Shown here piece after piece: positions 1 to 41,540 of a stretch of 41,540 nt of DNA; positions within the stretch are counted from its first letter, which is position 1, and each line of letters starts with the position of its first letter. Under the pieces are notes generated by a model that made no database searches, was not told the DNA's origin, and was given only the letters and a program-made list of their open reading frames with translations. A program made the translations under genes and the position numbers. Source of the DNA: Gaiellales bacterium (GTDB lineage: Bacteria; Actinomycetota; Thermoleophilia; Gaiellales; JAICJC01); contig DATLLN010000118.1 of NCBI GenBank assembly GCA_035537835.1, positions 1-41,540 on the forward strand, read 5' to 3'.

Positions 1-31
1 ACGGCCGGCGGGTACGCGCTGTGGCGGACGG

Positions 32-2051
32 TCATCCGGGAAGACGATCCAGGTCGCCGACCGATCGAAGCGCCGCGGCCACGTTGAACACGAGCTTCAG
101 CCGGTTCGCGCGCACCGCCGGGTCGGGATCCATCACCAGCACCTGCTCGAAGAAATCGTTGACCGGCCCGACCAGATCGGCCGCCGTGGCCAGCGCGCAC
201 GGGTAGTCACGGCGCGCCACGCAGTCGGCGAGCGACTCGTCCGCCGCCCGCAGCCCCGCCAGCAACTGGTGCTCGGCCGGGTCGCTGAGCAGCAGCTCGT
301 CGAAGTTCACCGCCAGCTCGTCCTCGGACTTCGTCACGATTCGCGTGCATCGGCCGTACGCGTCGCGCAGCGACTCCAGCCGGGGCGAACCGCGGTCGTC
401 CCGCAGCGCCCGGGCGAGCGCCGCCAGCGGCACCGGCGCGACGTGGCCGGCGCCCCGCGCCGCGCGCACCTCCTCCACCGTGACGCCCTCCGCCAGCAGC
501 ACCGGCTCCACCCGGTCGAGGATGAACTCGACGGCGTCCGGCACCGCCTCCAGCGGCTTGCGCTTGAGCTCCAGCCCCTGGCGCACGAGGGCCGCCACCG
601 ACATCCCCAGCAGATCCGGGAGGCCGAGTTCGTAGCCCCGCTCCAGCACGATAGCCACCGCGCCGGCCGCGGCGCGCCGCAGCCCGTACGGATCCCGGCT
701 GCCCGTCGGCTGATGCCCGAGGGCGAAGGCGACCGCGATCGTGTCCACCTTGTCGGCGACCGAGAGCAGCGCGCCCGCCTCGCCCGGCGGCAGCGCGCCG
801 CCGGCGTCCACCGGCATGTAGTGCTCCTCGACCGCGGCGCACACCGGCTCCGGCTCGCCCGCCTGCCGCGCATACACCGATCCGGCGTAGCCCTGCAGGT
901 CGGAGAACTCCGAGACCAGGCGCGACACGAGGTCGGCCTTGCACAGCTCCGCCGCCCGCAGCACGGCCATCCGCACGTCCTCGCCGGCCTCGTTGCGGTC
1001 GCACAGCGGCTCCGCCAGCTCGCCGACGCGCGCGGTCTTGTCCGCCAGCGAGCCGCCGCCCTCCAGGAAGCTGACCCGGCCCAGCTCGGCCAGCATCGCT
1101 TCGATGCCGCGGTCGAGGTCACGCTCGTACGCGAACGACGCGTCCTCCAGCCGCCCGACCAGCACCTCCTCGTTCCCGCCAATCACGATCTCCGGCTTCA
1201 GCGCGCCGTTGGCCACGAACAGGAACCGCGGCGCCAGGCCGCCTTCCTCACCGGCCACCGGGAAATACCGCTGGTGCGACTGCATGGCGGTGATCGGGAC
1301 GCGCGGCGGCAGCAGCAGGTAGCGCTCGTCGAACGACCCCTCGAGCACCACCGGCCACTCGACCAGGTACGTCACCTCGTCGAGCTTGCCCATCGGGTCG
1401 ATCCACTCGCCGCCCTGGTCGAGTCCCTCGGTGATCAGCTCCCGCCGCTCGGCGGCGTCGGCGACGACGCGCACGCCGCGGACGTCCTCCAGGTAGCTGG
1501 ATGCCGAGCCGATCCGGGCCTCGCCGCCCAGGAACCGGTGTCCGCGGGACTCCCCGCCTGACCGCAGGCCGAACAGCTCGACGTCGACGAGCTGCTCGTC
1601 GAGCTTGCAGACCAGCCAGCGCACCGGCCGGGAGAACCGCCCGCCGTCCCAGCGCATCGTCTTCGAGAACTGGATGCGGCCGACCACTGCCGGGACGACC
1701 TCCCGCAACAGCTCGGCGGCCGGGGTGGCCGGCTCCTCCATGGTCGCCCACAGGAAGCCGTCCCGCTCGTCCAGCGCGCCCGGCGCCACCCCGTGCTTGC
1801 GTGCGAACCCGGCCCGCGCCTGCTCGGGGGCGTCGACCTTCGGCCCCCGCTGCTCACGGCGCACGGCCGGCCGCTCGGCGGGTACGCCCAGCGCACGCAC
1901 GACCAGCCGCCGCGGCGCCACGTGGACGTGGATCTCGGCCGCCTCCAGTCCGGCGTCAGCGAGCGCCTTCGCCGCCAGCTGCGCCAGCTGCGACTCCGCC
2001 TCGCGGCAGGCGATGGCGGGAAGCTCCTCGCAGCCGACCTCGAGCAGCAGG

Positions 2052-2068
<17 letters not shown>
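32..2068 (-). CDS. glyS: Glycine--tRNA ligase beta subunit
   Basis: The 678-aa ORF has a GlyS-type N-terminus ([15 protein letters not shown]). It lies directly downstream of glyQ with a 17-nt overlap. The start codon at 2068-2066 is GTG. Confidence 0.92.
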
Positions 2069-2900
<832 letters not shown>

Positions 2901-2914
2901 GAGGGCGGAAGCTA

Positions 2915-3649
2915 TCACCGCGTGTGCAGCGTCCGCAGCCGGAAGCCGCCGTGCTCCTCGTAGGTCGTCTCGACGATCCGCAGGGCGTCCCGCGCGGCCC
3001 TGCCCTCGACCGTGGCGCCGCCGAGCGGCGCGTCGAGCAGCCGCTCCACCGCGTCGGCGGAGCCGTCGCCCAGCCGGAAACCGGCAGCCCGTCCGAGGCA
3101 CGCTTCGCACACCGCGCCGCCGGCCGACGGCGAGAACCCGACCAGCGGCCCGGGGCTGCCGCACGACGCGCAGGAGTCCAGGTGCGGCAGGTAGCCGGCG
3201 ACCGCCAGCAGCTTGAGCTGGAACGCCAGCCCGAGAGGATCGAGCGTCGGGTCGCCGTCGCCGGACCACCCGTCCAGCACGTCGAGGAAGCGCGCCAGCC
3301 CGGCGAACGCCCGCTGGTTCGGCTCAGGCTCGACGAACAGCTTGAGGACGGCTTCGGCGCCGATCAGCCCGACCGCCACCCGGTGCGGGTCGCCGCGGAC
3401 CGCGTCGTGGGCGTGGACGATGTCCGCACCCGTCACCGTGTGCAGCTCGCCCCGCCCCTCGTGGAGCATCAGCGCGGCGTGGGTCAGCGGCTCCAGGCGC
3501 GCGCCGAACCGCGACGCGGTCTTGCGCACGCCCTTGGCGATCGCGTTCACGCGCCCGCGCTCGGCGGTGTAGAGGTGGAGCACCCGGTCGGCCTCGGCGT
3601 ACCGGATCGACCGCAGCACCACGGCCTCGGTCTTGTAGCTACGCGCCAT
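2915..3649 (-). CDS. recO: DNA repair protein RecO
   Basis: The 244-aa product has a RecO-like N-terminal OB fold ([26 protein letters not shown]) and a C-terminal Cys cluster (CASCGS...CEAC). The recO-glyQ-glyS order is conserved. Confidence 0.88.
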
Positions 3650-4178
3650 CCATCCAGGGTGGGCCGAGCGCGGCGATCTCGGCGTACACCGGGCAGGTCG
3701 GGACGTGCGCGCCGGGCAGGTAGCCGGTGGACATCAAGAACTCGCCCGTGATCTCGCCGCCGGTGAAGCGGAAGGTGCGTTTGAACAGCTTCACCCAGTC
3801 GTCCTTCGGCAGCGGGTGGCGGGCGTCCAGCCAGCCCGCGAGCCCGCCGTCCGACTCACGCATCTCGAGCACCACCGCGGCGTTGGCGATCGCCGCGTCG
3901 ATCTTCAGCCGGTTGCGGATGATCCCGGGATCTGCCAGCAGCCGCTCGCGGTCGGCCTCGCCGTAGGCGGCCACGCGCTCGGGGTCGAAGCCGTCGAACG
4001 CGGCGCGGAACGCCTCCCGCTTCTTGAGCACGGTCAGCCACGAGAGGCCGGCCTGGTTGACCTCCAGCATCAGCCGCTCGAACAGCGAGTGCTCATCGCT
4101 GATCGGGAACCCGTACTCGGTGGCGTGGTACGGGCCGTGCCAGGGATCGCCGGGCGCGAAGTCGCAGTACGTGCTCAT
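3639..4178 (-). CDS. tag: DNA-3-methyladenine glycosylase I
   Basis: The product matches E. coli Tag (HATEYGFP, EVNQAGLSWLTVLKKREAFRAAFDGFDP, GIIRNRLKI). I set the start at the ATG at 4178 (MSTYCDF). The upstream part of the ORF is Arg-rich shadow sequence. Confidence 0.87.
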   Translation of the reverse strand: MSTYCDFAPGDPWHGPYHATEYGFPISDEHSLFERLMLEVNQAGLSWLTVLKKREAFRAAFDGFDPERVAAYGEADRERLLADPGIIRNRLKIDAAIANAAVVLEMRESDGGLAGWLDARHPLPKDDWVKLFKRTFRFTGGEITGEFLMSTGYLPGAHVPTCPVYAEIAALGPPWMDGA

Positions 4179-4633
4179 CCCTCGCCGATGTCCGCCAGCT
4201 CGACGCCGTCGATCGCCGCCAGCAGGTCGTCCAGCGGCGTGCCGAACAGCGCGTTGGGCGTCCCCGCCGCACACCACACGACGTCGAACCGGGTCAGCGA
4301 GCGATCGGCCAGCGTCCGCACCTTGCGGTCGTGACCGAGCGGCGGCACGCCGCCGATCGCGTAGCCGGTGACGTCGCGCACCTCGTTGGCCTTCGCCATC
4401 CGCACGCCGTCGCCCAGCCGGCCGACCGCCACCCGGCGGTCGCCGGCGCAGAGGCACAGCAGCGGGTCGTCGCCGTCCATCAGGATCACCGACTTGACGA
4501 TCTGCCCCAGCTCGCAGCCCACGGCGTCCGCGGCCTCCACGGCCGTGCGCGTCGACTCCGACAGCTCGCGCACGTCGACCGCGAGGCCGGCCTCGCGGGC
4601 GCGGTCGCGGAATCTCAGGGCCGTGGGGTGCAT
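4175..4633 (-). CDS. YbaK/ProX-type aminoacyl-tRNA deacylase domain protein
   Basis: The 152-aa product from the ATG at 4633 has YbaK-like motifs (KSVILM, GYAIGGVPPLGH). Its stop forms an ATGA overlap with the tag start. Confidence 0.72.
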   Translation of the reverse strand: MHPTALRFRDRAREAGLAVDVRELSESTRTAVEAADAVGCELGQIVKSVILMDGDDPLLCLCAGDRRVAVGRLGDGVRMAKANEVRDVTGYAIGGVPPLGHDRKVRTLADRSLTRFDVVWCAAGTPNALFGTPLDDLLAAIDGVELADIGEG

Positions 4634-5439
4634 CTCGGGCAGTAGTGGGTGCCTCGCTGGGCGACGCGGACCTTGCGGATCGGGCCGCCGCATCGTAGAC
4701 ACGGCTCGCCCTCGCGATCGTAGACGGCGAACCGCTCCTGCATCGACCCCGGCTCGCCGTCCACGCTGCGGTACGTGTCGATGCTGGCGCCCTGGTGCTC
4801 GATCCCGCGTTCGAGCACGGTGATCACCGCGTCGTGCAGTCGGCCGGCGCGTACAGCCCCGATCGCCGCACCCGGGGTCAGCGGGTGGATGCGCGCGATC
4901 CACAGCGCCTCGTCCGCGTAGATGTTGCCGACTCCGGCGACAACCTTCTGGTCGAGCACCAGCGCCTTGACGGGCGCCAGCCGGCGCCGCATCGCGGCGC
5001 GCAGCATCGCCGACGTCCAGGCTCCGTCCAGCGGCTCCGGGCCGACGCGTCCGCGCCAGTACTCCTCCAGTCCCCCGGCCTCGATCAGCCGCATCGTGCC
5101 GAACCTGCGCTGATCCGAGTAGACCACCCAGCTGCCGTCGTCCAGGCCGAACACGGCGCGCAGGTGGGGCCGCTCGACCAGCTCGGGCACGTGGTGGTAC
5201 CAGCCGGTCATACGCAGATGGCTGACCAGCGTGCGGCCGTCGTCGAGCTCGATCGTCAGGTACTTGCCGCGGCGCCCCACCCCGGTGACGACCGCGCCCA
5301 GCAGGTCGTGCGCCACCGCATCGGGATCGGCCGGCGCCGTCAGCCTGCCGTCGCGGATCTCGACGGCGGTCAGCTCGTGGCCGGCCAGCACCGGCACCAG
5401 TCCGCGGCGGACGGTCTCGACCTCGGGCAGCTCAGGCAT
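4615..5439 (-). CDS. mutM: Formamidopyrimidine-DNA glycosylase
   Basis: The catalytic N-terminus MPELPEVETVRRGL is present, with a C-terminal zinc finger (CLRCGGPIRKVRVAQRGTHYCPRC). The start was trimmed to the ATG at 5439. Confidence 0.92.
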   Translation of the reverse strand: MPELPEVETVRRGLVPVLAGHELTAVEIRDGRLTAPADPDAVAHDLLGAVVTGVGRRGKYLTIELDDGRTLVSHLRMTGWYHHVPELVERPHLRAVFGLDDGSWVVYSDQRRFGTMRLIEAGGLEEYWRGRVGPEPLDGAWTSAMLRAAMRRRLAPVKALVLDQKVVAGVGNIYADEALWIARIHPLTPGAAIGAVRAGRLHDAVITVLERGIEHQGASIDTYRSVDGEPGSMQERFAVYDREGEPCLRCGGPIRKVRVAQRGTHYCPRCTPRP

Positions 5440-6631
5440 CGTCCTCGAAGCTGAAGCAGCCGACCACGAACCGCTCCTTGACGGGCCCGCGGGAGTGAAC
5501 GGTCGCCAGCACGTCGCCGACATCGACCCGGTCGCCCGCCTTGCGGTGCACGACGAGGCCGACCGCGTGGTCGACTTCCGCGCCCTTGACCTGGCGGCCG
5601 GCGCCGAGCCGCATCGCCAGGTCGGCGACACGATAGGCGTGGCAGCGGCGGACGGTGGTCGCCCGGGGAGCTCTGACGTCGACGACCAGCGGTGCGCAGG
5701 GCAGCGGCGCGTCGGGGTCGCCGCCCTGGGCGCGCACCCAGCTGCGGTAAGTCTCGTACGCGCTCCCGTCGTCCAGCGCCAGCTCGACGGCGCCGCGGTC
5801 GCCGGTCAGCACTGCGGCCTCCTCCACCGCCAGCGCGCGCAGGTCGGGTGGCCCGCCGCCCCGCAGCGTCTCCACGGCCTCGGCGACCTCCAGCGCGTTG
5901 CCGACGGCGTGGCCGAGCGGCTCGTCCATCGCGGACACCAGCGCCGTCGTCTCGATCCCGTGCGAGTCCCCCAGCCGAGCCATCAGTGCGCCCAGCTCCT
6001 CGGCGCGGCGGCGGTCGGGCATGAACGCTCCCTCGCCGGCCTTGACATCCAGCACCAGCCGGCTGGCGCCCGACGCGATCTTCTTGGACATCACGCTGGT
6101 CGCGATCAGCGGCAGGCTGTGAGTGGTCGCGGTCATGTCGCGGAGCGCGTAGAGGCGGGCATCGGCCGGTGCGAGGTCAGCGGTCTGGCCACAGACGGCC
6201 ACGCCGACCCGCTCGACCTGCTCCCGCATCTCGTCCACCGACAGAGATGTCCGAAACCCGGAGATCGACTCCAGCTTGTCGAGTGTGCCGCCGGTATGCC
6301 CAAGTCCGCGGCCGCTCATCTTGGCCATCCGGCCGCCGCACGCGGCGACCAGCGGCGCCACCACCAGCGTCGCCTTGTCGCCAACCCCGCCGGTCGAGTG
6401 CTTGTCGGCCACCGGCCATGGCCACGTCAGCCGTGTGCCGGAGGCGATCATGGCGTCCAACAGCGCCTCTGTCTCACGCTCGGTCATGCCGTGCCAGACC
6501 ACGGCCATCAGGAACGCGGCCAGCTGCTCGTCGCTCACGACCGGTGAGAGCAAGAAGAACAGGTCATCGCGTTCGAGCTCCCCGCCATCCCGCTTGGCCG
6601 CGATCAGCGGCACAGCCCGCCGGTCAGACAA
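5432..6631 (-). CDS. deoA: Thymidine / pyrimidine-nucleoside phosphorylase
   Basis: Family motifs are present (KRDGGEL, DKHSTGGVGDK, MSGRGLGHTGGTLDKLESI). The start is TTG at 6631, with an alternative GTG at 6613. The gene overlaps deoB by 8 nt. Confidence 0.87.
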   Translation of the reverse strand: MSDRRAVPLIAAKRDGGELERDDLFFLLSPVVSDEQLAAFLMAVVWHGMTERETEALLDAMIASGTRLTWPWPVADKHSTGGVGDKATLVVAPLVAACGGRMAKMSGRGLGHTGGTLDKLESISGFRTSLSVDEMREQVERVGVAVCGQTADLAPADARLYALRDMTATTHSLPLIATSVMSKKIASGASRLVLDVKAGEGAFMPDRRRAEELGALMARLGDSHGIETTALVSAMDEPLGHAVGNALEVAEAVETLRGGGPPDLRALAVEEAAVLTGDRGAVELALDDGSAYETYRSWVRAQGGDPDAPLPCAPLVVDVRAPRATTVRRCHAYRVADLAMRLGAGRQVKGAEVDHAVGLVVHRKAGDRVDVGDVLATVHSRGPVKERFVVGCFSFEDDA

Positions 6632-7787
6632 CCGGCACCCCGGGCAGCTCCGAGTCGCGCAGCCCGGCCACGTGTTGGAGCACGGTCGCGCCGACGTCCG
6701 CGAACGAGTCCCCGTCGTGCCGGCGGCCCATCGACGGCAGGCCGACGATGTGCGCCAGCAGCAGCCCGTACTCGCGCGAGTGGTCGGTCGACGGCGTGGT
6801 CGGGTCGCAGCCGTGGTCGGAGGTGAGGATCAGCAGGTCGCCGTGCCAGAGCGCCGAGAGCAGCCGCGGCAGCTCCTCGTCGAACTCCGCGAGGCAGTCG
6901 GCGAAGCCCCGCGGGTCGTTGCGATGCCCCCAGACCATGTCGGTCTCGACCAGGTTGACGAAGATGAAGCTGCGGTCGGGCAGATCGCGCAGCCGCTCGA
7001 TTGTGCGGGCGACGCCCTGCACGTTCGACTCCGTCGGCGCCGAGCTGTCCAGCCCCCTGCCGGCGAAGATGTCGCCAATCTTGCCGACGCCGTGGGTGCC
7101 AACGCCCACGTCGCGGAGCCGGTCGAGGTAGTTCGGGCTGGGCGGATCGAGCGAGAAGTCGTGGCGTCTGGGCGTTCGCCGGTAGTCACCGGACTCGCCC
7201 TCGAACGGCCGGGCGATCACCCTGCCCACGGCGTTCGCGCCCTGCAGCTGCCGGCGGGCGGTGCGGCAGGCCGCGTACAGCTCGTCGACAGGGACGACGT
7301 CCTCGTGCGCGGCGATCTGGAACACGCTGTCGGCCGACGTGTAGACGATCCAGCTGCCAGTCCGGCGATGCTCGTCGCCCAGCTCCTGGATGATCTCGGT
7401 GCCGGAGGCGGCCACGTTCCCGAGCACGCCGCGGCCGGTCGCCGCCGAGAAGGCGTCGATCACATCGTTCGGGAAGCCGTCCGGGAACGTCGGAAACGGG
7501 CGGTCGAGGACGATGCCCATCATCTCCCAGTGCCCGGTCGTGGTGTCCATTCCGGCACTGCGCTCGGCCAGGCGGCCCCACACGGACGGAGCTCCCGGAC
7601 GCGGCGGGCAGCCCACGAGCGGCAGGATGTTGCCAAGCCCCAGCGATTGCAGGTTCGGCAGGTCGAGCCCGCCCACCGCCTCGGCGACGTGGGCCAGGGT
7701 GTTCGAGCCAGAGGTGCCGAACACGTCGGCGTCCGGCAGGTCGCCGGCGCCGACCGCGTCGAGCACGATCACGCACGCCCGGGGCAT
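6624..7787 (-). CDS. deoB: Phosphopentomutase
   Basis: The 387-aa product has DeoB motifs (VIVLDAVGAGDLPDA, GHWEMMG, FVNLVETDMVWGHRND, LILTSDHGCDPT). Confidence 0.9.
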   Translation of the reverse strand: MPRACVIVLDAVGAGDLPDADVFGTSGSNTLAHVAEAVGGLDLPNLQSLGLGNILPLVGCPPRPGAPSVWGRLAERSAGMDTTTGHWEMMGIVLDRPFPTFPDGFPNDVIDAFSAATGRGVLGNVAASGTEIIQELGDEHRRTGSWIVYTSADSVFQIAAHEDVVPVDELYAACRTARRQLQGANAVGRVIARPFEGESGDYRRTPRRHDFSLDPPSPNYLDRLRDVGVGTHGVGKIGDIFAGRGLDSSAPTESNVQGVARTIERLRDLPDRSFIFVNLVETDMVWGHRNDPRGFADCLAEFDEELPRLLSALWHGDLLILTSDHGCDPTTPSTDHSREYGLLLAHIVGLPSMGRRHDGDSFADVGATVLQHVAGLRDSELPGVPVV

Positions 7788-7796
7788 GCGGGAAAC

Positions 7797-9533
7797 CTAC
7801 CGGCCGGGTGCGGGCCTGCGGCCGGACCGCGGCAGGTCGGCCTGCGGGCCGGCGGCCGGGACTCGCGCCTGCGCGCCCGTGGCAGGCGGCGGAGCCGGCG
7901 GGCCGATGAACAGGAAGCCGTCGATGTCGATGCGCGGCCGTCCCGGAGTGCCGACCGGGCGGATCGTGATCCGGTGCTCCCCTGTCCTCACGAACGCATG
8001 ACGGAATACGACGACGCGCGGCGTCGTGGTCTTCGCGTACTCGCTGATGGTGGTCACGTAGTGCCCGTCGACGCTTATCCGCGCGGCGCCGCGTCCGGCG
8101 CTCTTCGGCGCGAACAGCGCGATCTCACGGCCGGTGAAGCTGAACGTCGCGGTCGCCTTCGGGTTGCCGGAGTAGCGCGTGTGGCCGCCGCGCGCGGTCG
8201 CGGAGTTGCCGGTCTGCCAGCCGCCCGCGTACCGGGCGCCGGTCTCCGGCGCGGCGTGCGTCGAGAACCCCGGCCCTGCCGCCGCCGCGCCGATGTTGCC
8301 GGGGCAGTCGCGCGGCGTCATCCGGAAGCGCAGCCGTGAGAACCCGGGGTACTGGGTGAAGCGCAGCGACTTGATGGTCGGCCACGGCATCACCACCGGT
8401 GTGTACGTGACCCCGGCATCCGTGGTGACCAGCATCGTCTGGTCGCGGATGTCGGTCAGCGCGTCGGAGTCGGCCCAGGACACCACGAACGGGACGTTGG
8501 TCAGCGGCACCTGGCCCGTCGGCACATGGCCGGTCGGCGGCGTGGTCGTCACCGGCGGGTCGTGGTCGACCGGGATGCTGCTCCACCGCAGGAACTCGTG
8601 GCTGCCCAGCAGGGTCGAGCCGTTGGCGCCGCCGAATGCCGCCATCCCCCACGTCGATGCGATCGCGGGCGCCCAGCTCCGGCCCTGCGACATCGGCGCC
8701 GTGCAGCGCCAGCCTTCGACCGACGGGTTGTAGGCGTCGACGCGCCGCAGGTCGCGCAGGCCGTCCCACCCGCCGATCACGTACATCGTGCCGTCGGGGC
8801 CGGTGACGGCCGAGGTCAGCTCGTGCGGCGAGGGCATCGGCGGCAGCTCGCTCCAGCCGGCCGCCAGGTTGTCGGGATCGAGCGAGAACGCCTCGCGCCG
8901 AGCTCCGGAGTCGTAGCCGCCGAACGCGTAGATGCGTCCGTCCCCGCCCAGCGTCGCGCCCAGCTCGGAGCGCGGCGACGGCAGCGGCGGGCCGCTCGAC
9001 CACGTGTCGGTGGCGATGTCGTAGATCTGGACGGTTACGGTGGGCGAATAGCGGCCGGCGGCATAAACCGCGCCGCCGATCGCGAAGATCCGGCCGTCCG
9101 GCGTGGCGACGGCCGCCAGGTCGGTACGCGGGCTGGGCATCGAGGCCTGCTGGCGGTACAGCCCTCCCCAGCTGTACACGCTCGGATTGATGACCTTCTT
9201 CAGCGTCTCCCCGCCCATCACGTAGATCCGCCCGTCGGAGCCGGTCGTGACGGCCAGCCCTCCGCGCGCGTTCCCGGGCAGCTCGTTGCCGCGCAGCCAC
9301 GCGATTGCGCCGGGGTTGTCGCCCCCGATGAAGACGGAGCGCAGGCCGGCGTACGTCCTGTTGCGGTCGAACCCGAAGCCGCCCGCCAGCACGACGCGAT
9401 CGCGGAAGATGGCCGTGCCGCCGCCCCACTGGTAGTAGGGCATGTCTGCGGTGCTCGTCCAGCTGTTCGCCGAGGCGGCGGCCGGTGCGATCACCGCCAG
9501 CATCACGACGACCAGTGTGAGTGCCCACTTCAC
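7797..9533 (-). CDS. Secreted Kelch-repeat protein with C-terminal beta-sandwich-like domain
   Basis: The gene starts with GTG and encodes a signal peptide (KWALTLVVVMLAVIAPAAASA/NS). It carries repeated Kelch signatures (RIYVMGG, RIFAIGGA, RIYAFGGYD, MYVIGGWDG, each followed by W). A Pro/Thr linker and a roughly 230-aa C-terminal domain of unknown function follow. Confidence 0.75.
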   Translation of the reverse strand: MKWALTLVVVMLAVIAPAAASANSWTSTADMPYYQWGGGTAIFRDRVVLAGGFGFDRNRTYAGLRSVFIGGDNPGAIAWLRGNELPGNARGGLAVTTGSDGRIYVMGGETLKKVINPSVYSWGGLYRQQASMPSPRTDLAAVATPDGRIFAIGGAVYAAGRYSPTVTVQIYDIATDTWSSGPPLPSPRSELGATLGGDGRIYAFGGYDSGARREAFSLDPDNLAAGWSELPPMPSPHELTSAVTGPDGTMYVIGGWDGLRDLRRVDAYNPSVEGWRCTAPMSQGRSWAPAIASTWGMAAFGGANGSTLLGSHEFLRWSSIPVDHDPPVTTTPPTGHVPTGQVPLTNVPFVVSWADSDALTDIRDQTMLVTTDAGVTYTPVVMPWPTIKSLRFTQYPGFSRLRFRMTPRDCPGNIGAAAAGPGFSTHAAPETGARYAGGWQTGNSATARGGHTRYSGNPKATATFSFTGREIALFAPKSAGRGAARISVDGHYVTTISEYAKTTTPRVVVFRHAFVRTGEHRITIRPVGTPGRPRIDIDGFLFIGPPAPPPATGAQARVPAAGPQADLPRSGRRPAPGR

Positions 9534-9565
9534 CGGCGGGATTCAACCGGTATGCCGGAGCGGCG

Positions 9566-10393
9566 TCAAGCGCCGAGGGTGCGCGTCATCTCCCACTGGC
9601 GGTGCGGATCGAGCACCCCGCCGGCCGCTTCCAGAAACCCGTGCGCGGTGTCCCACTCCTCGGGCACGAGCGCCGGGATCGCGATCGTCTCGGCGCCCAG
9701 CCCGGCCAGCGCGCAGGTGGCGACGCCGCGGCCGCGCCGGGCCGGGTCGACCGCCAGCGCGTAGAGCCAGAACCGGCTGCCCCGCCGGCGGCCGAACACC
9801 ACCGCTTCGCCGGCCAGCGTGAACGCGGGCAAGCGCTCCAGCGAGGCCGGCAGGAGCTGCCACGGCGGATCGCACCAGCCCCAGGCCTCGAGCAGTCGGG
9901 CAGCCTCGGCCCCCGGCAGCGGGCCGAGCCCGCCGCGCATGCGTGCCCGCAGCCCAACGCGGGGCGGATCGAGCTCGTATCCCAGCAGCAGCCGCCGCCG
10001 GCGGAAGCCGTGGCGGTCATACAGCGCCAGCGCGGCGTCGTTCCCGTCGAGTACCTCCAGCGAGAGGTCGCGCGCGCCGGCGGCCGTTGCCGCCTCGACG
10101 GTGGCGTCGAGCACCTCCGCCCCCAGCCCACGACGGCGGTACGCGGGATCGGTGCCCTCGCCGCGGACGCTCGCCCGGCCGCCGCGCAGCGCGCCCAGGC
10201 AGAAGCTGGCCGGGTGGCCGTCGACGAACGCGGCGAACGACAGGTCGTGGCGGACGCCGGTCTCGACCATGTACGTGGCCAGGGCGGCGGCGTCCAGCCG
10301 CGCGGGCAGCGCGTAGTCCGAGAACGCCCGGTTGTGCAGGTCTGCGAGCCAGCTCTCGTCGCCCGGCTCGAGCGGACGGAGCTGCGCGGTCAA
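9566..10393 (-). CDS. GNAT family N-acetyltransferase (two-lobed)
   Basis: An acetyl-CoA loop is present (YRRRGLGAEVLDA) and a second degenerate copy (ARRGRGVATCAL). The only available start is TTG at 10393, which forms a TTGA overlap with the xerD stop. Confidence 0.68.
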   Translation of the reverse strand: MTAQLRPLEPGDESWLADLHNRAFSDYALPARLDAAALATYMVETGVRHDLSFAAFVDGHPASFCLGALRGGRASVRGEGTDPAYRRRGLGAEVLDATVEAATAAGARDLSLEVLDGNDAALALYDRHGFRRRRLLLGYELDPPRVGLRARMRGGLGPLPGAEAARLLEAWGWCDPPWQLLPASLERLPAFTLAGEAVVFGRRRGSRFWLYALAVDPARRGRGVATCALAGLGAETIAIPALVPEEWDTAHGFLEAAGGVLDPHRQWEMTRTLGA

Positions 10394-11271
10394 GCCCGGG
10401 GGTGGGCCCGCTGGTACGCCTCGCGGACGTGCTCGGCGGAGACGTGCGTGTAGACCTGGGTCGTCTCGATCGTGGCGTGCCCGAGCATCTCCTGCACGCT
10501 GCGCAGGTCGCAGCCGCCCTCGATCAGATGCGTCGCGAACGAGTGGCGAAGCGTGTGCGGCGTGACGATCTTCTGCACCCCGGCCGCGCGCGCGTGCTCG
10601 CGGACGAGCTGGAAGACGGCCTGCCGGGTGATGCCCTGGCCGCGGTGGTTGAGGAACAGGATGTCGCCGCGCTGCATGCGTCCGAGATGCGGGCGCCCGC
10701 GCTGCATGTAGACGCGGATGGCGTCGATCGCGCGGCCGCCGGTGGGGACGATCCGCTGCCGGGCACCCTTGCCCATGCAGCGAACCAGACCCTCCTCGAG
10801 GTCGACGTCCGAGACGCGGAGCGCGACCAGCTCGGAGACGCGCAGGCCGGCGCCGTACATCAGCTCGAGCATCGCGCGGTCTCGGAGACCCCGCGGCGAG
10901 CCGTCGGGCTGGGTGACGATGCGGTCGGCCTCCTCCGGCGTCAGCGGCTCCGGGAGCCGGCGGCCGAGCCGGGGAAGCGGCACCCCGCGGCCGGCGTCCG
11001 GCCGTCCGCCCTCGCGGGCGCGGTGCTTCAGAAAGGCGCGCACGGCGGCGAGCCGGCGGCGCACGGTGGCGGGCGAGAGCCCGCGATCGCGGAGCGCGAC
11101 GGCGTACTCGTCGAGCACCGAGACGTCGACCGTGTCGGGGTCGGCGTGCTCGATGAACATGCCGAGATCGATCAGGTCACGGCGGTAGGCCTCGATCGTG
11201 TGCGGCGACGCGCCACGCTCGAGCTGCAGGCTGGTCAGGAAGTCGTTGAGCTTGGCGTCATACGTCCTCAT
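10390..11271 (-). CDS. xerD: Site-specific tyrosine recombinase XerD (XerC/D family)
   Basis: The product has the N-terminal SAM-like domain (LQLERGASPHTIEAYRRDL) and catalytic motifs (LRVSEL, HTLRHSFATHL, LGHATIETTQVYTHV). The tlyA-nadK-recN...pyrG...xerD neighbourhood resembles mycobacteria, as I recall it. The start was trimmed to the ATG at 11271. Confidence 0.85.
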   Translation of the reverse strand: MRTYDAKLNDFLTSLQLERGASPHTIEAYRRDLIDLGMFIEHADPDTVDVSVLDEYAVALRDRGLSPATVRRRLAAVRAFLKHRAREGGRPDAGRGVPLPRLGRRLPEPLTPEEADRIVTQPDGSPRGLRDRAMLELMYGAGLRVSELVALRVSDVDLEEGLVRCMGKGARQRIVPTGGRAIDAIRVYMQRGRPHLGRMQRGDILFLNHRGQGITRQAVFQLVREHARAAGVQKIVTPHTLRHSFATHLIEGGCDLRSVQEMLGHATIETTQVYTHVSAEHVREAYQRAHPRA

Positions 11272-11334
11272 GGCGCCCCCATTCGCCACGGTCGTCACGA
11301 CTCCTTCTCGATCCGGTGGCCGATACTGGACGTA

Positions 11335-12372
11335 ATGCGCCAGCGGCTGACGACGATCCTCGTGCTCGCGCTGGTCGGTGCGCTGGTCGTTGCCGTGGTG
11401 GTCGACACCGAGCGCGGGGGCGGTCAGCACGACCGCCCGGTGCGTGGCCCCGCGCCGCGTGTGGAGCCCCTCGCTGCCGGCGTGCTGGGCGGCAGGCTGC
11501 TGTACGCCGACACCGACTGCCGAATCGTGCAGGTCGACCTGGCGACGTTGTCGTCGGAGACGCTGACAGGGAGCGGCGGGCACTGCAGGTTCTGGCCCTC
11601 GCCCGACGGGCGCTGGCTGGCGATGCACATCGGCAGGCCGTTCGTTCCTCCCGTTCCGCTCGAGCTGCTCAACCTGCGCACCGGGCGGATCACCCGGCCG
11701 CTGCACCGGCCGGACTTCGCCGTCGCGCCGCCGGCGTGGAGCGCGGACTCGCGGACGCTGGCGGTGTGCGATGCGCGGAATCCCGGCGAGCGGCTGGTGC
11801 GGGTCGACGTCGCCAGCGGGCGCGTCAGCCCGGTGCGCCGCGACGCGTGCTTCCCGGCGTACGCCGCCGGCAAGCTCGCGTATCGCGAGGTGGGCGGCGC
11901 GGTCGACCTGGACGGTCAGACGCTGGCCGACGCCGGAACGCTGACGCGGCTGCTCGGCTTCGCCGTGGATCAGATCCCCGGGATCACCGGGCAGGGCTCG
12001 ACGCTGGCGGTGCCGACGACCCGTGTGACCGTGCCCGGCGCGGCGCCGCCGCTGACCACCGTGGTGCTCTACGACGGCGGTGACGGCAAGGTCAGCCAGG
12101 TCTGGCAGTCGGGCGTGATCGCCCAGGAGGTGACCCTGCTCGACGATGGGCGGATCGTGGCCGCCCGCGCAGACGACCGGCTGTTCATCCGCACACTCAG
12201 CGGCCGCCGGCTGACCAGCACGGGCGACCTGCCGATCGTCGCCGCGGCCGCGTCGCCGGACGGGCGGACGCTGGCCCTGGCCACCCCCGGTCGGCTGATT
12301 CTCGCCGATGCCGAGACCGGCGCCGCGCGCTTCAGCCTGCCGATCGCGACGACCTGGGTCGCCTGGCGCTGA
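11335..12372 (+). CDS. Membrane-anchored PD40/TolB-like beta-propeller protein
   Basis: The ATG at 11335 gives MRQRLTTILVLALVGALVVAVVV, a transmembrane anchor. Repeated SPDG/SADS-R-xLA motifs follow (WPSPDGRWLA, AWSADSRTLAV, ASPDGRTLALA). The 5' 1.4 kb of the 809-aa ORF is antisense shadow sequence over xerD and the GNAT gene. Confidence 0.6.
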   Translation: MRQRLTTILVLALVGALVVAVVVDTERGGGQHDRPVRGPAPRVEPLAAGVLGGRLLYADTDCRIVQVDLATLSSETLTGSGGHCRFWPSPDGRWLAMHIGRPFVPPVPLELLNLRTGRITRPLHRPDFAVAPPAWSADSRTLAVCDARNPGERLVRVDVASGRVSPVRRDACFPAYAAGKLAYREVGGAVDLDGQTLADAGTLTRLLGFAVDQIPGITGQGSTLAVPTTRVTVPGAAPPLTTVVLYDGGDGKVSQVWQSGVIAQEVTLLDDGRIVAARADDRLFIRTLSGRRLTSTGDLPIVAAAASPDGRTLALATPGRLILADAETGAARFSLPIATTWVAWR

Positions 12373-12380
12373 TCGGGGCA

Positions 12381-12396
12381 GCCCGGCGTGCCGGGC
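12381..12396. terminator. Short GC hairpin between convergent stops (possible bidirectional terminator)
   Basis: GCCCGG-CGTG-CCGGGC lies in the 27-nt gap between the propeller-gene stop (12372) and the ald stop (12400). There is no U-tract. Confidence 0.25.
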
Positions 12397-12399
12397 CCG

Positions 12400-13518
12400 C
12401 TAGACCAGCGCGCCGATCTCGGTGAGCGGCGTGTACGGCATGCCGACCGCCTCGGCGACCGGCTCGTACGTGACCTTGCCGTCGGCGACGTTGACGCCCT
12501 TGGCGAGCGCCGCGTCCTCGGCCACGGCCCGCTCGACGCCCTTGTCGGCGATCGCCTCGACGTACGGCAGCGTGACGTTCGTCAGCGCCCCGGTCGAGGT
12601 GATCGGCACCGCGCCCGGCATGTTCGCGACGCAGTAGTGGAGGACGTTGTCGACCACGTACGTCGGATCCGTGTGCGTCGTCGGCCGCGAGGTCTCGAAG
12701 CAGCCGCCCTGGTCGATCGCGACGTCCACCATCACGGAGCCGGCCTTCATCATCCCGAGCATCTCGCGGGTGATCAGACGCGGCGCCTTGGCACCGGGGA
12801 TCAGCACACCGCCGATCACCAGGTCGGCCTCGGGGAGTGCCTCCTCGATCGCCTGGCGTGACGACATCGTCAGCAGCACAGTCCGGCCGAGGCTGACATC
12901 CAGCTCGCGCATCCGGTCGACGCTGCGCTCGAAGATCGTCACGTTGGCCTGCATGCCCTGGGCGATCAGCGCGGCGTTGTAGCCGACGATGCCGCCGCCG
13001 AACACGAGCACGTTCGCCGGCAGCACGCCGGGAACGCCGCCCATCAGGCGGCCGCGGCCGCCGAACGGCTTCATCAGGTAGTACGCGCCGACCTGCGCCG
13101 ACAGGCGTCCGGCGACCTCGCTCATCGGCGCCAGCAGCGGCAGCCGGCGATCGGCGGTCTCGACCGTCTCGTAGGCGATGCACACGGCGCCGCCCTCGGC
13201 GAGGCCGTGCGTCAGCTCCGGCGCCGCCGCCAGGTGCAGGTACGTGAACAGGATCTGGCCCCGCGACAGCTTCTGCCACTCGCCGTCCAGCGGCTCCTTG
13301 ACCTTCAGCACCATCTCCGACTCGCCCCACACGGTGTCGACGTCGACGATCGACGCGCCGGCCGCCCGGTAGTCGTCGTCCGACATGGCGCTGCCCTCCC
13401 CCGCGCCGGTCTCGACCTGGACGTCGTGACCGTGCAGGCGCAGCTCGCGGACGCCCGCGGCCGTCAGCGCGACGCGGTACTCGTCCTTCTTGATCTCCTT
13501 CGCCACACCGATCTTCAT
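12400..13518 (-). CDS. ald: Alanine dehydrogenase
   Basis: The 372-aa product begins [23 protein letters not shown] and has an NAD-binding site ([14 protein letters not shown]). A GAAGGTAGG ribosome-binding site lies upstream. Confidence 0.93.
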
Positions 13519-13557
13519 TGGCCTACCTTCGCTACGGGAACCCGGGAACTCGCAGCG

Positions 13558-13563
13558 ATTCTA
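13558..13563 (-). promoter_or_regulatory. Candidate -10 element (TAGAAT) for ald
   Basis: The minus strand reads ccgTAGAATcgc in the 50-nt gap upstream of ald. Any -35 element would lie inside the M20 gene. This is pattern only. Confidence 0.25.
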
Positions 13564-13568
13564 CGGCT

Positions 13569-14693
13569 TCAGGCGCGATTCGACGAAAGATCGATCAGCG
13601 AGCGCGTGACGCCCGTCATCAGTTCGATGTCGTCGACGGCGATGTGCTCGTCCGGTGTGTGGATCTCGGCCATCCCGTTGCACACGTTTACACAGGTGAC
13701 ACCGGCGGCGTTGAACACATTGGCGTCGGCGCCGCCGCCGGACTCGATGAAGGCCGGCTCGGCGCCGTTGGCGCGCAGGGCGGAGGAGATCAGCTTGACC
13801 GGCTTCGACGACGGGCTCAGCCGGTAGCCGACGTACTCGCTGCGCAGCGAGATCTCCGCCTCGCAGCCGGTGGCATTCGCCGCGCGGTTCGCCGCGTCGA
13901 CGATCCGCGCCGACACCTCCTCCAGCCGGCTGCGATCGCGGCTGCGCGCCTCCGCCCGGAACACGCACCGAGGCGGGACGATGTTGCCGGCGACGCCGCC
14001 CTCGATCAGCCCCACGTTCGCCGTCGTCTCGGCGTCGATCCGGCCGAGCGGCATCTCGGCGATGGCCCGCGCGGCGGCCAGGATCGCGCTCCTGCCGTCC
14101 TCGGGCGCGATACCCGAGTGCGCGGCCCGGCCGGCGAACGCGATCGTGAAGCTCTGCTGCCACGGCGCCGCCAGCACGATGTTGCCGATCGGGGCCGCGT
14201 GGTCGTAGCAGTAGCCGAACCGCGCGTGCAGGCGGCCCGTGTCGAACTCCTTGGCGCCCAGCAGCCCGACCTCCTCCATCGGCGTCAGCACCAGCTCGAC
14301 GCCGGCGTGCGGCCGCCCCTCGCGGATGAGATCTCTGACCGCGCACAGCATCGCGGCCACGGCCGCCTTGTTGTCGGCGCCGAGAATCGTCGGCTGGGCG
14401 TTCACCACGCGGCCGTCCTCGACCACCGGCTCGATCGCCGCCGTCGGCGGCACGGTGTCGAGGTGGGCATTCAGGAACAGCGCGTCGCCCTCGGCGGTCG
14501 GCTCGAGCCGGCAGTAGACGTTGCCGATGTCCGAGCCGATCGCCTCGCCCGCGCCGTCCTCGTCCGTCTCCAGCCCGAGCTCGCCGAGGAAGCCGATCGC
14601 CAGGTCGGCGACCCCTCGCTCCTTGCCAGGCGGGCTGGACACCGCAGCCAGGCGCATGAACAGGTCGAGCGGCGAGAGGTCGGCGAGCGCCAT
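13569..14693 (-). CDS. M20 family metallopeptidase (PepT/tripeptidase-like)
   Basis: Family motifs are present (LNAHLDTVP, GADNKAAVA, PMEEVGLLGA, AAHSG). The start was trimmed to the ATG at 14693, whose A is the last base of the M32 stop (TGATG). Confidence 0.8.
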   Translation of the reverse strand: MALADLSPLDLFMRLAAVSSPPGKERGVADLAIGFLGELGLETDEDGAGEAIGSDIGNVYCRLEPTAEGDALFLNAHLDTVPPTAAIEPVVEDGRVVNAQPTILGADNKAAVAAMLCAVRDLIREGRPHAGVELVLTPMEEVGLLGAKEFDTGRLHARFGYCYDHAAPIGNIVLAAPWQQSFTIAFAGRAAHSGIAPEDGRSAILAAARAIAEMPLGRIDAETTANVGLIEGGVAGNIVPPRCVFRAEARSRDRSRLEEVSARIVDAANRAANATGCEAEISLRSEYVGYRLSPSSKPVKLISSALRANGAEPAFIESGGGADANVFNAAGVTCVNVCNGMAEIHTPDEHIAVDDIELMTGVTRSLIDLSSNRA

Positions 14694-16192
14694 CAGCCCA
14701 GGTCGTACAGCGGGCCGCGCCGCGCGCGCAGGTAGCGGATCAGCGGCTGCACCTCGAGGCCGCGGCCGGTCGCCCGGCGCACGGTGTCCTCGGACTCCTC
14801 GAGGTAGCCGCGCCGGTGCACGTGCTCGCGCATCCAGCCGAGCACCACGCCCAGGTCGCCCGCAGCGATCCGCTGCTCGACGTCCGGGTGGTCGGCCTCC
14901 AGGGCGTCCCACAGCACCGCCGAGTACAGGTTGCCCAGCGAGTACGACGGGAAGTACCCGATCGACCCGGACGACCAGTGGATGTCCTGCATCACGCCGT
15001 TGGCATCGGTATCAGGCCGTATGCCCAGCAGTTCCTCGTACGCGTCGTTCCAGGCGGCCGGCAGGTCGGCCGCCGACAGCTCGCCGCGCATCACCGCCAG
15101 CTCCATTCGGAAGCGCACCGCGATGTGCAGGTTGTAGGTCACCTCGTCGGCCTCGACGCGGATCAGCGACGGCGCCACCCGGTTGACGTGGCGGTACACG
15201 TCATCGACATCCACGCCGGCCATCGCCTCGGGGAACGCCTCGCGCATCAGCGGGGTGTACCGCTCCCAGAACGCCCGGCTGCGGCCGACGATGTTCTCCC
15301 ACAGGCGCGACTGTGACTCGTGGATGCCGTGCGACGGCGCCTCGGCGACCGGCGTGTCCTCGTACGCCGGGTCGAAGCCCTGCTCGTACAAGCCGTGGCC
15401 GCACTCGTGGATCGTGGCGAACAGCCCGCTGAACGGATCGAGCTCATCGATCCGCGTCGTCAGCCGGACGTCGCGCAGCGCCGCCGAGGAGCTGAACGGG
15501 TGCGCCGACACGTCCTGCCGCCCAGCGTCCAGGTCGAAGCCGAGATCGCGGAGCACCTCGATCGTGAACGCCCACTGGGCCTCGGCGGGAAAGGAGCGCC
15601 CCTCGAAGGGCGCCGGAGGCAGCTGTCTGGCGGCCTGGATCTCGCCCAGCAGGCTGAGGGTCTCGTCGCGCAGCTCGCCGAGCAACGGCTCCAGCCGCGC
15701 GGCCGTCATCTCCGGCTCGAACTCGTCGAGCAGCGCGTCGTACGCCTCGCCGGAGTACCCGACCAGCTCGGCCTCCTCGCGCTTCAGCTCGATGATCTCC
15801 TCGAGCGAGGGCAGGAACGCCGCGAAGTCGTTCTCGCTGCGGGCGACGCGCCAGATGGTCGATCCTCGGCTCTCGGCGAACGCCATCCGCTGCGCGAACT
15901 CGACCGGCAGCTTGACCGCGCGCTCGTGCCGGCGCCGCGTGTTGCGCACCATGGCCGCGCGGGCCGGATCCGGGTCATCCGCCAGCTCCTCGAGCAGCTC
16001 GCCCAGGCGCGGGTCCGAGATCCGCTCGTGGTAGATGCCGCGCATCGTCGCCTGCTGGCGCGCCCGAGCCTCCGCCCCGCGGAGCGGCATCTTCGCCTCC
16101 TTGTCCCAGCCGAGCAGCTCGCGGACGTGCGCGAGGTCGGCGAGCTCGCGCATCCGCGTGTCCAGCGCAGCCCAGGAGTCGACGTCGATCAT
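14693..16192 (-). CDS. Carboxypeptidase Taq-type (M32) metallopeptidase
   Basis: The 499-aa product has HECGHGLYEQG (HExxH) together with HPF, DVRLTTR and IRVEADEVTYNLHI, which are typical of M32. Confidence 0.9.
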   Translation of the reverse strand: MIDVDSWAALDTRMRELADLAHVRELLGWDKEAKMPLRGAEARARQQATMRGIYHERISDPRLGELLEELADDPDPARAAMVRNTRRRHERAVKLPVEFAQRMAFAESRGSTIWRVARSENDFAAFLPSLEEIIELKREEAELVGYSGEAYDALLDEFEPEMTAARLEPLLGELRDETLSLLGEIQAARQLPPAPFEGRSFPAEAQWAFTIEVLRDLGFDLDAGRQDVSAHPFSSSAALRDVRLTTRIDELDPFSGLFATIHECGHGLYEQGFDPAYEDTPVAEAPSHGIHESQSRLWENIVGRSRAFWERYTPLMREAFPEAMAGVDVDDVYRHVNRVAPSLIRVEADEVTYNLHIAVRFRMELAVMRGELSAADLPAAWNDAYEELLGIRPDTDANGVMQDIHWSSGSIGYFPSYSLGNLYSAVLWDALEADHPDVEQRIAAGDLGVVLGWMREHVHRRGYLEESEDTVRRATGRGLEVQPLIRYLRARRGPLYDLG

Positions 16193-16217
16193 CCGTTGTG
16201 GAGGCTATCGCAGCGGG

Positions 16218-17864
<1,647 letters not shown>

Positions 17865-17909
17865 GTGCGACCCACCTTTCCCGGAGAGATCCACCGTACC
17901 CGGGAAGAC

Positions 17910-17938
17910 ATCATAGGCCACAGGCGGGACGGAATGAA
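17910..17938 (-). promoter_or_regulatory. Candidate pyrG promoter TTCATT-17-TATGAT
   Basis: The minus strand has TTCATT (17938-17933), a 17-nt spacer and TATGAT (17915-17910), about 45 nt upstream of the pyrG GTG. This is pattern only. Confidence 0.3.
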
Positions 17939-17983
17939 ACACCGGTGCCAAGGGTGACAACGGAGCCACGGTAAACTCGCGCA

Positions 17984-20900
17984 ATGCCTGCCTGCCAGGT
18001 TTGTGGCGTCGAGCACGACGCGGGGGCGCGATTCTGCAGCGCGTGCGGCGCACCGACGTTCCAGCTCTGCGCCGTCTGCGGCGCCGAGTCGCCGACGGCT
18101 GCGAGCTTCTGTTCCGCCTGCGGCGCGGGGCTGCGGGACGGCGCACGGCGGGGCGACCCCGTCGCCGTCGCCGACGAGCGCCGGGTGGTGACGATCCTGT
18201 TCGCCGACCTGGCCGGCTCGACTGCCCTCGGCGAGCAGCTCGACCCCGAGGACGTCCGCGACGTCCAGGGGAGGCTCTTCGATGTCGTCGACGCCGAGGT
18301 CACCCGGTTCGGCGGCGTCAGCGAGAAGTTCGCGGGCGACGCGGTGATGGCCGTGTTCGGGATCCCCCAGGCGCATGAGGACGACGCCGAGCGCGCCGTG
18401 CTCGCAGCGCTGGCCACCCAGCGCCGGTTCCCCGACCTGGCAGAGCGCGTCCGCACGCTGCACGGCAGCGAGGTCGCGCTGCGGATCGGTGTCAACACCG
18501 GCGAGGTGGTCACCGGCCGGGACTCCGCGGCCCGCGGCGAGATGATGGTCTCCGGCGACGCCGTCAACGTCGCCGCCCGGCTGCAGCAGCACGCCGAGCC
18601 CGGCGCCGTGCTGGTCGGCGAGCGGACGATGGGCGCCAGCCGCGGCGCGATCGGCTACGGCCCGCGCACGGAGCTGCAAGCCAAGGGCAAGAGCGCGCCG
18701 CTGTCGGCGTGGCCGGCCCAGGGAGCGCTCGACCGGCCCCGCCGCCGGGGGATCGAGGGCCTGCGGGCGCCGATGGTCGGCCGCGACCAGGAGCTCGCGC
18801 TGCTGATCACGCTGGCCGGCCGCGTCGCCGAGGAGCGGGCGCCGCAGGTGGTCACGCTGCTGGGCGTCGCCGGCGTCGGCAAGACCCGCCTCCTGGACGA
18901 GCTGGCCGTTCGCGTCCCCGCGCGGGTGCTGCGCGGCCGTTGTATCCCCTACGGCGAGGGCGTCGCCTACTGGCCGCTGGCCGAGGTGGCCAAGGCCGAG
19001 GCCGGCATCTTCGACAGCGACTCGGCGGCGGCGTCGCTGGAAAAGCTGCGGGCGGCCTTCGGCCGCGACTCGGAGAGCGCGGTGCAGGCGGCCGCGTGGA
19101 CGATCGGCCTGGACACCGGCAGCATCGAGGTGGAATCCGACGTCGTCCGCCGCCGCCTCCACGACCACTGGACGCGATACCTGGCGACCGCCGCTGCCGC
19201 CGGCCCGGTGCTGCTGGTGATCGAGGACATCCACTGGGCGTCCACCGAGATGCTCGACCTGATCGAACGCCTGGCCACGCGCCTGGAGGACGCGCCCGTG
19301 ATGATCCTCTGCTCGTCGCGGCCGGAGCTGCTGGAGTCGCGCCGCTCCTGGGGTGCGGGGCTGCCGAACGCGACGACGGTCAGCCTGACGCCGCTGCGCG
19401 CCGAGCAGGCCCGGCTGCTGCTGGCGGAGCTGCTGGAGCTCGGCCAGATGCCCGACGACGCGTTGGGGCGGATCCTCGCCCGGGCCGAAGGCAACCCCTT
19501 CTACATCGAGGAGATCCTGCGGATGCTGATCGACCGCGGCGCGATCGAGCGCGCCGGGTCAGGCTGGCGGTCGACCGACCTGCTGGCCGACATGCCGATC
19601 CCCGACTCTGTGCACGGCGTGATCGCCGCCCGGATCGACCTGCTCGACGCGCCGTCCCGCGATGCGCTGCGCCGCTGCTCGGTGATCGGACGCAGGTTCT
19701 GGCCCGACGCGGTCGGTGTCTCGCCCGACCTGGTCTCGGGCATCGGCGGCGGGCTGGTCGCCGAGAACGCGGAGTCGGCGATGGGCGCGATGCGCGAGTT
19801 CAGCTACCGGCACGCGCTCACCCGGGACGTGGCGTACAGCTCGCTCTCGCGTCCCGAGCGGCGCGAGCTGCACGTGCAGGTCGCCGACTGGATCGTGCGG
19901 CTGTCGGCGGAGCAGGGCCGCGAGGAGTCGGAGCTGATCGCCGACCACCTGATCCGCGCCATCGAGAACGGCGCCGACGATCCGCTGCTGTTTCGGCAGG
20001 CGGTCGACGCGCAGCGCCGCGCCGGGCAGGCCGCGCTCGCCCGCGGTGCAGCCCAGTCGGCGCTGCCGATGCTGATGCGCGCACACGAGCTGTCCGACGA
20101 TCCCGCCGAACAGCGGAGGATCGATCTGCTGATCGCGGAGGCGGCGGTGCATGCCAGTGCGGGCGAGCTGGTGCAGGAACGCCTGCAGCCGCTGCTCGAG
20201 CAGGCCGAACGCGACGCCGACGATGGCCTGCTGGCCGACGTGCTGCCGCTGCTCTCGCGCGCGCACTGGATTCTGGGCGACTACGACCAGGCTGCCGAGA
20301 CCGCGGCGCGAGCGGTCGCGGTGCTGGGTGAGGACGCCGACGACGCCCAGCGTGCGCATGCCGTCGCCCGCCACGCCCAGATCCAGATGCTGCGGTCGAT
20401 CCCCGAGGCCGAGCAGAACGCCGAGATCGCACTCGAGCTGGCCAGACGCGTCGGTGACCGCGGGCTCGAGGCGAACACGATCACGACACTGCTCACCATC
20501 CGCGGCCAGGCCGGCGTACCGATCGGCGCCGACGTGTTCCACGCCGCGCTGAATGCCGCGACGGAGTCGGGCAACGCGGATGAGATCCCGCGGGCGCTCG
20601 TCAACTACGCCTGGGTCGCCCAGGCGGACGTCCCGATCGCCGAGCTCGAGGAGGCCTTCCGGATCGGCGAGGCGGCGGCCGATGCCGTCGAGGCCGGCGA
20701 TCGCTTCCTCTCCTACGTCACCTTCACCCGCTGCCTGTACATCCTGGTGCCGACCGGCCGCTGGGACGAGGTCGACGATGCGTTCCGGCGCTGGCCGCAC
20801 CCGGAGACGAACCCCCTGATGCTCTCGCACTGGCTTGCAGTCGAGCTCGCCATCCGCCGCGGCCGGCTGCACCATGCCGACCGGCTGCTCCCGGAGGCGG

Positions 20901-21415
20901 TGGCCATGGCCGAGCGCACATCGGAGCCGCAGCGGATCATCCCGATCTCGGCGCTCGACGCATCGCGGGGAGCGCTGCTCGGCGATGTGGCCCGCGTGCG
21001 GGCCGCGGCCGAGCGGACGATCGCGGCGATCCGCGGGCGGACGGCAGCGACGTCGTTCACCGAGCACCCGCTGCCCCGGGCGCTGGCCAGGGTCGGCGAC
21101 GTCGAGATGCTCGACCGCATGCTCGCGCTGTACGCCGAGGAGGTCGGCGAGCCGCGGATGGTGCGACTGAGGGCCGCCGGGCTGGCGCTGCACGGGTTCC
21201 GAGCGCTGGCGGCGGGCGACGGCTCGACGGCCCTGCCGCTGTTCACGCAGGTGCGCGAGATTGAGGCCGCACGGGGTGCGGTCGTGCATGCGGCGGACGT
21301 CGATCTTGATCTTGCAGCCGCGCACGACCTCGCCGGGGATCCCGCGGCCGCCGCCGAGGCGCGGACCCGAGCGGCGGCGGTCTACGAGCCGCTGGCGGCC
21401 GTCAACTCGCCTTGA
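17984..21415 (+). CDS. Double zinc-ribbon / class III adenylate-guanylate cyclase / P-loop (AAA_16, STAND-like) ATPase / TPR-like repeat protein
   Basis: The N-terminus has four CxxC pairs (CQVCG...CSACG...CAVCG...CSACG). Cyclase motifs are present ([42 protein letters not shown]). Walker A is [11 protein letters not shown] and Walker B is [10 protein letters not shown]. About 650 aa of helical repeats follow, with no C-terminal HTH visible. Confidence 0.85.
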
Positions 21416-23066
21416 CGATCGCCCGGGCGTGACGGCGCGCGGCCGCGTCGCCCTCGTCGGCGCCGAGCATCCGCGCGACCTCGTCCACGACCTCGCGGTC
21501 GCGGAGCCGGACGATGCGCGTCGCAGTCGGGTCGCCTGGCAGCTTCTCGACGCGGAAGTGCGCGTCGGCCTGCGCGGCGATCTGCGGCAGGTGCGTGATG
21601 CACAGCAGCTGTGCGCTGGCGGCCAGCGCCTTCAGCTTCTCACCGACGGCATTGGCCGTGCGGCCGCCGACCCCGGCGTCGACCTCGTCCAGCAGCAGCG
21701 TTGCCGGACCGCCGCCGCTGCGGGCGGCCACGCGGATGGCCAGCGCGATCCGCGACAGCTCGCCGCCCGACGCAGTCTGCGACAGCGGCGCAGCGGGCAA
21801 CCCGGGGTTGGCGGCGATCAGCAGCGTCAGGGCGTCCGTCCCCCGCGCGCCCATGTCGGCCGGCTTCAGCGCGGGCTCGAGCTTCGCGTCCTCCATGCCC
21901 AGGTCGGCCAGCTCCGACTCGACGTCGCGCGTGAACCGCGGCAGCGCCGACGCCCGGGCGCGGGACATCTTGGCCGCGGCGGCCTTGGCACGGCGCTCCG
22001 CGGCCTCGACCTCGGACTGCAGCTCGGCCAGCCGCCCGCCGTCGCCGTCGAGCTGCCGCAGCGCGGCCTGCGCGTCGGCCGCCAGCTCGACCACGCCGTC
22101 GATCGACAGCCCGTGGCGGCGCTCCAGCTCACCGAACGCCGCCAGGCGGTCCTCGATCCAGTCCAGCCGCGCCGGGTCTGCCTCGAGCTCGTCGAGGTAC
22201 GACCGCAGTTCGATGGCTGCCTCCTGCAGCCGCTCGCCGGCGTCGCGCAGCTCGCCGGCCGTGGCCGCCAGCCGGGGCTCGATCTCCTCCACGCCGCCGA
22301 CCAGCTCCGCCGCGCGGCCGGCCAGCAGCTGCGCGCCGTCGCCGTCGTCGGGATTGAGCAACTGGAGCGCATCGCCGGCCGCGGCGCGGAGGTCGTCGAG
22401 GTGGCGCAGCCGCTGCCGCTCCTCCGACAGCCGGTCGCGCTCCCCCGACTCGGGCGCCAGCGCGGCGATCGCCTCGACCAGCCCCTCCAGCTCCGACCGC
22501 CGCCGCTCGGCGTCGCGCGTCGCCTCGCGCTGCCGCTCGAGCTCCGCGCGGCACGCCCGCAGGGCCGACCATGCGTCGGCCATCGCCCGCCGCGCCGGCG
22601 CGAGATCGGCGTAGTCGTCGAGCAGGTCGAGCGCGTGGCCCGGACGCGCCATCCGCCGCGCCTCGTGCTGGGACGAGATCTCCAGCAGGCGCTCGCCGAT
22701 CGCCTGCAGGTCGGCGCGGGCGCATGACCGGCCCCAGACCAGCGCACGGCTGCGGCCGGCGCGCGAGAGCCGGCGGGCGACGACCAGCGTGTCCTCGCCC
22801 TCGGGCCGCAGCGCGGCGACCGCCTCCAGCGAGTCGTCGGCGAAGAACTCCTCGGGCACCGCGAACTCCGCCTCGACGTACGACTCGTCTCCATGGGCGC
22901 CGACCATCTCGGCGGCCGGCTGCACGCCCGCGATCAGCCCGATCGCCTGCGCCAGCATCGTCTTGCCGGCGCCGGTCTCGCCGGTGAGCACGTTGAGGCC
23001 GGGGTCGAGCTCCAGCTCGGCGTGCTCGATCAGTGCCAGGTTCTCGATGTGGAGGCGCAGCAACAC
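21402..23066 (-). CDS. recN: DNA repair protein RecN
   Basis: The product has LRLHIENLALIEHAELELDPGLNVLTGETGAGKT, a coiled-coil middle and a C-terminal SMC signature (ASGGELSRIALA, LLLDEVDAGVGG). The start was trimmed to the GTG at 23066. The 229 aa upstream are shadow sequence. Confidence 0.92.
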   Translation of the reverse strand: MLLRLHIENLALIEHAELELDPGLNVLTGETGAGKTMLAQAIGLIAGVQPAAEMVGAHGDESYVEAEFAVPEEFFADDSLEAVAALRPEGEDTLVVARRLSRAGRSRALVWGRSCARADLQAIGERLLEISSQHEARRMARPGHALDLLDDYADLAPARRAMADAWSALRACRAELERQREATRDAERRRSELEGLVEAIAALAPESGERDRLSEERQRLRHLDDLRAAAGDALQLLNPDDGDGAQLLAGRAAELVGGVEEIEPRLAATAGELRDAGERLQEAAIELRSYLDELEADPARLDWIEDRLAAFGELERRHGLSIDGVVELAADAQAALRQLDGDGGRLAELQSEVEAAERRAKAAAAKMSRARASALPRFTRDVESELADLGMEDAKLEPALKPADMGARGTDALTLLIAANPGLPAAPLSQTASGGELSRIALAIRVAARSGGGPATLLLDEVDAGVGGRTANAVGEKLKALAASAQLLCITHLPQIAAQADAHFRVEKLPGDPTATRIVRLRDREVVDEVARMLGADEGDAAARRHARAIVKAS

Positions 23067-23109
23067 GGGCCCTGGAGTATGGCTCGCGGGGTGGACGGCA
23101 GCTGGATGT

Positions 23110-23134
23110 AACAACGGGGTCCGACCCCGTTGTT
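23110..23134. repeat. Perfect palindrome/hairpin AACAACGGGGT-CCG-ACCCCGTTGTT
   Basis: The palindrome has an 11-bp stem and a 3-nt loop. It lies 44-68 nt upstream of the recN GTG and shares a 19-nt core with the hairpin at 23149-23171. Confidence 0.7.
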
Positions 23135-23148
23135 GCGCGGCGGCTGTG

Positions 23149-23172
23149 AAAACGGGGTCTGACCCCGTTTTT
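23149..23172 (-). terminator. Hairpin AAAACGGGGTC-T-GACCCCGTTTT with flanking A/T runs (likely intrinsic terminator after nadK)
   Basis: The hairpin starts 5 nt after the nadK stop (23177). On the minus strand the stem is followed by TTTTC, and on the plus strand by TTTTT. Confidence 0.5.
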
Positions 23173-23176
23173 GCAG

Positions 23177-24001
23177 CTACGTCGAGAACGTCTCGCGATA
23201 CCGGCTGAAGAACGACGTGCCCTCGATCCGCGCCAGGCGCGCCCACTCGTCGCCCAGCCGCACCGCGACGCGGCCGCCGGGCGCCACCTCGCGAATCGAG
23301 TGGCCGTCCACGATCACGTTGATCGGGACGTCGACCGTGGCGTTGTCGATCTCCACGAGATGGCCGCGCCCGAGCACCATCGACCGGGCGTGCAGCGAGT
23401 GCGGCGAAACGAATGAGATGACGAACGCGTCCGTGCCCCATGCCATCACCGGGCCGCCGGCCGAGAGGTTGTACGCCGTGGAGCCGGTGGGCGTGGCCAG
23501 GATCGCGCCGTCGCAGCCCAGCTCGCCCATCGGTGCGCCGTCGACGAACCACCGCAGGATCACCATCCGCCCCAGGCTCCCGCTGGACAGGACGATGTCG
23601 TTGACGCCGACGGTCTCGCCGTCCTCTGCGGCCAGCGTCGGCAGCTCGACCACCTCGTAGCGGCCGGTCAGCGCCTTCGCCACGCCGTCCTCGAGATGCG
23701 CGCCGTCGACGCTGGTCAGGAACCCGACGCGGCCGAAGTTGACGCCCAGGCACGGCACCGAGGTGCCCAGGAACCGGTGGAGCGCCCGCAGCGTCGTCCC
23801 ATCGCCGCCCAGCACCACGGCCAGCTCCGCGTCGACGTCGTCAACGATCTCGGCCCCGTGCTCGGCGCACACCCTGCCCAGGCGCTCCAGCGCGTCGCCG
23901 ATCCGGTCGGGCCGGCCGTGGGTGACAACGGCCACCCGCGTCACGGGCCGCGCCTCAGCGGGATCCGACGGCGTGCCTGATTGCTCGGTCGAGGTCGACA
24001 T
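23177..24001 (-). CDS. nadK: NAD(+) kinase
   Basis: NAD kinase motifs are present (VVLGGDGTTLRA, GVNFGRVGFLT, STAYNLSAGGP). The ATG at 24001 overlaps the tlyA 3' end by 47 nt, so an alternative start at Val20 (23944) is possible. Confidence 0.88.
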   Translation of the reverse strand: MSTSTEQSGTPSDPAEARPVTRVAVVTHGRPDRIGDALERLGRVCAEHGAEIVDDVDAELAVVLGGDGTTLRALHRFLGTSVPCLGVNFGRVGFLTSVDGAHLEDGVAKALTGRYEVVELPTLAAEDGETVGVNDIVLSSGSLGRMVILRWFVDGAPMGELGCDGAILATPTGSTAYNLSAGGPVMAWGTDAFVISFVSPHSLHARSMVLGRGHLVEIDNATVDVPINVIVDGHSIREVAPGGRVAVRLGDEWARLARIEGTSFFSRYRETFST

Positions 24002-24752
24002 CCTGATCGGTCGTCTGCGGATGGCCCTCCGACGCCAGCTCCATCAGGAACTCGCGGTTGCCGGCGGGGCCGGGGAGGGAAGAATCGCACACTCCGAGGA
24101 CGGTCACGCCGAGCGCCCGGGCCGCCGATGCGACATCGCGCAGCACCTCGGCGTGCACCTCCGGCTCGCGGACGACGCCCTTGCGGACGCGATCGCGGCC
24201 GGCCTCGAACTGCGGCTTGGCCAGCACGACACCCCGCCATCGCTCGGCCAGGCAGCCGACGACCGCCGGCAGCACCGTCCGCAGCGAGATGAACGACACG
24301 TCGGCCGTGACGAAACCGGCGCGATACGGCAGCAGATCCGGCGCCAGGCTGCGCGCGTTGACGCCGTCCAGCACCGTCACCCGCGGATCGGCGCGCAGCC
24401 GCTCGTGCAGCTGGGCGCGACCGACGTCCACGGCGATCACGTGCTCCGCCCCGTGCTGCAGCAGGCAGTCGGTGAACCCGCCCGTGGACGCCCCGACGTC
24501 GAGGCAGCGCTCGCCCGTCACGTCGATCGCGAACGTGCGAAGCGCCGTCTCCAGCTTCTCGCCGCCGCGCGACACGTACCTGGGCGGCGCCACCACCTCG
24601 ACCAGCTGCTCGTCGCCGACCGGCGTTCCCGCCTTGTCGACGACCGCGCCGTCGACGGTCACCCGCCCCGCCATCACCAGCGCCTGGGCGCGGCTGCGAG
24701 ACTCGGCCAGCCCCAGCTCTGCGACCCGGACGTCGAGGCGCCGGCGGCCCAT
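23955..24752 (-). CDS. tlyA: TlyA family rRNA (cytidine-2'-O)-methyltransferase
   Basis: The product has an S4 domain (RRLDVRVAELGLAESRSRAQALVMAGRVTVDG), VSRGGEKL and a SAM motif (CLDVGASTGGFTDCLL). The start was trimmed to the ATG at 24752. Confidence 0.9.
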   Translation of the reverse strand: MGRRRLDVRVAELGLAESRSRAQALVMAGRVTVDGAVVDKAGTPVGDEQLVEVVAPPRYVSRGGEKLETALRTFAIDVTGERCLDVGASTGGFTDCLLQHGAEHVIAVDVGRAQLHERLRADPRVTVLDGVNARSLAPDLLPYRAGFVTADVSFISLRTVLPAVVGCLAERWRGVVLAKPQFEAGRDRVRKGVVREPEVHAEVLRDVASAARALGVTVLGVCDSSLPGPAGNREFLMELASEGHPQTTDQDVDLDRAIRHAVGSR

Positions 24753-25528
24753 CAGGCCGTCCGCGTGGCGACCATCTGGGTGAGGCCGGCCAGCTCGGCC
24801 GTGTCGCCCGGGATCGCCGCCAGCAGCTCGTCCGCCCGGGCGCGCGACTCCTCGGCAAGCGTTCGCGCACGCTCCATGCCCAGCGTGTTCACGTAGCTCG
24901 GCTCGCCATCGCTGCCCTCGTCCAGGATGTCGTCGACGATCTGGAACAGCAATCCCAGCTCGGCACCGTAGGCGCGGAACGGCCCCGGCTCGGCGCGAGC
25001 GACCAGCGCGCCGCACACCACCGACGCCTCGATCAGGGCGCCGGTCTTGAGCCGGTGGATGCGGATCAGCTCCCGCTCGTCGGGCAGTCCGTCGGCGGTC
25101 ACGTCCAGGTACTGCCCGTCGATCATCCCGGCCACGCCGCGCGCCAGCTCCGAGGTCACCGCGAGCCGTACCTCGGCCGGGGCGTCGAGGCCCTCGGCGA
25201 CCAGCCGCAGCGCGCCGTTCAGCAGCGCGTCCCCCACCAGCACGGCGACCGCCTCCCCGAAGCGGACGTGGCTCGTCGGCTGGCCGCGACGCTCGTCGTC
25301 GTCGTCGAGCGCCGGCAGGTCGTCGTGGACGAGTGAGAACGCGTGCACCATCTCCAGCGCAGCGGCAGCCGGCAGCGCGTCGCGGGGGTCGGCCCCAGCC
25401 GCCCGCGCCGCGGCCAGGCACAGGCGCGGTCGCACGCGCTTGCCGCCCGACAGCAGCGAGTAGCGGATCGCCTCGTCCAGCTCTGGCAGGGCCGAGCCCG
25501 AGACGCCCTGAAGGTACTCCTCGATCAG
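24752..25528 (-). CDS. ispA: Polyprenyl (farnesyl/geranylgeranyl) diphosphate synthase
   Basis: The FARM motif (LVHDDLPALDDDDERRG) and SARM motif (FQIVDDILD) are present. The conserved N-terminal block EAIRYSLLSGGKRVRP lies upstream of the first ATG/GTG/TTG (25435). I therefore place the start at the CTG at 25528, and this start is uncertain. Confidence 0.8.
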   Translation of the reverse strand: MIEEYLQGVSGSALPELDEAIRYSLLSGGKRVRPRLCLAAARAAGADPRDALPAAAALEMVHAFSLVHDDLPALDDDDERRGQPTSHVRFGEAVAVLVGDALLNGALRLVAEGLDAPAEVRLAVTSELARGVAGMIDGQYLDVTADGLPDERELIRIHRLKTGALIEASVVCGALVARAEPGPFRAYGAELGLLFQIVDDILDEGSDGEPSYVNTLGMERARTLAEESRARADELLAAIPGDTAELAGLTQMVATRTA

Positions 25529-25710
25529 GTGGACGGCTGCCGCTGTTCGAGCTCCCCGGCCTGCCGCTCCACCTCGTCCAGCGCCCGCTGCGCGAGCGCG
25601 GTGATCCGCTCCAGCACCTCGGTCGCCGCGTCGGCGTCCAGATCCTCGCGCTCCAGCCGGCCGCGCAGGTCAGCGATCTCGGCCGTCAGTCCTTCGATCT
25701 GCTCGGTCAT
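25525..25710 (-). CDS. xseB: Exodeoxyribonuclease VII small subunit-like protein
   Basis: This is a 61-aa helical acidic protein (LTAEIADLRGRLEREDLDADAATEVLERITALAQRALDEVERQ) with the XseB-like L..LE..DL pattern. It sits immediately upstream of ispA, as in Firmicutes. A GGGGGTGGGG ribosome-binding site is present, and there is an ATGA overlap with nusB. No xseA is present in the window. Confidence 0.5.
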   Translation of the reverse strand: MTEQIEGLTAEIADLRGRLEREDLDADAATEVLERITALAQRALDEVERQAGELEQRQPST

Positions 25711-26108
25711 GTCCCCACCCCCTCGGTTCGGGCGATGTTTCCCAGTATCCCATTCACGAGCGACGCCGCCTCGGGGGACGCGTACCGCTTGGCCAGCGAC
25801 ACCGCCTCGTCGATCGCCACCGCCGGCGGCACCTCCCCGGTGCGCAGCTCGTGGACCGCCAGCCGCAGCACGTTTCGCTCCAGCACCGCCATCCGGTCGG
25901 CGCTCCAGCCGGCCGCCGCCGCGTCGATCAGCCGGTCGAGGTCGCCGCGCTGGTCCCACGCTCCCTCCGCCTGCTCGCGGGAGAACGCGGACACCGGCGA
26001 CCCGTTGTCCCGCTCGTACGCCTCGTACAGCTCCGGGAACGGGCTGTCCAGCAGGTCGCGCTGGTACAACAAGAAGGCCGCCGCACGCCGCTCCTCGCGG
26101 CGGCTCAC
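25707..26108 (-). CDS. nusB: Transcription antitermination factor NusB
   Basis: The 133-aa product from the GTG at 26108 has NusB motifs (RREERRAAAFLLYQ, VLRLAVHEL, AIDEAVSLAKRY, LVNGILGNI). There is a GTGA overlap with the asp23 stop. Confidence 0.88.
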   Translation of the reverse strand: MSRREERRAAAFLLYQRDLLDSPFPELYEAYERDNGSPVSAFSREQAEGAWDQRGDLDRLIDAAAAGWSADRMAVLERNVLRLAVHELRTGEVPPAVAIDEAVSLAKRYASPEAASLVNGILGNIARTEGVGT

Positions 26109-26446
26109 GGCCGGTCCCCCGGCTCGGTGCGGTCGAGCCCGGTCACCGTCACGTCCACGGCACGGACGTTCAGGCCGGTCATCGAGCCGATCGCCGTTGC
26201 GACGCTGCCGCGCACCCGCTCGGCGGTACCCGGCAGCGGCTGCCCGTAGACCACGGCGACGTCCACGTCGAAGCGGATACCCTCGCCGTCCATGCGCCAC
26301 TCGACGGCTCCACGCCGCCCGGGCAGCACGCGGGCGATCCGGCTCGGGCGGTCGAGGCGGGCGCCCTCGACCGTCGCGACGGCGCCGCGCACGATCGACA
26401 CCACCGCGTCATCCGAGAGCACTGCGCCGCGCACCCGCAGGCTCAT
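26105..26446 (-). CDS. Asp23/Gls24 family envelope stress protein
   Basis: The 113-aa product has the family pattern (VSIVRGAVATVEG...VDVAVVYGQPLPGTAERVRGSVATAI...VDVTV). Its position between accC and nusB matches Bacillus yqhY. Confidence 0.85.
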   Translation of the reverse strand: MSLRVRGAVLSDDAVVSIVRGAVATVEGARLDRPSRIARVLPGRRGAVEWRMDGEGIRFDVDVAVVYGQPLPGTAERVRGSVATAIGSMTGLNVRAVDVTVTGLDRTEPGDRP

Positions 26447-27813
26447 GCGACCGCCTGTTCCGACATCGACGCCAGCGACGGTCCCGCCTGCTCGAGATAT
26501 GCGGTCGTGTAGCGCCCGGCGGCGAACGCCGGCTCCTCGATGATCTCCAGAAACAGCTCGCGCGTCGTCGCGACGCCCTCAATCTCGAGCTCGCCCAACG
26601 CCCGGCGCGCCCGGCCCAGCGCCTCGGCGCGGTCGCTGCCGTGCACGATCAGCTTCGCCAGCATCGAGTCGTAGAACGGCGGCACGCGGTAGCCCTCGTA
26701 GGCATGAGTGTCGAACCGTACGCCGGGCCCCAGCGGCGCCGCCAGGTGCGTGACGGTGCCGGCAGCGGGCATGAACCCGCGGCGCGGGTCCTCGCAGTTG
26801 ATCCGGAACTCGATCGCGTGGCCGCGCAGGGGCGCCAGCCCGGTCGCCGGCAGCGACTCGCCGCCCGCGATCCGCAGCTGCCAGCAGGCGATGTCGACGC
26901 CGGTCAGGAGCTCCGACACGGGATGCTCGACCTGCAGCCGCGTGTTCATCTCGATGAAGAAGAACCGCCCCTCGGCGTCCAGCAGGAACTCGACCGTGCC
27001 GGCGTTGACGTAGCTGCAGGCCCGGCACGCCAGCTCCGCTGCCGCCGCCATCTGCGACCGGGTCTCCGGATCGAGCGCCGGCGAGGGCCCCTCCTCGATC
27101 AGCTTCTGATGGCGTCGCTGGATCGAGCAGTCGCGCTCACCCAGCACCAGCACCCCGCCGGCGGCGTCGGCCAGCACCTGCATCTCGACGTGGCGCGGCT
27201 CGACCACCGCCTTTTCGAGGTACATGCCGCCGTCCCCGAACGCCCCCTGGGCTTCGGCGGACGCGGTGCGGTAGGCCTCGTCCAGCTCGTCCGGCGCGTG
27301 CACCAGGCGCATGCCGCGCCCGCCGCCGCCGGCCGCGGCCTTCAGCAGCACGGGGTATCCGACGCCCTCCGCCAGCTCCCGCGCCTCGCCGGCGCCCGAA
27401 AGCCGGTCGGCGCTGCCCGGCACCAGCGGCACGCCGGCGTCGCGCATAGTCCGCTTGGCCGTGCTCTTGTCGCCCATCATCTCGATCGCCTCCGGCCCCG
27501 GACCGACGAACACGAGGTCGTTGTCCTGGCAGGCGCGGACGAAGCCCGCGTTCTCGGCCAGAAAGCCCCATCCCGGGTGGACGGCGTCGCAGCCGGTCGT
27601 CTCGGCCGCGCCGATCAGGTTGCGGACGTTCAGGTAGCTCTCCCCCGGAGGATGCGGACCGACGCACACGGCGCGATCGGCGAGCCGCACCCAGAGGCCA
27701 TCGCGGTCGGCGGTCGAGTAGACCGCCACCGCCTCGATCCCCAGATCGTGGCACGCGCGGACGAGCCTCACCGCTGCCTCCCCGCGGTTCGCGATCAGCA
27801 CCCGCTCGAGCAT
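26443..27813 (-). CDS. accC: Biotin carboxylase
   Basis: The 456-aa product has VLIANRGEAAVRLVRAC, HPGWGFLAENAGF, an ATP-grasp domain and EMNTRLQVEHPVSE. Confidence 0.95.
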   Translation of the reverse strand: MLERVLIANRGEAAVRLVRACHDLGIEAVAVYSTADRDGLWVRLADRAVCVGPHPPGESYLNVRNLIGAAETTGCDAVHPGWGFLAENAGFVRACQDNDLVFVGPGPEAIEMMGDKSTAKRTMRDAGVPLVPGSADRLSGAGEARELAEGVGYPVLLKAAAGGGGRGMRLVHAPDELDEAYRTASAEAQGAFGDGGMYLEKAVVEPRHVEMQVLADAAGGVLVLGERDCSIQRRHQKLIEEGPSPALDPETRSQMAAAAELACRACSYVNAGTVEFLLDAEGRFFFIEMNTRLQVEHPVSELLTGVDIACWQLRIAGGESLPATGLAPLRGHAIEFRINCEDPRRGFMPAAGTVTHLAAPLGPGVRFDTHAYEGYRVPPFYDSMLAKLIVHGSDRAEALGRARRALGELEIEGVATTRELFLEIIEEPAFAAGRYTTAYLEQAGPSLASMSEQAVA

Positions 27814-27817
27814 GGCC

Positions 27818-29590
27818 TCAGGCGGGCTCGAGCTCGAACAGCGGCTGGCCGTACTCGACGGGCTGGGCGTTCTCGACCAGGACGCCCCGGATCACGCCGG
27901 CGTGCTCCGACTTGAACTCGTTGAACAGCTTCATCGCCTCGAGCACGCACAGCGTCTGCCCGACCTCGACCCGATCGCCCTCGGCCACGAAGGCGTCGGC
28001 TGTGGGCGACGGGGACCGGTAGAACGTGCCGACCATCGGCGACTCGATCTTGATCACCGTCGAGACCGATGCCGGCGAGGGCTCGGCGGCCGGTGCTCCC
28101 TCCTGGACGGCGGCGACAGCGACCGGCGGCGCCGCCGGCTGGCGGTCGTCCTGCCGGCGTACCGTGATCTTGACGCCGTGATCCTCGATCGTCAGCTCCC
28201 CGACGCCCGACGTCTCGACCATATCGATCAGCTCGCGGATGCGTGCCGCCTCGCCGCGATCGAAGCCGCCGTCAGTGTGAGTCTCGTCACGGTCGGTGCG
28301 CCCGCGCAGCGCCTCCAGCAGCCGGTTCGCCTCCTCGCCGAACAGCGCAACCAGCAGCAGATCCTCCTCGCTGGCGGCGATGCCCTCGGCGCGCATCCGG
28401 TCGAGGTCGATCGTCTCCGGCGGGGGCGGCTCGACGGCGAACGCCGCCGCCTCCGGCGCCAGCTCGTAGGGCGGCGTGCCGTACACGCCGGACAGGTAGT
28501 CGCGCATCTCGTCCGAGACCTCGGCCCAGCGGCGCGCGGACAACACGTGGAGCACGGCCTGGGCGGCCAGGATGCCGCCCACCGGCTGGGCCAGCGGCGG
28601 CATGCCGCAGTCCATGCGCACCTGCTTGATCTCGTCGAGCACCTCGTCCAGCCGGTCGGGGGCGCCCAGGTAGCGGAGCCGCGCGTCCAGCTCGGCGACC
28701 ATGCCCACCGGCACGCGGTTGAACGCCGTCCGCAGCGTGATCCGCGGCGGGATCGGCGGCGCCGGCATCTGCGACGTGACGTGCTCGTCGATGAACCGGG
28801 AGGCGCGCCACACCTGGTCGACGTCCACGCCGTGCTCGATGCCGAGGCCGGTCAGCCCCTCGCACAACACCTCGGCGGCCACCCGGTGCAGCGTCCACGC
28901 GACCGGATAGCACGCGGTCGCGATCGGCTCGGCGCCGTGCTGCGCGGACTCGATCGCCATCGCCATCGCGTTGCCGCCGGTGCCCTGGCAGTAGAGGCCG
29001 ACCGGGATGCCGGCGGCCTCGCGCAGCTCGTTGATCACCTTGTCGCACGTGCCCGGGTCGAGCGCGCCCGCCGGGTCGTGGAGCAGCACGTGGTCGGCGC
29101 CCAGCTCGGCCAGACGGCGGGCCTTGTCCAGCACCCGCGGCAGGTTGGGCATGGCGCCCGAGAACGCCAGGCCGGCGTACAGCGTGCGGCCCGCCTCGCG
29201 CACCGCGGCCGCCGCCGAGGCCAGGTTCTCGACGTCGTTCAGCGGGTCGTGGAGCCGGAAGATCTCGATGCCGCTCTCGGCGGCGCAGAGGATGAACCGG
29301 CGCACCAAGTCGTCGGGCAGCGGCCGCGAGCCGACCAGGAACCGGCCGCGCAGCGCCATCTGCAACGGCGTGTTGCCACACCGGGCGCGGAGTGCGCGGA
29401 CGCGCTCCCACGGGCTCTCCGAGCCGCGGTTGACGGCCGCCTCGAAGCAGCCGCCGCCGGTCACCTCGAGCGCGCCGAAGCCGGCGCCGTCCAGGATCTC
29501 GGCCACCTCCAGCACACGGGCGGTCGACAGCGTCCCGACGAGCGGGGGCTGGGACAGCAGCCGCAGCGTGGTGTCGACGATCCGGGTCAC
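27818..29590 (-). CDS. Fusion of an OadA/PycB/5S-type carboxyltransferase-like domain (metal-site motifs substituted) with a full-length biotin carboxyl carrier protein
   Basis: The N-terminal roughly 430 aa are collinear with oxaloacetate decarboxylase alpha (PWERVRALRA, TPLQMALRGR, IEIFRLHDPLNDVENL, QPVGGILAAQAVLHVL). The C-terminus has an AccB N-motif (IRELIDMVETSGVGELTIEDHGVKITVRR), a Pro/Ala linker and CVLEAMKLFNEF. The GTG start forms a GTGA overlap with efp, and the stop lies 4 nt upstream of accC. Confidence 0.85.
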   Translation of the reverse strand: MTRIVDTTLRLLSQPPLVGTLSTARVLEVAEILDGAGFGALEVTGGGCFEAAVNRGSESPWERVRALRARCGNTPLQMALRGRFLVGSRPLPDDLVRRFILCAAESGIEIFRLHDPLNDVENLASAAAAVREAGRTLYAGLAFSGAMPNLPRVLDKARRLAELGADHVLLHDPAGALDPGTCDKVINELREAAGIPVGLYCQGTGGNAMAMAIESAQHGAEPIATACYPVAWTLHRVAAEVLCEGLTGLGIEHGVDVDQVWRASRFIDEHVTSQMPAPPIPPRITLRTAFNRVPVGMVAELDARLRYLGAPDRLDEVLDEIKQVRMDCGMPPLAQPVGGILAAQAVLHVLSARRWAEVSDEMRDYLSGVYGTPPYELAPEAAAFAVEPPPPETIDLDRMRAEGIAASEEDLLLVALFGEEANRLLEALRGRTDRDETHTDGGFDRGEAARIRELIDMVETSGVGELTIEDHGVKITVRRQDDRQPAAPPVAVAAVQEGAPAAEPSPASVSTVIKIESPMVGTFYRSPSPTADAFVAEGDRVEVGQTLCVLEAMKLFNEFKSEHAGVIRGVLVENAQPVEYGQPLFELEPA

Positions 29591-30153
29591 GCGCGTGCGA
29601 TGTACCGGGCCTCGCGGGTGTCGACGCGGATCACGTCCCCGACGTTGACGAAAAGGGGCACCTGCACGACTGCGCCCGTCTCCAGCGTCGCCGGCTTGGT
29701 CACGTTCGAGACGGTGTCGCCCTTGACGCCCGGCTCCGTATCGGTGACCGTCAGCTCGACCGCGGCCGGAAGCTGCAGGGACGTCGGCTTGCCGTCCACG
29801 GTCAGCAGCTGCACGGCGTCGTTCTCGCGCATGAAGGGGAGCTCCTCGGCCACCATGCCCACCGGCAGCGGGATCTGGTCGAACGTCTCGGCATCCATCA
29901 GGTGGACGTCCTGGCCGTCGTTGTACAGGTAGCTCACGCTCTTCATCTCGGTGCGGATGCGGGTCAGCTTCTCGCCGGCGCGAAAGGTCTTGTCGACGAC
30001 ACCGCCTGCGTCGATCGCCTTCAGCTTGGTGCGGACGAACGCGCCGCCCTTGCCCGGCTTGACGTGCTGGAACTCGACGATCCGGTAGATCGTGCCGTCG
30101 ACCTCGACGTGCATGCCGTTCTTGAACTGGTTGGTCGTGACGGTCTCAGCCAT
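29587..30153 (-). CDS. efp: Translation elongation factor P
   Basis: The 188-aa product has NQFKNGMHVEVDG, the VEFQHVKPGKGGAFVRTKLK loop and a typical C-terminal OB domain. Confidence 0.95.
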   Translation of the reverse strand: MAETVTTNQFKNGMHVEVDGTIYRIVEFQHVKPGKGGAFVRTKLKAIDAGGVVDKTFRAGEKLTRIRTEMKSVSYLYNDGQDVHLMDAETFDQIPLPVGMVAEELPFMRENDAVQLLTVDGKPTSLQLPAAVELTVTDTEPGVKGDTVSNVTKPATLETGAVVQVPLFVNVGDVIRVDTREARYIARA

Positions 30154-30171
30154 GGTCTCGCTTTCCCGGCA

Positions 30172-31254
30172 TCATCCGGTCGTGATCAGCTCCTTAGGGT
30201 AGCCCGTCAGGCGCTCGCAACCATCCGCCGTGACAACCACCAGGTCCTCGATCCGCACGCCGCCGACGCCGGGCAGGTAGATGCCGGGTTCCACTGTGAC
30301 GACCATGCCGGGCTCGAGAGTTGCGGACGAGCTGGGCGCGAGCCGCGGCGCCTCGTGGACGGCGAGCCCGACGCCGTGGCCCAGGCCGTGGCCGAAGTGC
30401 GCGCCGTGCCCCGCCGCCTCGATCATGTCGCGCGCCACCGCGTCGACCGCCGCCCCGCCGGCATCCGGGCGGACGGCATCGAGCGCGGCCAGCTGCGCCT
30501 CCAGACAGAGGTCGTACGCGGCGGCCAGCTCCTCGGGCAGGTCCCCCTCGGTGGCGAACGTGCGCGTGCAGTCCGAGCAGTAGCCCTCGAACACACACCC
30601 GATGTCCAGGGTGACCAGCGTGCCGGGGCCGATCACCTCGTCGCGCGGCTCCGCGTGCGGCAGTGCGCCGGCCGCGCCGGAGGCGACGATCGAGTCGAAC
30701 GACGGGCCTTCGGCGCCCGCCTCGTGGAACCGCTCAAGCACGCGCCACGCGACCTCGCGCTCGGTGCGGCCGATCAGCCCCTCCTCGGCGATCCCCTCGT
30801 ACACGCCCTCCAGCACGGCCGCCGCGCGCCGCACGGCGGCGATCTCGTCGGCGTCCTTGACCGCGCGCAGCGCCTCGACCACTCCGGACTGCGGCGTGAT
30901 CTCGACCCCGGACAGCTCCTCGGTCAACCGGCGGTGGCGCGCGACGGTCAGGTTGCCCTCCTCGAAGCCGAGCGTCCCGCCGTCCGTCAGCTCGCGCGCC
31001 GCTTCCGCCAGCTCGGCCAGCATCTCGCGCTCGCCGCGCCGGACGTCCGTGAACTCGCGCAGCGGCTGTGCCCGCTCCACATAACGGAAGTCGGTCAGGA
31101 ACACCGAGGCCGACGGCGCGACGACGAGCATCGCGTTCGAGCCGGTGAAGCCGGTCAGGTAGCGGATGTTGACGAGGTCGGTGAGCAGCAGCGCGCCCAG
31201 GCCGAGCTCCTCCACCCGCTCGCCGGCACGCGCCAGCCGGTCGCCGTAGCTCAC
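30172..31254 (-). CDS. Xaa-Pro aminopeptidase/dipeptidase (M24B)
   Basis: The product has a creatinase-like N-domain (NIRYLTGFTGS) and M24 metal ligands (DIGCVFEGYCSDCTRT, HGLGHGVGLAVHE, VTVEPGIY, IEDLV). The GTG at 31254 forms a GTGA overlap with the aroQ stop. Confidence 0.88.
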   Translation of the reverse strand: MSYGDRLARAGERVEELGLGALLLTDLVNIRYLTGFTGSNAMLVVAPSASVFLTDFRYVERAQPLREFTDVRRGEREMLAELAEAARELTDGGTLGFEEGNLTVARHRRLTEELSGVEITPQSGVVEALRAVKDADEIAAVRRAAAVLEGVYEGIAEEGLIGRTEREVAWRVLERFHEAGAEGPSFDSIVASGAAGALPHAEPRDEVIGPGTLVTLDIGCVFEGYCSDCTRTFATEGDLPEELAAAYDLCLEAQLAALDAVRPDAGGAAVDAVARDMIEAAGHGAHFGHGLGHGVGLAVHEAPRLAPSSSATLEPGMVVTVEPGIYLPGVGGVRIEDLVVVTADGCERLTGYPKELITTG

Positions 31255-31685
31255 CCGCCGCGCTCCGTGAGGTGCGCCATCGCCTCGCGGTAGCCGTCGA
31301 CGCCGTGCCCCGAGATGCGATAGTCGACCACCTCGGCGATCACCGAGTGGCGGCGCCACTCCTCCCGCTGCTCGACCGCGGACAGGTGCACCTCGACCTT
31401 CGGGCGGTCGAAGACCTCGAGCGCATCGCGGATCGCGTAGCTGTAGTGCGTCCAGGCGCCGGGGTTGACGATCAAGGCGTCGACCCCGCCGGTGTATGCC
31501 TCATGGATCATGTCGACGTAGGCGCCTTCGCTGTTGGTCTGCCAACAGCGCGCGGTCACCCCCACGTCCGACGCCCACCCGTAGATCAACGTCTCCAGCT
31601 GCGACAACGTGGTCGACCCGTAGACCGCGGGATCGCGCTTGCCCAGCATGTTCAGGTTGACCCCGTTGAGGATGACGATCTGCAT
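31251..31685 (-). CDS. aroQ: Type II 3-dehydroquinate dehydratase
   Basis: The 144-aa product from the ATG at 31685 has ILNGVNLNMLGKRDPAVYG, QTNSEG, VNPGAWTHYSYAIRDA and EVHLS. Confidence 0.92.
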   Translation of the reverse strand: MQIVILNGVNLNMLGKRDPAVYGSTTLSQLETLIYGWASDVGVTARCWQTNSEGAYVDMIHEAYTGGVDALIVNPGAWTHYSYAIRDALEVFDRPKVEVHLSAVEQREEWRRHSVIAEVVDYRISGHGVDGYREAMAHLTERGG

Positions 31686-31732
31686 CAGCCCGCGCAGCCT
31701 ACGACATGGGCGTCCCGTAAGCTCTGCGCGCC

Positions 31733-32422
31733 ATGCTGGCGCACCTCCGAAATCCCCGCACCGACCGCTACGCGCTTCTGCTGCTCCTGATCCTCCTGAC
31801 GATCGTCTCCATCTCGGCATCGGACGCCGGCACCTGGGGCCGTGTGGTGACGATGGTGCTGATCAGCGGCACCGTGCTGTTGGCGCTGCGAACATCGAAC
31901 GCCCGCCCCTTGACCATCCGGGTCGCGTTGGGGCTCGTGGCCATCGGCATCGCCTCGTCGCTGATCGCCGCCACTGGCGGTGAGCACAACACGGTCGACT
32001 GGGTGACAAACATGATGGCCGTGATGCTGGCCGCCGTGGTGCCTTTCGCGATCGCCCGCGAGCTCTGGCGGCACCCCAAGGTGACCGCCGAGACGGTGAT
32101 GGGTGCGCTCTGCATCTACCTGCTGTTGGGGATGATGTTCGCCCTGGCCTTCGGGGTCGCGGCCGACATCAGCGGCGACCCGTTCTTCGTCCAGACCAAA
32201 ACGCCGAATGCGGCCGACTACGTCTACTTCAGCTACGTGACCATGGCGACCGTTGGCTACGGCGATCTCACAGCCTCGGGTTCAGCGGAGCGGATGATGG
32301 CTGCGCTCGAGGGCCTGGTCGGGCAGCTCTATCTGGTGACGGTGGTGGCGCTGCTCGTCAGCAACCTCGGTCGCGAGCGCAGCTTCGGCAAGCGCGGCGA
32401 CCGCGACGACGACTCGGGCTGA
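31733..32422 (+). CDS. Potassium channel (TVGYGD pore) membrane protein
   Basis: The 229-aa product has about 6 hydrophobic helices and the canonical selectivity filter TMATVGYGD. It is divergent from aroQ across a 47-nt gap. Confidence 0.85.
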   Translation: MLAHLRNPRTDRYALLLLLILLTIVSISASDAGTWGRVVTMVLISGTVLLALRTSNARPLTIRVALGLVAIGIASSLIAATGGEHNTVDWVTNMMAVMLAAVVPFAIARELWRHPKVTAETVMGALCIYLLLGMMFALAFGVAADISGDPFFVQTKTPNAADYVYFSYVTMATVGYGDLTASGSAERMMAALEGLVGQLYLVTVVALLVSNLGRERSFGKRGDRDDDSG

Positions 32423-32719
32423 CTACTCGACCGCGGTCTCGAGCGAGCGACGGACCTCCCACAGGGAGACGTCCGACAGCTCGGGGTCGACGACCGGGGT
32501 GAACTCGCGCGGCGGCCGGCGCTTCGCCGAGACGCCGTTCCACATTGCGATCATCTCGCGGGCGAAGAGCGCCAGCAGCGGAACCGCGACCGCCAGCGCG
32601 ATGACGCTGGCCCGTGTGTCGTCCGTTCCGACGATCAGGAGCGCGGCTGAAAAACCGACGGCGAAGCTGGCCAGGATCCCGGCCGCCAGGACCACCACTC
32701 GCCAAATCGTGCCCGCCAT
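32423..32719 (-). CDS. Small two-TM membrane protein, unknown function
   Basis: The 98-aa product has high GC3 codon usage, a GAAGGA ribosome-binding site upstream of the ATG and two hydrophobic helices. I recognise no family. Confidence 0.5.
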   Translation of the reverse strand: MAGTIWRVVVLAAGILASFAVGFSAALLIVGTDDTRASVIALAVAVPLLALFAREMIAMWNGVSAKRRPPREFTPVVDPELSDVSLWEVRRSLETAVE

Positions 32720-32771
32720 GTGTACCGTCCTTCGCCCTCGTTGCTGTCGAGGGACAGCGGATCATACTCAA

Positions 32772-34265
32772 TCATTCGACGGCTCGCGCGATCGCGCTGT
32801 CGATCAGATCGTCCGGCACGTCGACGCCGTGCACCGGCGATCCGACCCCCTCGAGCAGCACGAATCGCACGCGCCCGGAGCGAGCCTTCTTGTCGCGGGA
32901 GAGGGCGGCGCGCACCTCCGCGCGGTCGACGCCGCTCCAGGACGTCGGCAGCTCGTGATGGACCAGCAGCTCACGCACCTCGTCCTCGACAGCCGGGTCG
33001 AGGCCGCAGAGCTGGGTCGACAGCCAGAGCGCCGGCAGCAGGCCGACGGCCACCGCCTCGCCGTGGCTGATGCCGGTGTACCCGGCCGCGGCCTCGATGG
33101 CGTGGCCAATCGAGTGGCCCAGGTTGAGGATGGCCCGCCGCCCTTGCTCCTGGGGGTCCTCTGCGACCACCCGGGCCTTGAACGCCGCGCACCGGCGGAT
33201 CAGCTCGAGCCGCCGCTCCGGCGTGCCCCGGCCCGGCTCCCAGCCGGTGACCATCTCCCACGTCCGTCCGCCCGCGAGCAGCCCGGTCTTGATCACCTCG
33301 GCGAACCCGGCCGTCCACTCGCGCAGGGGCAGCGTGTCGAGCACGCCGGGGTCGGCGACCACCCACTCGGCGGGGTGGAACGCGCCGACGTAGTTCTTGG
33401 CGGCGGGCAGGTCGATGCCGGTCTTGCCGCCGATCGCGGCGTCCACCATCCCCAGCAGCGTGGTCGGGACGGCGATCCATGGCACGCCGCGCTGGTAGGT
33501 CGCGGCCACGAATCCGGCCAGGTCGGTCGCCGCGCCCCCGCCGAGCCCGACCACGACGTCGCCACGCTCCAGGCCGAGCTCCGCCAGCCGCGTCCACGCC
33601 TGGCGGGCGACGGCGACGGTCTTGGCCGCCTCGCCCGACGGCAGCCGCACGGTGACCAGCGGCTCGACCGGCGTACCCACCAGCCGCAGCACGGCCCGAT
33701 CGGCCACCAGCGCCGACCGCCGCGGGTGCACCAGCCGGGGCAGCTCCTCGATCGCACCGGCGCGGCACAGCGGTACCAGCAGCGGCTCGAGGCCGCTCAT
33801 CTCGTCGGCGTCGACCAGCGCATCGGCCGCGTCCCGGTAGGCGGGCTGCCGCTCCCGGTAGAGATCGGCGAAGCGCGCCGGGTCGACGGCCAGCGGGCGC
33901 TCGCCGGCCTCGGCCTCGACGCGCCGCCATGCGGTCTGCGGGGAGACGTCGAGCAGCACGGTGAACGTCCCATCGCGCAGCCGCTCACGGATCAGCGGCG
34001 ACCCGACGGCCCCGCCGCCCAGGCTGACCACGGTGTCCATCCGCTGCAGCAGCTCGTCGACGACCCGCTCCTCGAGCTCGCGGAACACGGCCTCGCCGTC
34101 GTCGGCGAAGATCGCCGGAACCGGCTTGCCCACCGCCTGCTCGATGGCGGCGTCGGCATCGACCGCATCCCAGCCCAGCTCGCTCGCCAGGATGCCCGCC
34201 GTGGTGGTCTTGCCGGCGCCCATGAACCCGATCAGGGCGAGGTTCCGGTAGGGCCCGGGGATCAT
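32772..34265 (-). CDS. aroKB: Bifunctional shikimate kinase / 3-dehydroquinate synthase
   Basis: The N-terminal AroK part has a P-loop (LIGFMGAGKTT) and DAD...FRELE. The AroB part has GGGAATDLAGFVAATYQRG, PTTLLGMVDAAIGGKTG and LNLGHSIGHAIE. There is an ATGA overlap with aroC. Confidence 0.9.
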   Translation of the reverse strand: MIPGPYRNLALIGFMGAGKTTTAGILASELGWDAVDADAAIEQAVGKPVPAIFADDGEAVFRELEERVVDELLQRMDTVVSLGGGAVGSPLIRERLRDGTFTVLLDVSPQTAWRRVEAEAGERPLAVDPARFADLYRERQPAYRDAADALVDADEMSGLEPLLVPLCRAGAIEELPRLVHPRRSALVADRAVLRLVGTPVEPLVTVRLPSGEAAKTVAVARQAWTRLAELGLERGDVVVGLGGGAATDLAGFVAATYQRGVPWIAVPTTLLGMVDAAIGGKTGIDLPAAKNYVGAFHPAEWVVADPGVLDTLPLREWTAGFAEVIKTGLLAGGRTWEMVTGWEPGRGTPERRLELIRRCAAFKARVVAEDPQEQGRRAILNLGHSIGHAIEAAAGYTGISHGEAVAVGLLPALWLSTQLCGLDPAVEDEVRELLVHHELPTSWSGVDRAEVRAALSRDKKARSGRVRFVLLEGVGSPVHGVDVPDDLIDSAIARAVE

Positions 34266-35446
34266 GCCCGGGCGATGCGATCGAGGTAGGCGCGGTGGGC
34301 GGCCACCAGATCCTCCACCGCGTCGCCGCCGAACTTCTCCAGCGCCGCCCGCGCCAGCTCGAAGGCGAGCGCGGCCTCGGCCACCACAGCCGCGGCCGGG
34401 AGCACCGTGACGTCGCTGCGCTCGACGTGCGCCTCGCGCGGTTCGTGCGTGCCCAGCTCGACGCTGCGCAGCGGCCGCATCAGGGTGGGCAGCGGCTTCC
34501 AGATCACCCGGACGATCACCTCGGCGCCGTTCGTCATGCCGCCCTCGAGTCCGCCCGCGCGATCAGTCTCGCGGTGGTAGCCGGCGTCGCCGGAGTGCAG
34601 GATCTCGTCGTGGACGCTCGACCCCCGGCGGCCGGCCGAGGCGATCGCGTCGCCGATCTCGACGCCCTTCGCGGACTGGATCGAGAGCATGGCCGCTGCG
34701 ATCCGGCCGTCGAGCCGCGCCCCGGCGGAGACGTGCGACCCGAGCCCCGGCGGGACGTTGAACGCTCGCACCTCGGTCACGCCGCCCAGCGTGTCGCGCT
34801 CCTTCTTGGCGGCCTCGATCTCGGCGATCATCGCGGCCTCGGCCGTCGGGTCGAGGCAGCGCACCTCCGAGCGCTCCGCGCGCTCGAAGTCGTCGATCGA
34901 CAGCCAGGCCGGGGGCGTCGCCCGCACCGTGCCCACCTGCAGGACGTGCGAGCGCACCTCGATGCCGATCGCCCGGCAGATCGCCTTGGCCACGGCACCG
35001 GCGGCGACCCGCGCCGCCGTCTCGCGGGCGCTCGCGCGCTCCAGCACGTTGCGCACGTCCTGGTGCCCGTACTTGAGGACGCCCGGGAGGTCGGCGTGCC
35101 CGGGCCGAGGAAGCCGGATCGGCTTGCCCCGCCAGCCGTACTCCTCGAGCTCCTCGGGGGTCACCGGCCACGCGCTCATCGGGTGCGTCCAGTTCCTGTG
35201 ATCGCGGTTCTCGATGAAGAACGCGATGGGGCTGCCCAGCGCGTGGCCGTGGCGGATGCCGCCGAGCGGCCGTACGTCGTCCTGCTCGAGCTTTTGGCGC
35301 GGGCTGCGGCCGTAGCCCGCCTGGCGGCGCGCCAGGTCGCGGCGGATCAGCTCGTGGTCGAGCTCGACGCCCGCCGGCACGCCGCTGACGACGACCGTCA
35401 GGCCTGGCCCGTGCGATTCGCCGGCGGTGACGTACGTGAGCTCCAT
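34262..35446 (-). CDS. aroC: Chorismate synthase
   Basis: The 394-aa product has TAGESHGPGL, RPGHADL, ERASARETAARVAAGAVA and SDVTVLPAAAVV. Confidence 0.95.
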   Translation of the reverse strand: MELTYVTAGESHGPGLTVVVSGVPAGVELDHELIRRDLARRQAGYGRSPRQKLEQDDVRPLGGIRHGHALGSPIAFFIENRDHRNWTHPMSAWPVTPEELEEYGWRGKPIRLPRPGHADLPGVLKYGHQDVRNVLERASARETAARVAAGAVAKAICRAIGIEVRSHVLQVGTVRATPPAWLSIDDFERAERSEVRCLDPTAEAAMIAEIEAAKKERDTLGGVTEVRAFNVPPGLGSHVSAGARLDGRIAAAMLSIQSAKGVEIGDAIASAGRRGSSVHDEILHSGDAGYHRETDRAGGLEGGMTNGAEVIVRVIWKPLPTLMRPLRSVELGTHEPREAHVERSDVTVLPAAAVVAEAALAFELARAALEKFGGDAVEDLVAAHRAYLDRIARA

Positions 35447-35551
35447 CGGGTGGCCAAGCCTATCCGGGGCTCGGTGCCACCGGGGTCAGGAACCTCTGGA
35501 CCGGACCGAGACTTCAGTTTGGAGCACCACAGTGCCGATGCACACGATGCA

Positions 35552-35782
35552 GTGTTCGGGGTCCTTCGAGCAGCAGTGATTGTCGCGGCGATCGCCATCG
35601 CCGCGGGATGTGGCCAGGCGTCGGGCGGCGACAGCGTGGTGCACCCGGCGACATTCGACACAGGCGGCCAGGGCTCGGGCAGCACAGGCGACAGCGGCAA
35701 GCAGGGTGCGGTCCACCGGGTCGCGCAGTACGACCTACAGCAACTCTCGGTCCGCGGCACCCGCCTCACCGCGTCGACCTGA
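35552..35782 (+). CDS. Putative small lipoprotein (76 aa)
   Basis: The GTG at 35552 gives FGVLRAAVIVAAIAIAAG-C, a lipobox-like AAGC, followed by a Gly/Ser-rich mature part. It lies in an otherwise unassigned 346-nt gap. No clear ribosome-binding site is present, and an alternative TTG start lies at 35518. Confidence 0.35.
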   Translation: MFGVLRAAVIVAAIAIAAGCGQASGGDSVVHPATFDTGGQGSGSTGDSGKQGAVHRVAQYDLQQLSVRGTRLTAST

Positions 35783-35792
35783 CGGCCGGTTG

Positions 35793-36599
35793 TTACTGCG
35801 CGACGAAGCCGCCGTCGATCACTAGCGATGTCCCGGTGACGTAGGCCGCGTCGTCGGACAGCAGGAAGGCGACCGAGGGCGCGACATCGGCTGCGGTGCC
35901 CTGGCGATTCATAGGGATGGCTTGCTTGACCGCCTCGTCGATCTCCCGGGCGGTCATCCCGGCGTCGTCGAAGATCGGGTCGTTGAACCCCGTATCGATC
36001 CATCCCGGGCAGACGCAGTTGACCCTGATTCCATCCTTGGCGAAGTCGATCGCCATCTGGCGGCTCAGCTGCAGCACGGCACCCTTCGTGGAGTCGTAGG
36101 AGACGCAGTTGGGCTCGCCGACGAGCGATGCCGTCGACCCGGTGTTGACGATCGCGCCGCCGCCCTGGCGCTGCATGTGCGGGATCACCGCGCGGGCCAC
36201 GAGCAGCACGCCCTTGACGTTCACGGCGAAGTGCAGATCCCAGTCCTCGAGGCGCTGCGTCAGCGCGGTGCCGGGGATCAGCACACCCGCGTTGTTGTGC
36301 AGCACGTCGATCCGGCCAAAGCGTTCGATGCAGGCGGCGACCATGCGCTCGACGCTCGCCTCGTCGCGAACGTCGCACTCCAGCGCCAGCCCGTCGCTTC
36401 CCTCCGCCTCCAGCAGGACGACAGTCTCCTGCGCGGCCGCGAGCCGGACGTCGGCCACCGCCACGGACGCTCCCTCACGCGCGAGCCGGAGCGCGCTTTC
36501 ACGCCCGATCGCACCGCCGGCGCCGGTCACCAGACCGACCTGGCCGACGAACCGCCGCGGGAATCCCTCGGGAACGTTCACCGCGCTCCAACGTAACAC
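35793..36599 (-). CDS. SDR family oxidoreductase
   Basis: The product has VTGAGGAIG, NNAG, a YDSTK catalytic Tyr-x3-Lys and a PGWIDT motif. The start is GTG at 36599 or GTG at 36581. Confidence 0.85.
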   Translation of the reverse strand: MLRWSAVNVPEGFPRRFVGQVGLVTGAGGAIGRESALRLAREGASVAVADVRLAAAQETVVLLEAEGSDGLALECDVRDEASVERMVAACIERFGRIDVLHNNAGVLIPGTALTQRLEDWDLHFAVNVKGVLLVARAVIPHMQRQGGGAIVNTGSTASLVGEPNCVSYDSTKGAVLQLSRQMAIDFAKDGIRVNCVCPGWIDTGFNDPIFDDAGMTAREIDEAVKQAIPMNRQGTAADVAPSVAFLLSDDAAYVTGTSLVIDGGFVAQ

Positions 36600-36636
36600 C
36601 CGGAGCCCCGGATGGTCAACGCCTGACTACGAGCTC

Positions 36637-37272
36637 TCAGCCGCCGATCAGGATCGGCGAGATGTCCCCGCCCCAGATCAGGGCGACGACGGCGCCGAAC
36701 GCGAGGAACGGGCCGAACGGCACGTACGTCTTGAGCCCCTTGCGGCCGCGCGTCGTCAGCAGGAGCATCGACAGCACGGTCGACGCCAGGAAGGCGGCGA
36801 ACAGGGCGAAGAAGGCGTGCTGACCGAGGCCGAGGCCGATCATCAGCGCCATCTTCACGTCACCCATGCCCATGCCTTTCGGCGACACCACGTGGGCGAC
36901 GAAGAAGAACAGGAAGCAGCCGAGACCGCCCAGCAGCAGCTCCAGCCAGCGGTCGGGCTGCACGGCGACCGACACCACGTAGACGGCGACGGCTCCGGGC
37001 AGGTTGATCATGTCGGGGATGATCCGGTGCTCCAGGTCGATCGCCGCAGCCGGCACGACCAGCGCGGTCAGCAGCAGCGCCGGGAGCAGCTCGGGGACGA
37101 TGCCGATCGAGAGCGCCTCCAGCGCGAACAGCAGCGCGGTGATGCCGGCGACGATCCACCGCCGCCTGCTCGACGGCGCGGTGCCGACGCCCTGCGGGAA
37201 CCGCTGGATCACCCACTCCAACGGCCACCCGAGCGCGAATCCGAATCCTGCGAGGGGAAGCACGGCCTCCAT
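36637..37272 (-). CDS. A24 family prepilin peptidase (short, no methyltransferase domain)
   Basis: The 211-aa polytopic membrane protein from the ATG at 37272 carries the two catalytic Asp motifs (RIIPD and GMGMGDVK). Confidence 0.8.
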   Translation of the reverse strand: MEAVLPLAGFGFALGWPLEWVIQRFPQGVGTAPSSRRRWIVAGITALLFALEALSIGIVPELLPALLLTALVVPAAAIDLEHRIIPDMINLPGAVAVYVVSVAVQPDRWLELLLGGLGCFLFFFVAHVVSPKGMGMGDVKMALMIGLGLGQHAFFALFAAFLASTVLSMLLLTTRGRKGLKTYVPFGPFLAFGAVVALIWGGDISPILIGG

Positions 37273-37308
37273 ACGTCTTTGAGTATCGGCCGGCGGGCGC
37301 CCGGGCTG

Positions 37309-37314
37309 TAGATT
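37309..37314 (+). promoter_or_regulatory. Candidate -10 (TAGATT) 7 nt upstream of ATG, suggesting a possible leaderless mRNA
   Basis: The sequence tagatt-ccgcccg-ATG precedes the FAD oxidoreductase gene, and no Shine-Dalgarno sequence is present. This is pattern only. Confidence 0.25.
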
Positions 37315-37321
37315 CCGCCCG

Positions 37322-38458
37322 ATGGCGGACGTGATCGTGATCGGCGGCGGCATCGTCGGCGCCTCCGCCGCCTGGCAGCTCGCCGAGCTGGGCGCCCAGG
37401 TGACGCTGCTCGAGCGGGGCGCGCTGGCCTCTGGCGCCACCGCCCGCAGCCAGGGCCTGCTGCTGCCGCCCGACCACGCAGAGCTGCAGCCCGTGTTCGC
37501 CGAGACGATCCGCCTCTACCGCCGGCTGGCGGCCGAGACGGGGATCGACTTCGCGCTCGACGAGGAGCCGATCGGCACGCTGATGCTGGCGACGACCGAC
37601 GAGCAGCTGGCGGAGCTCGGCGCCAACCCCGACGGGGGCGTGCTGCTGGATCACGACGAAGTGCTGCGCGAGGAGCCGGCGCTTGCCCCGCACGTCGCCG
37701 GCGGCCTGCTGTACCCCGACGGGTTCCGCACCCACCCGGGCGCGCTGACCGCGGCCGCGGCGACGGCCGCCCGCACCGCCGGCGCGACCGTGCGCACCCA
37801 CGTCGAGGTGAAGCGCGTGACGCGCGGCCGGGTGGTGACCGACGAAGGGACGCTGGAGGCGGAGACGATCCTCCTGTGCGCCGGCGCCTGGACGCGGACG
37901 CTCGCCCGCGGGCTCGGGCACGACGTGCCGATCCGGCCCGTACGCGGCTGGCTGGCCGTCACCGCGCCCTCCGCACCGCTGATCCGCCACGTGATCTACG
38001 AGGCCGGCTACGCGGCGCCGCATGGGCCGCAGCCGGGCTCCCCGGTGTCGGTCGCCGATCTGGCGGCCGCCGACCTGGCGACGGCCGGCGCGGAACCGTC
38101 CCACGCCTTCGCCGCGCACCAGAACGCCGACGGCACGATCATGATCGGCGCCTCCCGCTCGGCCGCCCTGCGGGAGACCGACGAGAGCGCCGATGCGCTG
38201 CGGCTGAACGCGGCGGCGGCGCTGGAGTGGATCCCGGCTCTGGCGACCCACGAGGTGGCGACCACCTGGACCGGCCTTCGCCCGTTCTCCCACGACGACC
38301 GGCCGTACGTCGGCTGGCTCGAGGAGGGTGTCGCGGTGTGCGCAGGGCACGGCAGCGAGGGCGTTCTCACAGGCGGCGGCTCCGGACGGCTGATTGCGCA
38401 GATCGTCAAAGGGGAACAGCCTTATGTCGACCCGGCGCCGTTTCGCCCCGGCCGATGA
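37322..38458 (+). CDS. FAD-dependent oxidoreductase (DAO family; glycine/D-amino-acid oxidase-like)
   Basis: The product has an N-terminal Rossmann motif (VIVIGGGIVGASAAWQLA), with LLCAGAW and GHGSEG near the C-terminus. Confidence 0.85.
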   Translation: MADVIVIGGGIVGASAAWQLAELGAQVTLLERGALASGATARSQGLLLPPDHAELQPVFAETIRLYRRLAAETGIDFALDEEPIGTLMLATTDEQLAELGANPDGGVLLDHDEVLREEPALAPHVAGGLLYPDGFRTHPGALTAAAATAARTAGATVRTHVEVKRVTRGRVVTDEGTLEAETILLCAGAWTRTLARGLGHDVPIRPVRGWLAVTAPSAPLIRHVIYEAGYAAPHGPQPGSPVSVADLAAADLATAGAEPSHAFAAHQNADGTIMIGASRSAALRETDESADALRLNAAAALEWIPALATHEVATTWTGLRPFSHDDRPYVGWLEEGVAVCAGHGSEGVLTGGGSGRLIAQIVKGEQPYVDPAPFRPGR

Positions 38459-38522
38459 GTTCGCGGCCGGGCGCCGGTCCACCCTGAGAACCGAACGCGA
38501 GAGCGAGAGCAAGGAGTGCGTG

Positions 38523-39269
38523 ATGAGCCTTCCCGACATCGTCAGCCGTGAGCAATGGCTGGTGGCTCGAAAGCAGCTGCTGGCCGAGGAGAAGGAGATG
38601 ACCAGGGCGCACGACCGGCTCGCCGCCAAGCGGCGGATGCTGCCGATGGTGCTGATCGACAAGGAGTACGTCTTCCACGGCCCCGACGGCCCGGTGACGC
38701 TGCTCGACATGTTCGACGGCCGGCGGCAGCTGATCCTCCGCCACTTCATGTTCGGGCCGGACTGGGAGAAGGGCTGTCCCGGCTGCACCGCCGGCGCGGA
38801 CGAGATGTCCGACGGCCTGCTGCGCCATCTGAACGTCCGCGAGACGTCGTTCGCCGCGGTCGCCCGGGCGCCGATCGAGAAGCTCGAGGCCTACAAGGCG
38901 GAGCGGGGCTGGACGTTCCCGTTCTACTCGTCGTATGGCAGTGACTTCAACTACGACTTCCACGTGACGCTCGACGAATCCGTTGCCCCAATGGAGTACA
39001 ACTACCGCACGAAGGACGAGCACGAGGCGGCAGGCACCCCGGGCTACGTGTCGGGCACGCAGCCGATCGAGCAGCCGGGTGAGAGCTATTTTCTGCGTGA
39101 CGGCGACCAGGTGTTCCACACGTACTCGACGTTCGCCCGCGGGTCTGAGGCAGCCGGCGGCTCGTACTACTTCCTCGATCTGACCGCGCTCGGGCGGCAG
39201 GAGGAGTGGGAGGAGCCGAAGGGGCGCGTCGAGCGTCCGTACGACGCGTCGCCGGAGTTCGCCACCTGA
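38523..39269 (+). CDS. DUF899 thioredoxin-like family protein
   Basis: The ATG at 38523 is preceded by AAGGAG. The product has typical DUF899 blocks (REQWLVARKQLLAEEKEMTRAHD, CPGC, WTFPFYSS, FHTYSTFARG). Confidence 0.8.
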   Translation: MSLPDIVSREQWLVARKQLLAEEKEMTRAHDRLAAKRRMLPMVLIDKEYVFHGPDGPVTLLDMFDGRRQLILRHFMFGPDWEKGCPGCTAGADEMSDGLLRHLNVRETSFAAVARAPIEKLEAYKAERGWTFPFYSSYGSDFNYDFHVTLDESVAPMEYNYRTKDEHEAAGTPGYVSGTQPIEQPGESYFLRDGDQVFHTYSTFARGSEAAGGSYYFLDLTALGRQEEWEEPKGRVERPYDASPEFAT

Positions 39270-39286
39270 GCCGGTAGCATCGGCGC

Positions 39287-39673
39287 GTGCCGATCGACCA
39301 CGCGAAGCTGCCAATCACTGACGTCGATCGCAGCCGCGCGTTCTACACGGCCGCGCTCGCGCCGCTCGGCTGGAAGCTGGTGTACGACGACGGCGAGCGG
39401 GAGCTCGGGTACGGCGCCGGCGACGGCGGCGACGACGACGAGCCGCTGGGGCTGCTGCGCGGACCCGCCCCCGCCGTCCGCACGCATCTGGCGTTCACCG
39501 CACCGGACACGGCGACCGTTGACGCCTTCCACGCGGCGGCGCTCGCCGCGGGCGGCAGCGACAACGGCGCGCCCGGCGGGCGGCCGTACGGCGGCTACTA
39601 CTACGCCGCATTCGTGCTCGACCCCGACGGCCACAACCTGGAGGCCGTGTTCCACGGCGATCGGGCTGTCTGA
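39287..39673 (+). CDS. VOC/glyoxalase family protein
   Basis: The 128-aa product starts at GTG and has IDHAKLPITDVDRSRAFY, HLAF and AFVLDPDGHNLEAV. Confidence 0.8.
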   Translation: MPIDHAKLPITDVDRSRAFYTAALAPLGWKLVYDDGERELGYGAGDGGDDDEPLGLLRGPAPAVRTHLAFTAPDTATVDAFHAAALAAGGSDNGAPGGRPYGGYYYAAFVLDPDGHNLEAVFHGDRAV

Positions 39674-40825
39674 TCACTCCCCACCGGCGGCGCTGCTCAG
39701 CCGGCCTGCGGTCAGCGCGATCGCCAGCACCAGCAGGACGGGGATGAACAGCGCGGCGCGCAGGCCGACCTGGCCGGCGACAAACCCGATCACCGCGGGG
39801 CCGACGACCGAGCCCGCGTAGCCCACCGTGAACACACGCGAGACGACGCCCTCGGTGGTGCCCAGCCCCGCCCCGCCGGCGGCGCTGATCACGGTCGGCA
39901 CCACCGGTCCCAGCCCGATGCCCAGCAGGGCGAACCCGACCAGTCCCGCGGCCGGCACGGGGACGAGCAGGGCCAGCGCGAGCCCCGCGGCCGAGACAAT
40001 GCTGCCGGCCCGGGCCAGCCGCACCGGGCCGACCCGCAGCGCCATGCCGTCGCCCGCCAGCCGCGATGCCGCCATGGCCAGCGAGAAGCTGGCGAAGGCC
40101 GCCGCCGCGAGCGCCGGCCCGGCGCCCGCCCGGTCATGCTGGAAGACGGCGCTCCAGTCGGCCGCCGCGCCCTCGGCGAAGAACGAGCAGAAGGCGATCA
40201 TGCCGAGCACGATGACCGCCCCCGACCAGCGGTCGCCACGTCCGGCCCGGCGCGGCGGCGGCTCGCGCCGGGGCAGCCCCGTCAGCAGCGGCGCCGACAC
40301 GAGGATCGCCGCAGCTGCCACCAGCCCGAAGTGGGCGGTGGTGCTGAGATCGGCCGCCGCCGCGCCGATGGCGAGCGCGCCGCCGGCCAGCAACCCGATG
40401 CTCCACATCCCGTGGAACCCCGACATCAGCGGCCGCCCGTGCTCCCGCTCGACCACCACCGCCTCGGCGTTCGTGCACACGTCGACCGACGCCGCCACGA
40501 TGCCGTAGATCAGCAGCACGACGGCGATCGCGGCCAGCGAGCCGGCCAGCGCGGTCGCCACCAGCAGCGCCGCGTACGCCGGCATCCCGATGCGCACCAT
40601 CCGCCGCGGCCCGAAGCGCGCGGCCAGCACGCCGCCTACGCGGCCGCCGATCAGCGTGCCCATGGCCGCCGCGAACAGCGCCGCGCCGAGTTGCGCGTCG
40701 GTCACGCCCAGCCCGTGCTTGATCGCCGGCACCCGCCCGGCGAACGACCCGGTGATTACCGCGTGCACGAAGAACGCCGTCCCCACAGCCGTGCGCGGGC
40801 TCGCGAAGGTTCGGCTCCCCGTCAT
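39674..40825 (-). CDS. MFS transporter
   Basis: The 383-aa product from the ATG at 40825 has about 12 hydrophobic helices and an MFS loop motif (GGRVGGVLAARFGPRRM). Confidence 0.85.
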   Translation of the reverse strand: MTGSRTFASPRTAVGTAFFVHAVITGSFAGRVPAIKHGLGVTDAQLGAALFAAAMGTLIGGRVGGVLAARFGPRRMVRIGMPAYAALLVATALAGSLAAIAVVLLIYGIVAASVDVCTNAEAVVVEREHGRPLMSGFHGMWSIGLLAGGALAIGAAAADLSTTAHFGLVAAAAILVSAPLLTGLPRREPPPRRAGRGDRWSGAVIVLGMIAFCSFFAEGAAADWSAVFQHDRAGAGPALAAAAFASFSLAMAASRLAGDGMALRVGPVRLARAGSIVSAAGLALALLVPVPAAGLVGFALLGIGLGPVVPTVISAAGGAGLGTTEGVVSRVFTVGYAGSVVGPAVIGFVAGQVGLRAALFIPVLLVLAIALTAGRLSSAAGGE

Positions 40826-40834
40826 GCGTGGGAT

Positions 40835-40880
40835 CCTGCCAATTGGCGGATGGTGCGTCCGCCAATTGGCGGATGCATCG
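40835..40880. promoter_or_regulatory. Two tandem 23-bp repeats containing the CCGCCAATTGGCGG palindrome (probable operator pair)
   Basis: Copy 1 (40835-40857) reads cctGCCAATTGGCGGATGgtgcg. Copy 2 (40858-40880) reads tccGCCAATTGGCGGATGcatcg. They lie in the divergent MFS/XRE intergenic region. Confidence 0.6.
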
Positions 40881-40920
40881 TGTGCCACTTCATATCCGAT
40901 CCGATATCGTGGAGCGCGCG

Positions 40921-41172
40921 ATGTCGGAGGCCGGCAATCTGGTGCGAGAGCTGCGGCTGCGGCGGACGATGTCGCAGCGAGAGCTGGCCGAGCTGGCGGG
41001 GACGCGGCAGGCGGCGATCTCGCGAATCGAGCGGGGGCTGGTGTCGCCGAGCGTCGACACGCTGGAGCGAATCGTGGCCGCCATGGGCGAGCGGCTGATC
41101 CTCGCCGCGGAGCCGGGGGCTAATCGCGATGCGCGAACTGGGCGAGGCGCGCGGCGGTCGAGCGCGGGATGA
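40921..41172 (+). CDS. XRE family helix-turn-helix transcriptional regulator
   Basis: The 83-aa product from the ATG at 40921 has an HTH_3 pattern (LRLRRTMSQRELAELAGTRQAAISRIERG). Its 3' tail overlaps the convergent SDR gene by about 53 nt. Confidence 0.8.
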   Translation: MSEAGNLVRELRLRRTMSQRELAELAGTRQAAISRIERGLVSPSVDTLERIVAAMGERLILAAEPGANRDARTGRGARRSSAG

Positions 41173-41540
41173 GGCGCACGCCGACGCTGCCCAGGCGGTT
41201 GAGGGTGCCCGGCACGACCAGGCCCTTGCCGGTCATCATGCCGCGGAAGCCCTCCTCGGCGACCTGCTCGACGTCGGTGATGCTGCGGGTGAACAGGCGC
41301 GACTCGCCCACCCCGGCGCGATGCTGGAAGCCGGTGCGCACCGGCCCCGGCGCCAGCGTGGTGACGCTGACGCCCGTGCCCCGCAGCTCCTGGCGCAGGC
41401 CCTCGGACAGGCTGAGCACGTACGCCTTGGTCGCGTAATACGCGGCCATGTTCGGCCCCGGCTGGAAGGCGGCCATCGAAGCCAGGTTCATGACCCGGCC
41501 GGATCCGCGCTCGACCATCGACGGCAGGTACAGCCGGGTC
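41120..41540 (-). CDS. SDR family oxidoreductase (5'-truncated by the window edge)
   Basis: The C-terminal half of an SDR is present (NLASMAAF, YYATKAYV catalytic Tyr-x3-Lys, LAPGPVRT). The reading frame stays open to position 41540. Confidence 0.8.
   Translation of the reverse strand, partial: TRLYLPSMVERGSGRVMNLASMAAFQPGPNMAAYYATKAYVLSLSEGLRQELRGTGVSVTTLAPGPVRTGFQHRAGVGESRLFTRSITDVEQVAEEGFRGMMTGKGLVVPGTLNRLGSVGVRLIPRSTAARLAQFAHRD

Follow-up and report, generated by a model that had tools for sequence, protein, structure and literature searches.

What a gene does that stands in the place of accB and encodes a protein of 590 aa is the question raised by one locus of a Gaiellales bacterium (assembly GCA_035537835.1, contig DATLLN010000118.1), of which a stretch of 41,540 nt, here called the window, was analysed. 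Heteromeric ACC, an antibiotic target, catalyses the step that commits bacteria to fatty-acid synthesis, and its carrier, BCCP, is usually regarded as a small stand-alone protein. In the window, the reverse-strand gene at 27818..29590 (GTG start, TGA stop, GC3 = 0.96) codes for a "long AccB", in which a carboxyltransferase (CT)-like domain precedes a complete AccB. The Gaiellales host is a soil actinobacterium.

Translational coupling links the fusion gene to its neighbours. Its start codon overlaps the stop of efp (29587..30153, reverse strand) as GTGA, and accC (26443..27813, reverse strand), coding for a biotin carboxylase of 456 aa, has its first base 4 nt past the fusion gene, the gap between the fusion TGA and the accC ATG reading GGCC. 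An asp23-family gene (26105..26446, reverse strand) lies downstream of accC and nusB comes next, in a conserved operon context. An earlier note on this DNA had described the 4-nt spacing and the GTGA overlap, both of which are seen in the DNA, and had assigned the gene to the accB slot of an accB-accC-asp23-nusB arrangement, which the neighbours found in the window through ORFs and Pfam (accC, asp23, nusB, efp, pepP, and aroQ) match. An internal start giving a short AccB was ruled out, since no conserved Met or Val occurs at aa 405-454. No ACC carboxyltransferase gene is present among the 30 window ORFs scanned with Pfam, and tblastn with approximate AccA/PccB seeds returned 0 matches to an acyl-CoA CT gene in 89 related loci (1.17 Mb). 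Elsewhere in the window, the ORF at 17984..21415 (forward strand, 1143 aa) has the right length for a single-chain pyruvate carboxylase (PC), but it encodes an adenylate cyclase + AAA_16 protein.

Within the fusion protein, Pfam finds HMGL-like (aa 3-267, only 32.5 bits), PYC_OADA (291-434), and Biotin_lipoyl (514-587) regions; coordinates of its parts all refer to the reverse strand. The complete AccB that the earlier note had recognized in the C-terminal ~150 aa is borne out by two comparisons. Specifically, an alignment with E. coli AccB (4HR7_B, 1.5e-28) runs through the last 162 aa from end to end and takes in the N-domain that binds AccC, the Pro/Ala linker, and the thumb, and aa 450-588 score 134.3 bits with TIGR00531, the NCBIfam AccB equivalog model (cut-off 115.2), over profile positions 5-155 of 156. 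The AccB N-terminal domain, a helix plus a beta-hairpin (aa 445-480; 28151..28258), aligns with 4HR7_B residues 8-60 and corresponds, by alignment, to the AccC-binding segment of the E. coli BCCP; the AF2 model places its helix at 445-461 and its strands at 465-478. It is followed by a flexible Pro/Ala-rich linker (aa 481-512; 28055..28150; pLDDT <50, dN/dS 0.42) and by an ACC-type biotinyl domain (aa 513-590; 27821..28054; dN/dS 0.082) with the thumb FYRSPSPTADAF and an EAMK motif, the codon of the predicted biotinyl Lys554 lying at 27929..27931. The PMxG..AMK spacing is 36, which is the thumb type, versus 29 in ordinary PycB, and the ACC-specific thumb is kept in all 70 complete orthologs (70/70). 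The TIGR00531 match, the N-domain, linker, thumb, and (E)AMK motif, and the placement in an accBC operon all assign the protein to AccB. Moreover, the AccC partners are of the ACC type, as PRK08591 recognises them and the PycA helix is missing; the AccC of the window ends in ...YLEQAGPSLASMSEQAVA and has no Ala-rich C-terminal helix.

The N-terminal ~430 aa are collinear with OadA, PycB, and 5S, a claim of the earlier note with which Pfam, the HMMER alignments, and Foldseek agree. They form a (beta/alpha)8 barrel of the OadA/PycB/5S carboxyltransferase type whose metal site is lost (aa 1-270; 28781..29590) and a helical PYC_OADA "funnel" subdomain (aa 271-435; 28286..28780; dN/dS 0.18). In this DRE-TIM metallolyase type, the divalent metal is held by an Asp on beta1, a carbamylated Lys on beta6, and a His-x-His on beta7, and all 4 ligands are replaced in the fusion. 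Specifically, LRDxHQS reads LRLLSQP, with Leu11 (29558..29560) at the position of the metal-ligand Asp (D17 of V. cholerae OadA) and Ser13 instead of His; IKDMAG reads LHDPAG, with His171 (29078..29080) where the carbamylated Lys stands in OadA (K178); and HLHxH reads GLYCQ, with Tyr200-Cys-Gln202 (28985..28993) at the His-x-His position, Tyr200 and Gln202 standing where OadA has H207 and H209. That every metal-site motif is substituted had been proposed before, and the substitutions are identical in HMMER alignments with 5KS8, 2NX9 (V. cholerae OadA), and 1RQB (5S) and in MAFFT alignments. Furthermore, the PGGM[IL][ST]N loop reads PVGMVAE, with Ala299 at the catalytic Thr/Ser position, and the biotin-contacting Tyr is gone (LLGY to LVGS). 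Of 53 columns that are at least 90% conserved among 36 intact CTs, 13 are lost in the fusion, including D11, K171, H200, H202, Y91, W44, F114, D224, and G295. The scores are 368 with NF006761 (PycB domain), versus a cut-off of 402 and 769-874 for intact members, and 323 with TIGR01108 (oadA), versus a cut-off of 756.5. As the metal centre is lost together with the biotin and catalytic contacts, canonical carboxyl transfer should no longer be possible. Judging from the residues present, the domain would be dead for canonical metal-dependent carboxyl transfer only, and its remodelled polar pocket makes another binding or catalytic role possible.

Decay into a pseudogene is ruled out by a dN/dS of 0.07 and a high-confidence fold. 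The AF2 model (pLDDT 87.9) has a full barrel with 8 strands at pLDDT >90, and PF00682, PF02436, and Foldseek all identify the TIM barrel plus PYC_OADA funnel fold, with TM-scores of 0.84 to 2NX9 and 0.81 to 1RQB at an rmsd of 3.0-3.4 A. The barrel evolves under a dN/dS of 0.073, versus 0.082 for the biotinyl domain. The gene is present in at least 576 Thermoleophilia/Gaiellales species genomes, its carriers including OY969804.1, OY969568.1, and OY970326.1, which are complete chromosomes, and CAVRGW010000005.1, 99% identical to the window over the N-domain of the fusion; the order efp > CT-like > AccB > accC was found in 76 of 80 species loci, the remaining 4 ending at a contig edge. The polar residues of the pocket are near-invariant, both those kept (R10, Q14, R81, D115, and D172) and those that are new (H114, H171, Y200, and Q202). 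Specifically, position 11 is Leu in 79/79 species, position 171 is His in 77/81 sequences, position 200 is Tyr in 78/81, and position 202 is Gln in 81/81, while H114 is invariant or nearly so across 80 species. The intact fold, the low dN/dS, and the near-invariant replacement residues support the suggestion of the earlier note that the carrier bears an attached pseudo-enzyme, perhaps for scaffolding, regulation, or docking as the note proposed.

In the slot that the window gene takes, and with shared synteny, intact-site fusions are present in Syntrophomonadaceae (for example, Syntrophomonas erecta, S. zehnderi, and Thermosyntropha lipolytica) and in some MAGs labelled as Thermoleophilia (P0441/P0442). 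They are positional orthologs of the window protein and have its architecture, AccB N-domain, and thumb, but they keep LRDAHQS, IKDMA, HxH, and PGGMISN, none of which is found in the window protein, and reach 769-866 with NF006761. The query shares 32-35% identity with them in the barrel and 59-61% in the biotinyl domain. Between an intact locus (L092) and a degenerate one (L090), EF-P is 70% and AccC 68% identical, but the fusion only 39%; between intact forms of different phyla, the fusion retains 54%. Thus, where the earlier note saw a BCCP gene replaced by a fusion, the fusion does stand in the accB slot, but a recent replacement in the Gaiellales lineage does not fit a multi-phylum fusion family, and what sets Gaiellales apart is that the site was lost, whereas the fusion is more widespread. 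Loss of the site recurs, as several degenerate clades are present in the slot, AccB being kept in all of them; the replacement residues differ from clade to clade, which implies independent losses. In the NJ tree, the degenerate clades fall into one group, and this may instead reflect a single ancient loss, or else long-branch attraction.

On balance, the fusion is probably the AccB of the cell, bearing a catalytically dead, structurally entrenched CT scaffold. The gene would be the accB of the organism, and its product a biotin carrier that, by an ACC function read from domain and operon, is carboxylated by AccC and presumably passes CO2 to an acyl-CoA carboxyltransferase encoded elsewhere. 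The N-terminal 435 residues would be a former pyruvate/oxaloacetate carboxyltransferase joined to AccB in an ancestor, probably with PC activity. In the intact-site forms, AccC and the fusion hold every part of a two-subunit PC. In the Gaiellales lineage, the metal centre of the CT and its contacts for biotin and for catalysis would then have disappeared, while strong purifying selection preserved the folded domain. CT domains of the OadA/PycB/5S type dimerise; because of this, and because the folded domain was kept after the loss, we infer that the carrier/AccC assembly came to depend on the CT domain as an oligomeric scaffold, that is, by structural entrenchment, to which a lineage-specific binding of ligands by the remodelled pocket may add. 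Against a pure scaffold, the near-invariant polar residues of the pocket are not obviously needed and hint at a ligand or a remodelled site, and the failure to find an acyl-CoA CT gene in the related loci counts against the AccB reading.

The pocket could belong to a domain that is remodelled and not dead, which would still act on carboxybiotin or a 2-oxo acid through His114, His171, Tyr200, and Gln202 (plus Asp115 and Asp172), forming either a new metal site or an oxyanion site without metal, and would constitute with AccC a non-canonical two-subunit carboxylase or transcarboxylase. The residues that replace the ligands are indeed polar, could bind a metal, and hardly vary in 80 species; Arg10, Gln14, and Arg81, which bind the substrate (equivalent to R548, Q552, and R621 of PC), are invariant, as are Asp115 and Asp172, and no other part of the protein is as conserved as the barrel. 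This reading is nevertheless unlikely, given that a hydrophobic Leu holds the metal-Asp position in every member, that the wider dead clade has any of H, L, N, Q, A, D, M, and E at position 171, and that the biotin-contacting Tyr (Y91), the PGG loop, and the catalytic Thr/Ser position (A299; A/S/G/T) are lost or variable. Moreover, the pockets are quite different in other degenerate clades of the same slot, and therefore no common chemistry is preserved. Substrate contacts kept while catalytic and biotin contacts are lost would also suit an allosteric sensor, in which the dead CT binds pyruvate, oxaloacetate, or a related carboxylate in its former substrate pocket and gates the carrier or AccC, coupling malonyl-CoA synthesis to the status of central carbon. 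Plant BADC proteins, pseudo-subunits that regulate heteromeric ACC, offer a precedent, and the carboxylate-binding Arg/Gln/Arg triad is retained alongside the conserved polar pocket. Such a sensor seems doubtful, however, as the retained Arg and Asp may be merely structural and the triad is not kept in other degenerate clades (the SKDD clade is without Q14 and D172, P0163 without Q14 and R81), so that sensing cannot be the general reason for retention.

Very improbable is a place for the fusion and AccC outside ACC, whereby malonyl-CoA would come from the actinobacterial AccA(BC-BCCP)/AccD and the pair would be left over from a two-subunit PC, with another role or no current one. Most Actinomycetota do use carboxylases of a BC-BCCP alpha and an AccD beta subunit (PMC3199775), and the lack of an acyl-CoA CT gene linked to the operon in the 89 loci is in line with such a relic. 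However, the AccB equivalog model is passed and the ACC-specific thumb is never lost in complete orthologs, strong conservation is seen for both accC and the biotinyl domain (dN/dS 0.08) in what is the ancestral accBC slot, and a dN/dS of ~0.07 across at least 576 species is unexpected for a functionless leftover. A bolder proposal, to which we would allow a limited chance, starts from an undescribed multi-phylum "long AccB" family. In its intact forms, a single BC/BCCP pair would be used for the carboxylation of both pyruvate (in cis) and acetyl-CoA (in trans), and even ATP-free oxaloacetate:acetyl-CoA transcarboxylation might occur; in Gaiellales, a pseudoenzyme with an Arg/Gln/Arg/His/His/Tyr/Gln pocket would bind a metabolite and regulate malonyl-CoA synthesis.

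The earlier note had not recognised a described ACC/PC architecture here, and a full-text literature search likewise found no description of a CT-AccB fusion; no dedicated curated family model for it was found, nor, in the literature searched, any characterisation of the intact-site fusions. Lombard & Moreira 2011 only mention pyruvate-CT-type "divergent sequences of unknown function". The annotation of the family is inconsistent, ranging over AccB, OadA (JGI), PycB, "Aldolase-type TIM barrel", and hypothetical, and metabolic reconstructions of Gaiellales built on such labels would wrongly predict oxaloacetate decarboxylase or PC activity. With the scaffold-bearing AccB as the preferred reading, a soil lineage that is abundant, with 576 or more species-level genomes, has its carrier permanently joined to a former enzyme of 48 kDa under as much constraint as the biotinyl domain. 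Together with the intact orthologs, it offers a natural series from active through partly degenerate to dead, in which the origin and retention of a pseudoenzyme can be studied, and the intact forms raise the question of whether a BC/BCCP pair is common to ACC and PC.

Among known systems, the E. coli-type AccB (4HR7_B, 1BDO) is collinear with the C-terminal ~150 aa of the fusion and its gene likewise lies directly upstream of accC, but an ordinary AccB has ~150-180 aa and lacks the 435-aa N-terminal CT-like domain. PycB of M. flagellatus (5KS8) is the best match in both sequence (1.9e-70) and fold (Foldseek 1e-41), and it shares the order of CT then carrier and a partner gene for a stand-alone biotin carboxylase. 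Unlike PycB, the fusion has lost the metal ligands, falls below the NF006761 cut-off, and has no BT-like domain; its carrier is of the ACC type, with a thumb and an AccB N-domain, neither of which is found in ordinary PycB/OadA representatives. In two-subunit PC (alpha2beta4), the BT-like domain is made by the beta subunit and the Ala-rich C-terminal helix of the ~471-aa alpha subunit (PMC5059739). A canonical PycA/PycB assembly is ruled out for the fusion, as there are no BT-like elements and an AccB N-domain stands between CT and carrier instead. OadA (V. cholerae 2NX9) and 5S (1RQB) have the CT fold in common with the fusion, which differs from OadA in the replacement of the Zn/Co site (D17, K178, H207, and H209) and in its AccB-type carrier; no oadB or oadG was found near the fusion gene. 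Lastly, in the Chloroflexus BC-BCCP (PMC11077971) and in AccADCB (PDB 9KKM), BCCP is likewise part of a fusion, with another ACC component, that influences how the complex oligomerises, but there it is joined to a genuine, active component of ACC (BC or acyl-CoA CT), and not to a dead CT of the pyruvate type.

The fusion gene at 27818..29590 (-) is a real open reading frame coding for 590 aa from a GTG start (GC3 0.96; genome GC 72%), and its junctions in the accB-accC-asp23-nusB slot are those claimed in the earlier note: the start codon overlaps the stop codon of efp (GTGA), a 4-nt spacer (GGCC) separates the TGA from the accC ATG, asp23 and nusB lie downstream, and efp, pepP, and aroQ lie upstream. 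The profile searches proposed there matched HMGL-like (aa 3-267, with only 32.5 bits), PYC_OADA (aa 291-434), and Biotin_lipoyl (aa 514-587) in Pfam. In NCBIfam, aa 450-588 pass the AccB equivalog model TIGR00531 (134.3 bits vs a cut-off of 115.2), the PycB model NF006761 matches end to end under its cut-off (368 vs 402), the oadA model scores 323 vs 756.5, and no dedicated curated model for the fusion was matched. The last 162 aa align over the full length with E. coli AccB 4HR7_B (1.5e-28), taking in the AccC-binding N-domain (IRELIDMVETSGVGELTIED / 20 residues, not shown), the Pro/Ala linker, the thumb (FYRSPSPTADAF / FYRTPSPDAKAF), and the biotinyl Lys554, which bears out the whole AccB that had been read at this terminus. 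No conserved internal start for a separate short AccB was found in the gene. The nusB (25707..26300, -) and pepP (30172..31359, -) ORFs are listed in their longest form and so overlap asp23 and aroQ, respectively, by ~100-200 nt; both genes probably start further downstream, given that the NusB domain begins at aa 69. Many long antisense ORFs in the window, such as the 860-aa one at 25333..27915 (+), are artefacts of the high GC.

The carboxyltransferase (CT)-like domain aligns in HMMER with PycB 5KS8_C (1.9e-70), OadA 2NX9 (9e-58), and transcarboxylase 5S 1RQB (4e-49), and the placement of its active-site residues is unambiguous because flanking positions are conserved. The numbering of the 2NX9 chain in this alignment agrees with the published OadA metal ligands D17, K178, H207, and H209. 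Against these three proteins the metal-site motifs are substituted, as previously proposed: the ligand Asp is replaced by Leu11, the His after it by Ser13, the carbamylated Lys by His171, and the His-x-His by Tyr200 and Gln202. The PGGM[IL][ST]N loop reads PVGMVAE, with Ala299 at the catalytic Thr/Ser position, and the substrate-binding Arg10, Gln14, and Arg81 are retained. Among 53 columns conserved at >=90% in 36 intact CT domains, 39-40 are kept by this protein and two further subfamilies with a dead site, chiefly fold-defining Gly, Pro, and Asp; the 13 lost include all four metal ligands, W44, Y91 (the LLGY tyrosine), F114, D224, and G295, and the replacement residue is usually identical across the three. 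With the ligands and these further columns gone, the canonical metal-dependent carboxyl-transfer machinery is thus missing.

AlphaFold2, given a 40-sequence alignment, yields a model of mean pLDDT 87.9 with 8/8 barrel strands; it is disordered only in two linkers (aa 436-444 and 482-510), and its CT part superposes on OadA (TM 0.84, rmsd 3.4 A) and 5S (TM 0.81, rmsd 3.0 A). Conservation across 119 homologs (68-96% identity) is highest in the barrel, and Nei-Gojobori dN/dS over 60 ortholog pairs is 0.073 for the barrel, 0.18 for the PYC_OADA funnel, 0.33 for the AccB N-domain, 0.42 for the Pro/Ala linker, and 0.082 for the biotinyl domain. A genome scan with patterns specific to the dead clade, which answers how widely the substituted fusion occurs, found it in at least 576 species-level genomes. 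The best 80 of these matches all come from MAGs of Thermoleophilia, Gaiellales, or Gaiellaceae and, save for contig-end truncation, keep the order efp > CT-like > AccB > accC; in them, Leu11 (79/79) and Gln202 (81/81 sequences) are invariant, His114 (80/81), Tyr200 (78/81), and His171 (77/81) nearly so, and all 70 complete sequences carry the thumb. The N-domain of the window's fusion is 99% identical to the copy of MAG MFD05442.bin.2.232. A decaying remnant is ruled out by the barrel dN/dS, the pLDDT, and the near-invariant replacement residues. One ortholog with a shortened N-terminus (P0081, CAWCOL010000005.1) loses its frame just upstream of the EAMK biotinylation motif, so that its C-terminus is garbled and tblastn matches AccB-like sequence in two pieces; the cause is an assembly frameshift or a genuine disruption of the carrier.

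An exhaustive representative search, followed by typing of site and C-terminus, resolved the family into a gradient: (a) ordinary PycB/OadA, with an intact site, neither AccB N-domain nor thumb, and TIGR00531 failed; (b) an intact site with a complete AccB, as in the whole P0130 family of Syntrophomonadaceae (cultured carriers Syntrophomonas erecta, S. zehnderi, and Thermosyntropha lipolytica; also Ca. Syntrophocurvum) and in P0126 and P0439-P0443, one labelled Thermoleophilia by NCBI; (c) partly degenerate forms, namely P0144 (carbamyl-Lys->Met), P0442 (carbamyl-Lys->Thr), and P0153/P0177 of Hydrogenedentota; and (d) fully degenerate forms, namely the Gaiellales L/H/Y/Q type, a Thermoleophilia S/K/D/D clade (P0149, P0156, and others), and P0163. 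P0442 (1170..3059 of locus L091, Thermoleophilia MAG GCA_054603895.1) is fully intact but for the carbamyl-Lys (CIKDMAA -> CITDMAA), which could be an early step in site loss or a sequencing error. Database names are inconsistent (AccB, OadA, PycB, "Aldolase-type TIM barrel", hypothetical).

In every context examined, accC lies directly downstream, and all but one have the efp-X-accC-(asp23)-nusB slot, which in Syntrophomonadaceae is the Bacillus-type pepP-efp-spoIIIA-accB-accC-asp23-nusB-folD. The exception, P0144 (6001..9244 of locus L008, Bacillota MAG GCA_013178275.1), adjoins accC amid genes of acyl-CoA metabolism (acyl-CoA dehydrogenase, enoyl-CoA hydratase, AMP-ligase, and 2-hydroxyacyl-CoA dehydratase), a setting that suggests the module has a second use, in catabolism. 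Intact and degenerate fusions are positional orthologs in related genomes, as loci L092 (intact) and L090 (degenerate) share pilMNO-aroC-aroKB-aroQ-pepP-efp-X-accC-asp23-nusB-dxs-tlyA-nadK-recN-pyrG. The window's 497-aa shikimate kinase/3-dehydroquinate synthase fusion (aroK-aroB; 32772..34265, -) recurs in L092 and two other loci (L005, L007), the genes being separate in L090.

Between L092 and L090, EF-P is 70% and AccC 68% identical, the fusion protein only 39%, and the intact L092 fusion is 54% identical to that of the phylum-distant Syntrophomonadaceae. The window's fusion shares 59-61% of its biotinyl domain with intact fusions and only 32-35% of its barrel; barrel identity is 59% between intact forms and 57-59% inside the dead clade. 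Low identity across this divide, beside conserved neighbours and biotinyl domain, points to a burst of change that came with site loss and was followed by renewed constraint. Replacement residues differ between clades, so the site was probably lost independently several times; the degenerate clades cluster together in a distance tree, which may be long-branch attraction.

Elsewhere in the window, the only plus-strand gene within a long minus-strand block (17984..21415, +), located between recN and pyrG, codes for 1143 aa that comprise a zinc ribbon, an adenylate/guanylate cyclase domain, and an AAA_16 ATPase; relatives L001 and L002 lack it there, which suggests an insertion specific to the lineage. 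A tyrosine recombinase (10390..11706, -; Phage_integrase and SAM-like domains; 438 aa as listed) carries ~150 aa before its recognised domains, which reflects a start wrongly called in high-GC DNA or else an unusual extension, and a 578-aa Kelch-repeat beta-propeller protein (7797..9533, -), of a type uncommon in bacteria, is flanked by a GNAT acetyltransferase and a phosphopentomutase-like metalloenzyme.

The ancestral event would have added a pyruvate CT to AccB, and intact fusions with AccC hold all the parts required for a two-subunit pyruvate carboxylase; no characterisation of them as such was found in the literature. In the Gaiellales lineage, CT chemistry was lost. No second carrier, AccA/AccD, AccD-type transferase, or other anaplerotic enzyme is operon-linked in 1.17 Mb of related loci or in the window. 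Since, among the family members examined, the AccB part is always kept, the CT site repeatedly lost, and the CT domain never deleted, structural entrenchment is the most economical reason for its retention, assembly presumably depending on the CT core. Such a scaffold role leaves the near-invariant polar pocket of Gaiellales not fully explained; a remodelled catalytic site and a metabolite sensor are less likely alternatives for this pocket.

The earlier note recognised no described ACC/PC architecture here, and a full-text literature search likewise found no description of the CT-AccB fusion or its dead form, nor do reviews on biotin-carboxylase evolution and fused ACC architectures mention it. 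Both ingredients, AccB and a pyruvate-type CT, are known, the CT being a pseudoenzyme here. In bacterial PycA + PycB, the BT-like domain is built via the Ala-rich C-terminal helix of PycA (PMC5059739), whereas the AccC partners of the fusion (all 447-460 aa) lack such a helix. As in E. coli ACC, AccC and the fusion would therefore be linked through the N-domain of AccB, which would make the fusion the cognate carrier of AccC and thus the organism's AccB.
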